This document shows positions 1-64,000 of a stretch of 64,000 nucleotides of DNA, one piece after another. The stretch is taken from positions 1,123 to 65,122 of the forward strand of contig DBNT01000114.1 of assembly GCA_002299835.1 (NCBI GenBank), in the 5' to 3' direction. The first letter of the stretch is position 1. Each line of letters opens with the position of its first letter. The DNA is from Nitrospiraceae bacterium UBA665. Its GTDB lineage: Bacteria > Nitrospirota > Thermodesulfovibrionia > Thermodesulfovibrionales > Dissulfurispiraceae. The notes beneath the pieces are model-generated. The model did no database searches, was not told where the DNA came from, and was given only the letters and a program-made list of their open reading frames with translations. Position numbers and translations under genes: made by a program.

Positions 1-215
1 GCTTGTCTGTCAGCAATATCAGGCGGATATCCCTCTTTAATGAACCCTTCAAAAAGCGCCATCTCTTTTTCTTCTTCTGTCATGTCTTCTGTAGTATCAA
101 CAGTTACCCCTGTGCCTCCGGCTTTCCTATACTCTTCATCGAAGATATCCATTATCTCAAGGGCTTTAGGGTTTATTCGCCTGATTCTATCTCGTATGTC
201 TTCTCTCTCTGCCAT
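1..215 (-). CDS. small acidic hypothetical protein, partial; the C-terminus lies beyond the window. Paralog of 10987..11226
   Basis: ATG at 215 on the minus strand, open to the window edge. Translation MAEREDIRDR...TTEDMTEEEKEMALFEGFIKEGYPPD parallels TTENMTQEEEEIEVTAGFLKEGYPYD in 10987..11226. Confidence 0.55.
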   Translation of the reverse strand, partial: MAEREDIRDRIRRINPKALEIMDIFDEEYRKAGGTGVTVDTTEDMTEEEKEMALFEGFIKEGYPPDIADRQ

Positions 216-221
216 ATCTTA

Positions 222-250
222 TTTATAAGGAGATGAGAGAGAAAAGTCAA
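222..250 (-). promoter_or_regulatory. sigma70-type promoter P1, leaderless
   Basis: Minus strand reads TTGACT, 17 nt, TATAAA, 6 nt, ATG. Confidence 0.6.
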
Positions 251-318
251 GCGTAAGTCCTCAATGCCTGTTTCTTTTCTTTGAAAAGTGCGGGCAGAGG
301 CAGCAAAAGGAGCTTTAT

Positions 319-1038
319 ATGAAGATATTGTCTTTTATATTGTTATTATTCCTGCTAAATCCTTTAGTAGCTTTAGCAGGCAATACTGACTTCAGGCACG
401 CTCAACAAAAATCAGATGAGCGATGCCTTATAATGCCGGCGGCTATATTTGCAACCGGACTGTCTATACTTGCGGTAGACGAAGAGGTGAGGCGGTTTTC
501 ACAAAGAAACCGACTAGAAATAGAAAACAAGGGACACCTGGTGAAGCACAGTTTTACAGCCGCTCTTCCTGTTTTTGCAGCAATAGGGTACATTGGCGGC
601 AACGAAAAAGCACAGCTAACCTCTAGGGCATTACTTAGAGGTATAGTGGTAAACGCCGCGGTTACTGCAGGACTGAAGGAAATATTAGGCAGATCGAGAC
701 CAAATCGTTTGGATGATGGCGCCCATGAGTTTAAACCGTTTTCTGGTAACAGGGCATTACCTTCAGGGCATACATCCCACTCGTTCGTTGTAGCAACAAT
801 ATTAAGTGAAATATATGGCGAAGATTATGGATGGGTTACTCCGGTTGTTTACGGGGCGGCTACGTTTGTGGCTTATTCTCGAATTGATGGGAATAAGCAC
901 TGGGTGTCTGATCTTATCCTCGGCGCTGCTTTAGGACATGTTATCGGCAAATGGTCAGTGTCAAAAGAGACGAGAAAGATAACCCCCGTTGTTTTTAATA
1001 ACGGCGGGGTCGGGTTAAAAGCGAATTTCCGCTTCTAG
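319..1038 (+). CDS. PAP2-family (type 2 phosphatidic acid / acid) phosphatase, secreted or membrane
   Basis: N-terminal signal peptide. Full tripartite PAP2 motif: KEILGRSRP, PSGH, SRIDGNKHWVSD. AAGGAG RBS. Confidence 0.85.
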   Translation: MKILSFILLLFLLNPLVALAGNTDFRHAQQKSDERCLIMPAAIFATGLSILAVDEEVRRFSQRNRLEIENKGHLVKHSFTAALPVFAAIGYIGGNEKAQLTSRALLRGIVVNAAVTAGLKEILGRSRPNRLDDGAHEFKPFSGNRALPSGHTSHSFVVATILSEIYGEDYGWVTPVVYGAATFVAYSRIDGNKHWVSDLILGAALGHVIGKWSVSKETRKITPVVFNNGGVGLKANFRF

Positions 1039-1131
1039 ATTGAATTAATACATCTAAACAGAAGAAGGCGCAGCCAAAGTCAACTATATGAGAAAAAGGC
1101 TGCGCCTTCTTTATTCCAAAGGAGGTGTCTT

Positions 1132-1374
1132 ATGATTCCGTCATTCCTTTTGCCTTTTATCAAGCCAGGAACAGAGGGCTTTATCGAAAGGTATTCAAAG
1201 TCTTCTGCCCACGCGTTCCGCATGGTAGCAGAAGATAGAATTAGAAACCTCTTTGTTGCAGGCGAAACACTTGAAGCAAAGAGAATAGGTGAGGAACTAA
1301 TAGATGCTTATCCAGATGGCAGAGATGTTGTAAAAGACATACTTTGTCGTTTAAAAATCGGAGGTGGATTATGA
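1132..1374 (+). CDS. hypothetical protein
   Basis: GGAGGTG RBS. ATGA overlap with the next ORF. Confidence 0.5.
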   Translation: MIPSFLLPFIKPGTEGFIERYSKSSAHAFRMVAEDRIRNLFVAGETLEAKRIGEELIDAYPDGRDVVKDILCRLKIGGGL

Positions 1375-1640
1375 TTAAACTGGATAATATCGTAAAAGCA
1401 GAACCTTCTTATAAAGGAGGGATTATAGTCACGCTTCACTCAGAAGATTCCTTTCTTTTAAATCTGGTCGGAAATTATCTATCACGTCGCTTTGAACTAA
1501 TGGCGGAGCTGGATGTCGTTAAAAAGGTAATTGATAGGGGAGATGTAATAATTCTTCTCCCTGCAAGAGGCGTCTCTCAACAGGAACTTATTGCTACCTT
1601 TAATAAGGTGGTAGGTGTGACTGTTCAGCTTCACGGATAG
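1371..1640 (+). CDS. hypothetical protein
   Basis: Internal ATG at 1371 follows GGAGGTGG and overlaps the upstream stop (ATGA), suggesting translational coupling. Confidence 0.5.
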   Translation: MIKLDNIVKAEPSYKGGIIVTLHSEDSFLLNLVGNYLSRRFELMAELDVVKKVIDRGDVIILLPARGVSQQELIATFNKVVGVTVQLHG

Positions 1641-1788
1641 CGTCTTTAACTTCTCGCCTTACTTCATCATCAGTTTTACTGAGGTCGTTAAGGAGGAAGT
1701 CCTTCAGGTCGTTTTCTGTCTTAAAGGAGTTGAGTTTGTCGCACATCTCATTTACAACTGCATGTAGGATGTCTCTTTTCTCTGTCAT
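1600..1788 (-). CDS. hypothetical protein, leaderless
   Basis: 62-aa ORF whose ATG lies 8 nt downstream of the P2 -10 box. Confidence 0.5.
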   Translation of the reverse strand: MTEKRDILHAVVNEMCDKLNSFKTENDLKDFLLNDLSKTDDEVRREVKDAIREAEQSHLPPY

Positions 1789-1796
1789 ATATCTAA

Positions 1797-1825
1797 TATA
1801 TAGGCTTTTGAGACAGAAAAGTCAA
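1797..1825 (-). promoter_or_regulatory. sigma70-type promoter P2
   Basis: Minus strand: CTTGACTTTTC with TTGACT, 17 nt, TATATA, 8 nt, ATG. Confidence 0.6.
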
Positions 1826-1843
1826 GCAGTCGAGGAAAAAAAG

Positions 1844-1972
1844 ATGAAAAAAAGAATTAAATTAAGACTTCCTATTAAGGAAATTTTAATCCTGAGAAAG
1901 AAAAGCATAGTCCCTAATCAAAAAAAGCAAGCAGACAAGCATGCTTGCAGAAAAAAAGTTAAAGGTAGTTAA
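1844..1972 (+). repeat. copy A of a duplicated module: a 42-aa Lys/Arg-rich micro-ORF or a structured RNA
   Basis: AAATTAAGACTTCCTATTAAGGAA..TTAATCCTGAGAA..AAAAGCATA...GCAAGC..GCTTGCAGAAA is shared with 33046..33180. Frame and length are conserved. Confidence 0.45.
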
Positions 1973-2045
1973 GGAAAGGTAGTTTTTGTTTTTATCAAAC
2001 TACAGCCCTTGGCTGTAGAAAACAATAGTTATCGGGAGGATCGCT

Positions 2046-2189
2046 ATGAGTCGACTGTATAAAATGCTATTTAAAAACAAAAACAAAGAGGATATCAAAG
2101 TGAGATGTGGTAGAGACCTGTATTTTGCTCTCCGCAGAAATTTCCGTATCTCCGCTGTTACAGCCTATCGCATCGCAATGTCCCAGTAG
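2046..2189 (+). CDS. hypothetical basic 47-aa protein
   Basis: GGGAGG RBS 6 nt upstream of the ATG. Below the ORF-track length cutoff. Confidence 0.35.
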   Translation: MSRLYKMLFKNKNKEDIKVRCGRDLYFALRRNFRISAVTAYRIAMSQ

Positions 2190-2294
2190 CTATCTGTGAC
2201 TTCGTTTTAAAAAATCAGTTTCGCTCCTATATCTCAATCAAACCTTTGGTTTGATCTGATAAGGACATCTTTGCATTTTTAAGGAGGCTCGCTT

Positions 2295-2672
2295 ATGTCA
2301 AGGATAGGTGCTATACAAGAAGTGGTGTCCTCGGACGCCACTGCATTAAAGTTGCTGGACAGCGTAAAGTCCGCTGTAAGACGTTACTCCGAGGTGATAT
2401 CCACGATGGAGATGCGTCTTAAGAGCGTGCGATATCGCCTTGAAGGTCAGGATATGATAGATGCATTTATGATGCTGGACAGCAACAGGCACGTCGCACA
2501 CAATTCACTGATAGATTCAATAAAAATTGCCAATAGGTATCTGTTCAAAAAATATGGCACAGATACCATCCCTGTCGGTGGTGTATATGACAACGACCCG
2601 TTGCATCTTAAATATACTAACAGGGAAGCTATCGGCGAATGGGCGATCACAGTGGCTAAATACGTCAACTAA
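2295..2672 (+). CDS. hypothetical protein, paralog of 6423..6800
   Basis: AAGGAGG RBS. Shares HxAHNxLIDS..I.NRYLFK.Y...P.GGVY.DDPLHL...NR.AIG.WA with 6423..6800. Confidence 0.7.
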   Translation: MSRIGAIQEVVSSDATALKLLDSVKSAVRRYSEVISTMEMRLKSVRYRLEGQDMIDAFMMLDSNRHVAHNSLIDSIKIANRYLFKKYGTDTIPVGGVYDNDPLHLKYTNREAIGEWAITVAKYVN

Positions 2673-2839
2673 AAAGATGTTGCTCCCTCTACTATAAGGT
2701 CAGTCAAAAAAAACTGGCTGACCTTATTATTTCATTCTTTCTCATAGCTTATTGATTTTTTGCCTTAATTGTATTATACTTTTAGTGTTACGCTGTTAGT
2801 ATTATACACAAGGTGAGAATAAGAAGGAGGTTTAAACAG

Positions 2840-2868
2840 TTGACAATTAGTGTTCAAAAGTATATATT
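2840..2868 (+). promoter_or_regulatory. consensus sigma70 promoter upstream of the recombinase gene
   Basis: TTGACA, 17 nt, TATATT. Confidence 0.55.
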
Positions 2869-2887
2869 TTATCATAAGGTGTTATTG

Positions 2888-3487
2888 ATGCTAATAACTA
2901 TAAAATATATACGTGACTATTATAGTCTAAGCCGGATAAGCCTTATCAATTGGGAAAAGCAGGGATTGCTCAAACCATATTACACACCCGGAGGCCGCAG
3001 GCGTTATAAACGTGAAGACATAGAACACTTGTTGGGCATAAAGAAAGAATCGCCTGTCAAGCCTGCTGTAGTCTGTTACGCCCGTGTATCTACCGCCAAA
3101 CAAAAAGACTATCTCGATAATCAGATGCAGCGATTAAAAAGTTATTGCAAAGCTAAAGGCTATCGGGACTATCACATAATATCTGAGATAGCGTCTGGCG
3201 TCAACGAGAACAGGCGAGAGTTAAGGACGCTGTTGAATATGGCAAAGCGAGGAGAGGTAAGTAAGGTTGTTATTGAGTATGAAGACCGTCTGGCGAGGTT
3301 CGGTTATGAATATCTTAAGGCGTATTTCAATTCCTTTGGCATAGATATAGAGGTTATTAACGGAAATGAACACGAGGACGCTCAAAAAGAGCTTGCCGAA
3401 GACCTTATAGCAATGGTCACATCGTTTGCCGCAAGGATATACGGCAAGCGTGGAGGTCGCAAGATCAAACATGAACAAAAAAACTGA
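2888..3487 (+). CDS. tnpA: IS607-type serine recombinase (MerR-like HTH plus resolvase catalytic domain)
   Basis: N-terminal HTH (YSLSRISLINWEKQGLL). YARVSTAKQ catalytic-serine motif. The start is uncertain between GTG 2813 and ATG 2888. Confidence 0.8.
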   Translation: MLITIKYIRDYYSLSRISLINWEKQGLLKPYYTPGGRRRYKREDIEHLLGIKKESPVKPAVVCYARVSTAKQKDYLDNQMQRLKSYCKAKGYRDYHIISEIASGVNENRRELRTLLNMAKRGEVSKVVIEYEDRLARFGYEYLKAYFNSFGIDIEVINGNEHEDAQKELAEDLIAMVTSFAARIYGKRGGRKIKHEQKN

Positions 3488-5057
3488 CGGGACTATCATT
3501 GCAACTATCACAGGTATAATCAGTCCGCAAAGCGAAAGCGACATTGCCGATATATACGGACTAATGTCTGATTCTTCCTCTGCAAAGAAAATGGCTTTCA
3601 ACAGGATAGTTAAAGACGGCGTTGATGACAGGGGCGCAATAGAGAGATACATCAGACAGCGCATCCCGACTTTTAACACCCGCTATGCAAGAGACGCTAT
3701 AATCGAGGCTCAGGCAATAATCTTATCCCAGAAAGAGCTTCTGCCTATGTATCTTCAGAATACACAAAAGAAACTCAAAAAATCTGTTGCAAAACTTGTA
3801 GATTATGTAACAGAGGATAAAAAACCTAAAACTGACCTTTTAGTAGCTCTAAAGGGATTATGTAACAGAATCGGAAAACTGAAGTCTCGCATTACTGAAC
3901 TTCAATCGCATATTAACAACGGAACTATCCCAAACATTGTGTTTGGCGGAAAGAATAATTTTAAAAAACTACAAAAAGGTCTTATCTCAAGAAAACAGTG
4001 GAAAGATCTAAGAACCAACAGCTTTTACAGTAGAGGGGATGCATCCAAGCAAGGCAATCTTCATACACGTCTGTATTACAACGAAGCTGAAGACTCTTTC
4101 AGGATTAGGCTTTCTATCCCCCAGGATAAAGGCAGATGTAAATATATCTATTGCCCTGTCTCAATAGCCTCGGCTAAAAGGCATAAAAGCAGGCGGGAGA
4201 CACTTATATCGGCTGTGCAAAACAATGCCTCTTACTCAGTGCGAATTATAAGGCGTAATTCAAATATTGAAGCTCATATCACTCTTGATGAGGTTATTTA
4301 CGGCTCCTTCGTTAAGAAAATCCCCGAATCCGTAACCACTATCGCAGGGATAGACCTGAATACAGACAGGCTGGCAGTAACGCTGTCTGATTACAAAGGC
4401 AACTTCATTAGGCATAAAACATTTTATTGCCATGACCTTGAGCATTGCAGGACAGGGCAGAGAGACTTTACGATTAACCATGTCGTGAAGGAGATGTTTG
4501 AATGGCTTACAACTAATCATACAGAGGTTGTTGTTATTGAGCGACTTGATTTCAAGCAGGACATGGACACCAATGCATGGCTTAACCGTTTCAGGTCTAA
4601 CTTCACTTATAGTAAGCTGCATAAGGCTATCACGCGGAAGGCGCTCAGAACAGGTATGTTCATTAAGACCGTTAATCCGACATATACGTCTCAAATAGGA
4701 ACGCTCAAATACGCAGCGCAATACGGCATGGCAAGGCATGAGGCTGCCGCTTATGTAATAGCACGCAGAGGACTCGGATATAACGAGCGTATTCCTAAAA
4801 GGATTATCCAAAATCTGCCAGACATTATCAGTACTCTGATCCAGAAAGCTTCAGGCGCTAAGGAAGCAGCCAAAAAAAAGCTCACGGCTCATATTAAAGT
4901 CTTAAAACAGTGGAAAGCTTACTCTCCGGTAAGCACTATCCATAAGTGGAAGTTGTGGTCTTTGCTGTATCAAAGCCTACCATGCCCTGTGTTTCCTATG
5001 GAAGGAATAGCAGGGGTAAGTGGTCAGGCAGCTCCCCTAACAGGGGCCGGTCCATGA
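3471..5057 (+). CDS. tnpB: TnpB-like protein, atypical C-terminus
   Basis: GIDLN (RuvC-I), VVIERL (RuvC-II) and NPTYTSQ are present. No Cys zinc ribbon, and RHEAAAYVIARRG sits where DxNAAxNI is expected. The last roughly 35 codons are GC-rich and probably read through an RNA. Confidence 0.7.
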   Translation: MNKKTDGTIIATITGIISPQSESDIADIYGLMSDSSSAKKMAFNRIVKDGVDDRGAIERYIRQRIPTFNTRYARDAIIEAQAIILSQKELLPMYLQNTQKKLKKSVAKLVDYVTEDKKPKTDLLVALKGLCNRIGKLKSRITELQSHINNGTIPNIVFGGKNNFKKLQKGLISRKQWKDLRTNSFYSRGDASKQGNLHTRLYYNEAEDSFRIRLSIPQDKGRCKYIYCPVSIASAKRHKSRRETLISAVQNNASYSVRIIRRNSNIEAHITLDEVIYGSFVKKIPESVTTIAGIDLNTDRLAVTLSDYKGNFIRHKTFYCHDLEHCRTGQRDFTINHVVKEMFEWLTTNHTEVVVIERLDFKQDMDTNAWLNRFRSNFTYSKLHKAITRKALRTGMFIKTVNPTYTSQIGTLKYAAQYGMARHEAAAYVIARRGLGYNERIPKRIIQNLPDIISTLIQKASGAKEAAKKKLTAHIKVLKQWKAYSPVSTIHKWKLWSLLYQSLPCPVFPMEGIAGVSGQAAPLTGAGP

Positions 5058-5250
5058 ACTTCACAGCAGGTGAAGGCGAATCGGTATTCGGGACTGTGGC
5101 AGGGTGTGACTCCCTGCAGTAACGCCTTGAACTGGTAAAGGCGTAAAACCCAACGTCTTTGGCGAGGGTATCTTAATAAGGAGAGTACTCAAACTTTACC
5201 GGCTTAACTGAATGCAAATTCAGTTTTGTATAGTTTGGGGAACCAGGTAA
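4950..5250 (+). ncRNA. candidate TnpB guide (omega/re) RNA scaffold; extent approximate
   Basis: GC-rich stretch with hairpins GCAGGG/CCCTGC, ACGCCTT/AAGGCGT and AACTGAAT/ATTCAGTT. It overlaps and follows the tnpB 3' end. Confidence 0.4.
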
Positions 5251-5257
5251 TGATTAA

Positions 5258-6400
5258 ATGCCTAACCCGTTTTCAATCGGCATAGTAACCGGTTCTGACT
5301 TCTGTAACAGAAAAGAAGAAAGGGAAACTCTATTGCAACATATACGGAGCATGCAGAGCGTTGTTTTATCTGCAAAGAGAAGGATAGGGAAGTCTTCGCT
5401 TGTTACACAAGTCTTGACCGAAATAGAAAATGAGGACATACTGCCGATTTATGCAAGTTTTTTCAAGATTTCCTCAGAGCAGGATTTTATTACTACATTA
5501 GCCACTGCAATAGCTCGAAGTATAGGAAAAGCCGCTCTTGACCCACGCCCCCTTCAAGAGAAGATTAAAAGTCTTTTTGGGAGGATAATTATAGGTCTTG
5601 ATTTAGAGCAGGATAAAACAGTTTTAACTGCCCGGCTTGGCAGAGAGATAAAATTCGATTATCTTTTGGAAGATGTGATGCAAGGGCTTTTCGGTTATAT
5701 AGAGAAGAATAATATGCGCGCCTGCATTGTGTTGGATGAATTTCAGGAGATCGCAGAGCTACCGAACTCAAAGAACATTGAAGGGACATTGCGGGAATAT
5801 ATGCAGTTTCGGAAAGATGTCTGTTATCTATTTGTCGGTAGTAAGCGGAGACTTTTGCTCGATATGTTTACGGACAAACGCAGGCCATTCTACAAAAGCG
5901 CATATATCTACTCGACAAGGGAAATAGCAAAGGAAGACTTCGTTCCGTATATCGTAGGTCAATTCTCGGCAAGCGGTAAGATATGTTCTACTGAGACTGC
6001 CGGGTTGATTTACGATACTGTTGAAGGATATACATACTATGTCCAGAAACTTGCTTCTTTGTCGTGGAATATAACTAACACGGAGTGCGATTCAACAATC
6101 GTTAAGAAGGCATATGCCTCACTTATAGAAATGGAGGAGATGTCAGATTTTGTGAGTATCTGGAATGGTCTCCCTATAGGACAGAGATCTGCTCTAAAGG
6201 CAATTGCAAAATCTCCTGCATTATCGATTTATGCAAAGGAATTTCTTCTTCTACACAATCTCTCCGCATCTAGTGCACAGAAGTCTGCATTAGCACTACA
6301 GAAAAAAGACCTGATAGAAGAAATTACAAAAAACATATATAAGGTTACTGACCCGGTTTTTAGTGCATGGCTGAGAGATTCAGAACGGGCATTTGCTTAA
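5258..6400 (+). CDS. AAA-type ATPase (archaeal-ATPase / DUF234-like architecture)
   Basis: Walker A AKRRIGKSSL. Walker B IVLDEFQEI. About 380 aa. Confidence 0.65.
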   Translation: MPNPFSIGIVTGSDFCNRKEERETLLQHIRSMQSVVLSAKRRIGKSSLVTQVLTEIENEDILPIYASFFKISSEQDFITTLATAIARSIGKAALDPRPLQEKIKSLFGRIIIGLDLEQDKTVLTARLGREIKFDYLLEDVMQGLFGYIEKNNMRACIVLDEFQEIAELPNSKNIEGTLREYMQFRKDVCYLFVGSKRRLLLDMFTDKRRPFYKSAYIYSTREIAKEDFVPYIVGQFSASGKICSTETAGLIYDTVEGYTYYVQKLASLSWNITNTECDSTIVKKAYASLIEMEEMSDFVSIWNGLPIGQRSALKAIAKSPALSIYAKEFLLLHNLSASSAQKSALALQKKDLIEEITKNIYKVTDPVFSAWLRDSERAFA

Positions 6401-6422
6401 CATCACGGAAAGGAGAAAAAAT

Positions 6423-6800
6423 ATGAATCCAAAAAGCCGCATCCTTAATATCATAAAAATACTCATGAACGATGCGACTGGCATTAACTTAATCGCTGAT
6501 GTTCTTAACAAGACTCTGAATTACGTTAACGCCGTCAATATTCTGGAGCATTATGTGATGTTAGGAGGCGACGACCAAGACGAAATTCATCGCCTGGACC
6601 AGCGGCGAACTCTCGCCCACAACGCCTTAATAGATAGTGTTAATATCTGTAACCGCTATCTGTTTAAGAATTACAAAGACGCCGTTCCACCCGGCGGCGT
6701 TTACTCAGACGACCCTCTGCATTTGTCGCCTGAAAACCGCAGGGCTATCGGTAACTGGGCAGGCAAACTTGTCTCTGATGTGTTTGAAAATCGGAGATGA
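6423..6800 (+). CDS. hypothetical protein, paralog of 2295..2672
   Basis: AAGGAG RBS before ATG 6423. The C-terminal half is conserved with 2295..2672. Confidence 0.7.
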   Translation: MNPKSRILNIIKILMNDATGINLIADVLNKTLNYVNAVNILEHYVMLGGDDQDEIHRLDQRRTLAHNALIDSVNICNRYLFKNYKDAVPPGGVYSDDPLHLSPENRRAIGNWAGKLVSDVFENRR

Positions 6801-6888
6801 GTGTGAAAATGCACTAACCCGCCTGATAACAAGCCAAACCTCAACTCAACTAACACTTGCATTCTAACAACTCAGTCGAGTTAAGAGA

Positions 6889-7035
6889 CTACTTGTTGCG
6901 GAACATCTTATCGCAATGCGAGCAAAAGTAATAGTCTTCTTCTATTTGTCTGACTGAGTTTTTGCGCCCGCAAAACAAACATTTCGGCATATCTTTGCTT
7001 TGTATATCCTTGCTTTGTCTTTTTGTTTTTTTCAT
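6889..7035 (-). CDS. small zinc-ribbon protein
   Basis: CLFCG...CSHCD. ATG 7035 lies 10 nt downstream of the P3 -10 box. The longer track ORF would start upstream of the promoter. Confidence 0.5.
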   Translation of the reverse strand: MKKTKRQSKDIQSKDMPKCLFCGRKNSVRQIEEDYYFCSHCDKMFRNK

Positions 7036-7045
7036 TCTATTTATA

Positions 7046-7074
7046 TTTATAGGATTTTTTGAAAAGAAAGTCAA
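7046..7074 (-). promoter_or_regulatory. sigma70-type promoter P3
   Basis: TTGACT, 17 nt, TATAAA. Its -35 box is part of the palindrome GAAAGTCAA-N6-TTGACTTTC. Confidence 0.55.
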
Positions 7075-7136
7075 GTTTATTTGACTTTCAAAAGAGCAGC
7101 CTTTGGCTGCTTTAGTCTTTGTATTGAAGGTGTATC

Positions 7137-7268
7137 ATGAAAGAATTGAACGTTATCGACTTTACAGATGTCTTCTCTGAAGGGCTAATAGATATAGCGT
7201 ATCCAGAAGACAGCAGGACGTCCTCAAATGACATTGATATAATTAAGTATTTGAAGGGGGCTGTCTGA
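7137..7268 (+). CDS. hypothetical acidic 43-aa protein
   Basis: GAAGGTG RBS. Below the track cutoff. Confidence 0.3.
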   Translation: MKELNVIDFTDVFSEGLIDIAYPEDSRTSSNDIDIIKYLKGAV

Positions 7269-7301
7269 TTATTATCTATTTTTTAAACAAAAAAAAACAG
7301 A

Positions 7302-7340
7302 GATGCGTTGCCTTTGGCAAGCATCCGCTTTTTTGTTTTT
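7302..7340 (+). terminator. rho-independent terminator, A-tract/hairpin/T-tract and possibly bidirectional
   Basis: GATGCGTTGCC-TTT-GGCAAGCATC followed by a T-run. Homologous module at 22632..22673. Confidence 0.6.
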
Positions 7341-7353
7341 TTGGAGGTGAGTG

Positions 7354-7488
7354 ATGCTTGAGTTTATTCTCAAAAACAAGGACGGAGAAACCGTCTGGAC
7401 GGCAGCATCCCCAGAACTTGCGGCTCATATAAAGCGGTGGTTTTGCGAGCGGGGATGTTACGTATCAATCGTGTGCAAGTATGCATAG
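7354..7488 (+). CDS. hypothetical 44-aa protein
   Basis: GGAGGTGAG RBS. Confidence 0.35.
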   Translation: MLEFILKNKDGETVWTAASPELAAHIKRWFCERGCYVSIVCKYA

Positions 7489-7497
7489 GAGGGCAGC

Positions 7498-7659
7498 ATG
7501 CGACTACAAAAAGGCATTTACCAAGATTTCGACATGATAGAGATTGAAAAAAGAGGCTCCTTGCGAGTATTGACCGCTAACGGTAAGCACGACATTATCC
7601 GCGGCCGTGATGTTTTACGTCATGTAATGTCCGGGTATGTCGTTGCCATTGCCTATTAG
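7498..7659 (+). CDS. hypothetical 53-aa protein
   Basis: AGGAGGG RBS. Confidence 0.35.
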   Translation: MRLQKGIYQDFDMIEIEKRGSLRVLTANGKHDIIRGRDVLRHVMSGYVVAIAY

Positions 7660-7671
7660 CAAGAGGTGTTT

Positions 7672-7938
7672 ATGAAAAGAATTACTGGTTATTGTAATGA
7701 CATGGCGTTGCCATCAAGAATAGATGAGCTGTGGCAGAAAGAAATGGAATCTCTGTCTTTGTCTTCCCCTCATTTCCTCTGCGATAGCACGATTTATTTT
7801 AAGTGCGGATTAGATGTGATGGTGATGAGAGAAGGGGAAACGCCAGAAGTTGTAAAATCACCAGCCGTCTTAAACCGGGTCTATACTAGGCTCGGTTTTT
7901 CTGTTTGCAGCATAAAATCTAAAACTTATTATTGCTAA
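7672..7938 (+). CDS. hypothetical protein
   Basis: AGAGGTG RBS before ATG 7672. Confidence 0.45.
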   Translation: MKRITGYCNDMALPSRIDELWQKEMESLSLSSPHFLCDSTIYFKCGLDVMVMREGETPEVVKSPAVLNRVYTRLGFSVCSIKSKTYYC

Positions 7939-7949
7939 TCGGAGGTGTA

Positions 7950-8147
7950 ATGATTCAGGAAATAATAGAACAATCAAGGGAAGATGGGGAAAGACCCAAT
8001 GCGTGTTACCTTGACTCTGGTAAAAGCTGCAAACTGCTTGCAGCTAAAACACATGGCTTTGCAGGGGACATTCCCGAGGGGGAGCGTAATCACAGACCAT
8101 CAAAGGAAACCTGCATGGTTGCAAGGGGGCGTGGAATGTGTGTATGA
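7950..8147 (+). CDS. hypothetical protein
   Basis: GGAGGTG RBS before ATG 7950. The alternative frame 7984..8217 has no RBS. Confidence 0.4.
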   Translation: MIQEIIEQSREDGERPNACYLDSGKSCKLLAAKTHGFAGDIPEGERNHRPSKETCMVARGRGMCV

Positions 8148-8213
8148 AACTCTCATCAGCGAAAATGAGGGGCTTAAGTTTAAGTTTGTCAACAAAAGAA
8201 AAAGGAGAATTAC

Positions 8214-9869
8214 ATGAGTTTGATGATCAACGAAAAGAGGTTGTTTAGCCTCATAGGTAATTTTTTTGCACATCCTGAAAATGTGATATATGAGCTGGCG
8301 CAAAATGCAGCTCGGTCTAAAGCCACTCGCATGGATATCACATTTGAAGAAGGACGCCTGACGGTTAAAGATAACGGCAATGGAGCGAAGGATTACAAGG
8401 CGCTGCTGGTTGTGGCCGAATCCGATTGGTCTGATGATGTTGAAGAAGATCAAATGCCGGCAGGTTGGGGTAATTATTACCTCATTGCACTATCAAAGAT
8501 AGTCACCTACAGAAGTCTTTTTGGGTCTTTAACGATTGATTGTCCGAGGTTTCTTAAAGACCCCGACTATAGGAATAACATTTTCTCTGAAGTCAATAAA
8601 AAAGACATTTTATTGACAGGTTTTGAGGTTGAGGCTGAATTGCTGCCAGAGGTTGTAAACAAAGTACAGCCGCATCTCTGCAACCTTTCTTTTTTTCCAA
8701 TGGATATAAATATTAATGGTGTTCCTATACAAAAAGCCTCGATTGAGAATATTGTATTAGAACATGATATCCAGGCGAATTATCAAGGCAACCGAATAGG
8801 GATAGATGTGAGCAAACATTTATTAGGTTCTCCCAGAGACTTTCTCTCCTTTTTATCGGTTGTATGGTATGGCATTCCGGTGGGTGGATATCGCTCTAGA
8901 GGTGGTTATGGAGGAGTGTTTTTGTCCGTAAATACAGGCTCTCCTGTAACACCTGTACTTCCTTTTCGTCAGACAATTAAAGATGATGAAAAACTATCAG
9001 ACCTGTATAATTTTGTACACAAAGAGGTTGTCAATTATTGCACATCCTTGCTGAATAATTCTGAATGCCACGATAAGTATAAGTTGATGCTTGCATCAAC
9101 AATTCTGTCACAATATGCCTCGCAGTTTGAACTTGACAATCTCTCTCGTTTTTGCATTACCACTTCGGAGCCTTACTGCAACATAGAATCATCGGGCGAT
9201 TCATCAATGACGTTAGTGATTGTGGATAGACTATCACCTATCGTGCGTAATGAGAGTGTAAAGCTTTACATCAACGGTAAAGATGAGGACATACAAGGTG
9301 GTTTATTTTTACCGGAAGGAACTATTGTTGAGGCAGATATCCCTAAAATGAAACCTTCATGGCTTAATGTGGAAAACAAAGAACATACCGTGACGGTTAC
9401 CACAATGGGTATTTCATACTCAGGTTATTATGAGTGGCAGAATGCTGTTACCTCATGCAAAGGGAAAGATATCAAAGTCCTCGCTCTTGTCTCTTATGCC
9501 AGAAATGGAACTATGTATTACTCGAAGACTCCTACTGTGTATTACTCGGAGACTCCTGATGAGTTTTATGGTATTTCGGATTTTGTTTTCTCGCAGGTTG
9601 AATATAATGAAGACAAAGGCAATTTTGACACGCAAGAGTCTTACTTCAACGAGAAGATAGGCGAGGACATCCAAAATATTACTGGCTTGTATAGTGCAAG
9701 CGATTTGCTTATAGGTCTCTCTAACGTTCTCGGTATACGGGCGTCTGATGTTGTTTCTCTCGTATACAATAAGGATTCAAAAACTCTTACCGTGAAAACG
9801 GAAAAGCGAATAAGAGGCACAAATTCAGTCGAAGCGGAGGTCAAGGAGATGCTGTTCAAAGTCGCTTAG
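8214..9869 (+). CDS. GHKL-superfamily (Bergerat-fold) ATPase-like protein with a long uncharacterised C-terminal region
   Basis: N-box YELAQNAARS and G1 box VKDNGNGA near the N-terminus. AAAGGAG RBS. Terminator follows. Confidence 0.55.
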   Translation: MSLMINEKRLFSLIGNFFAHPENVIYELAQNAARSKATRMDITFEEGRLTVKDNGNGAKDYKALLVVAESDWSDDVEEDQMPAGWGNYYLIALSKIVTYRSLFGSLTIDCPRFLKDPDYRNNIFSEVNKKDILLTGFEVEAELLPEVVNKVQPHLCNLSFFPMDININGVPIQKASIENIVLEHDIQANYQGNRIGIDVSKHLLGSPRDFLSFLSVVWYGIPVGGYRSRGGYGGVFLSVNTGSPVTPVLPFRQTIKDDEKLSDLYNFVHKEVVNYCTSLLNNSECHDKYKLMLASTILSQYASQFELDNLSRFCITTSEPYCNIESSGDSSMTLVIVDRLSPIVRNESVKLYINGKDEDIQGGLFLPEGTIVEADIPKMKPSWLNVENKEHTVTVTTMGISYSGYYEWQNAVTSCKGKDIKVLALVSYARNGTMYYSKTPTVYYSETPDEFYGISDFVFSQVEYNEDKGNFDTQESYFNEKIGEDIQNITGLYSASDLLIGLSNVLGIRASDVVSLVYNKDSKTLTVKTEKRIRGTNSVEAEVKEMLFKVA

Positions 9870-9887
9870 CGTGCAATGGTATTAACT

Positions 9888-9932
9888 AAAAGCCGCCTGT
9901 TGAATTTTTCGGCAGGCGGCTTTTCTTTTTTT
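9888..9932 (+). terminator. rho-independent terminator
   Basis: AAAGCCGCCTG...CAGGCGGCTTT followed by a T-run. Confidence 0.7.
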
Positions 9933-9944
9933 GAGGAGGATTTT

Positions 9945-10100
9945 ATGCTTTACGGTCATAGCTATTTTGGTGTAGGCAAGCTGGTTGCTAATAATGGCGA
10001 AGTGATAATAATTGATTTCAAGCATTACGGCATCAAGGAAGTGCCTGTAGCAAATGTGCAGCCAACACAGGCTGGATATGGCGACCTGTGGTTTTATTAA
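9945..10100 (+). CDS. hypothetical 51-aa protein
   Basis: GAGGAGG RBS before ATG 9945. The track ORF start lies inside the terminator. Confidence 0.4.
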   Translation: MLYGHSYFGVGKLVANNGEVIIIDFKHYGIKEVPVANVQPTQAGYGDLWFY

Positions 10101-10143
10101 AGGTTTATGATTAACTCTCGCTTTGCGGGAGCAATTTTTACTT

Positions 10144-10175
10144 ATCCCATTAGATACAAAGTTATCTAATGGGAT
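10144..10175 (+). promoter_or_regulatory. perfect 13-bp inverted repeat: operator or RNA processing hairpin
   Basis: ATCCCATTAGATA-caaagt-TATCTAATGGGAT, no T-tract, directly upstream of the RBS of 10189. Confidence 0.4.
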
Positions 10176-10188
10176 CATGAGGTGATTT

Positions 10189-10641
10189 ATGTTACAGACA
10201 GCAATAACAAAGACAGCAGTAAAGGGATTTGTAGTAGAAAAAGTTACAGCGGAGGACATCAACTCAGGTGTAAATAAAATTATGTCAACGCTAAATGCGG
10301 ACACTCTCAGCAGGTTTGATAAGATATTCATCAAAAGAGCGCTGGGGGAAAAGGTGTTTGTGTCCCAACATGTTGAAGTGGACAAGTTCGCATTTATAGT
10401 CAGTAGCTTTCACATCGGCATGAATAACCAGAACGGAGATACTGTATCGCAACTCGGGAAAATTTTCCTTTACACGGAAAATAAATTCCTGAAAGTTTTG
10501 GCAGGATTGGCATTAAGAAGGCTTCATTATAATGTCAGCCTTCCTATGGACACCACTGAGATCAAAGAGGCTACCTACAAACTTGTAGGACTCGCTTTTA
10601 GGGTTGGCAACGACATAGAAAAAACCTACGCGTCTAATTGA
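10189..10641 (+). CDS. hypothetical protein
   Basis: GAGGTG RBS. 150 aa. Confidence 0.55.
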   Translation: MLQTAITKTAVKGFVVEKVTAEDINSGVNKIMSTLNADTLSRFDKIFIKRALGEKVFVSQHVEVDKFAFIVSSFHIGMNNQNGDTVSQLGKIFLYTENKFLKVLAGLALRRLHYNVSLPMDTTEIKEATYKLVGLAFRVGNDIEKTYASN

Positions 10642-10664
10642 ATTTCAGTTTGAAAACATAGAGC

Positions 10665-10689
10665 GCGGTTAAGCAGCTCCTTGAGCCAA
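10665..10689. repeat. 25-nt direct repeat, left copy
   Basis: GCGGTTAAGCAGCTCCTTGAGCCAA versus GCGGTCAAGTAGCTCCTTGAGCCAA at 11270..11294. Confidence 0.7.
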
Positions 10690-10802
10690 AAAGACCGCGC
10701 TTGGTTATTTATTTTGAATGAGGTGTCTTATGTTTTATACAAAGAGGATTCTTTGCAAAATTTATCACTGATGAGGATGTTCATAAAAAATCTCTACAGA
10801 GA

Positions 10803-10985
10803 ATGTCTAAGTCAGGGCTTTATGAGTTTGAATTTATTGCAGACTCTATCGGAGACACGATAGCCGTAAGTTTCTCTGTAGCTGAAGGGTCAGTATCAGC
10901 AGAAAGGGAATTATTATTCAAGGAGTTTTACGAATCATATTGGGATATGGTTGATATGGTTGATGAGGCAAAAAAGGGAGATTGA
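10803..10985 (+). CDS. hypothetical acidic protein
   Basis: 60-aa ORF with no clear RBS. Confidence 0.3.
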   Translation: MSKSGLYEFEFIADSIGDTIAVSFSVAEGSVSAERELLFKEFYESYWDMVDMVDEAKKGD

Positions 10986-10986
10986 T

Positions 10987-11226
10987 TTATAATGAGTTTA
11001 TTATCCGAACCCATTCTTTAGCCTTCTTTTCAGCCTTATCATATGGATATCCCTCTTTAAGAAACCCGGCGGTTACCTCAATCTCTTCTTCTTCCTGAGT
11101 CATATTCTCAGTAGTCACTACAAGAGATTTCGGATGCCCGGACTGCCTGAATAACTCTTTTAGAAAAGGCAATTCAAGGGTTTTTCTTTTTTCAGTTTCG
11201 CTCTTTATGTCTTTGTAAGCTGCCAT
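10987..11226 (-). CDS. small acidic hypothetical protein, leaderless; paralog of 1..215
   Basis: ATG lies 7 nt downstream of the P4 -10 box. C-terminal similarity to the 1..215 product. Confidence 0.6.
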   Translation of the reverse strand: MAAYKDIKSETEKRKTLELPFLKELFRQSGHPKSLVVTTENMTQEEEEIEVTAGFLKEGYPYDKAEKKAKEWVRIINSL

Positions 11227-11233
11227 ATATCTA

Positions 11234-11262
11234 TATATACAGCTTTAGCAGAGAAAAGTCAA
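11234..11262 (-). promoter_or_regulatory. sigma70-type promoter P4, leaderless
   Basis: CTTGACTTTTC with TTGACT, 17 nt, TATATA, 7 nt, ATG. Confidence 0.6.
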
Positions 11263-11269
11263 GCAATCC

Positions 11270-11294
11270 GCGGTCAAGTAGCTCCTTGAGCCAA
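11270..11294. repeat. 25-nt direct repeat, right copy
   Basis: 23 of 25 nt identical to 10665..10689. Confidence 0.7.
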
Positions 11295-11309
11295 GTGGTA
11301 GTAGTTCCG

Positions 11310-11480
11310 ATGTCTCCGGACGACAGCATTAAAATAGAATACCGCATAGTCTCGATTGTTAACGCAGGTTATGTAGTTGAAAAAAAGAAATGGGGCGGCT
11401 TGATAATAACCGACCCATCAGTAAAATATGCGTGGGAAACCGCTGACATGATGGTTGATATTAAGAGAATCCTCACCTAA
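11310..11480 (+). CDS. hypothetical protein; start uncertain
   Basis: ORF 11286..11480. First ATG at 11310. Weak RBS. Confidence 0.35.
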   Translation: MSPDDSIKIEYRIVSIVNAGYVVEKKKWGGLIITDPSVKYAWETADMMVDIKRILT

Positions 11481-11711
11481 TTATGCATTGTCCCAAAGGT
11501 CTTTAGCTATATCCTTTGCAAGAGACCTCGCATTATTTTCTGCTGCTCCTCCTACAATAAGGCAGTGATAAACGTCAAACTCAACTTCTTCAATGCTGCC
11601 GCAATGATCACAACTGCATATATCTGATTCGTCTGCTCCCAGTGCGGTTATTACTGCTTGCAATGGGGCGCTTTTATTAACCTTTAATGGTTTTTTCGCC
11701 AGTTCAGCCAT
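11481..11711 (-). CDS. hypothetical protein
   Basis: AAGGAG RBS. Served by promoter P5. Confidence 0.55.
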   Translation of the reverse strand: MAELAKKPLKVNKSAPLQAVITALGADESDICSCDHCGSIEEVEFDVYHCLIVGGAAENNARSLAKDIAKDLWDNA

Positions 11712-11749
11712 TTATTTATTCTCCTTTTTTGTTTTTTGCTTTATATGTA

Positions 11750-11778
11750 TTTATAAGCTGAAGCGGCGGAAAAGTCAA
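11750..11778 (-). promoter_or_regulatory. sigma70-type promoter P5
   Basis: CTTGACTTTTC with TTGACT, 17 nt, TATAAA, followed by a leader carrying an SD. Confidence 0.55.
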
Positions 11779-11821
11779 GGCAAATTATGCCAAATCATTT
11801 TAGAAGACAAGGAGGAAAAAA

Positions 11822-12034
11822 ATGAGAAACTATGTAGTATGGAGAGATAGAAATGGGTCTCTCCAATGGTGTTTGCCAACAAAGGGAATCGAAAATCATC
11901 TACAATGGAGCGATATTGTAGACAGACTAAAAGAACATATTGAAAAGATACCGCTGGATGCAAAAATTATTAATGCAGCAAATAAGGATGAAGCGATGAG
12001 AATATTCATCAAGCTTTCACCCCCATCCTTATAA
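11822..12034 (+). CDS. hypothetical protein
   Basis: AAGGAGG RBS. The stop codon abuts the right end of the TnpB element. Confidence 0.55.
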   Translation: MRNYVVWRDRNGSLQWCLPTKGIENHLQWSDIVDRLKEHIEKIPLDAKIINAANKDEAMRIFIKLSPPSL

Positions 12035-12330
12035 TTGACATCCTCCCCACGCCTAAAGACGGGGGATTCCCGAAGACAACCGAACAGGACTGCGCCTGTT
12101 CAGACTGAGCTCTCCGATGATCCCTTTCAGACTGTCTGTACAGACCAGTCCTTGAGCGTCAAAGTTCTCACCCAGATGTCGGTCTTCGTCTATGCGAGAG
12201 CAGCTCAGGGGACTCCTATCGAGACCCACGGCAAACCCTGAAGTCTGTCCGTTCGCTACTTTGGCATAATGCCAGCAGCTCGCAAAAAGCAGTTGTCTAT
12301 CTGCTTTGTGGTCTAACGGCAGCAAAAGAC
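12035..12330 (-). ncRNA. candidate omega/reRNA scaffold of the solo TnpB; extent approximate
   Basis: GC-rich, low-complexity translation. Hairpins include GAACAGG-cgcagt-CCTGTTC. Located at the 3' end of tnpB. Confidence 0.45.
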
Positions 12331-13861
12331 TGCCTCCCACTCCGCTGGCACAGGGGCTGTAGAACAATCCCAGATAGGCTGACAAAACATCTCTCTGGCT
12401 TTTAACCCCGCACTCACACTCATGCACCCGCTGGGAGAGCTTCTTCTTTTGCCTTTTCCCGCAGAGGCAGAGTTGAGACAAGGCGGTTTTCAGTGGTATC
12501 AAAGTCGTATCGTCCCCGGCGCTTTCAGCCTTGGCGAAGATAGTGTTTTTAACCAACGATGGCGCATTGTATCCCACTGACCTGCCATAATTCTTTTGCC
12601 ATGATCTGATTGAAACATCCTCAGTCTTAAACGAACAGCCCAGTGCGGTAAGTATATTGGCAAACTCATTCAGGGCTGTTTTTCTTGTCGCTGCTATCAG
12701 GCGATGCATTTCTCTGATGGCAGTCCTTGTTTGTTTATAACCTTCCGAAAAGACCCATTCCCCCCTGCGTTTTTTAGCAGTCCCGTCTGTGTTGTAATTG
12801 TTGGGGTTGTTGGCACGCCTTTGCCTATCAAGTTTTCTTTGCAGTTTTCTTAGATCAGACTGGTATTCTATAATCTTGTTAAAAACAGGTTGGAGGGCTG
12901 CAATAACAGTGTCTTCATTGCGAAGGACTACTGCCATATTTCTCGGCCCCATATCGAATGCAACATGGAACTGTTTGTACAGTCCGATATAGCGTATCTG
13001 CTCAATAACCTTGCTGGTTTTAGGAAATTCGATAATGTTAGAGACATAATGCTTGAGCCTCAGTCTATTAGTAGGCTTACCTTTTGAGACTGCATTGTGT
13101 ATCAGTTCGGAGTTGTGCTGCAGTATCCTGAGATTCTCCTCTTCAACCCGTTCATCAGTCATACCCATGGGTCTTATGTCTATAACAAACTGCACATAGA
13201 AGACATCATTGCCCTTGATAATTCGCCTGATTACCCGGATATAGGAAACATCAACAGCTTCATGGTTTTTAAAGTTATCGATTATCTGCTGTAGATACCA
13301 GTTGTGATAGCCATCATCTTTGCGGTAGTCTAATATCAGAGGGATAGTTATTTTCTTTTTGCCAATGCCATAAGTAACAGCTTTGGCGTCATGGTTAAAC
13401 ATAAAACCGGTATCAGTGGATTTGGAATGAACAGATGACAGGATATTATCCCACTTGCCCTTAAACCTGACCTTTTTCGCCTTGCCGTAGAGAACCTTTT
13501 TTATAGCTTCAAATGCCCTGTCAGCCAGTACTTGTGCAAACTGGGAGTTGAATTTGTCACTGAGATACCCAATATGGTCTTTGACGAACTTCTCGATGTC
13601 GGTTTTGGTGAGGAAATATCTGCCAGCAATTATCTCTTCAAGAAGCTTATCGACCACTGCGGTATTACATTTTGCTTTCTTCAGGTCTCTGCGGAAAGGC
13701 AATAGCGACTGGTATTCTTTATCCGCCCTGATGCGATTCAAGCGTTTTCTGCATTCAGACAGAGCAAGGTTATAGACGTTCTTTCCCTTATCCAGAAGTT
13801 TCAATAAAAACTTCTGATCGGAACGGCTTGCTTTAAGTTTAAACTCTATTGTTTTCTTCAT
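12053..13861 (-). CDS. tnpB: TnpB RNA-guided endonuclease family protein. The true stop is uncertain because the distal ~90 codons are probably RNA read-through
   Basis: FDMGPRN (RuvC-I). FKTEDVS (RuvC-II). Zinc ribbon CLCG...HECECG followed by QRDVLSAYL (RuvC-III). ATG at 13861. Confidence 0.8.
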   Translation of the reverse strand: MKKTIEFKLKASRSDQKFLLKLLDKGKNVYNLALSECRKRLNRIRADKEYQSLLPFRRDLKKAKCNTAVVDKLLEEIIAGRYFLTKTDIEKFVKDHIGYLSDKFNSQFAQVLADRAFEAIKKVLYGKAKKVRFKGKWDNILSSVHSKSTDTGFMFNHDAKAVTYGIGKKKITIPLILDYRKDDGYHNWYLQQIIDNFKNHEAVDVSYIRVIRRIIKGNDVFYVQFVIDIRPMGMTDERVEEENLRILQHNSELIHNAVSKGKPTNRLRLKHYVSNIIEFPKTSKVIEQIRYIGLYKQFHVAFDMGPRNMAVVLRNEDTVIAALQPVFNKIIEYQSDLRKLQRKLDRQRRANNPNNYNTDGTAKKRRGEWVFSEGYKQTRTAIREMHRLIAATRKTALNEFANILTALGCSFKTEDVSIRSWQKNYGRSVGYNAPSLVKNTIFAKAESAGDDTTLIPLKTALSQLCLCGKRQKKKLSQRVHECECGVKSQRDVLSAYLGLFYSPCASGVGGSLLLPLDHKADRQLLFASCWHYAKVANGQTSGFAVGLDRSPLSCSRIDEDRHLGENFDAQGLVCTDSLKGIIGELSLNRRSPVRLSSGIPRL

Positions 13862-13878
13862 GCTCACCACTTATACTC

Positions 13879-13907
13879 CTTATACGGTGAAAATCAGAAA
13901 AAGTCAA
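13879..13907 (-). promoter_or_regulatory. sigma70-type promoter P6, upstream of tnpB
   Basis: CTTGACTTTTTC with TTGACT, 17 nt, TATAAG. Confidence 0.5.
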
Positions 13908-13990
13908 GGGGTTGCACGCCTTATATCCCCATGGATAAATCCAGGGGCTTTACGGCGCTTTCGTGGTAAATATCTCAACAGGAGGTTTTC

Positions 13991-14242
13991 GTGAAACTTG
14001 TTGTATTGCCAGATGCAGAATACAAAAAAATCAGAGAATTAATTTCGGAAAGAGGCGTTGTCCTGATGCCCGAGTCATTGGCTGATAAGCATGATAGAGA
14101 CAATCTCCATAATGCGGTAAATGATTATGATTTCGGTGGAGAGGCAGATGTGTGGGCGGATTTTGTTGACAGCGATGACCATTTCTTTTTGTCAGAACTT
14201 AAAGACGGCAGCAAAGAGAAAGGTGGTGGACAATGCGATTAA
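13991..14242 (+). CDS. hypothetical acidic protein
   Basis: AGGAGG RBS. GTG start. Confidence 0.5.
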   Translation: MKLVVLPDAEYKKIRELISERGVVLMPESLADKHDRDNLHNAVNDYDFGGEADVWADFVDSDDHFFLSELKDGSKEKGGGQCD

Positions 14243-14358
14243 TGGAATTATACGAGCAATTGCGAGTTCTCTATCCATCGCTTTCTAACCGTGAATTAAA
14301 AGAACTCGCAATCAAACAGTTTGAGCGGTTTAGGAACGGCGAGATGATAGTTAATTAA
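14233..14358 (+). CDS. hypothetical 41-aa protein
   Basis: GGTGGTGG RBS-like run. Overlaps the upstream stop. Confidence 0.3.
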   Translation: MRLMELYEQLRVLYPSLSNRELKELAIKQFERFRNGEMIVN

Positions 14359-14599
14359 CTATGTGACATCTCGCCTGCACTAAATGCCCACAGAGAGGAC
14401 ATATAGGCTCTGCAATTTTATATGTCCTCTCGCCCAGCGTTAGTTCGCTGAATATAACCCTGACTTTATCGCTCATGATGTTAATAACTTCAAGACAGAG
14501 AGGACATATAAGTTTTTCCTGAATAACCGCTGCTGTTTTGTCCTTGAGGTCTTGCGCAAAAATTAGCTTTTCAAGCTGATGTTCTACTGTTGTTATCAT
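14351..14599 (-). CDS. small double CxxC zinc-binding protein
   Basis: CPLCLE and CPLCGH. AAGGAG RBS. Served by promoter P7. Confidence 0.55.
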   Translation of the reverse strand: MITTVEHQLEKLIFAQDLKDKTAAVIQEKLICPLCLEVINIMSDKVRVIFSELTLGERTYKIAEPICPLCGHLVQARCHIVN

Positions 14600-14617
14600 A
14601 GAATCTCCTTTTGTTTA

Positions 14618-14646
14618 TATATACGGCTTTTGAAGGTAAAAGTCAA
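14618..14646 (-). promoter_or_regulatory. sigma70-type promoter P7
   Basis: TTGACT, 17 nt, TATATA. The -35 box overlaps the stop codon of 14643..15404. Confidence 0.55.
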
Positions 14647-15404
14647 GAAATCGGAAATTGCCGAATCAGTTCCTTGTCGTAGGCATCTTTGATATTGTTT
14701 TTCATGAAAACAGGCACATCCATCTGTTTAGCTTGATTTGCTATAGGCTCTATCTGTTTGATGTGAGGCACGACAGGGTTTTTCCCTGTCTGAGCGCCAA
14801 TAATAATCCAGTCAACTCCTTCAATAGTGCTGCTGCTTACATAGCCAAGCAAGGGCTCTATGCTTAAAAATAATACTTTAGCCTTTGCTTTTTTGAGATG
14901 TTGAACCTGCCCTTTATCTATATCGGAATTAATAGATGCGCCTACCCAAACATTATCTGGATAGTAGAAATCAGATAGCCGAGATGGATTCTTAGTTAAC
15001 AGCAGGAATGTATGCCATGCGCACTGCTCTGCCACTTCCAGTATCTGTTCAATCCACATGTCCGGCACCCACTCACCGAACATATCACCTGTGTCCACGG
15101 TGAATATTTTTGCAGGCTTTTTAACTTTCATCGGCTCATGCAGCCTATGTGGATAAAAAGTGGGATCATATCCGTAAGGATATATCTCGCCTTTCTCTGC
15201 AATGTGAATGCCACCGGTTTGTCTTTTCCGCCAGTCTTTTTCCCAGACGATATCTCTGGATGGCAGTTTATGTTTTGCGCCGAATCGGTTCAGGGGAGCA
15301 GTTGATTTTGTTGTGTTGTAGCAGTAGGTGTGCCTGCATTTGTGAAGACAGCCAGTTATAGGATTCCATGTGTAATCGCACCATTCAATAGTAGTTTTGT
15401 TCAT
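14643..15404 (-). CDS. DUF5131 / phage Gp37-Gp68 family three-Cys-motif protein, leaderless
   Basis: N-terminus MNKTTIEWCDYTWNPITGCLHKCRHTYC matches the IEW.D.TWNP.TGC signature. About 250 aa. Confidence 0.75.
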   Translation of the reverse strand: MNKTTIEWCDYTWNPITGCLHKCRHTYCYNTTKSTAPLNRFGAKHKLPSRDIVWEKDWRKRQTGGIHIAEKGEIYPYGYDPTFYPHRLHEPMKVKKPAKIFTVDTGDMFGEWVPDMWIEQILEVAEQCAWHTFLLLTKNPSRLSDFYYPDNVWVGASINSDIDKGQVQHLKKAKAKVLFLSIEPLLGYVSSSTIEGVDWIIIGAQTGKNPVVPHIKQIEPIANQAKQMDVPVFMKNNIKDAYDKELIRQFPIS

Positions 15405-15410
15405 GTCTAT

Positions 15411-15438
15411 ATTATACGGCTTTGCCGTAAAAAATCAA
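15411..15438 (-). promoter_or_regulatory. sigma70-type promoter P8, leaderless
   Basis: TTGATT, 16 nt, TATAAT, 6 nt, ATG. Confidence 0.55.
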
Positions 15439-15452
15439 CAATGGAGGTGTTT

Positions 15453-16784
15453 ATGAATAAACATGACAGAGAGCAAATGTATAAGCATCTGGAACACTTA
15501 TACATGAAGACGGGGTCTGTCAAGGAAGTGATTAAGGAGACAAACCTATCAATCAGCACTGTATATAGTCATCTAAGGCATCTAACTAAAAAGATGAAAG
15601 AAGAGAAATTGCATAATGCAGCACAGTTATTATCATTAGGGAAATCTATTTCAGTGGCATCCAAGTCCGCAGGCGTTAGCCGGCAAACTGCCAGAAAGCA
15701 CTTAGTGACATTGAACAAGTCTTATAATGCAGATGCTGCTATTGAAAATATTGATAACAATATGTCAGTAAGTAGGCAGGCGAAAACATCAACAAAGACA
15801 AACCCTAATAGCTTTCTTGCTACTCCTGCTATTGACGCTGTTATAAATCTGTCCTACAGACTGGAGAAGTTCAAGGTGCGGAAGTGGATTATTGATACCG
15901 CAGATGCCATGTTGAGCGATATATCGGCAATCACTTTTCCCGGCAGCGAGTGGCTCATGGAAAGAGATCTCTTCTTAAAATGCGGGAAAAGGGTTAAGAA
16001 AATTACTGCGATTGAAAAAGACCGCGAGCTTTATGAGTTCTCCATGCACAATGTCCCGCCTGTTGATAATGTCGAGTTTCCACACAAGACAGACAGCGAA
16101 TTGTTTTCATCTGCAGCAGCGCAGCCATATAATCTGTTGTGGCTGGATTATATGGGTCCTTTTATGCCCAGCAAGCTTGAATCATTTAGGCTTGCTCTTG
16201 AAAACGGCTATGTGGCTGACAGGGCTATTGTCTGCCTGACTTTTTTAAACGGTAGAGACGGCAGCATGTCAAAGACATACAAAGACCATGCAGAATCTGT
16301 CAACGATATCCCTATTGGAAAGGGCAAATACAGCAACGCAAGGCTGAAAGTTATCCCCCAGATGTATGCAGATACTGCCAAGCCTTACGGATTTACAACT
16401 TCCGTAATTTCTGCTCACACGTATAAGGAAAGACAGGGTGGTGTGGCAAAATCTCCTATGCTGTTTATATCTCTACTTATGGAGAAGCAGGCGATAAAAA
16501 GGTCGGTGACTGCCAAAAATGCTAAAACTGCTAAAAAAAGGCTTCTGGAAAAAAAGGCTTTAATAAAAAGTTTAGGCAATGCAGCGATTGAGGTAATAAA
16601 AACCTTGCCCGCATCTTTAGAACAGATTGATAATTCAGTCGCAAGCAAAATTAAAGTCCGGCGGGTGATACGAACACTATTGAAGAATGAAACGGTAGAG
16701 TTCCTCAGGGAGAAGGGATCAAAGGATGTTATTTTCCGTTTAACGGAAAGAGGTAAAAAACTATTAACACAATTGGAGGCTTAA
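15453..16784 (+). CDS. multi-HTH protein with a central Rossmann/methyltransferase-like domain; possible TcmP-type partner of DUF5131
   Basis: GGAGGTG RBS. HTH-like segments (LSISTVYSHLRHL, AGVSRQTARKHL). FPGSEW, ITAIEKD and LLWLDYMGPF resemble SAM-MTase motifs I, II and IV. Confidence 0.5.
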   Translation: MNKHDREQMYKHLEHLYMKTGSVKEVIKETNLSISTVYSHLRHLTKKMKEEKLHNAAQLLSLGKSISVASKSAGVSRQTARKHLVTLNKSYNADAAIENIDNNMSVSRQAKTSTKTNPNSFLATPAIDAVINLSYRLEKFKVRKWIIDTADAMLSDISAITFPGSEWLMERDLFLKCGKRVKKITAIEKDRELYEFSMHNVPPVDNVEFPHKTDSELFSSAAAQPYNLLWLDYMGPFMPSKLESFRLALENGYVADRAIVCLTFLNGRDGSMSKTYKDHAESVNDIPIGKGKYSNARLKVIPQMYADTAKPYGFTTSVISAHTYKERQGGVAKSPMLFISLLMEKQAIKRSVTAKNAKTAKKRLLEKKALIKSLGNAAIEVIKTLPASLEQIDNSVASKIKVRRVIRTLLKNETVEFLREKGSKDVIFRLTERGKKLLTQLEA

Positions 16785-17099
16785 ATGGTAATAATTATCG
16801 ATGCAAGCAATTACGGAAAGATTGTACGCGATATGGTAAAACTGCTTATTCAGCATGGCGCTGAAGCAAACGATGCAAAATCATATCACATTGGCGATGA
16901 AAAAAGCGAAGCCAAATCTCGCAATCAGGGGACTTCCGAACACAGTAATATTTCTGTGCAGAGCAATACCGCAAAGCAACAGGCGATACAACTACTCAAG
17001 GCTGGACGCTCTGTAGACGAGGTGGTCAAAACTACAGGGCTGAAAAAGCCTACAATCAGGGCGTATAAGGCGCATTTAACCATGGGGACTTATACATAG
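16785..17099 (+). CDS. hypothetical protein with a C-terminal HTH-like segment
   Basis: GGAGG RBS. VDEVVKTTGLKKPTIRAYKAHL. Confidence 0.5.
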   Translation: MVIIIDASNYGKIVRDMVKLLIQHGAEANDAKSYHIGDEKSEAKSRNQGTSEHSNISVQSNTAKQQAIQLLKAGRSVDEVVKTTGLKKPTIRAYKAHLTMGTYT

Positions 17100-17107
17100 G
17101 AGGGGTT

Positions 17108-17278
17108 GTGATAGAAAAATTAGAGCTAATAGCCTCAATAGCCACTAATATTAGAGAGGCAGCAGAAAAAGAATCTGTTTCTTGTTATACGATAAGCCAG
17201 ATAGATAGATTAATGTCTGTTATCGACAAGACGATTGCAGACATTAAGTTAGAGGCTGAACAGTGGGCTGGCAAATAA
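17108..17278 (+). CDS. hypothetical 56-aa protein, GTG start
   Basis: AGGAGGGG RBS. Confidence 0.35.
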   Translation: MIEKLELIASIATNIREAAEKESVSCYTISQIDRLMSVIDKTIADIKLEAEQWAGK

Positions 17279-17283
17279 TTACT

Positions 17284-17319
17284 TATCCAATGGCGCATCT
17301 TTAGATGTGCCATTGGATA
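17284..17319 (+). promoter_or_regulatory. 17-bp hairpin with a 2-nt loop: RNA processing or attenuation site
   Basis: TATCCAATGGCGCATCT-tt-AGATGTGCCATTGGATA, with one G-T pair and no T-tract. Confidence 0.4.
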
Positions 17320-17344
17320 GTCTAAACAATTTAAAGGAGGCGTT

Positions 17345-17602
17345 ATGGACGACCATGTGGAATTTCTTACGACTTTACCTCAGAAAAATAACGGTAAACG
17401 CGATAGAGGTTATTACCGCAACCAAAGACAGAGAATTATTAAAAAACGAATGTATATTGCCAAAAGAAAGCGACTTGATGTCTTCTACCCGGGTGAACTG
17501 GCTAAAGGCTCAATTATCTGCAATGTTTTGCTTGTCTTACCATTGCCATTAGAGGCAAGAAGTCGCCAGAAACAACCTAATAGAGAGGTTATATATGTAT
17601 AA
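17345..17602 (+). CDS. hypothetical basic protein
   Basis: AAGGAGG RBS. Confidence 0.5.
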   Translation: MDDHVEFLTTLPQKNNGKRDRGYYRNQRQRIIKKRMYIAKRKRLDVFYPGELAKGSIICNVLLVLPLPLEARSRQKQPNREVIYV

Positions 17603-20600
17603 AATCAAAAAGAAAAAACCGCAATTCGCAAGTGAAAACCAGCTTGCGATTTTCTTTGGCGGAGGGGTAGAATCAGCTATCGCTTCGGTTTCTATCCCGT
17701 TAGATAATTTTATATCTAATGGGACCATAGACCTGCCGGAGACTGTAGAGCTGCCGACAATCCCGTCCAGAGAAATATTATCAACCGTAGATCTGGTAGT
17801 ATGTAATGATGCGTTTAACAAGCGAAACTACCAGTTCACACCGAAAGACCTGTCGCCGGCGTCTAAACTTAAAGACAGATTTGCGGATAATGTAGCAGCA
17901 ATAAGGCTGCTTAAGGATTTAGAGAAAAGTCCGCGGGAGCTGTCTTTAAAAGACAAGGAAACGCTTAACCATTACACTGGATGGGGAGCTTTGCCGCAGG
18001 CGTTTGATTATTATGGCGATGAGTGGAAATCAGAATACTTTTTGCTGAAAAGTCTTTTCACCGAACAGGAGTATGACAGCGCTAAAGCCAGCACGCCAAA
18101 TGCGCATTACACAGACCCTGAGATTATACAATTTATGTATGATGCCTTGAGGAGAATGGGGTTTGATGGCGGAAGGATTTTAGAGCCATCCTCAGGAGTA
18201 GGATACTTCTTAGGGCTTATGCCCGAAGAGATGTCTGCTAAAAGCCGCATAACCGCAGTTGAATTGGATTCTATCAGCGGCAGCATTGCCAAGATGCTCT
18301 ATCCCGACGCGGATGTGCGGATACAAGGCTTTGAGGAAGCGAGGATGCTGGACGGATTCTTCGACCTTGCCATCAGCAATGTGCCGTTCGGCAATTATAA
18401 GGTCTATGATGCCAATGACACTGATCTTAACAAGCACAAATTTAGTATTCATAATTATTTCTTTGCCAAGGCTATGAAAAAGGTCAGACCGGGCGGTATT
18501 GTGACGTTCATTACATCCAGCTATACAATGGATGCAATAGACACAGAATTTAGAGAGTATATGGCGTCCAAAGCAGACCTGATTGCCTCATTTAGACTGC
18601 CGGAGTGCGCATTTCTGAAAGTGGCGAACACAAAAGTCGTCACAGATATTATCTTTCTAAAAAAGAAAGAGCAGGAAGATGTGTCTGCCGATCCGCCGGT
18701 TTGGGTTCATACCGCGCCGGTTTTTGTTCATACCTCGCCGGTTAAAAGGAAGAGTAGTCCACATCTAAACAAGTATTATCATAAAAACCCAGACGCTGTT
18801 TTTGGCAAGATATCTGTTGAAGTCAGCAGGTACGGAGATAATGAACTGACAGTTAAAAAATCAGGCGACGTAGACATACTGCTGAAAAATGCCCTGTCCA
18901 GCATGCCTCATGATGTCTATAAGCCTGCTGTTGTTAAAACAGAGCGCAGAAATCCCTCTGTCATAGAAGCGCCTGAAGGCATGAAAGACGGACTACATAT
19001 TGTTAAGGACGGCGAGATTTACAGGAGCGAGAACAGTACCCTTACACATATCCCGTTTTCCAACGATAACAAAGCCCGCATGTCTGCGGTTGTCGGAATC
19101 CGTGATGCGGCAAGGCAGCTGCTTGCCCGTCAATTAGAACGAGGAGACGCACAATTGGCGGAAGGCATGGCGACACTGAATGCATTGTATGATGCGTTTG
19201 TAGCCAAATACGGCTATCTGAATGCCAGTCAAAATAGAGCGATATATAAAACAGATGCAGATTATCCGCTCATATTGTCTTTGGAAAATTGGGACGAGGA
19301 TTCCCAAACCGCCAGCAAGTCGGATATATTTTTCAACAGGGTTATTTATACGCATAAAAAAGCGGAACGAGCGGAAAACGTTCAGGAAGCCATGCTTATA
19401 ACCTTATCTGAAACAGGCGGCATGCTTGACTTTCAGAGAATGTCTGATTTGATGGGTTTGCCGGAATCAGCTATTATTGCTTCACTGTCTCAAGCAGGAC
19501 TTATATTCAAGCTGCCGGACTCAGGACAATGGGTTACTTCCGATGAATATTTAAGCGGGTTCGTTAAAGACAAACTTAAAGATGCGGAAATAGCCGCAGA
19601 ATCAGACCCGGCTTTTGCAGCAAATGTTACAGCTTTGTCCGCAGTGATACCACATGATATACCTGCTGAAGAAATTTCGGTGAGGCTTGGGTCCTCATGG
19701 ATTCCCACATATGTGATAAAGGAATTTATAGAATATGTTATCGGCGAAAGCGGAGTGGTTGTAGAGTTCTCGCCTATCAGCGCTACATGGTTTGTCAGTA
19801 CTTATAGATACAGCAGGTACTCCATAGAATCATCTGTAAAAAATACAACTGAGTTCGGAACAGAAATGTTAAGCGCTCTTGAAATCATAGAAAAGACGCT
19901 TAACCATCAAAACATTGTTGTCAAAGACTGCATCGGCGAGGACAAAAACGGCAAGAAAATCTATGTCGTCAACGTCGCAAAGACTGAGGCTGCACGGGAA
20001 AAACAATATTTGATTATCTCAAAATTTGAAGAATGGATTTGGAAGGACCCTGTACGCTGCCTAAATCTCGTTCGCATTTATAACGATACGATGAATACCA
20101 TCAGGAACCGGCAGTATGACGGCAGCAATATCATACTGCATAATGTTAACCCGCAGATTGAACTCCGTCCTCATCAGAAAGATGCTGTGTGGCGGATACT
20201 TCAGTCCCAAACAACGCTGCTTGCGCATGTAGTTGGATCCGGGAAGACTTATATTTGCGCTGCAGCGGCTATGGAGTGCAAACGGCTCGGCATCGCTCAC
20301 AAACCGATGTTAGTCGTGCCTAATCATTTATTAGAGCAATGGGCTGCCGAGATCCTAAGACTCTATCCTGCTGCCAACGTCTTAATAGCGGGCAAAGAAG
20401 ACTTCACTCCACAAAACAGGAAGCTGCTGTTTTCCAAGATCGCCATGTCTAACTGGGATGCTGTGATCGTTGGGCATAGCAGCTTTGAAAAAGTCGCTGT
20501 GTCCAACGACACGCTGAACGCCCTCATTAATAAAGAAATTGCCGACTTGGAATATCGAATCAGAGAAGAAAATGACCGCGGCGGAAGACAGACCCGTGTC

Positions 20601-22592
20601 ATAAAAGACATGGAAAAAAGGAAGAAAAATCTACGGGCCAAACTTTTTATGAAGGCTAATGAGGAGAACAAAGACAATCTCCTTAATTTTGAAGAACTGG
20701 GCGTGGATATGCTTCTTGTAGATGAGTCAGATATGTTTAAAAATCTCGGATTTGCCACTAAGATGCGTGGAGTAGCAGGACTGCCCAATACCGAAAGCAA
20801 TCGCGCATTTGATATGTTTGTCAAAGTTAACCACATGGTTGGATTGGGAAACAAAGTAGTGTTTGCTACAGGCACGCCTATATCCAACACTATGGGCGAA
20901 ATGTTCACGCTGCAGAGATTTTTAGGCATGGGAGCCCTGCTGCACCATTTTGACGCATGGGCAGGGACTTTCGGAGAGATTATATCGTCGTTTGAAATAT
21001 CTCCAGACGGATCAGGTTATCGGGTTATAAATAGGTTTGCGCGGTTCGTTAACCTGCCGGAATTGATGAACATGTTCCGCATGTTTGCAGATATACAGAC
21101 AGCAGATATGCTCGACATCCCAATGCCTAAGTTGAAAGGAGACAGTCCGGATACGGTTGTGGCGCCGCCTACTATAGAGTTGAAAGAATACACTCAACAG
21201 CTTGTAAAACGCGCTGAAGCCATTAGATCAGGCAGAGTAGACCCAAGGACTGACAACATGCTTTGCGTTACCAACGACGGCAGAAAAGCCGCTTTGGATA
21301 TGAGGATTATGGATACTGTGTACTGTGATACGCCAGACAGCAAAGTAAACAATGCCGTGGCTAATATTATAGCCATCTATAAACAAACAATTATATCTAA
21401 AGGGACGCAGCTTGTATTTTGCGATTTAAGCACTCCGCAAAATACGAATTTCAGCGTTTATACGGATATAAAAAACAAACTTGTCATGAGCGGCATACCT
21501 GTTCATGAAATAGCTTTCATCCATAACGCAGACACTGATGCAAAAAAGAAGGTTCTTTTTGATAAGGTGAATGTAGGCAAGGTTCGCATACTAATGGGGT
21601 CAACTACCAAAATGGGCACAGGTATGAATGTGCAGCGCAGATTAGTTGCTCTGCATCACATTGACGCACCGTGGCGCCCACGCGATATTGAGCAGCGTGA
21701 AGGCAGGATTCTACGGCAAGGCAATACCAACGACATCGTAGAAATCTATCGCTATGTGACCGAGGAATCCTTCGATAGCTACATATGGCAGACTCTGGAA
21801 AACAAAGCACGGTTTATAGCTCAGATCATGAACGGAAGCAATATCGCCAGAACTGCCGAAGATGTTGAAGGCGCAGCGCTTACCTATGCTGAAGTAAAAG
21901 CACTTGCATCAGGCAACCCGCTTGTTATGGAAAAGTTCAAAGTGGACAACGAAATTCGCAGGCTGAATATGCTTAAAACGCAGCACAAACGTTCACTGAT
22001 AAGTATGCAATCTGATCTGTCTTTACTGTCCCTTAAGGTTGATACCTATAAGAGCCACATCGAAAGACATGAGGCGGATTTGAAAGTGAGGACAGTGCAA
22101 GAAAAGTTCTCCATCGTCATAGATAATATTGTCTATGATAATAGAGAAAAAGCAGGAGATGCGATATTGTCAAAAACCTCGTCTTTAAGAGGTATGATTG
22201 TCCCTGAAAAGATAGGCTCTTACTCAGGTTTTGATTTGTATATAGCTTCGGATAAAAAGTCTTTCATGAATTCCTTTGGGCAGATTATTGCCAAGGGAAG
22301 TGCCGAACACATAGGCAATATTACGGCTTCGGCATTAGGGACTATAGCGTCTTTGGATTATGCTGTCAGAAATATAGAATCTAAAGTTGCCGGTTATAAA
22401 GCGATGCTTGATTCTGCGTTAAAAAATATCGAGAGTTTAACCGCTGAAATTGAAAAGCCTTTTGCATATGATGATAATCTCAAAACACTTACTGCCAGGA
22501 AAAAGGAAATAGATTCGGCTTTAGACCTCGATAAGCATCAGTCTATAGGATCAGGTGATGTCGCTGAAGGTGAGGTAAAGCTGGCGGCATAA
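17595..22592 (+). CDS. N6-adenine DNA methyltransferase / SNF2-type helicase fusion protein, 1665 aa
   Basis: MTase motif I ILEPSSGVGYF and motif IV ISNVPFG. Helicase motif I GSGKT, motif II LLVDESD, motif III ATGTPISN and motif VI QREGRILRQGN. Confidence 0.85.
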   Translation: MYKIKKKKPQFASENQLAIFFGGGVESAIASVSIPLDNFISNGTIDLPETVELPTIPSREILSTVDLVVCNDAFNKRNYQFTPKDLSPASKLKDRFADNVAAIRLLKDLEKSPRELSLKDKETLNHYTGWGALPQAFDYYGDEWKSEYFLLKSLFTEQEYDSAKASTPNAHYTDPEIIQFMYDALRRMGFDGGRILEPSSGVGYFLGLMPEEMSAKSRITAVELDSISGSIAKMLYPDADVRIQGFEEARMLDGFFDLAISNVPFGNYKVYDANDTDLNKHKFSIHNYFFAKAMKKVRPGGIVTFITSSYTMDAIDTEFREYMASKADLIASFRLPECAFLKVANTKVVTDIIFLKKKEQEDVSADPPVWVHTAPVFVHTSPVKRKSSPHLNKYYHKNPDAVFGKISVEVSRYGDNELTVKKSGDVDILLKNALSSMPHDVYKPAVVKTERRNPSVIEAPEGMKDGLHIVKDGEIYRSENSTLTHIPFSNDNKARMSAVVGIRDAARQLLARQLERGDAQLAEGMATLNALYDAFVAKYGYLNASQNRAIYKTDADYPLILSLENWDEDSQTASKSDIFFNRVIYTHKKAERAENVQEAMLITLSETGGMLDFQRMSDLMGLPESAIIASLSQAGLIFKLPDSGQWVTSDEYLSGFVKDKLKDAEIAAESDPAFAANVTALSAVIPHDIPAEEISVRLGSSWIPTYVIKEFIEYVIGESGVVVEFSPISATWFVSTYRYSRYSIESSVKNTTEFGTEMLSALEIIEKTLNHQNIVVKDCIGEDKNGKKIYVVNVAKTEAAREKQYLIISKFEEWIWKDPVRCLNLVRIYNDTMNTIRNRQYDGSNIILHNVNPQIELRPHQKDAVWRILQSQTTLLAHVVGSGKTYICAAAAMECKRLGIAHKPMLVVPNHLLEQWAAEILRLYPAANVLIAGKEDFTPQNRKLLFSKIAMSNWDAVIVGHSSFEKVAVSNDTLNALINKEIADLEYRIREENDRGGRQTRVIKDMEKRKKNLRAKLFMKANEENKDNLLNFEELGVDMLLVDESDMFKNLGFATKMRGVAGLPNTESNRAFDMFVKVNHMVGLGNKVVFATGTPISNTMGEMFTLQRFLGMGALLHHFDAWAGTFGEIISSFEISPDGSGYRVINRFARFVNLPELMNMFRMFADIQTADMLDIPMPKLKGDSPDTVVAPPTIELKEYTQQLVKRAEAIRSGRVDPRTDNMLCVTNDGRKAALDMRIMDTVYCDTPDSKVNNAVANIIAIYKQTIISKGTQLVFCDLSTPQNTNFSVYTDIKNKLVMSGIPVHEIAFIHNADTDAKKKVLFDKVNVGKVRILMGSTTKMGTGMNVQRRLVALHHIDAPWRPRDIEQREGRILRQGNTNDIVEIYRYVTEESFDSYIWQTLENKARFIAQIMNGSNIARTAEDVEGAALTYAEVKALASGNPLVMEKFKVDNEIRRLNMLKTQHKRSLISMQSDLSLLSLKVDTYKSHIERHEADLKVRTVQEKFSIVIDNIVYDNREKAGDAILSKTSSLRGMIVPEKIGSYSGFDLYIASDKKSFMNSFGQIIAKGSAEHIGNITASALGTIASLDYAVRNIESKVAGYKAMLDSALKNIESLTAEIEKPFAYDDNLKTLTARKKEIDSALDLDKHQSIGSGDVAEGEVKLAA

Positions 22593-22631
22593 ATAAGCAA
22601 GTAAAGTCTAAATCATTTTTTAACAAAAAAA

Positions 22632-22673
22632 CGGAGATGCACTGCCTTTGGCAGTCTCTCCGTTTTTGCTTTT
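22632..22673 (+). terminator. rho-independent terminator
   Basis: GGAGATGCACTGCC-TTT-GGCAGTCTCTCC followed by a T-run, preceded by an A-tract. Confidence 0.65.
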
Positions 22674-22696
22674 AAAAAAGATAAGGGAGACAATTT

Positions 22697-23080
22697 ATGA
22701 ATCATTATTCAAAAAAGAGCACTGATGAGCTTATGCAAATCAGTGTCAATGTTTTAACAGAACTACAAAAAAGATTTATGCATGGATTTACGAATGTTGT
22801 TTTCCGGCAGTCTAAGAAGGCACTTGTCTTAAAGGGCGGAATCCCTGCCGATAGGAAAGGCTGGCTATACCTACCCTTTTTAGAAAAAATCTCCGGCTTT
22901 TTTCAGCCAGAGGAAGACGGTAATGGAAAAATCTATCACCAGCTATTGCCACCGGGAACCAATCTTGAGATAGTCTCACACGCAGGCGTGAAAGAAAGTT
23001 TTGTTGTCACAAGCGACAACAGTGAATGCGATATTGAAATCGATAACGCCTTTATAAAAGGCCCAATTAAAAAAATATAA
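22697..23080 (+). CDS. hypothetical protein
   Basis: AAGGGAG RBS. Confidence 0.55.
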   Translation: MNHYSKKSTDELMQISVNVLTELQKRFMHGFTNVVFRQSKKALVLKGGIPADRKGWLYLPFLEKISGFFQPEEDGNGKIYHQLLPPGTNLEIVSHAGVKESFVVTSDNSECDIEIDNAFIKGPIKKI

Positions 23081-23104
23081 GAGCGATAACAAAAGGAGGT
23101 TCTC

Positions 23105-23323
23105 ATGTTGCCAGATTATAAGTTTTGCTGCCGTCTCGTGCACGATTTATGCGACGGAGCTATAACAAGGACGGAATTTGATAGAGCGATTACAGAGAGA
23201 TACCCTGAGTCCGGTCAAATTGAATTATCTTTTTCCACAAAGGAGGGTAAAGCAAATGTTTACAAGAGATATAAGAGAATTTTCGGAAGGGCTGACAGTC
23301 ATTGGCGGTTGGTCGCCGTATGA
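23105..23323 (+). CDS. hypothetical protein
   Basis: AAGGAGG RBS. The 3' 68 nt overlap the next ORF. Confidence 0.45.
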   Translation: MLPDYKFCCRLVHDLCDGAITRTEFDRAITERYPESGQIELSFSTKEGKANVYKRYKRIFGRADSHWRLVAV

Positions 23324-23525
23324 GGTTAGCGTAGCGAAAAATATAATAGAAATAACAAAAGTAGTTAAGTTTAACGTTCAGAGCAAAAAAGAAATCATAG
23401 AGGAAACCAGAAAGGCTTTTAATATGCCTGAAAAAGAATATCCTTTATTGTCAATTCTCACTGTTAAAAAAGGCATTAGAATGAAGCTTAAAAGGGGAGG
23501 TAGAGATCATGTTGGTAAAAACTGA
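23256..23525 (+). CDS. hypothetical protein
   Basis: AAGGAGGG RBS before the internal ATG 23256 of track ORF 23178..23525. Confidence 0.45.
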   Translation: MFTRDIREFSEGLTVIGGWSPYEVSVAKNIIEITKVVKFNVQSKKEIIEETRKAFNMPEKEYPLLSILTVKKGIRMKLKRGGRDHVGKN

Positions 23526-23838
23526 AAGAAAGTCAGCCGTGTTTTTTACGAAGCACGCGCGTGAACAGTTTCTGATGACATCCGAGGCTTTAGGTTTAAA
23601 AACAAGCCCGGATGAAATAGAAAAGGTCTTCAAAAAGGCAACACCGGAGAAGATATTAGACTCTTCGGTCAGGTTTAACTTGTTTAAGAGGTCCATTGTT
23701 CATGGTGATGCAAAATATTATGTCGCCGATGGCTGGAGGTTTGTGGTTGCTGGCGACAAAGTTGTGACGGTCGAGCGCATAAGACCTCACGAAAATCATA
23801 AGTATCTCAAAAATTTTATACCAAAAGGCAGGAGGTAA
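23509..23838 (+). CDS. hypothetical protein
   Basis: GGGGAGG RBS. Confidence 0.5.
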   Translation: MLVKTERKSAVFFTKHAREQFLMTSEALGLKTSPDEIEKVFKKATPEKILDSSVRFNLFKRSIVHGDAKYYVADGWRFVVAGDKVVTVERIRPHENHKYLKNFIPKGRR

Positions 23839-23842
23839 CCAT

Positions 23843-24556
23843 ATGGGTTTTGGTGCTCTTAATATAACCGCAGATTTAAATAATAAGAAACAGTTTGTTC
23901 GCCGCAAAAAAAAGGGCGTTGTGCCTCTTTTGGATGCTTATAGGTTTGAGCGTCTCACGCCCGAATCTGCCATTGAAAAATTCAAAGGCGCTGTATTGAA
24001 ATGGGCGAACCACTATGTCCACGTTGCTCCCGGACTGGATATAGATGATCTTGTTTCAGTGGGCAATATCGGTGTGCTAAAGGCAGTTAAGAATTATGCC
24101 CCTGAAAAAATGAATTATTCATTGAGTTCATTTAATTCGTATGTCGAAAGCTCTATAAAATGGGAGATTAAAAATGAGATCTCTTCTTTTGTAAAAAGTA
24201 GAGAGGAGGTTGTCCGCACTAAAGTCGGCAGAAAATATATAGATAAGGTTGTAAGACATATGCCAGGCTTTGTATCTTTTGATGCGCCTGTCGGCAAAGA
24301 CGAGGAGGGACTTGTTTTCCACGAGATTATTAAAGACACTCGTAGAAGCAATACCTGTAAGAGCATTTTGATAGATGAAATGTGGAAGCACATAGAACGA
24401 CTTCCCGGCAAATTAGGGCAAGTCCTTGCTCTTAGATATAAGGGCAGTGGGAAAACCCTAAAAGAGGTTGGGGAATCCTTTGGTCTAACTAAGGAACGTG
24501 TTAGGCAGATTGAGATTAAGGCGATTAAAAAACTAAGGGCTTTCATGCCTGCCTAA
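23843..24556 (+). CDS. sigma-70 family RNA polymerase sigma factor
   Basis: Region 2-like GNIGVLKAVKNY. Region 4.2 LKEVGESFGLTKERVRQIEIKAIKKLR. Confidence 0.8.
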   Translation: MGFGALNITADLNNKKQFVRRKKKGVVPLLDAYRFERLTPESAIEKFKGAVLKWANHYVHVAPGLDIDDLVSVGNIGVLKAVKNYAPEKMNYSLSSFNSYVESSIKWEIKNEISSFVKSREEVVRTKVGRKYIDKVVRHMPGFVSFDAPVGKDEEGLVFHEIIKDTRRSNTCKSILIDEMWKHIERLPGKLGQVLALRYKGSGKTLKEVGESFGLTKERVRQIEIKAIKKLRAFMPA

Positions 24557-24583
24557 AAACAGTCTTAAAGAAGCGACGACCGA

Positions 24584-24612
24584 AAAGACTAAGGACGCCC
24601 TTAGTCTTTTTT
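24584..24612 (+). terminator. rho-independent terminator of the sigma gene
   Basis: AAAGACTAAGG-acgc-CCTTAGTCTTT followed by Ts. The hairpin is built from a radC-like remnant. Confidence 0.65.
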
Positions 24613-24656
24613 GGTATTGCATCAATAGTCCATAATAATAGTAGCCAGAGAACGGT
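24591..24656 (+). pseudogene. remnant of a RadC/JAB gene 3' end
   Basis: AAGGACGCCCTTAGTCTTTT...CATAATAATAGTAGCCAGAGAACGG aligns with 28705..28768 of the intact radC-like gene but is frame-disrupted. Confidence 0.55.
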
Positions 24657-24685
24657 TAAAAAAACATGTACCACAGGAGAAAAAA

Positions 24686-25060
24686 ATGATAACAGAAATA
24701 ATACCTCAAAATGGAGATAGAATAATCATAAAGGGTGTTCCTGATAATTATCCGTATAAAGATCTGTATAAAACAAACGGAGAGTTCATAGGAACAGTGC
24801 AAGACCACTTTAGTTTGATTAAAGAAGGGCATGTTAGTTTTTTTACAGGCTACATGCCATACAAAAGAAAAAATGAAAATAAGGAAGGAATAAGCTGCTC
24901 GGGATGCGGCAACAGGTGCGATTTAAAAGATTTAAAATTTCTCTATAAATCATCGGCGAAGTTTTGGCAATTTAAAAAAGATGAATGGAAAGCGAACAAC
25001 GGCGAAATTTATGAAGAAGAGGTCAACTTTTTTGAAGTAGAATTCACTAAACTAAAGTAA
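24686..25060 (+). CDS. hypothetical protein
   Basis: AGGAG RBS. 124 aa. Confidence 0.55.
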   Translation: MITEIIPQNGDRIIIKGVPDNYPYKDLYKTNGEFIGTVQDHFSLIKEGHVSFFTGYMPYKRKNENKEGISCSGCGNRCDLKDLKFLYKSSAKFWQFKKDEWKANNGEIYEEEVNFFEVEFTKLK

Positions 25061-25106
25061 AAAAGAAAATCGCCTTGTATACACATACTTAAAGGCAGTA
25101 GCAGCA

Positions 25107-25210
25107 GTTTTTAATATTAATTAACGCCACATAGCCCACTACAAGGCAGTATTTTACTTGTCCTGTAGTGGGCTTTTTATTTCATGAAATAAAAGTAAAG
25201 GGAAGTTAAA
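25107..25210 (+). repeat. conserved intergenic hairpin/leader module, GGCAGTATT element copy 1
   Basis: TTTTTAATATTAATTAAC..CATAGCCCACTACAAGGCAGTATTTTACTTGTCCTGTAGTGGGC plus a T-run. Near-identical to 27960..28068. Confidence 0.6.
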
Positions 25211-26526
25211 ATGACTAAAAATAAGCGAGACAAATTGAGGTCGTTTCTCAATCAGATTATAACAAGTAATATCACAAATCGTTTGTTTGTCATGTCGGTT
25301 AAAAATACCGGACTGACAGCAACAATTATTCCAGTTGAAATTGAAGGCAGAGAATACAGCGTTGATATATTAAAACAGTCAATAATGGTAAACAAAGATA
25401 ATCTCCTAGACGATTTAGATCACTACAAAAACGTTAAGCAGATTCTCTCTAAATCGTTTGCCTATTTAAATAAGCAAACCTCTCCTGCGTGGAATACATT
25501 AGAGAGGGCAACAGAGACAGTGAACTTTCTAAATGAAGTATTTACTGACATCAGCAATGACAATCTATATTGCGTAACAGATATAGACGATGATAGCGAT
25601 GTACGCAGCATGGGAATAGAGTCCTTTTGTGAGGCTGCCTCTATATACCTTGATATTCTGCGATGGGACGGCAGTGATGCAAACGGCGCGTTTGCGATTA
25701 GTCAAAAAATAGAAGACAATTTTGCTATAAAATCAACACGAATAAAAAATATCGCAGGCATTACAAGATATATGGACATTAATAAGTCTGTACTGTCAAC
25801 GCTTAATTATGATATTAAAGAAACACTGAATAAAGCAAGTGAATCAGCAATGGATGCTTATGGGCATACGGTGAATCATATAAAACAGCGGATGTCAGTT
25901 GTTAAGTCCAAGTATACGAAAAATAAGCAGGATGTGCCAAGCGAGATAAAAGACAGTTTTGAAATTAACGGATTAATATGCAATTGGAGTCTCTCGCATT
26001 ATAATTACGAACTTAGTGTGTCTTTCTCGTTCAAGGATGATACACTTGACAGAATTATAAAAGAAAGAGGACTAGAAGGCACTCGCAATAAGATACTGTT
26101 TTTTATTGGCACAAAGAGCAAAGCTAAATGTATCAAACTCTTGCTGAAGAGGCCACTATCTTCCTCTTCTATACATGCAGATACAATTTCAGCGCTGTAT
26201 GCGCTATCATTTGCATCAGGTTCAAAAAACGAGTTCGACATAGACGGGATGAAAGATGTGATTGGCAAAATCTTTACCGCTATACGCGAACAAATAGATT
26301 ATCTAGCAGCTATGTTCCTTGATAATCTCGGCGGCAAGAAGATTACACCTATCAAAAAAAATAAAATAAATAATGCCGCGATAACAAGGACAATGGCAAG
26401 TTTTAGTGAGAGAATCATTGCGCATACGGAAATACATGGCGATACCGAAGAGATTTATGGGTCATCATACAGCCATAAGTTTTTGCTGCCCGAAAACTAT
26501 ATCGTTGGCGGCAATAGAATGTATGT
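25211..26526 (+). CDS. hypothetical protein, exon 1; interrupted by an ORF-less group II intron
   Basis: The ORF continues 34 nt into the intron before a stop. GTGCGAC begins at 26527. Confidence 0.6.
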
Positions 26527-27279
26527 GTGCGACTTGTTGCAGTATAACTTATTGAGATAAGGAAAACTGCTACTATCTATGATAGTGAACTTATTCCTTG
26601 ATAGATGGAATGAAAAGGCTCATGCTGCCTTGAAACATCTACATTAATACTCCACTATGCAATTAGACACTCCAGTGAATAATTGTATAAAGCGTGGTGA
26701 AGTCGGAGACAATAACCTAAACTCCAATGGAGCATGGTTCAATTCTTCGGATGTCTAAAAAATAACTACGGTTAGAATGGCAAAATAGCCTGACGAATCT
26801 GCGAATGTAAGGGTCAATATTCAGATACAAGGAAACTTGTATTAATCCTCTGGATTTTTGTAACGGGATTATTAAAAAATACATGCTTATGAACATCCCT
26901 CTATCAGCCGAGATAGAAACATTACAATGGCTCAAAGCAGAAACCTAAAGTTATATGCATAGATAAAGGAATAGGAACAAGGGAAGGTTGCCACAGTTAC
27001 AACCTCTGGAAAGGGACTGGTTAATCGAAAACGGAAATGGTCTTTTAGTCTTAGACTAATTGACAAGTCTGTATAAGATTATTTAGGCAACTGAAAGCGA
27101 TGGCACGACCGATGAAGTCTCTGTAATGGAGATGGAGGAACAGCCATTAGTCATGTCTTACAAAGTTAAGTCCAATAACGATGTAAACATGATGGAACGC
27201 CGTGTGCGGTGAAAGTCGCATGCACGGTGTGAAGGGAGGGAAAAGCCAGAGATTACATCAAAGGCTTACCTATCCTTAT
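26527..27279 (+). mobile_element. ORF-less group II intron, 753 nt
   Basis: 5' GTGCGAC. Canonical 34-nt domain V at 27197..27230 with a GAAA loop, a 2-nt bulge and a CGC triad. DVI-like hairpin with a bulged A. 3' end ..TTAT. Removal joins the flanking ORFs in frame. Confidence 0.7.
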
Positions 27280-27607
27280 CAAAGTATATAAGCCTCCCTT
27301 TTATTGCCAGAAAGTAGGCATTGATATAGAGATACAGGATTTACGCCTGACGGTTAATATATCTACGCTGACTGGCAAATCAAATGCGATTTATGGATAT
27401 GGAAATCAGTCGGAAATTGCAAACGAGGCAATGTCGTTAGTTATCGCAAACGCAGATCAATTTATGAGCTGCCTATTAGCCGAAACTGAACGACATATTG
27501 CAAATAGTCAGTCAAAGATAAGACGAATCGAGGAAATAGTATACAATGATTTTCCCGAAGAATACATGGCTGAATATCTTGCAGCGTCAATAGGAGGAAA
27601 GCAATGA
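27280..27607 (+). CDS. hypothetical protein, exon 2; 108 codons with no start codon of its own
   Basis: The frame is open from inside the intron 3' end to TGA 27605..27607. Absent from the ORF track because it lacks an initiator. Confidence 0.55.
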
Positions 27608-27705
27608 CTCTCATTAAACAAAGGCGATCTATTGTCGAATCTCTTAAGATAATAGCCGAAGCTATCGAAGCCTTGCGAGAAAATAAAAAAGACCTCGAAA
27701 AATAG
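27604..27705 (+). CDS. hypothetical 33-aa protein
   Basis: AGGAGG RBS. ATGA overlap with the exon 2 stop. Confidence 0.35.
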   Translation: MTLIKQRRSIVESLKIIAEAIEALRENKKDLEK

Positions 27706-27959
27706 CTATCAACCCTGCATTTAAGGAGAGTTTTTTTGAACCCTTTCATGTAGGCAGCTTTTCTTCGAAAGACATTTTTGCAATAGAGAATGTTTTTTAG
27801 GGTTAGTATGGAGCCGTTTTATAAGAATTCTTGGTGCATGTCCTTTTTCGTCAAAGCCGTTTCAGATTCATAGGTTAAAAAATGATCTTGCCTCAGAGAT
27901 TATGACCAAACATTTAGACCGCGAAACCGCATAGGCAAACTGAATATTTCCTTATTAGC

Positions 27960-28068
27960 GGTTTTTTTAATATTAATTAACACCCCATAGCCCACTACAC
28001 GGCAGTATTTTACTTGTCCTGTAGGGGCTATTTGTTTTGCAAAATAAAAGAATAAAAGGAGGAAGTAA
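27960..28068 (+). repeat. conserved intergenic hairpin/leader module, GGCAGTATT element copy 2
   Basis: Near-identical to 25107..25210. Confidence 0.6.
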
Positions 28069-28329
28069 ATGAGCGAAAAGTTCGGCAAAGCACTATGTGC
28101 CTTTGTAAAGAAAGCAAAAAAAGAAATTGATTGGGAGTGGTTTAAAAATGCATGGGATACTTGCAGTCACGATACGCTCTTTGACGTTTGGAGCGATGCA
28201 AGAGAGAAGTTATCTCTTGACGCGCCGTATGAACTTTTCGATAAAGCCTATCAATACAGAAATCCTTTTGCACCCAAATATAAAAATGCGAGAAACGAGT
28301 TTTTACAGATGGTTGTGGGGTGGTGGTAA
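28069..28329 (+). CDS. hypothetical protein
   Basis: AAGGAGG RBS. Confidence 0.55.
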   Translation: MSEKFGKALCAFVKKAKKEIDWEWFKNAWDTCSHDTLFDVWSDAREKLSLDAPYELFDKAYQYRNPFAPKYKNARNEFLQMVVGWW

Positions 28330-28372
28330 ACACGGTATTATGGCAAGAATTATAAAGGAGGCGAACAATTCT

Positions 28373-28798
28373 ATGCAAATCAAGGAAATAGGCATACAAA
28401 TGTATGTAAAAGAATCCGGTCAAGAATATACGGCGAATAACAGCCACACCGTGTATGATTTATTTGAAGACCTAAAAAACGCAAACGTTGAGCATTTATA
28501 TGCAGTTAACCTGAATGTAAAAAACAAAATCTTATCAAAATTGCTTATTTCTAAGGGAGATGTTGCTAAAACTGCTATATTTCCAGCGGAAATAGCAAAA
28601 GGAGCGCTTCTTAGTAATGCAGCAGGTGTAATTCTTGTTCACAATCATCCTTCCGGGGATTGCTCTCCATCTAAAGATGATATAGCGACAACAAAAAGAA
28701 TTAAGGACGCCCTTAATCTTTTCAATATCAAATTAATAGACCACATAATAGTAGCCAGCGAAGGGCATTATTCGATGCAAGCAGAGAATAATTTATAG
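28373..28798 (+). CDS. radC: RadC-like JAB/MPN domain protein
   Basis: JAMM motif HNHPSGDCSPSKDD. AAGGAGG RBS before ATG 28373. ATG 28340 is an alternative start. Confidence 0.8.
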   Translation: MQIKEIGIQMYVKESGQEYTANNSHTVYDLFEDLKNANVEHLYAVNLNVKNKILSKLLISKGDVAKTAIFPAEIAKGALLSNAAGVILVHNHPSGDCSPSKDDIATTKRIKDALNLFNIKLIDHIIVASEGHYSMQAENNL

Positions 28799-28913
28799 GA
28801 CTATTGTATTCATTTATACTTGGAGGTTTAAACAGACGTGACTACATTGTTGAAGATATTGAAAAAATCTAATGTTTAGGAGGACTACATGGTAACAAGG
28901 GGATACATAATCG

Positions 28914-30839
28914 ATGTTTAATCTTCCTAAATGGTTTTCATTTAGAAAGAAAAAGACATCGAGGGAAGAAGAATTAAACAAACATAAGACCTACATCGTA
29001 GATGAGAAATATCCGTGCTTATCGGTTGATAATCTGCCTATCAAGGGCAGTGATGCAGGCAAAATAAAGTTAACACAAATTCAAAGCTGTTTCTATGAAC
29101 ACTATGACCACACCAAAAACTGCATTATATCTGCTCCAACCGGCACAGGCAAGTCTATTCCCATTTACGTGGCTGCAAGGAGATTTCTTAACGAAGGGCA
29201 GAGGATAATACTTACGGCTCCTACAAAGAAACTCGTTAAGGACCTTTACGCCTCATGTGTAGGAATCTTCGGATATAAACTTGTGGGGTTAAACACCGGA
29301 CATGACAAAACAACGTCCGGCAAATACATAATAGTATCAACCCCTGAAGGCTATCTTTCTGCTATCAGGGGAAGAAAGGAGTGGACAAAAGCGTCGCTTC
29401 TGATAATTGATGAGTCACATATGCTTTTTGATGTCTCAAGGGGCGGAGACCTTGATGTTGCTATGACCGTTTTTATAAAAAGCGGGGGCAAGGTACTCCT
29501 TCTTTCAGGGACGTTTTTAAAGAAAGAGTATGTGGCTAACTTCATCCAAGCGGAAAGGTTCGAGGCGGTTTACAGAAGAACACAAATCATCGAGCATGAG
29601 GTATTATGCCCTGATGATTTTGACGCCTCTACCACTCCTAAAACACCCATGGGATATTCCTTTAACACGAAGTCTATAAGACTTTATAAGTTGACGGAAA
29701 TCCTTAAAAAGAAGGAGGAAAGCAGTATTCTTGTTTTTGTTCCTACAAAGGCAATTGGCTTTGCCCTAAGTCATTACCTTAACGTTCCGTTTCATTGCGC
29801 TGATATCCCAGAAGAACGTCTTAAAGAGATAGAACTTGGCTTTAATGATGGCTCTATCAAAACCTTGATTGCCACCACAACTCTAGCGCAGGGCGTTAAT
29901 ACACCTTGCGACACCGTTGTGCAGTTTGGCACAAGGATAGGCGGTTCTTTTATGGACAGCTACGTAGTAGATCAAATTAAGGGCAGAGGCGGCAGAGGAA
30001 GCGACACATCAGACTTTTTCTTAATAGGGGATGAAGTGGAAGTTTTCCACTATAAAAATATCATCCTCACGAAGAGCATCCCTGTGCCGCACGAGTCGAT
30101 GATCATGACCATGCTGGCTACAGGAGACCGCAGATCCACAGAGCTTTTGGAGGCAGTCAGCAGTACTTTGGCAGCTTCCTTTGTAGAAAAAGATAAGATA
30201 AACAGCACGGTTGAGGGGTACCTTAAATTCCTGAGAGCGTGCAATATTTTAATGGACAAAGGATTACTGCATGGACTTACGCAGGAGGGCATTCTTTTGG
30301 CGAAGTATTACATTTACCCCGAAGTTTATATGGGGTATGTAAGACTTGCAAGGGAGCTTTATAAGTCGGGCTTACCTGAAGATGTGCAAGGACAAGTCAT
30401 CATGTCGTACTTATTCCCTGAAGGGAAGGTGCAAGACTGTCCCGGCAATCTGGCGCTTGAGTATAAAATGAAGCTTAACGCATTCCTATCCAGCGGTCAA
30501 TTTCCGGATATAGTGCCTGAAAAGGCTGCACTATATTCGCGGTTCATTAAACACCCGACTTTCATGCCAGAATATCTTCCTTATAAATTGAAGGATGCTG
30601 AAAGATGGGTTGGTATGCTTTCAGATATGCAGAAATATGGAGTTCACAAGGAGCCGCCAGGTCTTGCCGTAATCAAAAAGACCCTTATGGAGCTTAAACA
30701 GGCGGCAGCCAAGTCCGAGATTTTGAGGGCAAAAAAATCAAAGAAAACAATAGATAATGTTGTTCCATTGTTTTCTAAAGATAAGCCGGAAAAGGCTATG
30801 CCCATTAACAGCGATCAGGCTGTAGCAGTGGGTGGTTAA
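28914..30839 (+). CDS. DEAD/DEAH-box (SF2) helicase
   Basis: Motif I APTGTGKS, motif II IIDESH, motif III SGT, motif V TTTLAQGVN and motif VI QIKGRGGR. Confidence 0.8.
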   Translation: MFNLPKWFSFRKKKTSREEELNKHKTYIVDEKYPCLSVDNLPIKGSDAGKIKLTQIQSCFYEHYDHTKNCIISAPTGTGKSIPIYVAARRFLNEGQRIILTAPTKKLVKDLYASCVGIFGYKLVGLNTGHDKTTSGKYIIVSTPEGYLSAIRGRKEWTKASLLIIDESHMLFDVSRGGDLDVAMTVFIKSGGKVLLLSGTFLKKEYVANFIQAERFEAVYRRTQIIEHEVLCPDDFDASTTPKTPMGYSFNTKSIRLYKLTEILKKKEESSILVFVPTKAIGFALSHYLNVPFHCADIPEERLKEIELGFNDGSIKTLIATTTLAQGVNTPCDTVVQFGTRIGGSFMDSYVVDQIKGRGGRGSDTSDFFLIGDEVEVFHYKNIILTKSIPVPHESMIMTMLATGDRRSTELLEAVSSTLAASFVEKDKINSTVEGYLKFLRACNILMDKGLLHGLTQEGILLAKYYIYPEVYMGYVRLARELYKSGLPEDVQGQVIMSYLFPEGKVQDCPGNLALEYKMKLNAFLSSGQFPDIVPEKAALYSRFIKHPTFMPEYLPYKLKDAERWVGMLSDMQKYGVHKEPPGLAVIKKTLMELKQAAAKSEILRAKKSKKTIDNVVPLFSKDKPEKAMPINSDQAVAVGG

Positions 30840-30918
30840 TGCAATAATGGCGACTGCGTTGTTCTTTTGTCAGCGTAGTCGCCATTACAGAACGGTAATA
30901 TCTATAGAAAGGGGAAAA

Positions 30919-31272
30919 ATGACCGAACGCATAGAAAAGGGCATTGAGACTACTTTAGATGCCATAAACAACGAAGACGCTTTAGCAATAAAAAGATGTT
31001 TGGATCAATTTAAGAAGATTCAGGCGCCTGCAGAGCAAATACAAAAGGCAATAGAATGTTGCCCGTTAGATTTGCTTAAGAAAACAGGTTATTGCGTTAA
31101 AATTCATAGCAATCTGTTAGGCAAAGAAGTTGTTATAGGACAGGATGTATCTTTCAAGGCTGTTAAAGATTTGATAAAAGTAAAACCTAAAAAAGAGGAG
31201 CTGCAGTTAATTTTTGAGGCTGCGACTCTTTTTGGCGGATGTGTAGAAGAAAGTAAACAGGAGGGAAAATGA
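30919..31272 (+). CDS. hypothetical protein
   Basis: GGGGAAAA RBS-like run before ATG 30919. The upstream part of the track ORF covers a hairpin. Confidence 0.45.
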
Positions 31273-31688
31273 TCGTTAAAATCAAATATTGCACTGACAT
31301 CCCAAAGATTGAAAAAATAATGGTTGGCGACTGGATAGACCTGAGGGCTGCGGAGACAGTAGCTATGAAGGCAGGCGATCATGTGCTTATACCATTAGGT
31401 GTGGCTATGCAGATGCCTAAGGGGTATGAGGCGCATATTGCCCCGCGGTCAAGTACATTTGCCAAGTGGGGCATCATACAGCCCAATTCTCCTGGCATTG
31501 TAGATGAATCGTACTGTGGCAATAACGACCAGTGGATGATGTCGGCATTAGCCATGCGGGATACCGTGATAAATAAAGGTGACCGCATCTGCCACTTCAG
31601 GATAATGCCGAAAATGCCGTCTGTTGAGTTTGTTGAAGTTGATGACCTCATTAATAATGACAGGGGCGGTTTTGGAAGCACGGGTTAA
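31269..31688 (+). CDS. dut: dUTP diphosphatase, trimeric dUTPase
   Basis: [15 protein letters not shown] and C-terminal RGGFGSTG motifs. ATGA coupling. Confidence 0.85.
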
Positions 31689-31715
31689 AATTAAGAAAAA
31701 AAGGAGGTGGTAGGC

Positions 31716-31835
31716 TTGAAATGTCACGATTGCGCATTTGGCGGAAGTAGTCCCCATATGGCGTGTAAACTTCAAAGTCCTTGCAAAACACCACCACATC
31801 CAGTTCCCAAAAAAATAGTTAAGAAGGAGAATTAA
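31716..31835 (+). CDS. hypothetical Cys-rich 39-aa protein, TTG start
   Basis: AAGGAGGTGG RBS. Confidence 0.3.
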   Translation: MKCHDCAFGGSSPHMACKLQSPCKTPPHPVPKKIVKKEN

Positions 31836-31836
31836 A

Positions 31837-32949
31837 TTGAAAATATCAGTAGAAAAAGATGAATTACAAAAAAGGCTTAGTAACATTCAGGGCGTAGTAG
31901 AAAGAAATAACTCAATGCGCATTCTGAATCACTTTCTTTTAGATGTTAGCAAGGAAGGCAGCTACACCATAGCAACAGACCTTGAGACCGCTTTTCAAGA
32001 GCCGATAAGCGTGGAGGTAGTAGAGGAAGGCAAAATATGCATTCCAGCTAAAAAATTATTTGAGATAGTAAAAGAGATGGAAGGGCAAATAGCCCTTGAA
32101 TCTGAAGACCCTCAGTGGTTAAAAGTCAGGAGTGGAAAAAGCCTGTTCCGCCTTGCCTGCTTATCTTCGGACAATTACCCGGCATGCCCATCCATAGAGG
32201 GCGCCGAGGAGATGGAGATAGAAGCCCCTATGCTTCTTGAGATGATAGACAGGTCGCTTTACACTGCAGGCAGCTCGCATGATCACAAATATTTTTTAAA
32301 TGGACTGTTATTTCATATGAAGACTGACGGCACGTATATAGTTGTCGGAACAGACGGATTCAGATTGGCGATGCAGACAAAACAAACCGGTTTGTCATTT
32401 AAAGAGGAAAGAAAAGTAATGCTATCAAAAAAGTCGGTGTCTGAATTAAGACGACTTCTCAGTGGCAAAACCATTGAAGAATCTCCGACTGTAAGTATGA
32501 CCATAGGGAAAAACCATGTACTCTTTAATATTGGCAAGGCAAAGTTTTTAACAAAGCTTATAGAAGGCGCATATCCTAACTATGAGGCTGTAATTCCAAC
32601 AAATAATACCAAAATATTGACCGCAGCCAGAGGCACGCTCATGAAGTCGTTAAAAAGGGCGTCAATAATGAGCAAAGAAGGAATCAGTACTGTCAAGGTT
32701 AATATAGAAAACGGTAAGGCGGTGGTCTCTGCAAATTCTGACTTAGGAGAGGCTACAGATGAGATTGCCGTAGATTATGCAGGAGACCAGATGACCATAG
32801 CCTTTAATGCCAGATACATATTGGATGCATTAAATGTAATAACATCAGAGAATGTCCTGATAAAGCTTAACGAACCATTAAGTCCTATACTACTGATGGA
32901 AGACGGCAGAGAAGATTATAAATGTGTCGTTATGCCCATGAGGTTTTAG
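31837..32949 (+). CDS. dnaN: DNA polymerase III beta sliding clamp
   Basis: 370 aa. N-terminus MKISVEKDELQKRL..., C-terminus VVMPMRF. TTG start after AAGGAG. Confidence 0.85.
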   Translation: MKISVEKDELQKRLSNIQGVVERNNSMRILNHFLLDVSKEGSYTIATDLETAFQEPISVEVVEEGKICIPAKKLFEIVKEMEGQIALESEDPQWLKVRSGKSLFRLACLSSDNYPACPSIEGAEEMEIEAPMLLEMIDRSLYTAGSSHDHKYFLNGLLFHMKTDGTYIVVGTDGFRLAMQTKQTGLSFKEERKVMLSKKSVSELRRLLSGKTIEESPTVSMTIGKNHVLFNIGKAKFLTKLIEGAYPNYEAVIPTNNTKILTAARGTLMKSLKRASIMSKEGISTVKVNIENGKAVVSANSDLGEATDEIAVDYAGDQMTIAFNARYILDALNVITSENVLIKLNEPLSPILLMEDGREDYKCVVMPMRF

Positions 32950-33045
32950 TTGAGAACCCTTTTACCGGCGTAAGCCGAGATTATTGGAGGCAGGTTGCTC
33001 CTCCCCATGCATAAATGCAGGGGTTTTTGCAGCCTGAAATTTTCG

Positions 33046-33180
33046 ATGAGAATCAGATCAAAAACAAAAAACTTAAAATTAAGACTTCCTATTAAGGAAG
33101 CCTTAATCCTGAGAAGGAAAAGCATAATTGCGGATTCAAAGAAGCAAGCAAGCAAGTTCGCTTGCAGAAAGTCTAAATAA
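33046..33180 (+). repeat. copy B of the duplicated basic micro-ORF / RNA module
   Basis: 44-aa MRIRSKTKNLKLRLPIKEALILRRKSI...ACRKSK parallels copy A at 1844..1972. Confidence 0.45.
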
Positions 33181-33203
33181 CAACAAAGGAGGTTTGTCCA
33201 CTA

Positions 33204-35342
33204 ATGCTCAATAGCACATTTACAGATAGCGAATATACTGCACAAGAAATTGTGCAGTATATATGGAGTAAAAAATACTGCTATGCTGAAAAAGACAAAT
33301 CATTAAAAGACACGATATACCGTGTGGCAAATGCTGTAGCACAGGCAGAATCAGTCCCAGAAGAATGGTTGCCTGTGTTTACACAACTTATGGATGTATT
33401 TCTGCCCGGAGGTAGAGTGTTGAATTCACTCGGCACATCGCGTGTTAAAACAACAGCGATGAATTGTTTCGTGTCGCAGGCTATTCCGGACAGCATGGAC
33501 GGAATTTTTAGCACGATTCATAAAGCTGCCCTCACTATGCAGGCAGGCGGAGGTATAGGATTCGACTGGAGCACGCTTAGACCTAAAGGTTCTCATGTCA
33601 AAGGTGTTGGGTCTAATTCGTCAGGTCCAGTGTCATTTATGAGAGTGGCGGATTCTATGTGCTCCACAATATCGTCTGCCGGACATAGAAGGGGAGCAAT
33701 GATGGCTGTTATGCGGGTTGACCATCCTGACATTGAGGATTTCATAACCTGCAAACGCGGCTCTGAAAACAGCGTCCTTACAAACTTTAATTTGTCAGTT
33801 GCGGTTACTAACGCTTTTATGAATGCCGTAAAAGAAAACCGCGACTGGAGCCTTGTGTTTGAAGGAAAGGCTTATAAGACCATGCCTGCGCGTGTCTTGT
33901 GGGACATGATATTGTCGCAGACTTATGACTACGCGGAGCCTGGTGTAATCTTTTTAGACAGAGTAAACAGGTTGAATAACCTGTTTTATTGTGAGGAGAT
34001 AAGAGCTACGAACCCATGCGGAGAGCAGCCACTTCCGCCAAATGGGGCGTGCAATCTTGGCTCCTTAAACCTCACAAAGTTCATTGTATCTCCATTCAAT
34101 AGCCCTTATTTTGATTACGTAAGCTTTGAAAATGCGATAACCACTGCAGTGAGGTTTTTAGACAATATTATTGATGTCGCACGCTTGCCGCTTCAAGAGC
34201 AAGCGATTGAGGTCAAAAATAAAAGGAGAATAGGATTAGGCATAACAGGACTTGGCAATGCGATATGGATGCTTGGCATGGATTATGGTTCTTCTGAGTC
34301 TGTTAGTTTCTGCAATAACATTGCCCATTTTATGAGGGATGCGGCTTATAGGGCATCTATTAATCTTGCTAAAGAGAAAGGGCATTTCCCTCTTTTTGAC
34401 GCTGAGCAATATCTTGCAGGGGATTTTATTAAAAAATTGCCTGATGATATTAGGGAAGATATAAAAAGACACGGGATTCGCAACTCTCATTTATTGACTA
34501 TCGCCCCAACAGGGACTACGAGCCTTCTTTGGGGGAATATTAGCTCTGGCGTTGAGCCTATATTTGCCCTATCAGTAGAGAGGACAATAAAAGAGGGCGA
34601 TGGCAAGGAAAAGAAAGTTGTTCTTGATGATTACGCTTACCGTATATGGAAACAGTTATACGGTAATGGCAGAGATCCCGGAGTATTAACATCTGCACAA
34701 ATACCTGCAAAGGGGCACATTGATGTAATGGCTGCCTTTCAGGAATATTTTGATGCGAGCATTTCAAAAACTATAACTTTTGACCCTAACACTTCCTTTG
34801 AAGATTTCAGGGATACTTATATGTATGCATACGAAAAAGGATTGAAAGGGTGTACAGTGTTCAGAGAGAGTGGCAAGATTAGCGGAGTAATAAAGAAAAA
34901 AAGCGATGACTATATATATCCACTATCTATCCCTGATATGAGGATAAAGCACGCTATTTCAGTTTCCATTCCTGATGAAGGTAAATATGAGATAGAAATC
35001 ACAGTTGTGGATAATAAACCAAAAGAGGTATGGATGCACGCGCCAGTCGAAGCAAAGTATGCATCGCTTATACAAGCTGTTGTCCGCCTTTTAAGTATTG
35101 GATTAAGGTGTAATATTGACCCAAAATCTCTCCTCAAGCAATTAAGAGGCGCAAACATGGAATATGGCAATATAAGCTCTCCGCTTGCTTACATTGAAAG
35201 GGCGATTCTTAGGGTAATGGGGACCCTTGGCGTAAAAGCAGACATTGTAGGTTCTTCTTTTTGCCCTCAGTGTGAGGGGGTTTTAGTTGTAGAGGAAGGA
35301 TGCATTAAGTGTTCTTCTTGTGAATATAATAAATGCTCTTAA
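33204..35342 (+). CDS. nrdJ: ribonucleotide reductase, probably class II (adenosylcobalamin-dependent)
   Basis: TNPCGEQPL active-site loop. LTIAPTGTTS. Single 712-aa chain with a C-terminal CPQC...CSSC zinc finger. Confidence 0.8.
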   Translation: MLNSTFTDSEYTAQEIVQYIWSKKYCYAEKDKSLKDTIYRVANAVAQAESVPEEWLPVFTQLMDVFLPGGRVLNSLGTSRVKTTAMNCFVSQAIPDSMDGIFSTIHKAALTMQAGGGIGFDWSTLRPKGSHVKGVGSNSSGPVSFMRVADSMCSTISSAGHRRGAMMAVMRVDHPDIEDFITCKRGSENSVLTNFNLSVAVTNAFMNAVKENRDWSLVFEGKAYKTMPARVLWDMILSQTYDYAEPGVIFLDRVNRLNNLFYCEEIRATNPCGEQPLPPNGACNLGSLNLTKFIVSPFNSPYFDYVSFENAITTAVRFLDNIIDVARLPLQEQAIEVKNKRRIGLGITGLGNAIWMLGMDYGSSESVSFCNNIAHFMRDAAYRASINLAKEKGHFPLFDAEQYLAGDFIKKLPDDIREDIKRHGIRNSHLLTIAPTGTTSLLWGNISSGVEPIFALSVERTIKEGDGKEKKVVLDDYAYRIWKQLYGNGRDPGVLTSAQIPAKGHIDVMAAFQEYFDASISKTITFDPNTSFEDFRDTYMYAYEKGLKGCTVFRESGKISGVIKKKSDDYIYPLSIPDMRIKHAISVSIPDEGKYEIEITVVDNKPKEVWMHAPVEAKYASLIQAVVRLLSIGLRCNIDPKSLLKQLRGANMEYGNISSPLAYIERAILRVMGTLGVKADIVGSSFCPQCEGVLVVEEGCIKCSSCEYNKCS

Positions 35343-35352
35343 TGGAGGTAAA

Positions 35353-35751
35353 ATGTTTAACAAAATAATATTAATTGGCAATCTCACAAAAGACGTTGAC
35401 TTGAGATACACATCGGGAGGGACGCCTGTTGCGACAATGAGAGTTGCTGTAACATCTAAATACAAGCAGGGCGATGAGATGAAGGAAGATGTCCTCTTTA
35501 TTGATGCTGTTGTATTTGGGAAACAGGCTGAAAGTTGCGGACAGTATCTCGCTAAAGGCAACCCCGTGCTTGTGGAAGGCAGACTGCGTGAAAGGAAATG
35601 GGAGCATGAAGGGAATCAGAAGAGTAAGTTTGAGATACTAACGAGTGGCGTTAAGTTTCTCCCCAAAAGGGAATCCCGTCAGGATGCAATGGCTGGCGCT
35701 GGTGATTTAACTCCGCCTGGTGAGGAAATAACGGATATAGAGCCGTTTTAG
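35353..35751 (+). CDS. ssb: single-stranded DNA-binding protein
   Basis: MFNKIILIGNLTKDVDLRYT OB-fold start and an acidic tail ending in DIEPF. Confidence 0.9.
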   Translation: MFNKIILIGNLTKDVDLRYTSGGTPVATMRVAVTSKYKQGDEMKEDVLFIDAVVFGKQAESCGQYLAKGNPVLVEGRLRERKWEHEGNQKSKFEILTSGVKFLPKRESRQDAMAGAGDLTPPGEEITDIEPF

Positions 35752-35772
35752 AACGCATCAATAATTTAACAC

Positions 35773-35810
35773 AAAAGAGGCATCTGGTTTTATGATGGAT
35801 GCCTCTTTTG
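35773..35810 (+). terminator. rho-independent terminator
   Basis: AAAAGAGGCATC...GATGCCTCTTTT. Confidence 0.7.
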
Positions 35811-35843
35811 GCGTCATAAAATAACAGAAAAAGGAGATTTAAA

Positions 35844-35978
35844 ATGTTATGTCCAAAATGCAACTGCCAGTACGATATCTATAACGCAGTTGTAAATGAC
35901 AACACGGGTTACTGGGAGTGCCCAGATGATGGGGAAAACTCACAGACCAAGATGTTAACCCGCACCCGCATGCTGTAA
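35844..35978 (+). CDS. hypothetical 44-aa zinc-ribbon-like protein
   Basis: AAGGAG RBS. CPKCNC...ECPDD. Confidence 0.4.
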   Translation: MLCPKCNCQYDIYNAVVNDNTGYWECPDDGENSQTKMLTRTRML

Positions 35979-35995
35979 CGCTTTCTTATGATGCC

Positions 35996-36235
35996 TTGCT
36001 CCCTGCTTTATTTTCTCATATCAGTCAGAACATTGAGTTTCCCGTGCTTGTAGACTTTATCAAAACAGAGTTTGGCATTGAGCATCTGGAATATCTGGGA
36101 GATGGACTTTTCGAGATGGATGAGAATACCTTTAAGTTTTTCATGAATGTCGACGGCGAAACTATAAGCTATCTCGTTGATTATATTGTTACAGGATGGC
36201 AAGAGATTGAGCAAAAAAAGAAAAATAAACAATAG
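35996..36235 (+). CDS. hypothetical protein, non-ATG start
   Basis: 79-aa ORF with no clear RBS. Confidence 0.3.
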   Translation: MLPALFSHISQNIEFPVLVDFIKTEFGIEHLEYLGDGLFEMDENTFKFFMNVDGETISYLVDYIVTGWQEIEQKKKNKQ

Positions 36236-36244
36236 GAGGTTTAA

Positions 36245-36535
36245 ATGTGGATTGAATTATCATCAGAAGAAGCAGAGATCATTAGAGATGCATTAGAGAA
36301 CTACTCAGGGTTGAATAACAGAACCGACAAAAATCTAGACAATGTTTTCAGTGACATTATCACCCAGATAGACAAGACGCTTGAGGGTGAGGCTACTAAC
36401 GAAGTAATTGATTCGTGGTCTGTTGTTATGACCACAGAGACAGGGAAGCGGATAGAATTTTTCGACTCTCCCGATGGCGCTACAGAACGAATTGATGAGG
36501 CAATAGAAGAACAGTACAAAGTACTATGGGGGTAA
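36245..36535 (+). CDS. hypothetical acidic protein
   Basis: AGGAGG RBS. Confidence 0.55.
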   Translation: MWIELSSEEAEIIRDALENYSGLNNRTDKNLDNVFSDIITQIDKTLEGEATNEVIDSWSVVMTTETGKRIEFFDSPDGATERIDEAIEEQYKVLWG

Positions 36536-36537
36536 CT

Positions 36538-38235
36538 ATGTCAGAAGACGGTGCAGTTTTTCTGCAAAAACTTGCCGATTTGATCAATAAAAAATATGCA
36601 ACTACCGTTGAAACAGTAGACATTAATTACCATATCGGCAAATTGCTTTATGAGCGTTACAACGCTCAAGGGTCTCATAAAATACCAGGCGTCGCAATAG
36701 CTCTCACCAAAAAGAATGCTCCCGTATCATCTGACTTTCTGATGGACGCCTACAGGGTTGCGAACGCTCTTGATGAGAACATGTTTGCTGAACTCAAGAG
36801 GCGCAGGCGCACTCTCTCATGGTTTGAGGTTGTGAGGGAGTGCACATTACCTCCCCTCGGCAATACCAAAGAGGCATGTGATTATTGGGAGAATTATCTC
36901 AAACGCATAGAAGACTCTCATCTTCAGGCGGATTTTGTAGTGAAACATTACGAAAACCTACCTGACAGCGTGAAAGTCCAAGCGGAAGGGCTGTTGATTT
37001 CTCTCGGTTATAACATTAATAGAGAGCGTGTCAGTAAGATACTACACACCGGGGATATCCACTTTGATGACAATGATTTGCTCGGTGATGTCTGTAAAAG
37101 TGCGGCGCATCTACTCAAGAAGGCAAGGGCAGAGTGTCCTGACATTGTAGTGGTATCAGGCGACTTGTTAAATACACGCCTTTCTCATGATTCCCCGGCG
37201 CTGAAACATGCCGTAGAATTTGTAATAGATCTCGGTTCTATATCGCCTGTGTTCCTGCTAATAGGGACATTCTCACATGACGGCGCAAGTATAGAGATAT
37301 TTAAAAATCTTAATACTGTGCATGAAGTATATGTCTCTGAAAAAATCGAGATGGTAGGGTTTAAAAACGGTCGTTTTGCTCCTATTGCAGAATATGTAAA
37401 AGGTCTTGACGCCATTATTTATGCCCTGCCTCCCGTCTCAAAGGCTAATATCCTTGCTAACTTTGACGATGACAGGCAGAATGCCAACGCCAATGTTTCA
37501 GATCTCTTAAGGGATATTTTTCAGATGTGGGGACTTGTGAGCGCACAGGCTAAGGCAGACGGCGTTATGACTATTATTTCTGCTCACGGCACGTTGACGG
37601 GTTCTGTTACGAGCACAGGGCAGAGGATGGTAGGCAAGGATATTGAGTTCGGCTACGGTGATATCCAGATGGCTGGCGCTGATGTAGGCTGCTTGTCTCA
37701 TATCCATAAAGCTCAGCAATACGGTAGTATGTTTTACTCGGGTTCTATCGCTAAACTCAATGCTGGTGAGGTCGAGGATAAAGGCTTCTGGATTCATGAG
37801 ATGACCGAAGCGGGATTAAAGTCTGGATTTATGGTTATCCCGACAAGAGACATCATAAGGAAAGACTTTGAAGGTCTGCCCGGGATTGATGATCTTCCCG
37901 AAGTCACTAAGGATGCGCTGGTGCGGATAACTTATAGGGTAGGCGAAGAGGATGTCCATGTGATTAACGAGCAGGAAATAAAGGACAAAATATTAGCGCT
38001 CGGGGCATCTGAGGTGAGAATCGAAAGATCTATTGTCCCTAAGCAGGAAGTTAGGGCAGCTGGAATCAGCGGTCTTTCGACTTTAGCCGATAAATTTAGG
38101 AAGAGCTGTGAGATAGTAGGCGTTGAAGTGACAGAATCTTTGGAGCAGAAGATAGAGACGCTGCAGAGACCGCTTGATATGGTTTGTGTGGAGTTGGGGA
38201 TTGAGCCGCCAAAAAAGAAGGTTAAGCTTTTTTGA
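36538..38235 (+). CDS. SbcD/Mre11-type metallophosphoesterase nuclease with a ~170-aa N-terminal extension
   Basis: HTGDIHFD, VVVSGDLLN, SAHGTLTGS and CLSHIH calcineurin-like motifs. Confidence 0.7.
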   Translation: MSEDGAVFLQKLADLINKKYATTVETVDINYHIGKLLYERYNAQGSHKIPGVAIALTKKNAPVSSDFLMDAYRVANALDENMFAELKRRRRTLSWFEVVRECTLPPLGNTKEACDYWENYLKRIEDSHLQADFVVKHYENLPDSVKVQAEGLLISLGYNINRERVSKILHTGDIHFDDNDLLGDVCKSAAHLLKKARAECPDIVVVSGDLLNTRLSHDSPALKHAVEFVIDLGSISPVFLLIGTFSHDGASIEIFKNLNTVHEVYVSEKIEMVGFKNGRFAPIAEYVKGLDAIIYALPPVSKANILANFDDDRQNANANVSDLLRDIFQMWGLVSAQAKADGVMTIISAHGTLTGSVTSTGQRMVGKDIEFGYGDIQMAGADVGCLSHIHKAQQYGSMFYSGSIAKLNAGEVEDKGFWIHEMTEAGLKSGFMVIPTRDIIRKDFEGLPGIDDLPEVTKDALVRITYRVGEEDVHVINEQEIKDKILALGASEVRIERSIVPKQEVRAAGISGLSTLADKFRKSCEIVGVEVTESLEQKIETLQRPLDMVCVELGIEPPKKKVKLF

Positions 38236-38247
38236 TATTACCAATAC

Positions 38248-38284
38248 AATAGGATACCTCGATTTATCAGCGAGGTATCCTATT
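38248..38284 (+). terminator. perfect 14-bp hairpin: terminator or processing site
   Basis: AATAGGATACCTCG-N9-CGAGGTATCCTATT. Confidence 0.5.
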
Positions 38285-38305
38285 AATTTATCAGGAGGAT
38301 TAATT

Positions 38306-38677
38306 ATGAGCTATTATATTCATAGTACACCTGGCAGATTAAGGATTAGAAGTCCTATAATCAAAAACAACAAAACTGCAGCAGATGAATTAAAGAAAAG
38401 TCTCAGCGCGCTCTATGGGATCGGCACTGTGGATATAAACCTTATCACCGGCAGCATTCTTGTAAATTATAATTTTAAGATGGTTAAACACACTGATATC
38501 GTGGACATCCTGCAAAGAAAGGGTTACTTTGATGCATCAAAGGCTCTAACGAATGATGAATATATACATAAGGCTGTATCTAATGCAGGCGATATGCTTG
38601 GCAAATCCATCTTTGGCGCTTTTTTAGGAATGGCATTGAAAGATACGCCTCTGTCATTTCTGGCTATCTTAATATAA
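38306..38677 (+). CDS. HMA-like (heavy-metal-associated fold) domain protein
   Basis: AGGAGG RBS. STPGRLRIRSP...GSILVNY pattern. C-terminal hydrophobic segment. Confidence 0.45.
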   Translation: MSYYIHSTPGRLRIRSPIIKNNKTAADELKKSLSALYGIGTVDINLITGSILVNYNFKMVKHTDIVDILQRKGYFDASKALTNDEYIHKAVSNAGDMLGKSIFGAFLGMALKDTPLSFLAILI

Positions 38678-38696
38678 AAAAGAAAGGAGGCTTACT

Positions 38697-39284
38697 ATGA
38701 GCTATGGAATGGTTGACTGTTGCAGAAAAAATCAAAAAAAGCCCGACAAAAAAAATGAGATAATTGCAACTATCATAATAGTTTTAATTTTATTATTGTT
38801 GTCTGCAAAAACTTGCATGGCAATGGCAACACAGACAATACAGGGCAAAGTTATGCAAGTCAAAGACGGAGATACTGTTACTGTCGGTCCTATAGAAGGC
38901 GGTCAGCTATTTATCTGCCGTTTGTATGGCATTGACGCTCCTGAAACTGCAAGACGTGGAAGGGCTGGACAGCCTTACGGAGATGATGCGACAAAGAAAT
39001 TAAAACGGCTTGTTCTTGGACAATCAGTCAATGTCCAGTTAAAAGGCAGAAAAACACACGGTCGCGAAGTCTGTATTATCAGAAAAAATGGAACAGATAT
39101 CAACCGTGAGATGATTCGTTCTGGTTATGCATGGGCGTATCGGAAATTCCTTGAAAGACCTTATGCATCAGAATATATCTCTGCGGAAGACGATGCAAGG
39201 GCAAACCGCAGAGGGCTTTGGCAGCAAAATAACCCTACTCCGCCTTGGGAATGGAGAAGGGCAAACAGGAGCATCGGGCTTTGA
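38697..39284 (+). CDS. thermonuclease (staphylococcal nuclease-like), membrane-anchored or secreted
   Basis: N-terminal TM segment. VKDGDTV, LYGIDAPE, GREV..I and RRGLW SNase motifs. Confidence 0.8.
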   Translation: MSYGMVDCCRKNQKKPDKKNEIIATIIIVLILLLLSAKTCMAMATQTIQGKVMQVKDGDTVTVGPIEGGQLFICRLYGIDAPETARRGRAGQPYGDDATKKLKRLVLGQSVNVQLKGRKTHGREVCIIRKNGTDINREMIRSGYAWAYRKFLERPYASEYISAEDDARANRRGLWQQNNPTPPWEWRRANRSIGL

Positions 39285-39291
39285 GATTCAC

Positions 39292-39340
39292 AGGCGTCCG
39301 TTTAGCATATGGTGTAGATAAGAAGTCATGGGATTTCCGC
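39292..39340. repeat. duplicate of the 5' coding segment of the sbcC-like gene
   Basis: 45 of 49 nt identical to 42016..42064 (AGGCGTCCGTT.AGCATATGGTGTAGA.AAGAAGTCATGGGATTT). Confidence 0.7.
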
Positions 39341-39395
39341 AGTAACGGCTTGACAATCCCTCTTCTTTGTGGGAATCTATGAGTGAGGTGAGAAA

Positions 39396-40187
39396 ATGAG
39401 CAAAGCAAATATGGAAATTTATGATCCGTGTAAAATAGAAGAAAATGTTAGAAATTTAAAAGACGAGTTTAATAAGTCGAAGTTATCTCCCTTTGATTTT
39501 TTTAAAGTTCAATATAAGAATTGTTTCAACAAGAAAGAAAAACAGCAGTTAAAACAATTTTGTAAAAGTATCAAGTATCCAGTATTTTATAAATTAATAT
39601 GCGACGATACTGCAAACTATAAGAACTTCCTTCAACCAGAAACGGTTGATTGGATTATCACAGATCCGCCTTATTCAAAAAAATATTTGCATTTATATAA
39701 AACATTGGGAGATCTTGGCGATTATGCATTAAAACCAGATGGTGTAGTAATTGTTATGGTGGGACAAAGTTATTTGCCTCAAGTTATAAATTTATTATCT
39801 GAAAGTCTCAACTATGTATGGACTATGTCATACTTGACCCCTGGCGGGCAATCGCCTTTTTTGTGGCAAATAAAATGCAATACATTTTGGAAGCCACTTT
39901 TGATATTTGCTAAAAATAAATATACAGGCGCAAGCTTTGGAGATGTTATCAAAACAAGCCCGAATAATAATGATAAAAATTATCATTATTGGGGACAGTC
40001 AGTAGAAGGATTCGATCTGATTATGAAAAAGTTTGTTTTTTCCGGACAGACTGTATTAGACCCTTTTGTAGGCGGCGGAGCTTCTGCTGTAGCCGCCTTA
40101 ACAAATAATTGTTCATTTATTGGTGTAGATATAAGTCAAGAATTTATAAACAAGACAGAAGAAAGGATAAAGCAGATAAGAGAATGA
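39396..40187 (+). CDS. beta-class DNA methyltransferase, N6-adenine or N4-cytosine
   Basis: Motif IV ITDPPYS precedes motif I VLDPFVGGGAS. The gene is markedly AT-rich. Confidence 0.8.
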   Translation: MSKANMEIYDPCKIEENVRNLKDEFNKSKLSPFDFFKVQYKNCFNKKEKQQLKQFCKSIKYPVFYKLICDDTANYKNFLQPETVDWIITDPPYSKKYLHLYKTLGDLGDYALKPDGVVIVMVGQSYLPQVINLLSESLNYVWTMSYLTPGGQSPFLWQIKCNTFWKPLLIFAKNKYTGASFGDVIKTSPNNNDKNYHYWGQSVEGFDLIMKKFVFSGQTVLDPFVGGGASAVAALTNNCSFIGVDISQEFINKTEERIKQIRE

Positions 40188-40657
40188 GCATTTTTGATTA
40201 TAGAAAAACAAGAAAAGAAAGAACAGGTTGGAGAGATGAGACAATTAGCAAGAGACATAGAGAGTGGGGATTTAATTGTCCTGCGATAGATATTGATTTT
40301 CTTATGATTGAATATAACCAAGGCATTCCCATGGCAATCATTGATTATAAACGATATACTGGAACTATAGAAAATATTCATCCTAAAAGCATTCAAGCAA
40401 TAACATTTTTGGCAAACAAGTCTAATATTTCTTTTTTTATTGTTTATTATTGGGATGATGTATGGGCATTTCAAGTTTTTCCAATTAATGAAATTGCTAA
40501 AGAAAAAATAAAGTTATTGAAAAGCAGCTTGCTGTCTGAACAAGAATTTGTTGCCTTTTTGTATCAGATAAGAGAAATACAGTTAACTAATCAAGAAAAA
40601 GAGCTAATAAAGAAATTGCATATCGTAAAACCAAAGCTGCAAGGCTCGATACAGTAA
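40184..40657 (+). CDS. hypothetical protein, possible PD-(D/E)xK nuclease fold
   Basis: ATGA-coupled to the methyltransferase. AIDIDFLMIEY...AIIDYKR. Confidence 0.4.
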   Translation: MSIFDYRKTRKERTGWRDETISKRHREWGFNCPAIDIDFLMIEYNQGIPMAIIDYKRYTGTIENIHPKSIQAITFLANKSNISFFIVYYWDDVWAFQVFPINEIAKEKIKLLKSSLLSEQEFVAFLYQIREIQLTNQEKELIKKLHIVKPKLQGSIQ

Positions 40658-40658
40658 T

Positions 40659-40771
40659 GTGCGACAAGAAGTATCAGTAGCCGAGTGAGTAGCAATGCTC
40701 ATAGCCAACCTATCGGCTATTCCCAATATCTTCAGTGCAGAATTGGCAACGGTTCTGTGCTAATCGAAGGT
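40659..40771 (+). pseudogene. 5' stub (~113 nt) of the RT-type group II intron
   Basis: GTGCGACAAGAAGT...CATAGCCAACCTATCGGCTATTCCC...GGTTCTGTGC aligns with 46984..47097. Homology stops at CGAAGGT. Confidence 0.7.
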
Positions 40772-40860
40772 CATTGTCCTAAATATTTTGTGATGGAAAG
40801 CACCGTAAAACATGCCGTTGACCCGTTTGGTCGGCGGAACATTCATGAGGAGTTACAATA

Positions 40861-41784
40861 GTGAGGAACATTTTTGATGATGTGCTATGCAAAATAAATG
40901 AGTTTAGGACGCCTTGCTGTATTGGACTTGATCCCGATCTCAAGTATATACCAGACTCACTTAAAGGAATCGCGTTAGCTAATCACGGTAACACAAGAAA
41001 GGGCGTTGCGTCTGCCTTCTTTGAGTTTAATAAAGCCATCATTGATGCTACGGCTGATATAGTAGGTATTTACAAGCCTCAGATGGCTTTTTATGAAAAA
41101 TACGGACCTGATGGGATACAGGCTTTCATGGATACAGTGAGCTACCTCAAGAGAAAAGGCAAGATTGTAATTGAAGATGCAAAAAGAAATGACGTCGGCA
41201 ATACAGCCGCTGCATATGCAGACTCTCATTTGGGTGTAGTTGATTTATTCACAACAGCCGAACCCGTATACAATGTTGATCTTCTTACAGTCAATGGATA
41301 CCTTGGGTCGGACGGTATTAAACCCTTTGTCGAGTCAGCCCAGAAACACTCAAAGGGATTATTTGTTCTTTCGAAAACATCAAACCCATCATCAGTTGAA
41401 TTTCAGGATATTGCTCACGGGGAATACGGTATTAACTATATGCTAATGATGGATTTAATAAGAAAATGCGCGGCTGAAACTAAAGGAGCATCGGGATACA
41501 TGGTTGCTGGCGCTGTCGTAGGTACGACTTTTCCATCAGATGCGTCCGTAATCAGAAAAAAATTCCCGGATTGTTTCTTCCTCGTCCCCGGATTTGGTGC
41601 TCAAGGCGGAAAGGCTGACGACGTTGCCTCTTGTTTTAACAGTAACGGCGAAGGCGCAATAATCAGTTCTTCAAGGCAAATCACTTATGCTTATCTTCAG
41701 GCAGGATACACCGTATATGATTTTGCAGAGGCCGCCAGAAATGCAGCCATACAAATGGTAAAAGAGATTTCAGCGGTTTTGTGA
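40861..41784 (+). CDS. pyrF: orotidine 5'-phosphate decarboxylase, type 2
   Basis: CIGLDPD, EDAKRNDVGNT and VPGFGAQGG motifs. GTG start after GAGGAG. Confidence 0.8.
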   Translation: MRNIFDDVLCKINEFRTPCCIGLDPDLKYIPDSLKGIALANHGNTRKGVASAFFEFNKAIIDATADIVGIYKPQMAFYEKYGPDGIQAFMDTVSYLKRKGKIVIEDAKRNDVGNTAAAYADSHLGVVDLFTTAEPVYNVDLLTVNGYLGSDGIKPFVESAQKHSKGLFVLSKTSNPSSVEFQDIAHGEYGINYMLMMDLIRKCAAETKGASGYMVAGAVVGTTFPSDASVIRKKFPDCFFLVPGFGAQGGKADDVASCFNSNGEGAIISSSRQITYAYLQAGYTVYDFAEAARNAAIQMVKEISAVL

Positions 41785-41980
41785 GTTGCTTGTGGGTGAC
41801 AATAGGGCAGATGCATTGGCAGAAGATGAGCATAAGCAAGATAGCAGAAGCGATTGGCAGGCACAAAAGCTCGGCATATGGCTTAAAAAGTTGAAAAGTT
41901 AATAACTAATGTCATATGTCAGTAAGGCTCACGTCTATTTCTCCTATTGGTGTGAGTCTTTTTTTTAAGGAGGTTTTTAA

Positions 41981-44338
41981 ATGTTACCTTTAATATTAGA
42001 ATTGACCGGATTTAAAGGCGTCCGTTCAGCATATGGTGTAGAGAAGAAGTCATGGGATTTTCGTGACATCCCAGATGGGCGCATTGCTTTTGTAGGACCT
42101 AATGGGAGCGCAAAGTCCACAGTGCTTCAAAATTTACACCCTTACCTTTTAATGCCCGACAAGGTAAAGTCATATTCGCCAAAAGCGTTCAGCTACTACA
42201 ATGAATGTTACGGCAACGACGCTTGTAAAGACCTTACATGGCTTCACTATGACGGCAGGGTTTTCCGCAGTCTTGTGGAAATAGACGCCGCTCGCAGGAA
42301 AACAAAAGCGTATCTATATTTAAAGAACGGCAATGCATGGGAAGTCTTTGGCAATACACAAGACGGCAATGTAGAAGTCTATAATCAGGCTATAGAAGAC
42401 CTGCTTGGGAGCCCGAGGATGTTTTTCACCTATGTTTTCCGCAGTCAGCGGGCAAGGAGGCTCAGTGGCTACACAAAAGGAGAGATGGAAACACTGCTTA
42501 CAGAACTTCTTGATATAAGCGATCTTAAAGAGAAGGCGTGGGAGGCGGGTTATATTGAAGACGCACTCATAGCAAAAAAAGACGCTATGCTTACGGAATC
42601 GTCTACTTTGACGGCTATAGCATCTAAAGAAGACGAAAAGAAGACCGAAAAAGAAGCTGCCGAGAAAAGAGCCGTTGAGCTATTTACTGATATACAGAGG
42701 CTGGGGGAGCAGGCAAAAACAGAGGATTCATCTCTTAAGGACATTGAAGTTAAAATATCCCTTCAGGAAGAAGCTCTAAGGGGCAAACGGAAAATAGAAG
42801 TAGAAATAGCCGACAAAGAGAAGGTTCTTAATGAACTTAAGTCCTCTTTGCAGACAAAGAAAGACATCTACAATAGCAAATATAAGACGGCAAAACTTAA
42901 CGAACAGGCGGCGCAGGACCTTATCAAAAAATCGCCTGAACTTAGGAAAACTGCCGTTGACAGGCAGAAAATCGCAGCGGAAGCGGACGGAGTGAAAAAG
43001 ATTGTCGAAAAAGAGGATGTTGAATTAACCTCTTTTAACGAAAAACTGAATGCCATTTCATCCATTGAGGCTCAAATAAAAGAAAAAGAAAAGTCGGTTC
43101 AGAAGATTCGCCTTGACCGAAAAAACAAAGTTGATGTCCTTAAAGCCGAGATTAAAAATGCAGAATCTAAGATTACCTTACTGTCTGAAATCCCCTGCGG
43201 GAATTCCCCTGAGGCTGCTTTATGTAAGTTTCCTCAGGACGCTTTGAAAGCAAAAGAGAAACTACCTGCTTTACAGGACAGTCTTAAAAAAGCAGAAATG
43301 CCCGACCCTAAAGAATCTGAGATTGAATCTGAAATAGAGACTTTTAAAAAGGAGACTGCCTTAAAAGGCGAGGTAGAATCAAAGATTAAGGCATTAAAAG
43401 AGAGCAAGGGAATTTTATCTAAAAAACTTTCCGGGCTTGAAGATAATATGCGCAAGGCTGATGAGGCTCTTAAGCATCTCCCTCTTGTCGAGGATGCCGA
43501 AAAGAAGATAGATGCACTTACTAAAGAAGTTGCCGATATCCTTTCAGAAGGCAAGGCGGTTGTGAAGGAGGTAGAAAATCAGATTGTCAGAGCAGAGGCT
43601 GAAATTAAGGCTTTAAGGGAGCAGTTGATTACATTAACGGAGGATAAAACGCTTTTAAATCAGAAACAGACTATTGAAAACAGAATAATTTCTATTAAGA
43701 AGTCTGTTGATGATAAGAGGCGTGAAGAATCCGCAGTGCAGGTTTCTCTTGGCGCAATAGCCGAGTCCTTAAAACAAATAGAGGAAGCGAAATCGAAACT
43801 GTCCCATGTGAACTCTCATGTGCAAGCATTGAATACTGAAATCCGGGAGTGGAAAATCGTGGCGGACAGAATAGAAGGGATAATTCCTCTTGAAATTGAT
43901 GATGCGGGTCCTGCTATAAGCGCTATTACAAATGACCTACTATTAAACTGCTACGGACCTCGCTTTACAGTAAAAGTAAGCACTCAAGACTTTACCGCCG
44001 ACGGCAAAAACATGAAGGACGATTACGATATTATCGTCTATGATGCAGAGCGTGGAGAGTCAAAGTCATTGACTGACTGCTCGGGCGGCGAGGAGATATG
44101 GATTGAAGATGCGCTCACCAAAGCGACATGCCTCTTTAAGACCAGCAGGTCAGGCAAGCAATACCTTGCACTGTTCAGCGATGAGAAGGACGGCGCCCTT
44201 CATGAGTCCAAGAAGTTAGAGTATATGGACATGAAGCGCCGTGTATTAGAACTCGGAGGCTTTAAAAAGGAGTTTTTTATCTCTCATTCGGAGGCTGTGC
44301 AGAGCAGGGCGGATCATATGGTTAAATTTGGTGGTTGA
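41981..44338 (+). CDS. SbcC/Rad50-type SMC-like ATPase
   Basis: Walker A GPNGSAKST. Long Lys/Glu coiled coil. Signature CSGGE. Walker B LFSDEKDG. Confidence 0.8.
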   Translation: MLPLILELTGFKGVRSAYGVEKKSWDFRDIPDGRIAFVGPNGSAKSTVLQNLHPYLLMPDKVKSYSPKAFSYYNECYGNDACKDLTWLHYDGRVFRSLVEIDAARRKTKAYLYLKNGNAWEVFGNTQDGNVEVYNQAIEDLLGSPRMFFTYVFRSQRARRLSGYTKGEMETLLTELLDISDLKEKAWEAGYIEDALIAKKDAMLTESSTLTAIASKEDEKKTEKEAAEKRAVELFTDIQRLGEQAKTEDSSLKDIEVKISLQEEALRGKRKIEVEIADKEKVLNELKSSLQTKKDIYNSKYKTAKLNEQAAQDLIKKSPELRKTAVDRQKIAAEADGVKKIVEKEDVELTSFNEKLNAISSIEAQIKEKEKSVQKIRLDRKNKVDVLKAEIKNAESKITLLSEIPCGNSPEAALCKFPQDALKAKEKLPALQDSLKKAEMPDPKESEIESEIETFKKETALKGEVESKIKALKESKGILSKKLSGLEDNMRKADEALKHLPLVEDAEKKIDALTKEVADILSEGKAVVKEVENQIVRAEAEIKALREQLITLTEDKTLLNQKQTIENRIISIKKSVDDKRREESAVQVSLGAIAESLKQIEEAKSKLSHVNSHVQALNTEIREWKIVADRIEGIIPLEIDDAGPAISAITNDLLLNCYGPRFTVKVSTQDFTADGKNMKDDYDIIVYDAERGESKSLTDCSGGEEIWIEDALTKATCLFKTSRSGKQYLALFSDEKDGALHESKKLEYMDMKRRVLELGGFKKEFFISHSEAVQSRADHMVKFGG

Positions 44339-44423
44339 CCAGATAATTAAGTATTAATTTTAGAGGCGTCGGCGAGATTTTTACTCACGGCGCCTTTTTT
44401 GTTTTTCTGCACGGAGGGACTAT

Positions 44424-45194
44424 ATGGAAAACAAATCTGGTGTGAATCGGTTTTATACAACCAGATTGAGCAACTGCGTCAATAGGCAGCAACCTGCCAT
44501 GTCGTATTACATAATTACCCCTAAAAATTCTTACCCAACGGCTGTTATGTATTCCGAAAAAATACCTAAGGAAGTTTTTGTCTATGGCAAAGGATGGGTT
44601 AAAGTTAAACCTTCTCAAGTTCAAACCTTAACGCTTAATAGAGTTACAACTTATTATCAGCTTTTTGAACTCGTAAAAAAATATGGATACAGGTGCGCAG
44701 CCGAATTAGTTGGATTTCACTTTAACTCGATTGGAGACAGGTATCCAATCGCTGAACTTGCTCATATGGAAATGAAACATGGTGAAAGATTTGTAAATTA
44801 CCTTGAGCGCATCGCAGAAATAGATTATAAGATTCTCCAATATTTCACAACTGTCCTTGGTTTGTCTGTCAAGAATAGTTCATATGATATGTGGATTACG
44901 TGCAAAGCTAAAGGGTGTTTATTTAGAGTAAACCCTTTTCTTGGGTTTAAACTGTCAGCAAGTTTTTATGGAATTCCAATATCCCCTAGTATTGATGTGA
45001 TTTCTTTTGACGCTGCCTTATGGTCGGTGATAAGTCAATTTCACCCTGAGTTTCAATGCGATATGTCGGTAGAATCTTATGATGCCGTAAAACACAAATA
45101 TGATTCTATATCCCTAAAAGGCTGGATTGATATTATGTGTGGGGCTGATGACGCCGATTGGCTTAGTAAAAACCTTACATTGTGGGAGATTTAA
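44424..45194 (+). CDS. hypothetical protein
   Basis: GGAGGG RBS. 256 aa. Confidence 0.55.
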   Translation: MENKSGVNRFYTTRLSNCVNRQQPAMSYYIITPKNSYPTAVMYSEKIPKEVFVYGKGWVKVKPSQVQTLTLNRVTTYYQLFELVKKYGYRCAAELVGFHFNSIGDRYPIAELAHMEMKHGERFVNYLERIAEIDYKILQYFTTVLGLSVKNSSYDMWITCKAKGCLFRVNPFLGFKLSASFYGIPISPSIDVISFDAALWSVISQFHPEFQCDMSVESYDAVKHKYDSISLKGWIDIMCGADDADWLSKNLTLWEI

Positions 45195-45229
45195 AATCTC
45201 ATCTAACATAACAAGTAGTGGAGGAAAAT

Positions 45230-45787
45230 ATGTACACACCATGGGGAAAGCCTGATTCCCAAAAGACTATAGCAAAAGGCATTGTATCCTATACAACCTC
45301 TTCTCATGGCGGGATTTATGTGGCGCCATCTCTTAACGTCCAAATCCACGAAGCTTGGCGCAGCAAATCGGGCTGGTATGAAGAGGATTGTGAATGGGCT
45401 ATAGTTGCAGTCACATTCCAGCAGTATTTCAAGCCTGAACAAATTGACTCGGCAATCAACACACTCAAAAACTGGTTTCCTGATGAATATGAGATTGTTG
45501 CAGGCGAAAAGCTGACTGCAGAGGAATCGAGTAGGCGCGCTGAATCTGAATTTCTTGAAGCAAATAAGGATAAATATATCGTCTATGCGGCTTATGGGGA
45601 TTGGCACGATAAAGTGCCTGCGGGATTTGTCGGCGTTTGTGCTGTTAGGGGCGGTAGATTATTTAACGGCAATCTTGCATCTGATGATAAAAAATGCTTT
45701 TTGGTGCCGGCAGATGAGTATAAAAGTAAAAGTCCTTATGGTTTTGTTGCAGATGTTAACAGGCATCAAGAAATAGATGCGATTTAA
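45230..45787 (+). CDS. hypothetical protein (WG...TSSHGG motif)
   Basis: GTGGAGG RBS before ATG 45230. Confidence 0.55.
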   Translation: MYTPWGKPDSQKTIAKGIVSYTTSSHGGIYVAPSLNVQIHEAWRSKSGWYEEDCEWAIVAVTFQQYFKPEQIDSAINTLKNWFPDEYEIVAGEKLTAEESSRRAESEFLEANKDKYIVYAAYGDWHDKVPAGFVGVCAVRGGRLFNGNLASDDKKCFLVPADEYKSKSPYGFVADVNRHQEIDAI

Positions 45788-45802
45788 AAGAGGAGAAAAA
45801 AA

Positions 45803-46983
45803 ATGACTGAAGTTGTTGATAACACTACGGGTACAGTGCTTGAGGTGGAGCACGGAGACCCAGAATCCATTGCAAGTATTTCCACCTTATTGGGACCCCA
45901 GTATCACATGCAAAGACTAGGTGTAATTCGCCCCGGTATTATGATACTAAAGCAGGGCTGCTCAGAGGCGGACAAAAAAACCTATGAGATAATGCTTTCA
46001 GGCGGGTTTTCATGGGATGAGACAGACAACAAGCTGGGCAAAGACAATCAGGGGAAATCGAAACTCCGTCCTCAAAACGTTGATTATTTTACAGTTCATA
46101 AAAGAGATTGTCCTAATCCGTCTAATTATGATGCGATAATGAAATACGCGGATGCTGACGGCAAGTTGAGGTCGTTTCCCGTGTGGTTTCCGGTGAACGA
46201 ATGGTGGAACATACTGCCCCATTCTCTTCGCTGTTTCGGGACAGGCGGCATAAAATACAAGAGCTCGTTCAGAGGAAAATACTCTGAAGATGGGCGGCTT
46301 ATTGACATGGCCCGTATCTGCGAATTTCCCATCCCTGCCGAGAAGAATAAAAGGGTTTTCGGCGGACGTGAATGGGACAGCAGACCTTGCAATCCGCCTG
46401 ATTGCTCTGAATACCAAAGCGGTGCATGTAACTTCGGCGGTCTTATTCATTTTTGTATACCGGGGACAAGGGGAATAGGCGTTTGGGTGTTGCCCACGAC
46501 GAGTTGGTACTCGCTGGTAAAAATCAAAAGTACGCTTGAGATGGTTGCCAAACTGACTCGCGGCAAGATAGCTGGACTTTTTAACGGGAAGCCTATCTTT
46601 CGTCTTATGAAGGTGCGGGATACAGTGTCTCGTATAGATAAGGCTACCGGCAATGCTGTGAGGATAGACCAATGGTTAATACATCTTGACGCAGACATTG
46701 ATATGACTGATCTTGCCGCTTATTCAGAAGATTGTCAAGTCAAATTAAGAGCATCTAATGCTATGGATGTTCTAACTGGGTCTGCTATTACAGAGGCTGC
46801 AGCGCCGCCTGAGAATGTGGAGTCTCCATTGTCTGAAGACGATGATGTACAGGCAGACGACAATGTTTTTTCCGAAGAATCTGTTATCGCTGCTCCTGAA
46901 ATCGATGAGCCGCAATCTCTTCAGCCTGCAGTAGTTCACGAGGATAAAGGAAAGCCTGCTACGCAGGGGCAAAAAAATGCAAT
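45803..46983 (+). CDS. hypothetical protein, exon 1; interrupted by a group II intron
   Basis: GAGGAG RBS. The ORF runs 34 nt into the intron. GTGCG at 46984. Confidence 0.65.
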
Positions 46984-49230
46984 GTGCGACAAGAAGTCCC
47001 AATTCTTGAGTGAGTAACAATACTCATAGCCAACCTATCGGCTATTCCCCATATCTACAGTGCGGAATTGGTAACGGTTCTGTGCCAAGCGAAGGTAAAA
47101 GTATCCGAATCTGGTAGCCATAATCAGAAGAGGGCAAGGGGAAGACTGACATGGGTAACATATGTGAACTCTCGATAAACTTCGTGATTTTTGAAAGGCT
47201 GGAAAGTGGCTGATAAGCCTTAACCAAAATGGTAAATGGGTAGTTATGGTGCTATTGCATCATCATAACGATAGGTTAAATTCCCATCGGAGAAGAGAGA
47301 GACCCTAAATCAGTCGGAGCTCAATATTGAGGAACTTGGTAACCCTGATGGACTGTCATCCTTGATGACTAAGTAACAGGCAACTGATTATGAATGTCCA
47401 GCAGGCAGAGGATTGAGGAAAAAGCGAATGCCATTCTGTAATGGAATGGATAGGGTGAATAACCTAACCTGAAAGGGTGCTGACTTCCTTATATGGTAGC
47501 AAGATAAAGTAATTCTTTAGGGGGTTACGAAATGATTGCCAAATTAGAGGCAGAAATGCAAATGAAGCGTCATGTCCTAACTGACTGGAACTCCATTGAT
47601 TGGAAGAAAGCAGAAAGGAAAGTGACAAATCTGAGGAAGAGAATTTATCAAGCAACTGAAAGAGGAGAAGTGAAAGAGGTTAAAAACCTACAGAAACTTC
47701 TACTAAATTCTTTTGCCAACAAAGTGTTAGCGATTAAAAGAGTTACACAAATCAATGATGGAAAGAAAACCACAGGGGTTGACGGTGTGGTAATAGAAGA
47801 CCATACGGATAGAGTGAAGATAGCTAATGAGAAGATTAATCTCAAAGGCTACAAACCTTTACCTGTAAGGAGAGTATATATACCAAAGTCAGATAATTCC
47901 AAAAGACCGCTCGGGATTCCAACCATTAAAGACAGGATAATTCAGGCAATTGTAAAAGAAGCGCTTGAACCAGAATGGGAAGCCAGATTTGAGGCAAACT
48001 CATTTGGCTTTAGACCTGGAAGATGCACTCAAGATGCCATAGAAGAAATACACGCTGCGTTAAATAATAGTGCAGTGGGTAGAAACGAGTGGATATTGGA
48101 TGCAGACATCAAAAAGGCTTTTGACACAATTAACCATGAGTTTATCCTAAACCAAATTTGTAACTTCCCAATGAAAGGATTAATTTCAAAATGGCTAAAA
48201 GCAGGGTATCTAGAAACAGGGATAATGCATGAAACACACAATGGAACTCCACAAGGCGGTGTGATAAGTCCCTTATTAGCAAACATCGCTTTAGACGGAC
48301 TACAAAATCAACTTGGAAAAGGATACAGATATGCCCGATATGCTGATGACTTCGTCATCATGGCAAAATCAAAGCAAGCCATTGAAGATATTAAACCAAA
48401 AGTAGAGGAGTGGCTGCAAGCAAGAGGATTAACGCTGAATAATGAGAAGACTAAAATTATACACAGAGATGAGGGATTCAAGTTTCTGGGATTTCATATC
48501 AAAATGTATAACAAAAAACTCATTATAAAGCCTCAAAAGGAAAAGGTTGAAGGTTTATTAGACAAAATTAGGAACTGGTTAGACGACAATAAACAAATAG
48601 AAGCGGAAAAAGTCTCTGAACACCTTAACCCAATCATTAGAGGATGGGCTAACTACTATCGCTTTGTATGTAGTAAAGAAACATTTTCAAAAATCCATTG
48701 GAACATTGGATGGAAGTTATGGAAATGGGCTAAAAGAAGACATCCAAACAAAACCGTATTTTGGGTTCTCAGTAAGTATTATGAGAAAAACAAATATGGC
48801 AAGTTTGATGTCTTTAATGGACTATATAGGATTAATAAAACGCCTATAATCCGCTACATCAAAGTGAAAGGAAAAGCCAGTCCTGACGACCCAAGTTTGA
48901 AAGAATATTGGGAAGACAGGAAAAACAGAATCAGCAAAACCTATTATGCAAAAGGTAGTAAACTCTACAAAGTTGCGGAAGAACAAGAATGGAAGTGTAA
49001 TTCTTGCAGAGCAATGCTAATGAATGGTGAAAAGATACATATACATCATAAAGATGACAATCATCAGAATGATGATATATCAAATCTGGAAATCATACAT
49101 GAGCATTGTCATCATCAAAAACACTCAAAGGCAAGGAAAGTTGCGAAAGCTGCTTGAGCCGTGTGAAGGGAAACTTTCACGCACGGTTCTTAGGGGAGGG
49201 GATGACAGCGATGTTGTCTCCTTACCCGAC
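46984..49230 (+). mobile_element. complete group II intron with an RT/maturase/HNH ORF
   Basis: 5' GTGCGAC. Domain V GAGCCGTGTGAAGGGAAACTTTCACGCACGGTTC at 49156..49189. DVI with a bulged A. The 3' end ..CCCGAC is shared with the relic copy and diverges immediately after. Confidence 0.85.
47532..49157 (+). CDS. group II intron reverse transcriptase/maturase with a C-terminal HNH endonuclease domain
   Basis: RT motifs including YARYADDFVIM. Maturase X region. HIHHKDDNHQNDDISNLEIIHEHCH HNH motif. Confidence 0.9.
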   Translation: MIAKLEAEMQMKRHVLTDWNSIDWKKAERKVTNLRKRIYQATERGEVKEVKNLQKLLLNSFANKVLAIKRVTQINDGKKTTGVDGVVIEDHTDRVKIANEKINLKGYKPLPVRRVYIPKSDNSKRPLGIPTIKDRIIQAIVKEALEPEWEARFEANSFGFRPGRCTQDAIEEIHAALNNSAVGRNEWILDADIKKAFDTINHEFILNQICNFPMKGLISKWLKAGYLETGIMHETHNGTPQGGVISPLLANIALDGLQNQLGKGYRYARYADDFVIMAKSKQAIEDIKPKVEEWLQARGLTLNNEKTKIIHRDEGFKFLGFHIKMYNKKLIIKPQKEKVEGLLDKIRNWLDDNKQIEAEKVSEHLNPIIRGWANYYRFVCSKETFSKIHWNIGWKLWKWAKRRHPNKTVFWVLSKYYEKNKYGKFDVFNGLYRINKTPIIRYIKVKGKASPDDPSLKEYWEDRKNRISKTYYAKGSKLYKVAEEQEWKCNSCRAMLMNGEKIHIHHKDDNHQNDDISNLEIIHEHCHHQKHSKARKVAKAA

Positions 49231-49357
49231 CAAGAAGATGGCTCTAAAGCTGGGTATTGATGATGTCAAGGTAGATCAACTGCTGAATGACATTAATGAA
49301 GAAAAGGCGAAGGCATGCATAATGAACCTCAACAAAGGCAATAAGGATATATTTTAG
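49231..49357 (+). CDS. hypothetical protein, exon 2
   Basis: Joining 46983 to 49231 keeps the frame (..GQKNA-I-KKMALKLGIDD...). A terminator follows. Confidence 0.6.
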
Positions 49358-49369
49358 CTGTTACGATTT

Positions 49370-49401
49370 TAAGGGACTGTCATTATTGCCAGTCCCTTAA
49401 A
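49370..49401 (+). terminator. hairpin terminator after the spliced gene
   Basis: TTAAGGGACTG-N10-CAGTCCCTTAA. Confidence 0.55.
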
Positions 49402-49551
49402 TGATCTGCTTACTGATAAAGAGAATTGGAGGTTGCTGTGAAAATAGGATCAGTAATACCTTTAAACACAAAGAAGAAAATGAAAAAAATAGCGTTAGAT
49501 GCCGAGGCTAAAAAAATAACACGTCTTATTAGAAGACGAAGGGAGAGGCAT

Positions 49552-49800
49552 ATGAAAAAAATAATAGCAATATACGATAACGGTGGTAAAACAGTAGACC
49601 GTTACACAGTTGTTCTACGCACATCTCAGCGTTTTCCTCATGAATATGCATGTCTTGGATTGTCCGATAACCCTGATAGCCCTCAAAGTTTCTCACAGCT
49701 TGTTTCATGCGTTCCCGGCGGAGACCATTTTGGTAAAAAAATAAGGTTTGAAGATTTGCCGGTAAATGTGCAAAAACATGTAAAAAAAAGACTGGAGTAA
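49552..49800 (+). CDS. hypothetical protein; start uncertain
   Basis: Conserved-looking core IAIYDNGGKTVDRYTVV. Alternative in-frame starts at 49438 and 49480. Confidence 0.45.
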   Translation: MKKIIAIYDNGGKTVDRYTVVLRTSQRFPHEYACLGLSDNPDSPQSFSQLVSCVPGGDHFGKKIRFEDLPVNVQKHVKKRLE

Positions 49801-49889
49801 CGCTTAAACTAAGCGGACGCCGCCAATATGCTCATACTGAACTCGGTGAGATGCCGGCGGTCCGCTTGAGTGAATGGTTAGGAGGTTTT

Positions 49890-50039
49890 ATGTCTTATTG
49901 TCAGTGTGGAGAAGATGGATTTACTATTGTGGTCTGTTGGGAGTGCGGTAGAGAAAAATGTGAGGATTGCGCAACCCAAGCAGAAAGTAGAGACCAGCAT
50001 TGTAAGGAAAATTGCACTGCTAATCATAGGATAGCTTAA
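49890..50039 (+). CDS. hypothetical Cys-rich 49-aa protein
   Basis: AGGAGG RBS before ATG 49890. Confidence 0.45.
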   Translation: MSYCQCGEDGFTIVVCWECGREKCEDCATQAESRDQHCKENCTANHRIA

Positions 50040-50148
50040 TCATCGGTGCTGCTCTGTTTTGCATCAGTCCGATGAATATTATTTTAAATAGAGGAGGCGG
50101 CTCTTCCCTCTCGTCTACAAGTAGGGTAGTTTCCAGAGCCGGTTTTCT

Positions 50149-50376
50149 ATGAAAATAAGTAAAGATGAACTTAAAGAAATCCTCAAAGAATCTTCACTTT
50201 ATGACCCTCGTGTGGCAGAACAGGACATAAAGGAGATTACTGAGAGGAATGGAATTGAAATCAGCAAGCCTTTTCTTGAGAAATATGAGAAATATCTCGA
50301 TGTCATCTCTGGTGTCGTAGTGGCAGCATCTGCTTTTTATTTCGGATCCCACTTTATTGCCTTTCTATTAAGATAA
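50149..50376 (+). CDS. hypothetical protein with a C-terminal TM segment
   Basis: 75-aa ORF. Weak RBS. Confidence 0.4.
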   Translation: MKISKDELKEILKESSLYDPRVAEQDIKEITERNGIEISKPFLEKYEKYLDVISGVVVAASAFYFGSHFIAFLLR

Positions 50377-50467
50377 AGGTTGCTATTCCGTATAGCGTGC
50401 TATATTAAAATGGCGTTCTTATTATAAGAACGCCATTGTTTATTTAAAATCACGAAAGGAGTTTTTG

Positions 50468-51133
50468 ATGAAAAATATAACATTTAAAAAACCCAGAAGC
50501 CGTAAGGAAATGGTCAATTATCTCAAGAAACACTTTCGCTATGACACTATGAGTTCGTGGAATTGTGTGACAAGTTATGCGCGTTGTGTAAAAATTCATA
50601 AACTTGATTTCCCATCTCAAGAAATAAAAAAAAGGGCGTATGATTTTTTTTATATCGGTGAGGCATACATCTATGCAAGAAGGCTGATGCGTGAATTCGC
50701 AGAAAGATACGACTACCGTTGGCAGATGGATTTCAACGGACGTTCCGGAGGTTATCTGGTTCTCCTTCAAGGGGGCAGGAAAGATTCTGGATATAAAAGC
50801 GAGTGTCTTGACTGCGGTCAACTTAATTACACAAGCGTCTTGAAATGCGTGGACGACAAATGCCTCAAATGCGGTGAAAACTCAAGGGTGAAGCTTAAAT
50901 CGCCTATTTTTTCTGTATTTACACGACCCGGCAAAGGCGTTGACATGGAAGAAGACTTCGAGGATTGGGATACGGATTCTCTGAGGAGCAGGACAAGCCT
51001 TGTCTGGGATTTTAACAGGACAGTGGATAAATGTATTAAAGCATTCGTTGATTTTGTTTCATCACATGTTGTTGAGGAAAAAGAGGTTCTTTGTACTAAA
51101 ACTACAAGAGTTGCGATAAAGAAGGTAGCTTAA
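50468..51133 (+). CDS. hypothetical protein with an internal zinc ribbon
   Basis: AAGGAG RBS. CLDCG...CLKCG. Confidence 0.55.
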   Translation: MKNITFKKPRSRKEMVNYLKKHFRYDTMSSWNCVTSYARCVKIHKLDFPSQEIKKRAYDFFYIGEAYIYARRLMREFAERYDYRWQMDFNGRSGGYLVLLQGGRKDSGYKSECLDCGQLNYTSVLKCVDDKCLKCGENSRVKLKSPIFSVFTRPGKGVDMEEDFEDWDTDSLRSRTSLVWDFNRTVDKCIKAFVDFVSSHVVEEKEVLCTKTTRVAIKKVA

Positions 51134-51146
51134 CTTTTAGTATATC

Positions 51147-51186
51147 AAAGAGAGATGGGGATGTTTTTATCCTCATCTCTCTTTTA
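51147..51186 (+). terminator. rho-independent terminator
   Basis: AAGAGAGATGGGGAT...ATCCTCATCTCTCTT followed by Ts. Confidence 0.65.
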
Positions 51187-51203
51187 AAAAAAGGAGGCTT
51201 ATT

Positions 51204-51539
51204 ATCAAGATCAAATCTGTTAGATTTACTAAAACAACAAAATACCGTTCCAAAAAAACAGAATACGATGGAATAATGTTTGATTCGCAAAAAGAGGCTT
51301 TGCGATATCAGGAACTCTTTCTTCTGGAAAAAGGCGGTGTTATTTCAGGGCTTAAGATTCAGGTTAAGTTCCCTATTGTTGTTAATGGTTGCAAGATCTG
51401 TACATGGATAGCTGATTTTGTTTACTACGAAAACGGAGAAATGATAACAGAAGACGCCAAAGGATATAAGAATCGCGTTTATAAACTAAAGAAAAAACTT
51501 GTGGAGGCAGTATATGGCATTAAAATCAGGGAAACTTAA
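51204..51539 (+). CDS. DUF1064-like protein (phage resolvase-like family), probable non-ATG start
   Basis: The conserved N-terminal block (KYRSKKTEYDGIMFDSQKEALRYQEL) lies upstream of the first ATG at 51276. AAGGAGG at 51191-97 is followed only by in-frame ATT/ATC codons. Confidence 0.55.
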   Translation: MKIKSVRFTKTTKYRSKKTEYDGIMFDSQKEALRYQELFLLEKGGVISGLKIQVKFPIVVNGCKICTWIADFVYYENGEMITEDAKGYKNRVYKLKKKLVEAVYGIKIRET

Positions 51540-51714
51540 AAAAGATGCATTAATGAAAAAGAATAAGAGTCAAGAGAAGAAACGTCAAAAACATGTGGTA
51601 TTCAAATCGTTTGCTTGCACGACAACCAAGCCGTTTACTTTGCTCAAGGAAATTGAGAAAGTTCTACGCCGCTATTGCGGAGAAGATTGGTTTTATAATT
51701 TCAATGTGGAATAA
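51514..51714 (+). CDS. hypothetical basic protein
   Basis: GTGGAGG RBS before ATG 51514. Confidence 0.4.
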   Translation: MALKSGKLKKDALMKKNKSQEKKRQKHVVFKSFACTTTKPFTLLKEIEKVLRRYCGEDWFYNFNVE

Positions 51715-51777
51715 GGTTGATCTGCATAAAGGCATCAAAGGATGTGTTTTAAACATTTATTTCAGGAGGAAGTAACT

Positions 51778-51993
51778 ATGGAAAAAAAGCGTTTTTTTGT
51801 TGTGTTTGATGTGGAGTATAACAAAACAGAAATATCAGAGGACGAGGTTTTTGAATGCTTGCCAGATTATCTTGCGATAGTGATAGAGAATGACACGGAA
51901 GGACCTTATGTTGTAAAAAACCCAATTGTTTATAGAAACTTCACCGACCTTCAGTACGATGTATCCAATAAAAGGAGGTGTTTTAATAAATGA
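51778..51993 (+). CDS. hypothetical protein
   Basis: AGGAGG RBS before ATG 51778. Confidence 0.5.
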   Translation: MEKKRFFVVFDVEYNKTEISEDEVFECLPDYLAIVIENDTEGPYVVKNPIVYRNFTDLQYDVSNKRRCFNK

Positions 51994-52103
51994 AATGCCC
52001 GTTTTTTTTGCAACGGGACTGTTATTTATGTCCCTTTTATGAGTTCAAAGTCGATGAAGAAAGCGGGGATAGTTATGCCTCATGCGAATACCCCAATATG
52101 TAG
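51990..52103 (+). CDS. hypothetical Cys-rich 37-aa protein
   Basis: AGGAGGTG RBS. ATGA overlap. Confidence 0.35.
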   Translation: MKCPFFLQRDCYLCPFYEFKVDEESGDSYASCEYPNM

Positions 52104-52144
52104 ATAAAAATTGCAAGAAGCACCGCATTTAAAAGGAGAGATTC

Positions 52145-52348
52145 ATGTATGTGAAAAAAAGAAAAAGGTTTCTCGGTTATCAAATTGTCAGTAAAGACGG
52201 CAGCAATGAGATACCAGAAAAATTTCATTCGTTCGAGATTATTCGAACAAAAAAGATTCTTGATGATTTTTTTAGTGAAGACAACAGTGGTTTATGGGTA
52301 ATCGTCCCTGTTTATTCCGGAGAAATAGAGGAGCCGACTTTTGTGTAG
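52145..52348 (+). CDS. hypothetical protein
   Basis: AAGGAGAG RBS. Confidence 0.5.
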   Translation: MYVKKRKRFLGYQIVSKDGSNEIPEKFHSFEIIRTKKILDDFFSEDNSGLWVIVPVYSGEIEEPTFV

Positions 52349-52423
52349 GAGGCCCGAAATGTGTTTTGTAGAATTAGAAAGCACGATCACTGCTCTTAAG
52401 ATGTGATTAATTTGGAGGTTTAT

Positions 52424-52975
52424 ATGAAAATTTTTACAGTATTATGTCCTGACAGGGAATGTGATGACCCTGATTTTATCCCAGTAATGATTGATTTATC
52501 TCCGTCTCATATCGACATGATAACTAAAGCGCAGGATGCGGCAAGGCAACTTAAGGGATTAGTAAATATCGCTCTGCGATTAAGCGGACCAGAGTTCTCA
52601 AGGCCAAAGATAACATTCCTTGAGGGAGATTTTCAAGAGAAATCATGGGCAGAATACGGGAGCATGCTCGGGAAAGTCACATTCTGGGGTGATTTGCCCG
52701 AAACAAAGTTCTCAATTGGCGTTAGTTATGTAGATTCTTATGGACATATTGAGGAGAGGTTTATATATGAATCAACTTATGATAATTTTATCCCGACCGC
52801 CGAATATCTCATAAACGATGACTTTTTCGATTACATACAGGATGCGGACAACTTGTTAGAGTTGAAGCAATATGTTTCTGAGAAGGATTATGAGTTTTTG
52901 GTGAAAGAATCTGACATAGATGAGGAGAAATTACAGAAAAACATAGAGAACATTAGGAGGCAATATGAAGGCTAA
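52424..52975 (+). CDS. hypothetical protein
   Basis: TGGAGG RBS before ATG 52424. Confidence 0.55.
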   Translation: MKIFTVLCPDRECDDPDFIPVMIDLSPSHIDMITKAQDAARQLKGLVNIALRLSGPEFSRPKITFLEGDFQEKSWAEYGSMLGKVTFWGDLPETKFSIGVSYVDSYGHIEERFIYESTYDNFIPTAEYLINDDFFDYIQDADNLLELKQYVSEKDYEFLVKESDIDEEKLQKNIENIRRQYEG

Positions 52976-53441
52976 TATTACATCTTATGATATCACAGGC
53001 AAAAGCACATATTACGTTGTAACGGTCGAAGTTACTGACGGAGATGCAGTCCACGAACTCGATGTTGTTGTCGTAGGGAATTATGACGGCACGTCAGGGA
53101 CTACCGAATACTCCGTAGAAGACGGCTCTACAGAATGGATAACAGAAGTGATAGACGATGATGAAAAAAGAGATAAGATTGTGTCCATGTCCAAAGAGGC
53201 GGCTAAGGAATATTCGGAAGCCTCTCAGATCGACACAGTAGATTCCCTCGATGAGTTTTTGCATGCATGCGCATATTGGAACGAGAATGATATTCTTGAG
53301 GAAGCAGATTCACTCGGCATGGCGATGAATAAAGAAGAAGCAAAGGTGTTTCTAAAAAAACACGAGAGAGAAATCAAAGATGCCATGATAAAAGCGGGAT
53401 GGCACGAAATTAGGAATGGTCTGTCTACGATAATACCTTAA
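52965..53441 (+). CDS. hypothetical acidic protein
   Basis: AGGAGG RBS. Confidence 0.55.
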   Translation: MKANITSYDITGKSTYYVVTVEVTDGDAVHELDVVVVGNYDGTSGTTEYSVEDGSTEWITEVIDDDEKRDKIVSMSKEAAKEYSEASQIDTVDSLDEFLHACAYWNENDILEEADSLGMAMNKEEAKVFLKKHEREIKDAMIKAGWHEIRNGLSTIIP

Positions 53442-53626
53442 TCATCCCGTTTATATTACTATCCTGTCCGGCAGTTTTGTATCCACATCAAGCTGCCGGA
53501 TTCAGTGTCTTCTCCAGTGCCTCTTCATCCTGTAATCATCAGCGTGAGTGCCATGCGTCTTATAAAGCGTCTCTGTTTTATGCCGCTTTGTAATGGAAAT
53601 TAGTGTTTTATTTTTGGAGGTCAATT

Positions 53627-53980
53627 ATGTCAGCAAAAAATATTAATAAATGGGTTGGTTACCATTTTGAAAGTTCTTGTTATCTAACTCCCGAATTTGC
53701 GGAGTTCGCTAAACAAGTAAGTTCTTGCCTTAAAAAGATCGAGGGCTACGAGTTGGTTGATTTTCTTCGCGGGCACTTTTATTTCAGCGCTTTTCTGAAA
53801 AACATTGAAACAGGCAAGCTGGTCTATATTTCTTGCTTTGATGTCCGCCACTTCCCTGATCGGTGGTATTACGGTTTGCTTATCAGAACAGCAAGTCATA
53901 AAAAAGATTTCACTGGCGGCTCTAACAACTTCATTAAGTTTACAAAAATCAAAGAAATGGCAAGCCAGCTAACGCAGTAA
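53627..53980 (+). CDS. hypothetical protein
   Basis: TGGAGG RBS before ATG 53627. Confidence 0.55.
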   Translation: MSAKNINKWVGYHFESSCYLTPEFAEFAKQVSSCLKKIEGYELVDFLRGHFYFSAFLKNIETGKLVYISCFDVRHFPDRWYYGLLIRTASHKKDFTGGSNNFIKFTKIKEMASQLTQ

Positions 53981-53990
53981 TAAAACACTA

Positions 53991-54021
53991 AAGCACAGGC
54001 TATGCGCCTGTGCTTTTTTTT
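53991..54021 (+). terminator. rho-independent terminator
   Basis: AAGCACAGGC-tatgc-GCCTGTGCTT followed by T8. Confidence 0.75.
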
Positions 54022-54029
54022 AAAAAAAG

Positions 54030-54680
54030 ACGTCCGTGCCAAGCGATGATAAATGTAACAAATCTGAGAGCCATAACTCGGAAGAGTGCTATGGGAAGAC
54101 TGACATGGGCAACAAATGTGAACTCTCGATAAACTTCGTTAACCCAGAAAGGCTAAAATGGCTGATAAGCCTTAACCAAAAATGGTAAGTGGGTAGTTAT
54201 AACGCTTATATTTCGTTATAACGATAGGTTACATCCCCATCCACTCCATTACAGAATGGCATTCGCTTTTTCCTCAATCCTCTGCTTGCTGGACTTTTGT
54301 AGTCAGTTGCCTGCTATTTAGTCATCACATAAGTATGACAGTTCATTAGGTTTATCATGTTCTTTAATGTTGAGATGCGACTGATTTAGGGTCTCTCTAT
54401 TCTCCGATAGGGTGAATGCCTAATCCGAAAGGATGCTGACTTCCTCGTGGTAACACGATAAAGTAATTTATCAGGAGATAGTGAAATGAACGCTGGATTG
54501 AAGGCAGAAATGTCAAAAAGGTTTCATATTCTTTCTGATTGGAGATCCATTGATTGGAAGAAAATCGAAAGAAGAGTGAAAAACCTGAGAAAGAGAAAGC
54601 TGCTTGAGCCGTATGAAGGGAAACTTTCACGTACGGTTCTTAGGGGAGGGGATGACAGTGATGTTATCTCCTTACCCGAC
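54030..54680 (+). pseudogene. 5'-truncated, RT-ORF-deleted group II intron relic with an internal ~170-bp inversion
   Basis: Aligns with 47078..49230 except for a clean deletion of the RT ORF. Segment 54242..54415 is the reverse complement of 47288..47449. Domain V is intact at 54606..54639. Confidence 0.8.
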
Positions 54681-54774
54681 GTATTAACCTTGAAAATTTC
54701 TGCTACTTAAACCTTAGTAAGTCGGTAAGGTCAAGACTTGCAGAGGTGGCAGCGGAACTATTGTAGGTGGCGAA

Positions 54775-54927
54775 ATGGACATTTTTAACTTTTTCAGAAA
54801 GATGCGATACTGCGAGATATGCAGCAGGGAAATGGGAATGGTGTCTTTACTTGAGTATGAGGCGAGACATAGGCATTGCGAATTTTGCATATGCAGTAAA
54901 TGCGATTCGTATATGTTAGGTATGTGA
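54775..54927 (+). CDS. hypothetical Cys-rich 50-aa protein
   Basis: AGGTGG RBS. CEIC...CEFCICSKC. Confidence 0.4.
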   Translation: MDIFNFFRKMRYCEICSREMGMVSLLEYEARHRHCEFCICSKCDSYMLGM

Positions 54928-54960
54928 ATTTGCAAGTAATATTGTATATAGGAGTTACAT

Positions 54961-56325
54961 TTGAGATCTATAGAGGAAATTAAATCAAAACTCGATATTG
55001 TCAGTCATATAGCTGAGTATGTAAGCATTAAAAAGGCAGGCCAGAATTTCTCTGGCCTGTGCCCCTTCCATACAGAGAAAACTTCATCTTTTATAGTTAG
55101 TCCATCCAAACAGATATTTAACTGCTTTGGGTGTCATACAGGAGGGGATATATTCGCCTTTGAAATGAAAATCAATAATACATCTTTCTCTGAGGCACTT
55201 GAGTCGCTGGCTAAAAAAGCAGGTGTTGAGATTAAGGACAACGGAGGAGATCCCCACATAAATCGATTATATGAGGCGAATGAGGCTGCTTTGAGATTTT
55301 TCCAGCGGGAGATATTAAAGTCCCCGTCGGCATGGGAATACCTTTCTAATAGAGGAATTAATATGGATTTTATTGAAAGGTTTAGAATTGGGTATGCCGG
55401 ATCTTCTGCTGTAAAACATTTACTTTCAGAGGGTTTTACGGAAAATGAGATAGTGGACGCGGGTCTCGGCAGGAAGAACGGTATTTTGAATGACGTATTC
55501 TGGGGCAGGGTGATGTTCCCTGTTATAGTCAGAGGAAAGGTAAGGGGTTTTGGGGGTAGGGCTATTAAAGAAGTCCATCCCAAATATATAAATACTTCAT
55601 CAACCCCAATTTTTAACAAAAGTGAAATCCTCTATTGTTTTGACCCTGTAGCCGTAAAGGAAAAAGGGTATGCGATAATCGTGGAGGGATATATAGACGC
55701 ACTTATGTGCCATTTCTATGGTGTTACCAATGCCGTTTCCCCTATGGGTACAGCATTTACTCAGGGACAGTTAGAGATTCTTCAGAGATACTGCAATAGA
55801 GTCGTTTTAGTGTTCGATGGCGACTCTGCGGGGAAGCACGCTGCAGTGAGAACAACAAAAATGATGTTTGACCAGTATGTGAATTGCTCGGTCGTAATGC
55901 TGCCTGACAGAGAAGACCCTGACTCATTTTTACGGAAAGGCGGGGACTTGATAGGACTAATAGAAAATAAGGCAATCCCTGCAAGTGTTTTTCTTGCAAG
56001 ATGTAAAGGCGCAAGAAAAATGGTCTTTAATAAACTTTTAGGGCGATCTTCGTTTCAAGTTGCCGAGTTCCTTGCATACGGAGGCGCTGCAGAAGAAATG
56101 GAAATGTTTTCCCAATTGAGCGCAAGGGATTTTATTCTGCCGTTTCTTAAAAAGTCGCCTGTTGTTTTCAGAAAAGGGGAAGTAGAGGTTAAGAAACATG
56201 GAGACAACCTTGTGCTATTAAGCAAAGGACGCTTTATGCTTTACCGTCCAATTGTGAGCGATTTTAAGAAAGAGGCTGCTGATATGGCACGGATATTACA
56301 AGCTCGAGTTAGAAGAAAAACTTAA
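54961..56325 (+). CDS. dnaG: DNA primase, DnaG type
   Basis: CHC2 zinc finger GLCPFHTEKTSSF...CFGCHTGGD. TOPRIM IIVEGYIDAL and VFDGDSAG. TTG start after AGGAG. Confidence 0.85.
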   Translation: MRSIEEIKSKLDIVSHIAEYVSIKKAGQNFSGLCPFHTEKTSSFIVSPSKQIFNCFGCHTGGDIFAFEMKINNTSFSEALESLAKKAGVEIKDNGGDPHINRLYEANEAALRFFQREILKSPSAWEYLSNRGINMDFIERFRIGYAGSSAVKHLLSEGFTENEIVDAGLGRKNGILNDVFWGRVMFPVIVRGKVRGFGGRAIKEVHPKYINTSSTPIFNKSEILYCFDPVAVKEKGYAIIVEGYIDALMCHFYGVTNAVSPMGTAFTQGQLEILQRYCNRVVLVFDGDSAGKHAAVRTTKMMFDQYVNCSVVMLPDREDPDSFLRKGGDLIGLIENKAIPASVFLARCKGARKMVFNKLLGRSSFQVAEFLAYGGAAEEMEMFSQLSARDFILPFLKKSPVVFRKGEVEVKKHGDNLVLLSKGRFMLYRPIVSDFKKEAADMARILQARVRRKT

Positions 56326-56516
56326 AGGGGCGGTCAGAAGTGCCCCTTTAAAAAATCAGAAAGAAGACCCGTGACGATTCTGAAAAAACCAGTCAGGCGC
56401 GAAACAAATGCGGTCTATCGAGGCCGTAATATCATTATACAGATTGAGCCTCCGTCTATTGTCAGAGTGAAAGAAAAAGGGCGGCGGCTAGAGAAGGAAA
56501 AAAGGAGAAAAATAAT

Positions 56517-57518
56517 ATGTCCCGTTTTATATTAGAAGACGACTTAAAAGACAATAGCCTTGAAGAAGAGATAGAAGAGGAAAACATCAACAACAATATA
56601 TATGCCATTACATCTTTGCAGACAAAAACGGCAAGGAATGGGGATAAGGTTAGCAGTTTTGTCCTGCGGAACAAGCAAGGATTTCTAAATGCTGTATTAT
56701 TTGGCATATGCGACTGTAAGGAGGGCGATATTGTCGAGGTTTCAGGAACCATGGGATATTATAATAACGCCCCACAGATTAATATATATCAAATTAAGAC
56801 TGTTAAGCCGACAGAAGAATACATCAACAAAGTATTGCCGTCCTGCAAAACACCTGTAGAAGTCCTAAAATCAGATGTTAAGATTCTAATAGACCAAATT
56901 AAAGACAAGGCATTGGCAGAATTCATTGACAGGCTTATTGGAAGTCAACCAAAGTTTTATACTGCGCCTGCGGCAAAGAGGATTCACCATGCGACCATAG
57001 GTGGATTAGCAGAACACAGCATACAGGTTGCCAAGATAGCGTCTTCATATGCGCCATATTATAACTGCAATGCAGATATAGTCATAGCAGGGGGATTACT
57101 GCACGACATCGGCAAGATATGCGAATTTGATGTTACAGGCAATATCAATTATAGCAATACAGGACGTTTATTAGGACACTCCCACATAGGAACACAAATG
57201 GTAGTGGTAACAGCCATTTTTAACAATACTATGGAAGATAAACATCCTGCGATTAGCGAGTCTACAGTAGAAGATATCCTGCACATTATACTGTCTCATC
57301 ATGGAGAGCAAGAATATGGCGCAGCAGTGAAGCCTGCCACTGTTGAGGCGTTATTAGTGCATTTAGCGGACTATATGGACTCAAAAATGGATGCTGCCAT
57401 AGAGCAGATCAAAAACGATAGCACCCCTGGCGATTGGACATCATATGATCATGCAACTGAAACTGCATATAGGAAAAATAACAATCAAGGCTTGCCGTCT
57501 TTAGAGGATCTTATGTGA
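56517..57518 (+). CDS. OB-fold plus HD-domain phosphohydrolase, YhaM-like 3'-5' exonuclease architecture
   Basis: N-terminal OB segment. HD motifs HHATIGGLAEHS, GGLLHDIGK and LSHHGEQEYG. Confidence 0.7.
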   Translation: MSRFILEDDLKDNSLEEEIEEENINNNIYAITSLQTKTARNGDKVSSFVLRNKQGFLNAVLFGICDCKEGDIVEVSGTMGYYNNAPQINIYQIKTVKPTEEYINKVLPSCKTPVEVLKSDVKILIDQIKDKALAEFIDRLIGSQPKFYTAPAAKRIHHATIGGLAEHSIQVAKIASSYAPYYNCNADIVIAGGLLHDIGKICEFDVTGNINYSNTGRLLGHSHIGTQMVVVTAIFNNTMEDKHPAISESTVEDILHIILSHHGEQEYGAAVKPATVEALLVHLADYMDSKMDAAIEQIKNDSTPGDWTSYDHATETAYRKNNNQGLPSLEDLM

Positions 57519-57549
57519 CCTTTGAAGACTGAGTTCACTCAATAATTTT

Positions 57550-57930
57550 ATGAACAAAAAATTAATTTTAGACGTTGCTATCGTATTTATTGTTGTAGTA
57601 GTAATAGTGTTGTTGTTTGTTATAACATTTCTATTAGCACAGCAAGAGCAAGTGAAATTAGCAGAACAGAGAACAAAAATAATAGAACAAACAGAGCGGA
57701 CTAATCAAGATTTTAGACACATAGTTACGTTTGAACAATGCGCTAATGCAGGAGGTGTAATTCTTGATTTAGATCCTCGAAGCTGCACAACTGAGGATGG
57801 CGTCACATTTACCGATTGGCAAGGAGCAGGGAAATTTTGCATTCAAGTTATCACTCCAGCCAAAAATCCTCAAACAGGCGAAGTAAGAAACTTTCCAACG
57901 CCTTGCGATGTACCACGAGGGTGGATATGA
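57550..57930 (+). CDS. membrane-anchored hypothetical protein
   Basis: TM helix [30 protein letters not shown]-coupled to the next gene. Confidence 0.45.
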
Positions 57931-58502
57931 GAACAAGTTTTGCAATTGCATTAAAAATAAAAGCTAAGCATGGGATATTGCAAAAATTCATTGATGAAAT
58001 GAATTGGACGCAAAGTGATTTTGCACGCGCACTTGGATTGCAACAGTCAATTGTTGGATTATGGTTCAACATGCAAGATTACCCCCGTAGCCCAGAAACA
58101 ATGGAGAAAGTTTGTCGTCTCATAGGTAAAGCCCCTGAAGAAATATTCCCGAAGTTTTTGAGCGACCCAAAATTTCTTGGAATGAAAAAGAAATGGACAT
58201 TATACCGTGAAGTTGACCTTGAATTTTTGCCTTTCAACGAAGTCCCGGAATTGGAATATACGCCTGATATGGACAGCTTTGATGTGAAAGACAAAATAGC
58301 AAAGGTATTAAAAACATTGTCGCCGAAAGAGGAAAAAGTAATCCGAATGCGATTTGGGCTTACGGATGAGGAGACTGAACATACATTAGAAGAAATAGCG
58401 AAAAAACTTATTATCTCACGGGAACGCGTAAGGCAGATTGAACAAGAAGCGATTAGGAAACTACAACATAGTTCAAGAAGCCGAATATTGGAATGCCTAT
58501 AG
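57927..58502 (+). CDS. HTH protein with a sigma-70 region 4 domain
   Basis: N-terminal XRE-like HTH ([20 protein letters not shown]). C-terminal [27 protein letters not shown]. Confidence 0.7.
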
Positions 58503-58533
58503 ATTAGATAGAGGTTTTCCGCTTTATAGGATG

Positions 58534-59031
58534 GACATAATGGACAACAAGAGATACAAAGTAACTTATAAGTTACTCTATCCTTTTGTGATTCTTGACA
58601 GCAGACAGTCTTACGATTCTCTTCTGGCATGGTCTGCCTTTGATATGCTCCAAAGAAATGGCGAAAGGATAACTAGCCCTAACGAGATTATAAGCATCAT
58701 AGACAACCTGCCTGTCAAAAAAGTGTTTTATAACGACATCCATTTCTATGCGACATCAAGTCCTATAGTAGATGCTATATTGACCCAAAAAACCACGATA
58801 TATAAGTCGCTCACGAGATATAAACAGTTTTCTGTCAGTATGGATATATTGCATGTCAAGGAAGTCTCTTATCTTGCCGATGTAACCGACTTTGAGTTGT
58901 TTAAGGATCTGGCGGAAAACATAGGATATATTGGAAAAAAGAGGGCGTTGGGCTACGGAAGAGTTATGGATGTCTCTATCTGCCCTACTGATGAGACTAT
59001 CAGCAGGATTGCGACTATAGCAGGATTATGA
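58534..59031 (+). CDS. hypothetical protein with a RAMP-like glycine-rich loop
   Basis: Beta-strand-like N-terminus YKVTYKLLYPFVIL. C-terminal IGKKRALGYGRV resembles the Cas6/CasE G-loop. The start is uncertain. Confidence 0.4.
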   Translation, partial: DIMDNKRYKVTYKLLYPFVILDSRQSYDSLLAWSAFDMLQRNGERITSPNEIISIIDNLPVKKVFYNDIHFYATSSPIVDAILTQKTTIYKSLTRYKQFSVSMDILHVKEVSYLADVTDFELFKDLAENIGYIGKKRALGYGRVMDVSICPTDETISRIATIAGL

Positions 59032-59172
59032 GCATTGTAGGTTTTCACAATGTTTCATAATCCTTTCACTGGTTATTCAAACTTATTTGGTATTATCAAT
59101 TAAAAGGCAATAGGCAATCCAGATTATCTGGATAGTTCAGTATTACAAATAACACGGAAAGGAGGAAGGAAC

Positions 59173-59460
59173 ATGAAAACAAAGTCCATAGTAGCATTGC
59201 TGATTATCATTGCATTCACAGTAGGCGCAACAGGACTTGCATTTGCTACAAAGAATGTAGCCGGCAAGGAGACAGCTGATATCAGGGGAACCGTCACAAA
59301 GATTGAAGACAATAAGATAACCGTGAAAGTCGCAGACAAGAAAGAGACAACTGTAGAAGTTAAAAAACTTCCGGAAGGTCTCAAGATTGGCGATAGAGTA
59401 GTAGTTAAAGATGGAGAAGTGACAAGGGAAAGACCAAGAAGGGTCATAGAAGGATGTTAA
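59173..59460 (+). CDS. secreted hypothetical protein
   Basis: AAGGAGG RBS. Signal peptide MKTKSIVALLIIIAFTVGATGLAFA. Confidence 0.6.
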   Translation: MKTKSIVALLIIIAFTVGATGLAFATKNVAGKETADIRGTVTKIEDNKITVKVADKKETTVEVKKLPEGLKIGDRVVVKDGEVTRERPRRVIEGC

Positions 59461-59515
59461 ACAATCTATTGGGCTATAGGCTGTAGGCTCTACCTATAGC
59501 CCAGCGAGGAAAAAC

Positions 59516-59824
59516 ATGAAAACAGTTGTAACAATAATGGCTGTTTGGATTGCAGTTGTATTTATAGGAAGCACTTTTGCATCGCCGCCAGGTAGAAATG
59601 TTGAATATGCAGGGGGCGGAGCAGGCAAGGTTATCTTTGACGGAAGAGTCCATGCTGACCAAAAAATCAGATGTGCTGACTGTCACCCTAAGATTTTCAC
59701 AATGAAGAAGGAATCAAGGATGACTATGGCAGATCATAACGCTAATAGGTTCTGTTTTGCCTGTCATGACGGTAAAAGGGCATTCAGCGCAGCAAATAAT
59801 TGCGCTAAATGTCATAAGAAATAA
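59516..59824 (+). CDS. triheme c-type cytochrome (c3/c7 family), periplasmic
   Basis: Signal peptide and three CxxCH motifs (CADCH, CFACH, CAKCH) in about 100 aa. Confidence 0.8.
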   Translation: MKTVVTIMAVWIAVVFIGSTFASPPGRNVEYAGGGAGKVIFDGRVHADQKIRCADCHPKIFTMKKESRMTMADHNANRFCFACHDGKRAFSAANNCAKCHKK

Positions 59825-59866
59825 CAACTCTACAGGCGGCTGCGGATTGAAACATTGGAGGTTTCT

Positions 59867-60280
59867 GTGATAAAAAAGATTGCGCTTGTTGCGCATGATA
59901 ACCTAAAAAATGACCTTATTGAATGGGCAAAATATAATAAAGATGTCCTTATGTATCATGAACTCTATGCCACAGGGACAACGGGCTCAATTTTATCAAA
60001 GTCGGTTGGTCTTTCAGTCCATTGCTTTAAAAGCGGACCTCTCGGAGGGGATCAACAGATAGGGGCAAGGATTGCCGAAGGCGATTTAGATATTCTGATA
60101 TTTTTCTGGGACCCCTTGGAGCCTCATCCTCATGATGTTGATGTAAAGGCTCTTCTCAGAATTGCAGTGGTATATAACATACCAGTTGCATGCAACCGGT
60201 CTACTGCTGATTTTATCATATCTTCTGAATTAATGCATGTAAAATACGAAAGGAAGCTAACGGAGGTAAAAAATGTTTAA
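59867..60280 (+). CDS. mgsA: methylglyoxal synthase
   Basis: [31 protein letters not shown] and [10 protein letters not shown] motifs. GTG start after GGAGG. Confidence 0.85.
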
Positions 60281-60707
60281 AAAACTAACAACTCTATTCA
60301 TAGTCGTTTTAATATTAACTTTGTCGGCGGGTTGTGCCACTACGCATCATGGTCAAGGTGCAGGAGCAGGCGCTGTATTAGGCGGTGTAGCAGGGGCGCT
60401 TCTTGACGGGGGGAACCCGTGGCGTGGGGCAGTTATAGGTGCAGCCATTGGGGGCGCCGCAGGATATACATTAACAGACATATCCGTCAGGGCGTCAAAA
60501 GAGGCTGCTGCATCCGGAAGACCTGTTGAATACAGAACACAGGACGGCAGAACCTTCCACCGCGCTGAGCCTGTTGGCGGCTTTCATCATCCAGATGCTC
60601 ATACAAGATGCAGGAAAGTTCATGAGAGAACATGGGAAGATGGCAGATTAGTAAGGGATAATGTACGGGAAGTTTGCGAAAGCACAAAAACAGAAAGAAG
60701 ATACTAA
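60273..60707 (+). CDS. lipoprotein with a glycine-zipper segment
   Basis: Lipobox [21 protein letters not shown]...[13 protein letters not shown]. Confidence 0.65.
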
Positions 60708-60772
60708 TATTAGAGCAACAGTTATTAGGGGAGCATCAGGTGGATTGAATCATAATATTTAGTAGCACTAAG

Positions 60773-60830
60773 TCATAACCCCGGAGGCAGTATTCTTTGG
60801 ATATTGCTTTCGGGGTTTTTTATTTTTGAA
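60773..60830 (+). repeat. GGCAGTATT hairpin element copy 3, terminator-like
   Basis: CATAACCCCGGAGGCAGTATTCTTTGG...TCGGGGTTTTTTATTTT has the same layout as the 25107 and 27960 elements. Confidence 0.45.
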
Positions 60831-60845
60831 AAAAGGAGTCTGCCA

Positions 60846-61307
60846 ATGTACACAATAACTAGACAAAAGCAATGGACTGAAGGCAATCCAGTTGTAGAGG
60901 TTTCATACGGCGGAATTGACTACTGCAACCCAGATGCCCTTGCAAAAAAATATCCGGGAGAGTTTGAAGAGTTCAGTGACCCTCGGAAAGCTATAGAAAC
61001 TGCCATAGCGATTTGCCTCGCGTGGAGAAAGGACGGAGAAAGGAAAGCAAAAGTCGGCATCGGCAGCACTGGCGGCATGACAATGCCTTTTGAAACCTGC
61101 ACGATTAAGCAAGCACAAAAATGGGCAGAAGAAGAATATAAGACACTTCCTAATTGCCCACAGTGCGCCAAAATTATGGAGAAAAACCAAGAAAAATGGT
61201 CAATAGGATTTATAACCAAAGACGGCGAATTTATCTCTTATGAAGAGTATATCTATTGTTCAGAGTATTGTGCTGAGAAAAACTACACTTATGAGGAGGA
61301 CAATTAA
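60846..61307 (+). CDS. hypothetical protein with a zinc ribbon
   Basis: AAGGAG RBS before ATG 60846. CPQC...CSEYC. Confidence 0.55.
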   Translation: MYTITRQKQWTEGNPVVEVSYGGIDYCNPDALAKKYPGEFEEFSDPRKAIETAIAICLAWRKDGERKAKVGIGSTGGMTMPFETCTIKQAQKWAEEEYKTLPNCPQCAKIMEKNQEKWSIGFITKDGEFISYEEYIYCSEYCAEKNYTYEEDN

Positions 61308-61805
61308 ATGGGAAGAGGAAGCCTGTATAGATATGAACACTATATGCTTTTTGACTCTAATGAACATTTTGGATACGAAGCAATATCCTGTCACTGTTGT
61401 GAATACCAAGAAGTTTTTTACGGATACAATGAATCACCTAACATGTGCCCAAACTGCGGGAAGAAACTCAATGTCTCTTACGAATTTGACAACTTTTTCT
61501 ATGAAGACTTCAAAGCACATGTTGCACTCTTAACTAAAGCAGACAAGATTGCTAAATGGATAGATAGAGAAGCCTATATTTTTGCAGAAACTGAAAAAAT
61601 GGAAATAGGTATAGACACAAGTGGAGGACTGACGGCTCTGTTCGTCAAGCCCAAAACATATTTTCATAACTTTTCTGAAGAAGAAAAAGAGTATACCATT
61701 CACAAAATAGTTAAAAAGGCATTCAACAATCTCATCAAAGAATACAAAGATATGTTCAGAAGTCCAACATCAGCATGGACTTCTGAACATATAACCCAAT
61801 ATTAG
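61308..61805 (+). CDS. hypothetical protein with a zinc ribbon
   Basis: TAAATG junction. CHCC...CPNCG. Confidence 0.55.
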   Translation: MGRGSLYRYEHYMLFDSNEHFGYEAISCHCCEYQEVFYGYNESPNMCPNCGKKLNVSYEFDNFFYEDFKAHVALLTKADKIAKWIDREAYIFAETEKMEIGIDTSGGLTALFVKPKTYFHNFSEEEKEYTIHKIVKKAFNNLIKEYKDMFRSPTSAWTSEHITQY

Positions 61806-61821
61806 GAGACATAGAAAACAA

Positions 61822-62358
61822 ATGATCATTGACCAAAAAACTACCGAAAAATACGAAACACTTGAAAGGCTTATCAACGGCGAAAAGGTCGAAAGCCTTA
61901 AGCCAATAATCGAGTATTTAAAAGAAGGTATCAAAAACGACAAGGAATTCTACAATTTCTTGCTCGCCAAGTATCCGCCTGTCGTAATACTCACAGACAC
62001 AATTGGATATAGAGAACTTCTGCTTGTAGAATGGATGGGGAAAATATATCCGTGCTGGACAACGGGACATAGCAACAAAACAGTGCCATGCTTTTCAAAA
62101 CCGCCGATTCCGTTTGCAACCATCCATAACGGTAAGGTTTATGGAGCAGAGGGTAAAAACCAATACTGGGATCAAGATAAATTTGAAGGAGTCAGCACCA
62201 TTGAGCAATTCAAGCAAAGAATTAAAGAACTACAGCAAGAGGCTGAGGACTACATAGAAGCCCTAAGTTTCAATTCAGAACACAAGACAATAGAAAATGC
62301 AACATCTTCAGAAATAGTCAAGCCAGAGACAACAATAAAGGCGCAAACACTTTTTTAA
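61822..62358 (+). CDS. hypothetical protein
   Basis: AGGAG RBS. 178 aa. Confidence 0.55.
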   Translation: MIIDQKTTEKYETLERLINGEKVESLKPIIEYLKEGIKNDKEFYNFLLAKYPPVVILTDTIGYRELLLVEWMGKIYPCWTTGHSNKTVPCFSKPPIPFATIHNGKVYGAEGKNQYWDQDKFEGVSTIEQFKQRIKELQQEAEDYIEALSFNSEHKTIENATSSEIVKPETTIKAQTLF

Positions 62359-62369
62359 AGGAGGCGATC

Positions 62370-63059
62370 ATGTTGCTGTGCGACTTTCATATCCACACAA
62401 AATACTCCGACGGTTCTGTGGAGTTAAGGAAGACAATTGATATTTTTGGACAGGCAGGGTTCGATGCAATCGCAATAACAGACCATGTTGTCAATGGCGA
62501 TAACTTCATCGGAAAACTCGCCCATCGTTTAAAATTATCAGTTACAGCAAAGAATTTTGACGAATATATGTCCAATGTAAAATACGAGGCAGAAAGGGCA
62601 TGGAATAAGTATGAAATGCTTGTAATACCTGGAGTGGAAATCACTAAAAACTACATTGCCCCTGGCAAATCAGCCCATATCCTTATCATTGATGTAAAAG
62701 AATTTATCCCTGCCTGCCTGAAATATGAAAAGATCTTTCTTGAGGCAAAACAGCAGAATGCCCTTATAGTTGCATGTCATCCGCACAACATGTCGGATAT
62801 AAGCATGGACACCTTATTTTTATGGAATAACAAGGAAAAATATGCCAGATACATAGACGCATGGGAGATTGCCAATAGGGATGATGTATTTAATGTAGTA
62901 AGCCTTAAAAAATATCCATATATTGCAAACAGCGATTTTCACAAGGCAAGACATCTGTATTCATGGAAGACATTACTTAACTGCGAAAAAGATGTTGAAT
63001 CAATTAAAAATTGCATAAAGCATAATAAAGGAGTAGCAATAACACTTTTTAGAAATTAG
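62370..63059 (+). CDS. PHP-domain metal-dependent phosphoesterase
   Basis: CDFHIHTKYSDGS, AITDH, ACHPH and NSDFH motifs. AAGGAGG RBS. A terminator hairpin follows. Confidence 0.75.
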   Translation: MLLCDFHIHTKYSDGSVELRKTIDIFGQAGFDAIAITDHVVNGDNFIGKLAHRLKLSVTAKNFDEYMSNVKYEAERAWNKYEMLVIPGVEITKNYIAPGKSAHILIIDVKEFIPACLKYEKIFLEAKQQNALIVACHPHNMSDISMDTLFLWNNKEKYARYIDAWEIANRDDVFNVVSLKKYPYIANSDFHKARHLYSWKTLLNCEKDVESIKNCIKHNKGVAITLFRN

Positions 63060-63172
63060 GAAGGAGGAATGAGTAAGGGCAGGGTGGCATTGCTTTGCAA
63101 CGCCTTGCCCTTGTATTTTTATTAGTGCTAAAAAAATTTGGTTTTTTACCAGTCCTATCTTACTGTGTGTTT

Positions 63173-64000
63173 GTTTCAATCCTTGTTTTATTGGAAGTAG
63201 CTTTCAGACAGAAAGAACATGAAAAAGGCAGAAATGATAACAAAATGTTTCAATCCTTGTTTTATTGGAAGTAGCTTTCAGACCTTTGCCTTGTAATCGC
63301 CTGCGCTTGTCCTAACGTGATGTTTCAATCCTTGTTTTATTGGAAGTAGCTTTCAGACCGAAAGAAATGCAGAAAATGGAAAAAGATATAGTTCAGTTTC
63401 AATCCTTGTTTTATTGGAAGTAGCTTTCAGACCTGCAAGGTTAAACATTTTAGATAGCATTCTGATAGTGTTTCAATCCTTGTTTTATTGGAAGTAGCTT
63501 TCAGACTCTCCTTTTTCTCAGCGATGTGATCGGTATATCTGGTTTCAATCCTTGTTTTATTGGAAGTAGCTTTCAGACAAAATAGCCAAAAGTCCGGAAA
63601 GTTTCGGTTTTACTCGTTTCAATCCTTGTTTTATTGGAAGTAGCTTTCAGACAAAAAGACGCAGTAGGACATATCCTTATCTCGAAAGAGTTTCAATCCT
63701 TGTTTTATTGGAAGTAGCTTTCAGACCTCTAACAAAATTCGGCTTGGTGCGGACTTAGATATGTTTCAATCCTTGTTTTATTGGAAGTAGCTTTCAGACG
63801 TCACGATAGTAGCAATCGTCTATGGCGAGATATCGTAAGTTTCAATCCTTGTTTTATTGGAAGTAGCTTTCAGACGAGACAAGATACTCCAAGCCAGTGA
63901 GACAGTCGATATGTTTCAATCCTTGTTTTATTGGAAGTAGCTTTCAGACAACAAGATAACAGCTATACTCAAGCACATGATCAGGTTTCAATCCTTGTTT
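63173..64000. CRISPR. CRISPR array: 11 full repeats plus 1 truncated by the window edge, 37-nt repeats, 11 spacers of 35-39 nt
   Basis: Invariant repeat GTTTCAATCCTTGTTTTATTGGAAGTAGCTTTCAGAC at 63173, 63247, 63322, 63396, 63470, 63542, 63616, 63690, 63763, 63839, 63913 and 63985. All spacers are unique. Confidence 0.95.

Follow-up and report, generated by a model that had tools for sequence, protein, structure and literature searches.

The 1,931 bp from position 13965 to 12035 (minus strand, as are all features below unless marked plus) of the 64,000-nucleotide stretch of DNA analysed here, the window, very probably form a non-autonomous, tnpA-deleted IS200/IS605-family insertion sequence (IS) with IS608-like ends, an intact TnpB, a transcript that is both mRNA and omegaRNA, and a promoter of the host replicon's own family. 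It is an ordinary but cleanly delimited TnpB element. An earlier note on this DNA had implied that an open reading frame (ORF) running through its own guide RNA was new; however, a tnpB ORF that takes in nearly the whole omegaRNA has been published as the native arrangement in ISDra2 and ISAam1. Since this layout was published for ISDra2 and is general in the clade, the element is of a known kind.

Both ends were delimited by comparison of homologous copies. The left end (13909..13965) was conserved in all of them, and directly 5' of it was the target and presumptive TAM, 5'-TTAC-3' (13966..13969). Sequence upstream of the motif was unrelated from copy to copy, and TTAC stood between this unrelated flank and the conserved left end in 11 of 12 copies, with TCAC in the remaining one. 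Because the base after TTAC, a C, was also invariant, the target motif may be TTACC. At the opposite end, the terminus ...AGGATGTCAA (12035..12043) had TCAA as its last bases and homology stopped after 12035; beyond the near-invariant GGGAGGATGTCAA that closes the right end, each copy had unrelated sequence. The right flank was unrelated in every copy and showed no target duplication, and TTAC, or once TCAC, preceded the left end in 12 of 12. Imperfect subterminal hairpins with compensatory changes across copies were found at both ends, and terminal inverted repeats were absent. The left-end hairpin CCCCTGGAT-TT-ATCCA(T)GGGG (13947-13927) was followed by the conserved ATATAAGGCGTG. The right-end hairpin (12044..12066) is also helix 12, the terminal hairpin of the RNA described below, and has the tnpB stop codon TAG (12055-12053) at the junction of its loop and 3' arm. 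Its layout was identical in distant clade members, with the compensatory changes CGTC/GGCG, TGGC/GCCA, CGAC/GTCG and GGGT/ACCC.

IS608 from Helicobacter pylori, whose geometry is reported in work of Ton-Hoang, Barabas and Hickman, is the paradigm for IS200/IS605-family ends. In IS608 and the window copy alike, TTAC directly precedes the left end and the left-end hairpin follows it after ~18-19 nt, the right end closes in TCAA 10 nt 3' of the right-end hairpin, and imperfect subterminal hairpins stand in place of inverted repeats. It differs from IS608 in lacking tnpA, which its sisters have, and in a much larger and distantly related TnpB.

Two small plus-strand genes without a family match flank the element: gene A (11822..12034, plus; 70 aa), whose TAA (12032-12034) is abutted by the right end at 12035, and gene B (13991..14242, plus; 83 aa), whose ribosome-binding site adjoins TTAC. 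When the flanks were joined, the TAA of gene A was 25 nt before the start of gene B, with an AGGAGG ribosome-binding site between them. This arrangement indicates that the IS is inserted 3' of TTAC, antisense, in the 25-nt spacer between two co-directional genes. Gene A, previously described as convergent, does abut the element, but it is the upstream member of a plus-strand pair into which the IS was inserted in antisense orientation.

The window copy has no tnpA, and its left end and tnpB start codon are only 108 nt apart. In sister copies from Nitrospirota and peat metagenomes, a Y1_Tnp TnpA (E = 6e-44) lies between the left end and tnpB. Since the window copy has no Y1 HUH transposase TnpA, it was classed as a non-autonomous derivative. 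The whole assembly contained one Y1-family gene, which was unrelated to the element, and the cognate TnpA was not found there. Solo tnpB copies with differing 5' regions arose repeatedly in the family. Many sister copies were visibly decaying. The assembly contained a single copy of the IS; the other matches to the left end, right end and omegaRNA core were mismatched chance hits.

The tnpB ORF (12053..13870) encodes 605 aa from a GTG at 13870, and homologs begin at the ATG at 13861, which gives 602 aa for the window tnpB. Its WED/REC/RuvC/TNB core (12371..13861) contains D306 (12955-12953), E417 (12622-12620) and D494 (12391-12389), in 605-aa numbering, and a CxC...HxCxC zinc ribbon. In an alignment of 65 sequences these three residues, whose positions were checked on the DNA, and C468, C470, C485 and C487 were all invariant, and H483 was at least 90% conserved. 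The zinc-ribbon/TNB segment between RuvC-II and RuvC-III matched Cas12f1-like_TNB (Pfam) with E = 0.0018, below the gathering score. The guided_TnpB model NF040570 gave a full-length match with E = 2.4e-17 and 63.3 bits against a cut-off of 100, Pfam OrfB_IS605 scored 20.3 against 30.5, and the protein stayed under the cut-offs of all curated TnpB models. These matches were significant but sub-threshold, and the protein was therefore assigned to a divergent TnpB clade, whose profile found ISDra2 TnpB at 1e-10. The AF2 model (pLDDT 88.5, pTM 0.79) matched ISFba1 and ISDra2 TnpB, Fanzor2 and Cas12f; in Foldseek, 8iaz (ISFba1 TnpB) was found with E = 5e-12 and a TM-target of 0.73, compared to 0.67 for 8h1j and 0.70 for 8exa. 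Differences at the three codon positions of the core were 0.30/0.21/0.59, and dN/dS over core residues 450-497 was 0.11. Judged by its sequence, TnpB is divergent and has the catalytic residues of an RNA-guided nuclease intact, as the earlier note had stated for this solo TnpB, and by analogy it would be able to cleave DNA. A Cas12 assignment was rejected because there was no CRISPR repeat array in 8000-18000, and a TldR assignment because the catalytic triad was intact and invariant.

The last ~338 nt of the element (12035..12372) are a predicted omegaRNA (reRNA) scaffold with 12 covarying helices, of which 320 nt lie inside the ORF. The fold had an MFE of -141 kcal/mol (z = -2.6). When this region was analysed for covariation, compensatory changes were found at 31 of the 65 predicted pairs in a first set and, across 17 homologs, at 34 of 69 in a 69-pair set. 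With the latter, 93.8% of cells were paired compared to 81.6% in shuffles, of which 0 of 500 attained the observed value, and this fell to 36-51% when the partners were slid; the covariation score was 0.48 against 0.07-0.12. A permissive Rfam scan of 10-16 kb gave no credible family for the RNA. A pseudoknot between the 3' linker GGAUGUC and an internal GACAUCC, noticed by eye, was present in some lineages only and was dropped. The covariation supports the structured RNA at the 3' end as the omegaRNA scaffold, in agreement with what had been proposed for this part of the ORF, and its expression and processing would be expected by analogy. As homology ended abruptly at 12035, the guide would be the adjoining flank, 5'-UUAUAAGGAUGGGGGUGAAA-3' (12015..12034, 16-20 nt), which is positioned from the right end and abuts it as foreseen. 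It corresponds to the 3' end of gene A, its stop codon and the codons just before it, and in the 2.02-Mb assembly it occurred once, with no second match.

A sigma-70-type promoter, CTTGACTTTT-N14-TATAAG (13879..13908), precedes tnpB, with a -35 box TTGACT (13907-13902) and a -10 box TATAAG (13884-13879) separated by 17 nt. The GTG at 13870 is 8 nt after the -10 box, and the leader of the mRNA may therefore be very short or absent altogether. The template CTTGACTTT[TC]-N14-TATAWN was common to six other minus-strand sites in the window, the exact promoter 10-mer occurred 6 times compared to ~0.1 expected by chance, and the spacer ...ATTTTCACCG was common to the tnpB promoter and two promoters on C98. 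Across 2.02 Mb the template had 12 sites, 11 of them on C92 and C98, which form one replicon; the earlier assignment of the promoter to the host replicon's own family was thereby borne out. The host is a conjugative-plasmid-like replicon of ~175-182 kb (C92 and C98) that encodes a VirD4/TraG coupling protein. A phage identity was rejected as unproven, with no matches to Phage_capsid, TerL_ATPase or Phage_portal.

Judging from the replicon-type promoter, a mobile element may have fitted an IS-borne nuclease into its own expression programme, and the plasmid-like host may deploy that nuclease for homing or in competition. A further step would be domestication, in which the replicon runs TnpB from its own promoter for its own benefit, for example to cut competing replicons in which the IS is missing, or to drive neighbouring genes to fixation, and the element is no longer a selfish IS. 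We consider this rather unlikely. The replicon-specific promoter does stand where sister copies, with unrelated sequence there, have the native IS promoter and tnpA region, the loss of tnpA is complete with no cognate TnpA left in the assembly, and all assemblies of the replicon carried the IS, differing by 0-1 mismatch over 8 kb. However, mobile sister copies have the same intact IS ends, hairpins and TTAC; the guide is nothing more than the flank of the right end, without another match in the genome; and chance, or selection for expression, could produce a sigma-70 consensus promoter. Moreover, because tnpB has become solo more than once in the family, with differing 5' regions, the loss of tnpA is ordinary decay.

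An inactive relic is improbable. In that case the IS would have been stranded recently, and its TnpB and RNA would be intact because they have not yet had time to decay. The single copy, the missing cognate TnpA and the state of many sister copies would agree with such a history, and the GC content of the element, 45% compared to 40% in the host (54% in the tail/RNA part, 43% in the core and 39-41% in the flanks), suggests a foreign and possibly recent arrival. In contrast, the copy retains an intact ORF, intact ends and every helix, and its promoter matches the consensus strongly, which suggests that tnpB is expressed; the purifying selection was measured clade-wide and is therefore silent on the window's own copy.

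In the tnpA-deleted IS with an intact TnpB, which we prefer to both of these readings, the 3' end of the gene and the RNA occupy the same nucleotides. The family models end at about residue 499 and ~105 more codons follow, giving a tail of residues 501-605 (12056..12370) that is encoded wholly by the omegaRNA scaffold. The ORF does read through the omegaRNA as first described, but the overlap is ~320 nt (12053-12372) instead of ~270 nt. In the AF2 model, the tail has strands at 504-506, 513-515 and 546-551 and helices at 522-539 and 581-592, with a pLDDT of 77-91 for 501-555 and 581-592, and 556-572 and 594-605 are disordered. Of 23 copies, 20 had an open reading frame through the tail, and the indels preserved the frame; there was one stop in the TnpB frame and 1-10 stops in the others. 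A frame-agnostic alignment gave a codon periodicity of 0.35/0.29/0.44. The tail had a dN/dS of 0.44-0.46 in the TnpB frame compared to 0.87-1.31 off-frame, a contrast that held in close pairs, where alignment is trivial, and dN/dS was lowest where the AF2 model is ordered. At ~32% identity, homologs still had tails of 60-135 aa with a common ...PRL* ending. The frame-specific dN/dS indicates that the tail is under purifying selection at the peptide level, in the TnpB frame only, and the description of the tail as mere read-through cannot be upheld. Conservation of the tail as protein in homologs had also been set against a guide RNA; such conservation was found, but it did not refute the RNA. 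Instead, the substitution patterns indicate that RNA and peptide constraints coexist on these nucleotides.

The same data make it very improbable that the tail matters as RNA only, as a read-through extension without translation or function, whose frame has stayed open by chance or through base composition. Consistent with an RNA-only tail, no Pfam family was found for the extension, and the position of the stop codon shifts by ~10 codons between lineages. In addition, the ISDra2 overlap covers residues 335-408, where the C-terminal domain is disordered and dispensable. The synonymous divergence pS was also depressed in the tail (0.52 compared to 0.72 in the core), so the RNA constraint dominates. 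However, neither the frame-specific dN/dS, the open frames with their in-frame indels and the stops in other frames nor the persistent ...PRL* tails and the confidently modelled segments would be expected from such a sequence. The converse, a tail that is protein only, with the RNA structure reduced to the right-end DNA hairpin of TnpA plus GC-rich codons and the guide RNA elsewhere or nonexistent, is scarcely credible: although the terminal hairpin doubles as the right-end hairpin needed by the transposase and the RNA has no Rfam match, TnpA needs the subterminal hairpin only while 11 more helices over 300 nt covary, the degraded copies L071, L075 and L026 have lost the reading frame and retained alignable, paired RNA, and in lineages with an earlier stop codon the sequence beyond it is still conserved.

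With both constraints in place, we suggest only tentatively that the ~100-aa tail, although encoded nucleotide-for-nucleotide by covarying omegaRNA helices, is a folded and selected protein module; protein helix 522-539, for example, is encoded by RNA helix 5 and the 3' arm of helix 3. If the tail is folded and selected, functional protein and RNA would truly overlap, unlike the conclusion for ISDra2 that essential regions of the gene and the RNA avoid each other. One possible function of the tail is to bind the omegaRNA that encodes it. Another possibility is that omegaRNA biogenesis depends on translation reaching to within 18 nt of the guide, for example because this sustains transcription or postpones folding and self-processing. 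With its covariation, frame-specific purifying selection and predicted order, the tail may offer a clean natural example of a coding sequence and a structured RNA co-evolving on the same nucleotides, and in this clade recoding or truncation of the 3' end would alter protein and guide scaffold alike, which calls for caution in engineering.

We propose that one transcript from the replicon-family promoter would serve as the mRNA and carry the omegaRNA scaffold in its last ~338 nt, with the first ~16-20 nt of the flank (12034-12015) as the guide. Translation would run through 320 nt of scaffold and stop in the terminal hairpin. By analogy with characterised TnpBs, TnpB would then excise the omegaRNA from its own mRNA, and the ribonucleoprotein would cleave uninterrupted copies of the site flanked by TTAC, the putative TAM. 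The predicted target is TTAC(C)+TTATAAGGATGGGGGT. Recombinational repair from the occupied copy would retain the element or spread it among replicon copies, a homing role that is again suggested by analogy. The classical role of retention after excision would have no excision to counteract, as the assembly lacks a cognate TnpA. An empty site was sought in 40 related genomes with the two flanks joined, in viral contigs by exact pattern and in public assemblies by identity of the flanking proteins, and none was found; in the public assemblies all long contigs carried the IS. There was no DNA match in the phage collection, and close relatives were not found in IMG/VR. The empty-site searches thus gave no insertion polymorphism by which homing could be documented. 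The divergent clade of 600-aa TnpBs gains a fully delimited example, with target motif, ends, scaffold, guide and promoter, and it is thus directly testable as a TTAC-TAM nuclease.

Compared to ISDra2, the element has the same RNA-guided RuvC nuclease fold, a guide scaffold inside the 3' coding region with a few bases between stop and guide, the right-end flank as guide and a TAM that equals the transposon's target motif. In ISDra2 the omegaRNA overlap is 224 bp and 7 bp lie between the stop codon and the guide. The two differ in the size of TnpB (408 aa in ISDra2 and 605 aa here), in the target (TTGAT compared to TTAC) and in the absence of tnpA from the window copy. Furthermore, the overlap covers RuvC-III in ISDra2, whereas in the window it begins after RuvC-III and corresponds to an extra tail of ~105 aa under selection, part of which AF2 models as ordered, with a scaffold of ~338 nt that covaries along its whole length. 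TldR proteins also descend from TnpB, travel on mobile elements and need a guide RNA that lies 3' of their gene. The window element shares this descent, carriage and guide position with TldR, but its triad is intact and its guide is the native right-end flank without a second genomic target. It resembles IS1341-type solo tnpB elements, some of them in phage and plasmid genomes, in that tnpB-only derivatives are common, and differs from them in having a promoter of the host replicon's family. TnpB homologs annotated as transposases were found in Clostridium phage c-st, Geobacillus virus E3 and phiCD211, at 26-28% identity.

We recovered about 25 homologous loci (protein identity 50-62%), some in metagenomes of peat and fen, others in MAGs assigned to Thermodesulfovibrionales and Nitrospiraceae. 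When the 3′ ends of these copies were aligned at the nucleotide level, similarity extended beyond the stop codon of tnpB and broke off after a near-invariant GGGAGGATGTCAA, beyond which all copies were unrelated; in the window, this places the right end at 12035 (minus strand). On the 5′ side, every copy showed an unrelated flank followed by TTAC (TCAC once) and a conserved left end with the layout C..AAGCGCCGTAAAG-CCCC[hairpin](T)GGGG-ATAtAAGGCGTG. In the window, TTAC is at 13969-13966, directly before the conserved left end, and the left-end hairpin at 13947-13927 (both minus strand). This hairpin lies ~18 nt 3′ of TTAC, and the right-end hairpin is followed 10 nt later by TCAA; both spacings are those of IS608. 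Four sister copies (L005, L043, L085 and L136) encode a Y1 transposase of 134-142 aa (Y1_Tnp E = 6e-44) between the left end and tnpB, and the stop codon of this ORF overlaps the tnpB start; truncated tnpA remnants were found in L006 and L008. Several lineages, including the window copy, had no tnpA between the left end and tnpB, in line with the earlier note, which had described a TnpB lacking a TnpA partner. Thus, the window element is a 1,931-bp tnpA-less derivative. The 2.02-Mb assembly contained no further copies and no cognate TnpA, and its sole Y1-family gene encodes an unrelated ~310-aa protein.

Joining the flanks in silico gave a gene with its TAA (gene A, 11822-12034, plus strand), 25 nt that include an AGGAGG ribosome-binding site, and the start of a second gene (gene B, 13991, plus strand). 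The earlier note had the putative guide-RNA stretch end at the stop of a convergent gene 11822..12034; the right end at 12035 agrees with this, but the "convergent gene" is the upstream member of a plus-strand pair between which the IS inserted antisense. In Logan run SRR28842985, the right-end junction was continuous, whereas at the left end unitig L177, which covers window 9926-13964, gives way to L173, which begins at window 13935; the two overlap by 30 nt, and the break falls a single base away from where the left end was inferred to begin. The pattern points to a branching of the graph where the left end meets its flank, which may reflect another junction, a circular form, or TTACC as the target, in which case the left end would start at 13964.

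The tnpB ORF (12053..13870, minus strand) encodes 605 aa if translation starts at a GTG and 602 aa if it starts at the ATG at 13861, which was the start assigned earlier; homologs begin at the position equivalent to this ATG. Residues are given in the 605-aa numbering; ATG-based numbers are 3 lower. The NCBIfam model guided_TnpB matched residues ~9-499 significantly (E = 2.4e-17, 63 bits), yet below its curated cut-off of 100, and the Pfam models OrfB_IS605 and Cas12f1-like_TNB gave E ~1e-3, also below the curated cut-offs. A clade profile reached the solved ISDra2 TnpB at 1e-10, and the AlphaFold2 model (pLDDT 88.5, pTM 0.79) matched ISFba1 TnpB (TM-target 0.73), ISDra2 TnpB (0.67-0.70), Fanzor2 and Cas12f. 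The catalytic triad (D306, E417 and D494) and the zinc-ribbon cysteines (C468/C470/C485/C487), already noted from the window alone, showed no variation in 65 homologs. Taken together, the invariant residues, the sub-cut-off family matches and the fold match identify the protein as a divergent TnpB that keeps its catalytic residues.

The last ~105 codons of tnpB (the tail) fall within a predicted structured RNA region from 12372 to 12035 (minus strand), the 5′ limit of which adjoins the RuvC-III motif QRDVLSAYLG. RNAalifold on the last 360 nt of 17 sequences gave 65 pairs, with compensatory double changes in 31. In a separate count of 69 pairs in 12 helices, paired cells amounted to 93.8%, compared to 81.6% after shuffling (0 of 500 reached the observed value) and 36-51% when the partners were slid. 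Pairs with compensatory changes numbered 34 (24.7 shuffled, 9-14 slid), and the covariation score was 0.48 (0.25 shuffled, 0.07-0.12 slid). The last helix is the right-end hairpin (12066-12044, minus strand), which holds the tnpB stop, a TAG, at the junction of loop and 3′ arm, and the element ends 18 nt further on. The window RNA folded at -141 kcal/mol (z = -2.6). In three copies with a broken reading frame (L026, L071 and L075) the RNA sequence was still alignable, and in lineages with an ORF shorter by ~10 codons GAATCCC was still conserved as a nucleotide motif past the stop. The predicted anatomy of 12372-12035 is that of an omegaRNA/reRNA, and the covarying helices and the RNA kept in frame-broken copies bear out the guide-RNA scaffold that had been placed in the tail. 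Since homology of the copies stops at 12035, the predicted guide is, as had been proposed, the abutting flank (12034-12015, minus strand), UUAUAAGGAUGGGGGUGAAA, which occurs once in the assembly.

A variable extra hairpin (GAACAGG...CCTGTTC; window 12067-12104, minus strand) between RNA helices 9 and 12 was present, longer or absent depending on lineage, always in frame, and its counterpart in the peptide is the end of the tail, which is disordered and varies in length. In L075, a ~1.6-kb insertion (L075:513-2131) separates the TnpB core from the omegaRNA 5′ end, precisely where the two meet. In L043, an internal deletion (L043:3461-3498) fused residue ~154 to ~489, with the left end, tnpA and the entire omegaRNA retained.

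In 20 of 23 copies, representing six or more sub-lineages, the tail frame was open over ~100-110 codons, with indels in frame, and the two other frames contained 1-10 stops each. Differences by codon position were 0.35/0.29/0.44 in the tail, taken from a frame-agnostic nucleotide alignment, compared to 0.30/0.21/0.59 in the core. The tail dN/dS (Nei-Gojobori) was 0.44 for all pairs and 0.46 for close pairs, where alignment is trivial, and 0.87-1.31 off-frame in the same columns; the adjacent core gave 0.11 versus 1.1-2.3 off-frame. Synonymous divergence was lower in the tail (0.52) than in the core (0.72), a signature of RNA constraint. AlphaFold2 predicted ordered parts (pLDDT 77-91) as strands 504-506, 513-515 and 546-551 and helices 522-539 and 581-592, and disorder at residues 556-572 and 594-605. 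By segment, the values for peptide-level selection were 0.29-0.44 (ordered parts), 0.35 (last helix) and 0.54 (disordered linker), so that in this model selection follows predicted order. The RNA covariation and the open, selected, partly ordered peptide in the TnpB frame together identify the tail, at the level of sequence, as dual-coding. The earlier note had held that conservation of the tail as protein would refute a guide RNA; the tail is so conserved, and the RNA reading still stands beside it.

The ORF/omegaRNA layout is not very unusual and is of a known kind. According to Nakagawa et al. (2023, PMC10097598), the ISDra2 omegaRNA overlaps tnpB residues 335-408, the overlapped CTD is disordered and dispensable, and the portions essential to protein and to RNA keep clear of one another. 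A 2026 preprint located the reRNA inside the 3′ coding region, with a 224-bp overlap and only 7 bp and the spacer following the stop, and termed the single-transcript architecture evolutionarily conserved, ISAam1 being likewise organized (10.64898/2026.09.09.750255). In the wider clade, which at ~32% identity takes in Nostoc, Calothrix and others, the usual tail has 60-135 aa, many tails end in ...RTPRL before the stop (...GIPRL in the window), and the stop is in, or just before, the terminal right-end hairpin. The window clade shares the overlap with ISDra2, where the reRNA is embedded in the tnpB 3′ coding region. In contrast to that of ISDra2, the overlapped peptide of the window clade is not only long but also under selection and, by prediction, partly folded, the sole respect in which this clade departs from the ISDra2 description. 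The earlier reading thus holds in outline. The window element is a non-autonomous IS200/IS605 element with a canonical TnpB ORF/omegaRNA overlap, and its points of interest are the dual constraint on the tail and the host-type promoter.

The template of this promoter, CTTGACTTT(T/C)-N14-TATAWN, occurred seven times on the minus strand within the first 15 kb of the window (251, 1826, 7075, 11263, 11779, 13908 and 14647), confirming that the tnpB promoter and other leftward promoters form a common class. At several sites the start codon was 6-8 nt past the -10 box. The 2.02-Mb assembly contained 12 occurrences (8 on contig C92, 3 on C98 and 1 on C30), and C98:20974 and C98:76826 match the tnpB promoter also in the spacer, ...ATTTTCACCG. 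The tnpB promoter is inside the IS, right after the conserved left-end sequence. Since the same position in sister copies is taken up by tnpA and a native promoter of unrelated sequence, the 5′ region of the window copy has been replaced by, or evolved into, a host-replicon-type promoter. Genes behind the template sites may be regulated together, or the spacer may contain a site for a regulator.

By analogy with related systems, we infer that the replicon-type promoter would drive one transcript that is translated into TnpB, and the 3′ 338 nt of which, with ~16-20 nt of flank, would form the omegaRNA. TnpB is known to excise omegaRNA from its own mRNA (Nety et al. 2023, PMC10278001), and the window TnpB might do the same, as in ISDra2. 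The complex would then cleave TTAC-flanked, uninterrupted gene A/gene B junctions, and recombination with an occupied copy would restore the IS there. Because TnpA is absent, the complex would act on replicon copies that lack the IS rather than on excision products. No empty site was found in 40 related genomes, viral contigs, or other assemblies of the replicon.

The window encodes an RNR, SbcCD, helicases, a DnaG-type primase, DUF5131, a Gp3-like protein, a methylase-helicase fusion, a group II intron and a second TnpB-like gene. A phage as host replicon was not demonstrable: models for capsid, large terminase and portal had no match anywhere in the assembly, and a VirD4/TraG-type coupling protein is encoded on contig C98 (27154-29202), which belongs to the same replicon as C92. 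In another assembly, DAHVJY010000054.1 (173,752 bp) carries the tnpB locus and a VirD4/TraG coupling protein on one contig; a 182-kb contig also bears on size. From this gene content, the host replicon looks like a ~175-182-kb, conjugative-plasmid-like element rather than a phage. The second TnpB-family gene (window 3426-5057, plus strand, 543 aa; locus about 2760-5250) scored E = 4.9e-16 with guided_TnpB and 47.5 bits with TIGR01766 (cut-off 32). The group II intron reverse transcriptase/maturase (window 47532-49157, plus strand) matched RVT_1 (E = 6e-50), RVT_N and GIIM, and a 24-nt in-frame tandem duplication (window 9510-9557, plus strand) lies within a 551-aa ORF (8214..9869).

Follow-up and report, generated by a model that had tools for sequence, protein, structure and literature searches.

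Within the 64-kb stretch of DNA that was analysed (the window) there is, very probably, a bacterial class B group II intron, intact and ORF-less, which occupies positions 26527-27279 inside an uncharacterised gene for a 547-aa protein and which arose from the RT-encoding introns of the RF02004 type by loss of the ORF in DIV. ORF-less class B introns, and ORF-less introns on phages and mobile elements, are already known. What is particular to this case is that the intron differs in class from the RT-encoding intron that resides on the same element, and that an intron-less allele is a better match to its exon-binding sites than its own flanks are. To the group II introns that can only splice and that travel on mobile replicons it would add a further case.

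The split gene and its annotation

Read without splicing, the frame that starts at 25211 runs 11 codons into the intron and stops at a TAA (26558-26560), giving a protein of 449 aa. When 26526 is joined to 27280 the last two bases of exon 1, GT, are completed by C27280 to a Val codon, with the intron lying between the second and third base of that codon, and the frame is then open to the TGA at 27605-27607, giving a product of 547 aa. The predicted ligated junction reads ...AATGTATGT joined to CAAAGTATAT..., which at the protein level is ...GGNRMYV-KVYKPPF....

Homologs that have no intron at this position follow the same path. The protein P0002 is an uninterrupted homolog of 561 aa, with 50% identity and 99% coverage, and its alignment is gapless through the junction (GGNRMYV/KVYK against DGNRMHVVVGK), and an exhaustive HMMER search added two further uninterrupted homologs that span the junction (P0003 and P0004). 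The identity of these three proteins to the 547-aa product is 30-54% and none has an indel at the junction. It is apparent that the region encoded by exon 2 is the most conserved of the protein, with 16 of the 17 invariant columns falling there in a five-row alignment (A1), one row of which is the 58-aa exon-2 fragment from the window itself.

Neither of the gene calls that were compared contains the complete second exon. In the NCBI record (GCA_027321165.1, contig DAHVJY010000054.1, 173,752 bp) the 449-aa ORF is called and the next called gene is a separate 33-aa ORF at 27604-27705, and a second gene caller recovers only the 58-aa fragment of exon 2 (P0005). The initial annotation had proposed a 547-aa gene split by the intron, an in-frame join of 26526 to 27280 and a downstream exon that is missed by ORF callers, all of which is borne out by the frame that is open to 27607, by the collinear homologs and by the two sets of gene calls. 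It had also named collinearity of homologs as a check, and here too the homologs follow the spliced product and do not end where the unspliced ORF ends. The public annotation gives 449 aa instead of 547 aa, with the most conserved, C-terminal part of the protein absent. The same annotation error is probably common, as around a fifth of the sampled members of the intron family are ORF-less and thus invisible to searches that find introns by their RT.

What the host protein does is not indicated by its sequence relatives, as no Pfam or PHROGs family was found for it and tblastn returned no homologs of the gene in phage genomes. No more loci of the gene were found in IMG/VR and JGI metagenome contigs, the homologs found being P0002, P0003 and P0004. 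An AlphaFold model of the protein, made with an alignment of four sequences, had a pLDDT of 45 and was too poor for a fold search.

Ribozyme architecture and class

Two Rfam covariance models match the intron, and both reach their gathering thresholds, with E-values computed for the whole 64-kb window. RF02004 (group-II-D1D4-5, the D1 core) matches 26585-26761 with 101.3 bits (E 8e-21), and RF00029 (DV/DVI) matches 27195-27279 with 61.9 bits (E 9e-10), the gathering score of the latter being 40. The ends of the intron agree with the group II termini GUGYG and AY, the 5' terminus being GUGCG (26527-26531) and the 3' terminus the AU of ..TTAT, which ends at 27279. The predicted MFE of the 753-nt intron is far below that of shuffled sequences (z = -6.2), and when the intron is aligned with 13 relatives (14 sequences) compensatory changes are seen in 60 of the 79 predicted pairs of D1. 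The catalytic elements are all intact and agree with the family consensus, namely GUGCG, J2/3, the triad, bulge and GAAA loop of DV, the bulged A of DVI and the 3' AU. The positions of these and the other features are collected in the table.

Table. Features of the split gene and of the intron, in window positions
Feature	Position	Strand	Description	Basis
Exon 1	25211-26526	+	1316 nt, 438 codons and 2 nt	
IBS2	26517-26520	+	GAAU, pairs with EBS2 AUUC, only 4 bp	family context GGGUCUAAA-(EBS2)
IBS1	26521-26526	+	GUAUGU, last six nt of exon 1	
Group II intron, complete, ORF-less, class B (IIB-like) by its RNA features	26527-27279	+	753 nt, starts GUGCGAC, ends UUAU	
Double-stem insertion near 5' end	26539-26586	+	class B mark; hairpins 26539-26570 and 26572-26586	fold, family alignment; defined in PMC4024640
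Conserved D1 core	26585-26761	+		RF02004 101.3 bits, covariation
Lambda/epsilon' region	26628-26641	+	4-nt bulge GAAA(C), CCUU-GAAA-CAUCUA	
EBS2	26819-26822	+	AUUC	
EBS1	26881-26886	+	ACAUGC, terminal loop of hairpin GGGAU...AUCCC	loop covaries with 5' exons of at least nine relatives; stem covaries
Short stem 3' of EBS1/alpha' hairpin	26899-26917	+	present in most class B introns	PMC4024640; family covariation
EBS3	26935	+	A, in GGCUCA-A-AGC	column matches IBS3 in 13 of 15 introns
Domain II	26986-27092	+		MFE fold, comparison with ORF-less relatives
J2/3 linker	27093-27097	+	GAAAG, also in ORF-less relative L018	
Domain III	27099-27148	+	with GUAAUGG...GGAGNAACAGCC motifs of relatives	
Domain IV	27151-27192	+	42-nt hairpin; relatives have a 610-645-aa RT ORF there	
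Domain V	27197-27230	+	34 nt; 9-bp lower helix, AU bulge, 5-bp upper helix, GAAA loop, CGC triad	RF00029, helix geometry checked by hand
Domain VI	27232-27277	+	candidate branch point A27272	
Exon 2	27280-27607	+	C, 108 codons and stop codon	

The boundaries that the initial annotation had given to the intron, from GTGCGAC at 26527 to ..TTAT at 27279, stand, and the covariance models, which had been named as a check, accept the region. The 34-nt DV described there (helices of 9 and 5 bp, a 2-nt bulge, a GAAA loop and the CGC triad) is present in the sequence in every part, and the DVI-like hairpin with a bulged A could be located, with A27272 left unpaired by the MFE fold as well as by the Rfam alignment and 7 nt from the intron's 3' end, a branch A being expected 7-8 nt from that end. 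The absence of an RT or maturase had also been claimed, and in agreement with this the intron's + strand contains no ORF that reaches 50 aa, and tblastn with twelve RTs of relatives and the window's own RT detected no RT remnant inside it. An RT/maturase ORF in DIV is the feature by which a mobile retroelement is recognised; DIV here is a short hairpin with no ORF and no RT remnant. It does contain a possible remnant, CGAUGUAAACA, that weakly resembles the family motif UUCGAGUAAGA, a putative maturase-binding site. In RT-bearing relatives a UUCGAGUAAGA-like motif lies upstream of the RT start, and it is also found in the ORF-less relative L013.

Relatives of the intron were collected with a pattern from the D1 core, which gave 24 loci in IMG/VR and at least 119 loci in GTDB species genomes, and the viral (IMG/VR) relatives are all RF02004. 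Most relatives are 2.5-2.75 kb long, with a DIV that carries an RT/X/HNH protein of 610-645 aa; among RTs in the PDB no close match to these IEPs (RT-X-HNH, 610-645 aa) was found. Of the 77 relatives for which D1 core and DV were both recovered, 16 are of ORF-less size, about a fifth, examples being L013 with 838 nt and L018 with 728 nt. The genome matches of the family are almost all from Bacillota (GTDB), in keeping with a report that class B is confined to Firmicutes (PMC4424553), and the plasmid matches, 782 records, are mainly from Bacillus, Enterococcus and Clostridium.

A hallmark of class B is CGC instead of AGC as the triad of DV, and its structural marks are a double-stem insertion near the 5' end and, in most of its members, a short stem 3' of alpha' (PMC4024640). 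A beta-beta' interaction is absent from most members. The CGC triad is found in 76 of 77 scanned relatives and in 16 of 16 in the DV/DVI alignment. In the intron, both hairpins of the double-stem insertion align with covarying stems in relatives, as does the stem 3' of alpha', in alignment columns 447-450/474-477. The IIB criterion of Merk et al. is a 4-nt lambda/epsilon' bulge with the consensus AARC (PMC12350094), and the intron has such a 4-nt bulge, although its AAAC reading hangs on a register of 1 nt. Judged by its RNA features as these are described in the literature, the intron is therefore class B (IIB-like).

The CGC triad also occurs in IIC introns. The initial annotation had likened the triad to that of the Oceanobacillus IIC intron, a comparison that has to be given up, since the relatives share CGC together with the other class B marks and CGC is here a class B trait and not a link to IIC. 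IIC introns are ribozymes of ~400 nt without EBS2 that are inserted after terminator or attC hairpins, which are recognised in place of IBS2. None of this applies to the present intron, which interrupts a Val codon in an ORF of 547 aa whose homologs are uninterrupted across the site, which has an EBS2, and which is a ribozyme of ~750 nt with full D2-D4 and the class B double-stem insertion. Furthermore, its D1 is that of RF02004, and the IEPs of the RT-bearing RF02004 members have an HNH domain, whereas class C IEPs are without an En domain (PMC4424553). With Oceanobacillus iheyensis O.i.I1 the intron thus has in common the CGC triad and the general geometry of DV, but not the ribozyme size, the missing EBS2, the position after terminator hairpins or the IEPs without En that go with O.i.I1 as a IIC intron. 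That the intron is IIC is hardly credible, and class C identity was rejected on insertion site, EBS2 and ribozyme size (~400 nt expected). A DV triad of AGC or CGC has been noted (PMC12350094).

Exon recognition and a proposed history of the insertion

The EBS1 loop of the family has the context GUAARAAU-(N6)-UAUGAAA, and in at least nine relatives the hexamer is the exact complement of the last six bases of the relative's own exon, the exons themselves being unrelated. In the intron ACAUGC pairs with GUAUGU of exon 1 over 6 bp, five of which are Watson-Crick and one G.U, and because the loop pairs with the last six bases of exon 1 the 5' splice site is fixed independently of the protein alignment. 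An EBS1 at intron nt 427-433 or inside DV was rejected, as only nt 355-360 lie in the conserved EBS1 loop of the family. EBS2 comes after the conserved GGGUCUAAA motif in the family and its position covaries there. In 13 of 15 introns the base at x in AGGCUYA-x-AGC is the complement of the base that opens the 3' exon, and this alignment column is therefore taken to be EBS3.

In the intron itself EBS3 is A26935, which is opposite C27280 and forms an A.C mismatch. Moving the 3' splice site by 1 nt in order to rescue this pairing was rejected, as the reading frame is then broken. Exon binding is weaker than in relatives, with 4 bp between EBS2 and IBS2 and the A.C mismatch between EBS3 and IBS3. 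The intron-less homologs present a different picture, as all three have a T at +1 that would pair with A26935, and the closest of them (L001) reads GAATGCATGT followed by T, to which EBS2, EBS1 and EBS3 are all perfectly complementary by Watson-Crick pairing, compared with one G.U (EBS1) and the A.C mismatch (EBS3) at the intron's own site. This better fit to the intron-less allele may reflect an old homing event that was followed by drift of the exons, with one His-to-Tyr and one synonymous change, and the exon-binding sites would then date the intron as an old, immobilised insertion.

Given the weakened exon pairing (4-bp EBS2, A.C at EBS3) and that no maturase is at hand, it might be thought that the intron has lost splicing and persists as a dead relic, with the gene being a split pseudogene or giving only the truncated 449-aa product. 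This is improbable, as exon 2 keeps its open frame of 108 codons and contains most columns that are invariant in the protein-family alignment, the catalytic motifs are without exception intact and in agreement with the family consensus, and EBS1 and IBS1 still form 6 bp. From the intact catalytic elements, the 6-bp EBS1-IBS1 pairing and the conserved, in-frame exon 2 we infer that the intron still splices.

Proposed splicing and the possible source of a maturase

Splicing would follow the group II pathway, in which EBS1 (ACAUGC) and EBS2 (AUUC) of domain I would hold the last ten bases of exon 1 (GAAU-GUAUGU) in the pre-mRNA. The 2'-OH of the bulged A27272 of DVI would attack the 5' splice site and the freed 3'-OH of exon 1 would then attack after U27279, with the intron released as a lariat and a ligated mRNA that would encode ...GGNRMYV-KVYKPPF.... 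This could be independent of protein, as is the in vitro splicing of C.te.I1, an ORF-less class B intron, or could be aided by a class B maturase from another locus in the cell. The initial annotation had named self-splicing and a maturase borrowed in trans as the two alternatives, which is a fair way to put them. As the intron is without its own RT/maturase, it is probably a splicing-only passenger that is unable to home by itself. Whether such an intron self-splices or uses a maturase in trans is the standard question for bacterial ORF-less introns, and the present case does not open a new one.

The closest precedent for splicing without protein is C.te.I1, which is an ORF-less class B intron with robust self-splicing in vitro (PMC4024640). 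The two introns are alike in being ORF-less, in the CGC triad, in the 5' double-stem insertion and in an IIB-like fold, and both join two coding exons in frame, in a setting that is of Firmicute type for C.te.I1 and probably so here. C.te.I1 differs in that it splices 8 nt upstream of GUGYG and has four alternative DV/DVI repeats that lead to several fusion proteins, whereas the present intron has one DV/DVI and canonical splice sites, and self-splicing has been demonstrated for C.te.I1 where here it is a prediction. On the analysis as a whole we would lean slightly towards splicing by the ribozyme that is independent of a maturase or assisted by the host.

The only RT/maturase in the window is encoded at 47532-49157 (RVT_1 + GIIM) and lies inside a second intron (46983-49230), which has an RF02012 D1 and an AGC triad. 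The RT matches the T.el4h maturase (PDB 6ME0) over its full length with an E of 6e-125 and is therefore considered chloroplast-like (CL), and it is only ~30% identical to the RTs of the relatives of the ORF-less intron. The two introns had been described in the initial annotation as unrelated, and it is now clear that they are of different classes, RF02012 against RF02004 in D1 and AGC against CGC in DV. Maturases evolve together with the intron lineage to which they belong and act specifically on it. Being the sole protein with a maturase domain in the window, and co-resident on the same replicon, the CL RT/maturase might be supposed to splice the class B intron across classes. With an RT that is T.el4h-like and so distant from those of the intron's relatives, and with D1 families and DV triads that differ, this is very doubtful, and the CL-type RT is an unlikely splicing helper. 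There is likewise only a small chance that a class B ribozyme is kept in an expressed gene with no cognate maturase on the element, and splices in vivo either alone or with the co-resident CL RT/maturase. If this were true, help from the CL RT/maturase would be a natural case of cross-class maturase use.

A different source of help would be a cognate class B RT/maturase that acts in trans, from a full-length intron elsewhere on the element or on the chromosome, and that may even mobilise the intron. This is quite possible, if somewhat short of an even chance. It is the usual situation for bacterial ORF-less introns, which according to the literature are nearly always found in genomes with related IEP-encoding introns (PMC4424553, PMC2504315; LPJP1 in PMC12350094), and Bacillota have many members of the family. 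The 10 kb beyond each end of the window contained no further RT or DV, and tblastn detected no class B RT in the resulting 84 kb (the window and 10 kb on each side), which argues against a maturase in trans. However, the search covered these 84 kb, beyond which are another ~90 kb of contig and the remaining genome, where a class B maturase may well sit, and this would favour a trans-acting maturase. Also against it, an exact 25-mer from domain III found no second copy of the intron in IMG/VR or JGI metagenome contigs, so there is no sign of recent mobility, and the drift between the exon-binding sites and the intron's own flanks suggests long immobility.

The plasmids of the B. cereus group provide examples of such an arrangement. 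The great majority of group II introns in this group are of the B class, and those that are ORF-less on its plasmids include B.th.I2 (pAW63) and ORF-less copies of B.c.I7 (pE33L466) and B.c.I13 (Tourasse & Kolsto 2008, PMC2504315). These are like the present intron in that they are ORF-less derivatives of RT-bearing introns on large Firmicute plasmids, but they usually occur beside a closely related full-length copy, where here there is no related RT in 84 kb. Similarity to them is limited to conserved cores, with ~67-75% over parts of the intron, and a similar short relative is found on the B. mycoides plasmid p37 (L148).

The replicon that carries the intron also has the appearance of a large plasmid. 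The window has genes of replication and defence, which encode a sigma factor, a DarB-like protein of 1665 aa, a helicase, a DnaN-like clamp, ribonucleotide reductase, SbcCD-like proteins, a primase, methyltransferases and transposases, and no phage structural genes were found in the window. In the flanks there are a ParM-like ALP, Replic_Relax, a resolvase and a cas gene set that adjoins a CRISPR array. With the ParM-like ALP, Replic_Relax and resolvase present and phage structural genes absent, the element resembles a large plasmid more than a proven phage. Its host is probably a gut bacterium of the Bacillota. A megablast search with ~50 kb of the window (1-25000 against phages and 28001-53000 against plasmids) returned no related replicon.

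Group II introns on phages and on ICE-like scaffolds have been described by Merk, Jones & Eddy (2025), with 6 of 20 being ORF-less and with one jumbophage that carries one RT intron and three ORF-less introns (PMC12350094). The present case is similar in being a mobile replicon with one RT-encoding and at least one ORF-less intron inside genes, and the logic of detection is also the same, using the Rfam D1-D4 and DV/DVI models and intron-less homologs. The ORF-less introns of LPJP1 are related in structure to its RT intron, whereas here the classes differ (B and chloroplast-like), and the present element is plasmid-like rather than a proven phage. The DV/DVI of the intron is 80-90% identical to those of the introns in that study, and the best DV/DVI match, at 90.5%, is to MT836027, a scaffold that was set aside there as an ICE (PMC12350094).

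Host gene of the ORF-less intron

The three copies available, those of the window, the NCBI contig DAHVJY010000054.1 and the Logan assembly SRR28842985, differ at a single position in 7.3 kb, 26384, where the window has A and both public copies have G, which exchanges Thr and Ala at codon 392 within exon 1 of the host gene. The ORF-less intron itself (26527-27279) is identical in all three. The ATGA overlap at the end of the host gene suggests that it is translationally coupled to a 33-aa ORF downstream, a coupling that could take place only on the spliced mRNA.

Features of the window discussed here
Feature	Position	Strand	Remarks
DarB-like methylase/helicase, 1665 aa	17595-22592	+	PHROG 10089, score 1642
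33-aa ORF	27604-27705	+	start codon overlaps host gene stop codon (ATGA)
Second group II intron, RT-encoding	46983-49230	+	GTGCGAC at 46983
D1 of RT-encoding intron	47026-47135	+	RF02012
RT/X/HNH ORF of RT-encoding intron	47532-49157	+	
DV/DVI of RT-encoding intron	49154-49230	+	triad AGC
Degenerate copy of RT-encoding intron	54033-54680	+	
CRISPR array, 11 repeats	63173-63949	-	RF01320 CRISPR-DR7

The RT-encoding intron, its degenerate copy and ORF-less relatives

The gene that the RT-encoding intron interrupts begins at 45803 and is Gp3-like (PF18897); the insertion point is five codons short of the gene's end. The RT resembles the T.el4h maturase (PDB 6ME0, E 6e-125), and from this likeness the intron is classed as chloroplast-like. 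The degenerate copy of the same intron lies in a spacer, with a terminator-like hairpin upstream (53990-54015) and a primase gene downstream. It lacks the first ~100 nt, and of its RT ORF only ~37 codons are left (54486-54596, 65% identical), the rest having been deleted; its DV/DVI is intact (69 bits). The copy also carries an inversion, with a 185-nt segment (54225-54411) matching 47283-47466 of the full copy at 85% identity in reverse orientation.

ORF-less relatives of the class B intron at 26527-27279, nearly identical to one another and ~835 nt long, are found in an IMG/VR contig (L013, 13642-12805, minus strand), in the B. mycoides plasmid p37 (L148, 1344-2178) and in the genome of Bacillus pfraonensis (L101). 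The two that were checked, L013 and L148, retain the UUCGAGUAAGA-like motif that their RT-bearing cousin L020 has in domain IV. The 5' end of L013 is GCGCG rather than GUGCG, and its first 3'-exon base is mismatched with the EBS3 column, the intron base with which it is expected to pair.

Replicon type and other genes of the element

The flank upstream of the window (L151 1-1761, corresponding to 91,636-93,396 of DAHVJY010000054.1) encodes a Replic_Relax protein as well as a ParM-like actin (ALP_N/MreB-like_C), and the window itself has a resolvase gene. All three are maintenance genes of the plasmid type, and the replicon is therefore more likely to be a large plasmid than a phage. A Streptococcus phage is reported to have a group IIA intron inside a DarB-like kind of gene (Merk et al., PMC12350094), whereas the DarB-like gene here is uninterrupted.

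Just outside the window the CRISPR array is followed, in the downstream flank (L152 13433-20690), by cas4, cas2, cas1, cas6b, csc1, csc2 and a gene for a large HD-domain protein, an arrangement that fits a type I-D-like system borne by the element.

Follow-up and report, generated by a model that had tools for sequence, protein, structure and literature searches.

Organization of the locus

The window, by which we mean the whole 64,000-nucleotide stretch of DNA that was analysed, contains a full-length group II intron of 2247 nt (46984–49230, + strand) and, about 5 kb downstream, a 648-nt homologue of this intron (54033–54680), referred to here as the relic. The genome holds one full-length copy, one relic and one 113-nt stub of this intron family, the relic thus being a single-copy element. 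A gene for a 125-aa protein lies upstream of the relic; no record of this protein was found in a database look-up. A terminator scan places the intrinsic terminator of this gene, an 11-bp stem followed by a T run, at 53990–54022 on the + strand. The relic starts approximately 10 nt 3′ of this terminator, which is not itself intron sequence.

The DNA around the locus has the appearance of a large mobile element, phage-like or of another kind; it carries a primase gene (54961), a Gp3-like gene and a CRISPR array without cas genes. The array occupies 63173–63949 on the − strand, at the end of the window, and was matched by RF01320 (CRISPR-DR7), with 11 repeats detected. A second, unrelated group II intron is located at 26527–27279 (+ strand); it has no room for an IEP and resembles an intron without an ORF, about 750 nt in length. 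It matches RF02004 (D1D4-5) with 101 bits at 26585–26761 and the DV/DVI model with 61.9 bits at 27195–27279, and a GTGCGAC motif occurs near 26529, inside the 3′ end of a 449-aa ORF (25211–26560).

The full-length resident intron

The full-length intron interrupts the Gp3-like gene, which starts at 45803; when position 46983 is joined to 49231, the reading frame stays open to 49357. Its IEP is encoded at 47532–49157 and contains RVT_N, RVT_1 and GIIM domains and an HNH-like C-terminus. Among solved structures this protein is closest to the T.el4h IIB maturase (6ME0, E value of 5.6e-125), and its nearest database relatives are metagenome proteins of 66–73% identity, some of them labelled Syntrophaceae or Deltaproteobacteria. 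Rfam detects domains V and VI at 49154–49230 (67.1 bits) and a domain I motif, RF02012, that is found in the full-length copy only. The RF02012 match (47026–47135, + strand) covers intron nucleotides ∼43–152, including two hairpins.

Placement of the 5′ end was based on an alignment of seven full-length relatives retrieved by means of the IEP. Homology, including a covarying hairpin, extends upstream to a conserved GTGCGACAAGAAGTC in the seven full-length copies; three of the copies have the variant GTGTGACATGAAGTC or a form without the first two bases. The resident intron therefore begins with GTGCGACAAG at 46984 and not with GTGCG at 47060. Two candidates farther downstream, GTGCG at 47060 and GTGCC at 47082, were ruled out by this alignment; the motif at 47060 imitates a 5′ splice site and reads GTTCA or GTGCA in the relatives, so that it is not conserved.

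The third member of the family, the stub at 40659–40771 (+ strand), corresponds to intron nucleotides 1–113, is 87% identical to the full-length copy and lies directly 3′ of a small ORF. Its breakpoint at nucleotide 113 is near the nucleotide (∼96) at which the homology of the relic begins. The stub and the relic are unlikely to be the halves of one copy, as only 13 of the 18 nucleotides in their overlap are identical.

For comparison with the relic, ten full-length relatives were available, all of them from other genomes or from metagenomes (L012, L013, L014, L015, L016, L017, L018a, L018b, L022 and L023). The contig that carries L018 (JGI 3300025516) holds two related full-length introns in tandem, at 16–2270 and 2705–3700, about 0.4 kb apart. 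On the L015 contig (ENA ERZ25039515; 200–1062), homology to the family breaks off after the first DI hairpin and resumes at nucleotide ∼118. The intervening stretch has a DVI-like end, ...CCTCCCTACCCGAT, and the IEP end and DV of another intron lie just upstream (201–284); this may be a nested or tandem arrangement of introns.

Anatomy of the relic

A BLAST search of the window with positions 53950–54800 as the query returned four matches to the full-length intron. Positions 54033–54241 correspond to 47079–47288 on the + strand (82% identity, E value of 2e-51), 54225–54411 to the reverse complement of 47283–47466 (85%, E value of 3e-54), 54406–54597 to 47449–47643 on the + strand (75%) and 54595–54680 to 49145–49230 on the + strand (95%); the presence of an inversion is far beyond chance. 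The first-pass annotation had described this element as an intron relic with a deleted ORF and an internal inversion, and the BLAST matches and a base-level alignment bear this description out. It had made no mention of a truncation at the 5′ end.

The collinear left part (54033–54241, + strand) comprises intron nucleotides 96–305, from the middle of domain I. Nucleotides 1 to ∼95, including the 5′ splice site GUGCG, are absent, and the GUGYG motif and the 5′ strand of DI that would be expected there are replaced by the terminator and unrelated sequence. The 5′ truncation alone rules out splicing in cis.

The inverted segment follows at 54242–54405, with its native sense on the − strand according to the alignment, the consensus structure and the covariance model described below. 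At base level, its breakpoints are 54241|54242 and 54405|54406, equivalent to 47288|47289 and 47448|47449 in the full-length copy, and it measures 164 nt, compared with 160 nt (47289–47448) in that copy. The inversion had originally been drawn from 54242 to 54415; its existence and its start stand, and its end is moved back by about 10 nt. In intron coordinates the pieces abut exactly (...305 | 465...306 | 466...), and the inversion is conservative, with neither gap nor overlap.

In the right-hand collinear part (54406–54485, + strand), the 3′ half of DIII is followed by the 5′ side of DIV, which extends to what was once the start codon of the IEP. Next come the first 37 codons of the former IEP gene (54486–54597, + strand), which end at a deletion junction marked by GAA (54595–54597). 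The deletion has removed 47644–49144 (1501 nt), and the GAA triplet is common to both sides of the junction. Beyond it, at 54598–54680 on the + strand, are the rest of the last four IEP codons, DV (54606–54639) and DVI with its bulged A, as identified with RF00029; the intron 3′ end is retained as ...CCUUACCCGAC at 54680. These matches and alignments demonstrate the anatomy of the element.

As the first-pass annotation had stated, the deletion leaves a fusion ORF of 74 aa at 54486–54710 (+ strand); codon 37/38 is joined to the last four codons. The frame is shifted, and the ORF runs through DV and DVI into the flank as a by-product of the deletion. Gene callers have annotated a gene without a family at this position in other assemblies. 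The only trace of an IEP domain is an RVT_N match below threshold at positions 1–19; with 37 N-terminal and four C-terminal codons left, and these out of frame, neither the reverse-transcriptase and maturase (X) domains of a mobile retroelement nor the En domain typical of this lineage is encoded.

Native orientation and damage to the fold

All ten full-length relatives are collinear with the resident copy and have the opposite strand to that of the middle segment of the relic. The first-pass annotation had proposed folding both orientations against a group II covariance model, and the window was searched with a model of DII–DIII (R1) built from eight sequences, all from outside the source genome. 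The model gave 156.4 bits for the full-length copy on the + strand and 85.7 bits for the relic on the − strand (54355–54197); on the + strand of the relic it scored only 17.5 bits, from the 3′ part of DIII. The orientation in the full-length copy is thus the native one. As DII and the 5′ part of DIII of the relic lie on the minus strand and all of the relatives are arranged as in the resident copy, the comparison establishes the polarity of the event: the alignments and the model show the inversion to be derived in the relic.

An RNAalifold consensus of seven full-length copies contains 134 base pairs, 64 of which have compensatory changes. In its columns, DI spans 7–409 and DII 415–482, followed by J2/3 and by DIII at 494–583. 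Of the two breakpoints, the left lies within a helix of DI (columns 359|360) and the right within a hairpin of DIII (columns 528|529). The inverted block (columns 360–528) therefore takes with it the 3′ strands of long-range DI helices, J1/2, the whole of DII, J2/3 and the 5′ part of DIII. In the helices that pair inverted with collinear parts (19 evaluable pairs in DI and seven in DIII), one strand is now reverse-complemented, and DII and 5′ DIII are opposite in strand to DV, so that no collinear DI–DIII is available for folding. The ribozyme fold of the relic is predicted to be destroyed, and a transcript would be unable to form the catalytic core. The earlier expectation that the inversion would disrupt DI–DIII folding in one of the two copies is upheld, and the relatives' orientation and the covariance model identify that copy as the relic.

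An Rfam search of the window at the gathering score gave no RF02012 match in the relic, because about half of the region covered by this model is missing from it. By descent, the relic belongs to the RF02012-type IIB/CL lineage: BLAST connects it to the full-length copy and to the ten relatives, and a tree places it with the full-length copy and L014.

Divergence and timing of the lesions

The relic and the full-length copy are 84% identical (∼16% divergence). At this distance, the relic is not a recent derivative of the resident copy. The three segments of the relic are all nearest to the full-length copy (84, 88 and 80% identity), followed by L014; their common nearest relative points to a single lineage in which the segment was inverted in place, and not to a mosaic.

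For comparison with the family, the segment was re-inverted in silico and the relic was then added to the alignment. In this form it retains 85 of the 92 evaluable consensus pairs, including 18 of the 19 that bridge collinear and inverted parts. Relative to the full-length copy it has five further compensatory double changes and eight wobble changes. Of the substitutions that fall in paired columns, about two thirds are structure-compatible; random substitution would give, on a rough estimate, about one in six. These retained and compensated pairs place the accrual of most of the divergence in a functional, uninverted ancestor, before decay. It was thus on this ancestor that selection acted, the three lesions having come later. 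Broken pairs are modestly commoner in the relic (7/92) than in the functional copies (16/664; Fisher p = 0.015), and its branch in the tree is longer; some decay after the element was inactivated would account for both observations.

Domain V and the 3′ end

RF00029 recognizes the 3′ end of the relic (54604–54680) with 69.1 bits, above the gathering score of 40. The 34-nt DV helix with its AGC triad and 2-nt bulge is present, as are the bulged A of DVI and the AY end, and all pairs are canonical. The Rfam alignments confirm the earlier report of a double change in DV that preserves the helix: the pair G49163–C49182 of the full-length copy is A54613–U54632 in the relic. Two more differences occur within the 3′ 86 nt: in one, a GNRA loop is exchanged for another GNRA loop, and in the other, U·G in DVI becomes U–A. 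All four differences between the relic and the full-length copy in DV/DVI are structure-neutral.

The double change had been taken as a sign that the 3′ core of the relic remained under selection. This reading is not supported by the family, since the A–U pair is also present in the full-length L015a and L015b, and compensatory changes occur likewise in DI–DIV of the re-inverted relic, including pairs that are now split by the inversion. The pair is G–C in the full-length resident copy and in L012, L013, L014, L016, L017 and L018, and A–U is the Rfam consensus. The A–U state of the relic is ordinary covariation within the family that was inherited by the relic, and is no evidence that its 3′ core is now under selection. 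The 95% identity in DV/DVI is likewise found throughout the family; between the full-length copy and L014, for example, identity is 96% in this region and about 80% in the 5′ part.

The well preserved 3′ end bears on whether the relic, or its DV–DVI end, might still work, either as an ORF-less intron spliced in trans with the resident IEP or as a trans-acting catalytic fragment. Besides its score above the Rfam threshold and the structure-preserving nature of all four differences, a gene for a related IEP lies at a distance of 5 kb, and PMC4424553 describes ORF-less bacterial introns as normally residing with related IEP-encoding copies. We nevertheless consider such activity very unlikely. 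The relic has neither a 5′ splice site nor the first 95 nt, DI is unable to close, and the inversion has moved DII, J2/3 and the 5′ part of DIII to the opposite strand. The high DV/DVI identity is a property of the family as a whole. The stub at 40659–40771, with its poorly matching overlap, does not supply the missing half and, even if it did, the inversion would remain.

Pairing in the inverted domain II

The DII hairpin of the relic (54286–54353) is unusual in that four pairs that are A·C in the native sense become G·U on the + strand, and 17 of 17 pairs are canonical in the sequence as it stands. The relic is the only member of the family in which DII pairs better as the reverse complement (21/23) than in the native sense (19/23). 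Together with the absence of disruptive changes in DV/DVI, this could be taken to mean that the flipped hairpin went on evolving, in its new orientation, under selection for pairing and that the transcript of the relic was co-opted as a structured RNA, for example as a leader preceding the primase gene (54961). A test in DII for a strand-specific mutation bias or for selection after the inversion compared four events with one (p ∼0.19). Neither this pattern nor that in DV/DVI is significant, and we regard co-option as highly improbable. The dead-remnant interpretation, with selection confined to the functional ancestor, is preferred.

Junctions of the inversion

The inversion junctions coincide with CCCATC in DI and GATAGGG in DIII, which form a short imperfect inverted repeat, and TAGGTTA/TAACCTA lies directly outside it. 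Being short and gapped, this repeat was not reported by a repeat search with a seed of 6 and a length of at least 10; a 7-mer inverted repeat within ∼320 nt corresponds to chance expectation. The inversion may have been mediated by this repeat or by microhomology. We also considered the block to be a stem-closed domain that had flipped about its own helix arms, an idea that was rejected because, in the covariation-supported consensus, CCCAUC pairs within DI whereas GAUAGGG is located in DIII, so that the two are not partners.

A conservative inversion, in which no bases were gained or lost, with a short inverted repeat at its bounds is also what would be seen if 54242–54405 were a programmed switch, inverted back and forth by recombination, whether site-specific or mediated by repeats. 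However, no recombinase or invertase domain was detected in the neighbouring ORFs, and the junction repeat is only ∼6–7 nt long and imperfect. Two other assemblies, found by tracing the exact primase protein that adjoins the relic, have the same orientation as the window: L019, a 174-kb NCBI MAG contig, has the full inverted arrangement (one mismatch in 6365 nt), and L020, a Logan contig from another run, is 100% identical from 54256 onward and includes the right junction. In either orientation, moreover, the element would still be without a 5′ splice site and an IEP. A switch is very unlikely, although a minority population may have the segment in the native orientation.

The same two contigs bear on whether the inversion arose from an assembler mixing two intron copies. 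The copies do have in common an exact reverse-complement stretch of about 38–40 nt (54248–54285 versus 47405–47442), and the Logan contig breaks at 54256, inside this stretch, which would explain the break. On the other hand, the inverted segment is 15% diverged from the full-length copy throughout and thus was not built from reads of that copy, and the sequence in which the two junctions lie is specific to the relic. The agreement of two assemblies, the independently assembled 174-kb contig for the whole arrangement and the Logan contig for the right junction only, argues against an assembly error, which appears exceedingly improbable on this sequence evidence.

Exact-pattern scans gave no match to the left inversion junction in viral contigs and none to the deletion junction in JGI metagenome contigs, and no further occurrence of the relic, in either orientation, was found in the viral or JGI metagenome contigs scanned. 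The motif of the intron family likewise had no match in the viral contigs scanned, and a phage collection yielded matches to the relic at the level of DV only.

As several copies and fragments of the family lie within 14 kb, the relic might be thought a mosaic, made up of intron fragments that were inserted separately, one of them in the opposite orientation. This is scarcely credible: in intron coordinates the three pieces adjoin without gap or overlap, their nearest relative is the same and their divergence similar, and nearly all of their bridging pairs are restored on re-inversion.

Comparison with known systems

The closest counterparts of the relic are the truncated or inactivated group II copies of bacteria, examples being the remnants of RmInt1 in Sinorhizobium and the fragments listed in surveys of bacterial introns. 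Like these, it is non-functional and 5′-truncated with an exact 3′ end, and it occupies an intergenic site in a region rich in mobile elements, adjoining related full-length copies. It differs from them in the additional conservative internal inversion from DI to DIII. No description of such an inversion in an intron remnant was found in a limited, non-systematic check of the literature.

With ORF-less introns that use an IEP in trans, such as the cyanobacterial copies, the relic has in common the deletion of the IEP gene within DIV, an intact DV/DVI and a related IEP in the genome. Such introns, however, keep both ends and a foldable DI–DIII and are usually multi-copy, whereas the relic is without a 5′ end, is inverted with a broken fold and is single-copy. 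According to PMC4424553, ORF-less copies are rare and reside together with related copies that encode an IEP.

The T.el4h-type IIB (chloroplast-like) introns have RT-X-En proteins and are described by RF02012 (group-II-D1D4-7) and RF00029; among solved structures, the resident IEP is nearest to the T.el4h maturase, and the 5′ part of DI of the resident intron matches RF02012. The relic is 84% identical to this copy, yet itself falls below the RF02012 threshold.

Twin priming of LINE-1 elements produces 5′-inverted insertions, and organelle DNA contains small inversions bounded by short inverted repeats. The combination of 5′ truncation and inversion in the former, and the short inverted repeats in the latter, resemble the relic as a mechanistic analogy only. 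In twin priming, the inverted part forms the 5′ end and there is only one inversion junction, whereas the block in the relic is internal and has two junctions.

Conclusions

Very probably the relic is dead: it is what is left of a mobile group II intron (IIB/chloroplast-like type, sub-lineage of the resident copy), with three lesions that post-date a functional ancestor. Devoid of a catalytic core, a 5′ splice site and an encoded protein, it is predicted to have no function. We envisage that a normal, uninverted intron diverged by ∼16% from the resident lineage while both were under selection for the fold. The first ∼95 nt would have been lost through incomplete reverse transcription at insertion or by a later deletion. 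Another lesion is the deletion of 1501 nt of the RT/maturase gene between two GAA triplets, and a further one the conservative inversion of 160–164 bp with its junctions at a short imperfect inverted repeat. For the molecular route to each lesion we infer recombination at microhomology, either illegitimate or by template switching; the sequence in which the three arose is likewise conjectural.

For annotation, the 74-aa ORF at 54486–54710 should be treated as a pseudogene fragment. Beyond this, the importance of the relic is small, as it is an ordinary decayed copy of a retroelement; in bacteria, according to PMC4424553, the majority of group II intron copies are truncated or inactivated. Compensatory differences between paralogues that were inherited from functional ancestors may be misread as selection on a dead copy. 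The relic provides a clean example of the decay of a bacterial or phage-borne intron, which here combines truncation at the 5′ end with a microhomology-associated deletion and an inversion located at a short inverted repeat.

Follow-up and report, generated by a model that had tools for sequence, protein, structure and literature searches.

A CRISPR array at the edge of a Nitrospirota contig window is most probably the trailer half of a complete locus that joins a type I-D effector to type I-B-like Cas6 and adaptation proteins

In this study, the direct repeats at the right end of the window, the 64,000-nt stretch of DNA that was analysed, were investigated together with the whole contig and the source genome. 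The window covers positions 1123-65122 of contig C92 (DBNT01000114.1; 83,834 bp), so that a window coordinate plus 1122 gives the C92 coordinate, and the source genome (G000) comprises 2.02 Mb in 173 contigs at 40% GC. We observed that the 37-nt repeat, GTTTCAATCCTTGTTTTATTGGAAGTAGCTTTCAGAC, is identical in all copies of the window and the contig, and that the 11 spacers of the window are all unique, 35-39 nt long and without mutual similarity. Eleven identical repeats with unique, regular spacers exclude chance as their origin. The whole array consists of 21 perfect repeats and 20 unique spacers, also of 35-39 nt, at C92 64295-65804, and the window shows approximately half of it. The original prediction had described twelve invariant repeats with unique spacers of 35-39 nt, the last repeat cut by the edge, and this description stands as eleven full repeats and 16 nt of a twelfth. 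Additionally, the Rfam family CRISPR-DR7 (RF01320) recognised all 21 repeats on the minus strand, with 39.2 bits against a gathering score of 37. The repeat folded no better than shuffled sequences (-1 kcal/mol, z = +0.97) and has no stable stem-loop. A CRISPR array is defined by direct repeats of 23-55 nt, at least three in number and nearly identical, with unique spacers of similar length between them, and such repeats are displayed here together with an adjoining leader and cas1/cas2 (Table 1).

Table 1. Coordinates of the array, its flanks and the cas operon (W, window coordinates; C92, contig coordinates)
Feature	Position	Strand	Remarks
PHP-domain phosphoesterase gene	W 62370..63059	+	not cas
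Trailer flank	W 63060..63172	.	GC-rich hairpin, then T-run; no conservation with relatives; not leader
Trailer (old) half of array, sp1-sp11	W 63173..64000	-	repeats and Rfam CRISPR-DR7
Trailer-most (oldest) repeat	W 63173..63209	-	perfect sequence; adjoining flank not conserved among relatives
Full repeats in window (n=11)	W starts 63173, 63247, 63322, 63396, 63470, 63542, 63616, 63690, 63763, 63839, 63913
Twelfth repeat	W 63985..64000	-	16 nt present, remainder cut by window edge
Repeats 12-21 and spacers sp12-sp20	beyond window, up to C92 65804	-
Leader, 237 nt	C92 65805-66041	-	conserved in three genomes; new spacers enter beside it
Spacer-like unit in leader, 32 nt	C92 65805-65836
Degenerate repeat in leader	C92 65837-65873		15/37 mismatched
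cas4	C92 66042-66740	-	ends 237 nt from last repeat
cas2	C92 66737-67027	-
Four-helix-bundle gene	C92 67101-67415	-
cas1	C92 67516-68499	-
PIN/VapC-like gene	C92 68511-68933	-
cas6b	C92 69216-69938	-
cas5d (csc1)	C92 69942-70685	-
cas7d (csc2)	C92 70685-71479	-
cas10d	C92 71466-74045	-	859-aa HD protein
cas3'	C92 74042-75640	-

Left of the array, we detected the PHP-domain gene, of which a second copy with 93% identity lies on contig C56, and three small proteins without significant family match, one of them with a sub-threshold match to Urm1. A glycine-zipper lipoprotein, a methylglyoxal synthase (MGS) and a cytochrome c7 are encoded farther left. These neighbours are not Cas proteins, and the original prediction had judged the PHP-domain protein and the three small proteins correctly. 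The hairpin and T-run of the trailer flank, read by eye, are likely the terminator of the PHP gene. The genes at window 59173-63059 (a 95-aa secreted protein, cytochrome c7, MGS, the glycine-zipper lipoprotein and PHP) have DNA copies elsewhere that are 78-91% identical, on contigs C59, C34, C67, C56 and C74, and judging from this similarity they look like host genes copied onto the element that carries the array. A 197-aa ORF at window 58438-59031 gave no Pfam match at E <= 0.01.

On the right, extension beyond the window revealed a complete minus-strand cas operon that reads toward the array, and the leader and cas genes which, according to the original prediction, might lie there were both found. 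The transcriptional order is cas3'-cas10d-cas7d-cas5d-cas6b-PIN-cas1-(four-helix-bundle gene)-cas2-cas4, and since the operon itself supplies a Cas6b, there is no need for a stand-alone processing enzyme. Past its degenerate repeat, the remainder of the leader is approximately 170 nt and AT-rich; a simple scan of the leader gave no sigma-70 promoter, and a search of metagenome contigs with the leader pattern gave no match. Two DNA methyltransferases, a joined XseA-Vsr protein and RecD2 are encoded past the operon. The XseA-Vsr gene (L011:13770-14741, beyond the window) sits between a Dcm methylase and an N6/N4 methylase, and its product of 323 aa, which combines the N-terminal OB/catalytic part of XseA (exonuclease VII large subunit) with a Vsr-like C-terminus, may be an unusual restriction or repair nuclease.

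Two genes inside the operon are not cas genes, and they were compared with the loci of two relatives, the Thermodesulfovibrionales MAG DeMMO5_1 (G027) and the Nitrospirae bacterium FK3.bin35 (G061). The four-helix-bundle gene is 23S-rRNA-IVS/Avd-like, is bordered by short simple repeats on either side, and lies between cas1 and cas2 in both G000 and G061; its homologue in G027 (L015, about 2095-2440) has broken repeats on both sides and is inserted into the array at the trailer end. The gene behaves as a small mobile cassette would, landing in CRISPR loci. The PIN/VapC-like gene, preceded by an ORF of 75 aa, lies together with it between cas6 and cas1, and the PIN protein is 95% identical in G061 despite the different effector there. 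These two may be a toxin-antitoxin pair travelling with the adaptation module.

With reference to the carrier molecule, we noticed that C92 and contig C98 (80 kb) are collinear in a public contig of 174 kb, with 1.6 kb between them, and that C98, the gap and C92 amount to about 165.7 kb from a ParB-like gene to RecD2. A metagenome contig of 165,684 bp starts approximately 430 bp before the ParB-like gene and has the length of C98, gap and C92 together, an agreement based on its start and length, its far end being unread. On contigs of 174-182 kb, the element harbors genes for ParB_N/ParB-like, ALP/ParM actin-like, TraG/VirD4, TrbI and SLT proteins and a T2SS-E ATPase, and a weak Replic_Relax match was also recorded; a plasmid or ICE is recognised by partition, replication or conjugation genes on the same molecule, and such genes are present here. 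No tRNA gene was detected in the 164 kb of the element that G000 contains. The element carries its own rpoC and dnaG, 40-46% identical to the chromosomal ones, as well as sigma factors, dnaN, ribonucleotide reductase and SbcCD-like genes, and recent copies of host genes, including argB (95%), pilB (92%), PHP (93%) and MGS (83%). RecD2 is accessory, being missing in five relatives, one of them a closed genome. The likeness of the molecule to a mobile element, which the original prediction had remarked, is supported by the partition and conjugation genes, the absence of tRNA genes and the extra copies of host genes. This gene content supports the view that the stretch of approximately 166 kb is a plasmid- or ICE-like element carrying the CRISPR-Cas locus near one end. 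CRISPR-Cas systems on plasmids are well documented (Pinilla-Redondo et al., PMC9071438). As in that survey of mobile elements, a complete locus is found on a large element with partition and conjugation genes; unlike there, the only targets found in this study were phage, not other plasmids.

It is unlikely, though worth weighing, that the locus is instead chromosomal, with C98 and C92 being a fixed genomic island or a mis-binned contig of a co-occurring relative, and the array an ordinary host array. The GC content of C92 is that of the genome (40.1%), many element genes are 80-95% identical to genes elsewhere in the bin, and the left edge of the element runs into housekeeping genes, proS and bioB in one assembly and moeA and scpB in another. 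However, partition and conjugation genes, 164 kb devoid of tRNA genes, a RecD2 gene missing from five relatives, and a contig of matching length that starts near the ParB-like gene all argue against a chromosomal position, and so does the ancestral CRISPR site, which is empty in G000. Moreover, at 40-46% identity the rpoC and dnaG copies are paralogues and not another strain's copies, which also speaks against it. The plasmid- or ICE-like element is the more probable reading.

The edges of the element were considered separately. There is no terminal overlap of the contigs; they end in an HU-like gene beyond RecD2, where all assemblies break, and in a dispersed repeat of approximately 130 nt. 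This dispersed repeat (..GTCATTCCCGAAGTTCTTAATCGGGAATCCAG..GCTGGAATGACAG..) occupies C98:1-130, the left edge of the element, occurs on more than 20 other contigs, in many of them at the end, and breaks or mis-joins assemblies. The two chromosomal joins at the ParB end may be assembly artefacts. Differing integration sites were rejected as proof of mobility, as one and the same strain accounts for both flanks and the joins pass through the dispersed repeat, and the contig end past RecD2 was rejected as a physical end of the molecule, as all assemblies break inside the HU-like gene.

Several other genes of the element and the genome were recorded on the way. The rpoC of the element (C98:52555-56490) encodes a full-length beta-prime paralogue of 1311 aa, 46% identical to the product of the chromosomal rpoC on C154. 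A second dnaN (C33:15561-16974) encodes a protein 80-89% identical to that of the window dnaN (window 31837-32949), and approximately 360 nt, perhaps an insertion or an intron, interrupt this gene copy between codons 73 and 96. A 427-aa protein encoded at C98:21466-22749 on the minus strand combines RRXRR (8.9e-73) with HNH in an IscB-like architecture, and on these domains it is a candidate OMEGA-type RNA-guided nuclease. A second CRISPR array, with 21 copies of the 36-nt repeat GTCGCAATCCCTTTTTAATCAGGTCTTCTTTCCAAT, lies beside unrelated cas2 and cas1 genes (C158:1-1475 and 1764-3625), of which cas1 is 28% identical.

The orientation of the array was inferred from five mutually independent lines of evidence. 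Rfam places the repeats on the minus strand, and in that sense they end in GGATTGAAAC. The cas operon is directed the same way. The flank on the cas4 side is approximately 95% conserved among G000, G027 and G061, and the left flanks of the three are unrelated, with broken repeats and insertions in G027 and G061. Near-identical copies of the element were found in other assemblies, and the sister array in one of them (NCBI DAHVJY010000054.1, L022) has 33 repeats, with the 20 spacers of G000 in the same order and 12 extra spacers, all of them between the leader and sp20. Finally, the protospacers described below share a PAM in the minus-strand orientation only. These comparisons indicate a leader on the cas4 side and transcription of the minus strand, as the original prediction had suggested. 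The difference of 12 spacers could in principle be a deletion in G000 and not a gain in the sister, and the PAM and the other lines are independent of which of the two it is.

The leader itself harbors the only degenerate repeat, and orientation tools that take a decayed repeat for the trailer would read this array the wrong way round. A plus-strand reading, in which transcription starts from a leader on the left and the degenerate repeat beside cas4 is a decayed trailer repeat, was weighed for this reason: the diverged half of that repeat, found at the right end alone, faces away from the array, and relatives conserve the unit beside it, a frequent property of old anchor spacers. However, the left flanks are unrelated in the three genomes and carry broken repeats and insertions in G027 and G061, the PAM is consistent in the minus-strand sense only, the Rfam orientation, the Cas6b family, the ATTGAAAC handle and the operon direction are all opposite, and the additional sister spacers, derived mostly from one phage, sit at the right end; we regard plus-strand transcription as very improbable. 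The longer sister array has retained the spacer-like stretch and the degenerate repeat without change, and new units enter downstream of both, so that both are leader sequence. They are probably a fossil repeat-spacer unit. The 32-nt stretch beside repeat 1 is the better conserved of the two, ahead of the degenerate repeat.

For the typing of the cas genes, NCBIfam, PADLOC and Pfam were compared, and their assignments of the helicase and of the small effector subunits coincided. Cas7d (TIGR03157), Cas5d (TIGR03159) and Cas3' (TIGR03158) were all above cut-off, Cas7d also matching the PDB entries 4TXD (Csc2) and 7SBA (Cas7d), and Cas3' gave no HD-domain match and is helicase-only. The assignment of Cas10d was less direct. 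Its sequence profiles were weak (PADLOC Cas10d at 3.6e-6, over the HD region), a sequence search of the PDB gave no match, NCBIfam did not call it, and Pfam called only an HD domain. Among its 57 homologues, the annotations listed were those of hypothetical or HD-domain proteins. An alignment including 22 of the 57 showed invariant HD residues and a CxxC..CxxC pair, and the AlphaFold2 model built from the homologue alignment reached a pLDDT of 84 and a pTM of 0.79. In a Foldseek search of the PDB with this model, the best five matches were all Cas10d (7SBA_I at 5.5e-13, 7SBB_I, 6THH_C and two chains of 6YES), each with probability 1.00 and with 9-14% identity. On the modelled fold, it is clear that the signature gene of type I-D, cas10d, is present in a very divergent form. 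The set by which type I-D is recognised, a Cas10d with HD domain beside Cas7d/Csc2, Cas5d/Csc1 and a helicase-only Cas3', is found complete at this locus.

The processing and adaptation proteins displayed a different affinity. Cas6 consists of Cas6b_N and Cas6b_C domains and matches the Cas6b of Methanococcus maripaludis (PDB 4Z7K) at 4.7e-43, and the best models for the adaptation proteins were Cas1b (8e-145), Cas2b and Cas4b. As judged from the profile matches, the effector is of type I-D, and Cas6 and the adaptation proteins fit type I-B models. Cas6b processes repeats that do not form stem-loops, and the repeat of this array, having no stable fold, fits such processing.

Comparatively, the locus has the gene order cas3'-cas10d-cas7d(csc2)-cas5d(csc1)-cas6 in common with the type I-D systems of Synechocystis sp. 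PCC 6803 (CRISPR1 on pSYSA), Microcystis ('TiD') and Sulfolobus islandicus, together with the HD nuclease on Cas10d and a helicase-only Cas3', a 37-nt repeat ending in GATTGAAAC, spacers of about 35-37 nt, and a leader of approximately 200-240 nt downstream of the adaptation genes. The Synechocystis system is plasmid-borne too. Unlike those systems, the Cas10d of this study is just 12-14% identical to the solved ones, Cas6 belongs to the Cas6b and not the Cas6d family, the repeat has no stem-loop, and Cas1, Cas2 and Cas4 best fit type I-B models. Characterised type I-D systems exhibit a GTN/GTH PAM, Cas6d, stem-loop repeats and an 8-nt 5' handle (PMC10212523); of these features, the present locus has the predicted handle in common with them, besides the architecture of the effector. 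The type I-B system of M. maripaludis resembles the locus in its Cas6b, Cas1b, Cas2b and Cas4b families, and presumably also in its AUUGAAAC 5' tag and a 37-nt repeat without structure; the locus differs in having no cas8b, cas7b, cas5b or fused Cas3.

Targets were identified for the spacers of the sister array. Seven of its 12 extra spacers match an inovirus-like contig of 3.9 kb (JGI 3300031922), five of them perfectly and two with one mismatch, on both strands, and two of the seven also match a variant contig of 1.9 kb. The 5' flanks of the protospacers in the minus-strand sense read TTG, TTG, TTA, CTA, TTG, TTA and TTA, and the seven 3' flanks show no motif. Type I systems use a 5' PAM, and from these flanks we infer a 5'-TTR PAM, shared by the seven protospacers in the minus-strand orientation only. 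Such a PAM differs from the GTN/GTH of characterised type I-D systems (PMC10212523), the PAM being outside the definition of the subtype. The 3.9-kb contig encodes a replication protein, an Ace/g6p-type minor coat protein and an inovirus morphogenesis ATPase (PHROG 197, 9e-29), the homologues of which contain Pfam PF05707. The 1.9-kb variant additionally codes for a protein of 64 aa that has a signal peptide and a single membrane helix and by eye reads as a typical major coat protein. On this gene content, the target is identified as a filamentous phage. The seven matches to its contig signify that the locus takes up spacers under natural conditions and protects against phage. At least seven spacers from one small genome suggest a burst of acquisition, perhaps a primed one. 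One protospacer in the variant contig (L029:1060-1095, against L030:1580-1615) shows CCA where the PAM was CTA, and mismatches its spacer three times, at positions 1 and 2 and once at a more internal site; it is possibly a CRISPR escape variant.

The 20 spacers of the G000 array gave no target in the host genome, in the phage and plasmid collections or in the two inovirus contigs, so that the search proposed in the original prediction for self-, phage- and plasmid-targets returned nothing above chance for these spacers. In detail, a search for self-targets in the whole G000 assembly, with the 20 spacers, the spacer-like unit of the leader, the 12 new spacers and the array spacers of G027, G061 and C158 as queries, gave just chance matches of <=20 nt. 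No spacer matched the GenBank phage collection, and the matches to PLSDB plasmids, at E = 0.1-0.9 only, were judged to be chance or repeat-to-repeat. Five 22-nt spacer seeds, three of them from the 20 G000 spacers, gave no match in IMG/VR. The array spacers of C158 had no match in the genome or the inovirus contigs. Extension of the inovirus genome through homologues of the ATPase led to a nearest homologue just 47% identical.

The absence of cas genes inside the window and the likeness of the molecule to a mobile element had led to the reading of an orphan, cas-less array, borne by a phage or plasmid and directed against rival mobile elements, which is now hardly credible: the array lost its cas genes only to the window edge, a complete operon starting 237 nt past it on the same contig refutes the orphan status, and the only identified targets, reached through seven spacers of the sister array, lie in a filamentous phage, with no spacer matching the plasmid collection above chance. 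The reverse case, which the original prediction had named as its own refutation, a host array targeting the element, does not describe the locus either, as the cas genes and the leader are on the element itself and no spacer matches the element. The array is thus taken in what follows as part of a complete locus borne by the element.

The loci of G027 and G061 placed this arrangement in its context. The repeat of their arrays is one position off that of G000, and the leader is in common. Protein identity to G000 is 91% for cas1, 94% for cas2, 81-88% for cas4 and 58% for cas6b. Their interference genes are of type I-B, with a Cst2/DevR-type Cas7 and Cas5t in G027 and Csh1/Csh2/Cas5h in G061, each accompanied by a fused HD-helicase Cas3, and neither genome harbors a Cas10d homologue. 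The type I-B signature (Cas8b, Cas7b, Cas5b and HD-helicase Cas3) is absent from G000 and present in both relatives. No internal spacers are common to the three arrays. The locus of either relative is flanked by tsaD on one side and by a conserved gene of 303-316 aa on the other. The matching chromosomal site of G000 (approximately C146:8045-8212) is empty, with the two genes nearly adjacent and no repeat remnant.

Taking these observations together, we are confident that the repeats of the window are the trailer half of the 21-repeat array of a complete class 1 CRISPR-Cas locus, with a minus-strand leader, Cas6b, an I-D Cascade and I-B-like adaptation, on a plasmid- or ICE-like element of approximately 166 kb. 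The anatomy of the array, its cas content, the position of the leader, the end at which spacers are added, and the phage protospacers with their PAM were observed. In the mechanism that we propose, the array would be transcribed on the minus strand from the 237-nt leader between cas4 and the array, and Cas6b would cut the unstructured 37-nt repeat 8 nt before its 3' end, leaving crRNAs with the 5' handle AUUGAAAC. The crRNAs would load into a type I-D Cascade presumably assembled from Cas10d, Cas7d and Cas5d. The divergent Cas10d would recognise TTR, the complex would recruit the Cas3' helicase, and the HD nuclease of Cas10d would destroy DNA with the 5'-TTR PAM. New spacers would be inserted by Cas4-Cas1-Cas2 where the leader meets the first repeat. 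The locus would provide adaptive immunity for the element and its Thermodesulfovibrionales (Nitrospirota) host, with filamentous phage as the documented target. As an immune locus it is ordinary, apart from a few unusual details.

The exchange of adaptation and effector modules is an established theme of CRISPR-Cas evolution. Here one unit of repeat, leader, cas6b and adaptation genes occurs with three interference modules, I-D and two variants of I-B, a clear natural example of modules being shuffled. By implication, the divergent Cas10d accepts crRNAs and a TTR PAM that are selected by type I-B machinery. The two near-identical copies of the element, 12 spacers apart at the leader end, record at the same time that an uncultured subsurface lineage has naturally acquired spacers against an inovirus. 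Beyond this, we put forward tentatively, as somewhat less than an even prospect, that the conjugative element of approximately 166 kb took over the chromosomal array, leader, cas6b and adaptation unit of the host lineage and coupled them to a very divergent I-D effector that uses a non-canonical TTR PAM, so that the former site beside tsaD is now empty in G000, and the two relatives retain the unit with two different I-B effectors. If true, this would be a natural three-way effector swap on one chassis of adaptation genes and array, and it would provide a subsurface Nitrospirota host with immunity against filamentous phage.
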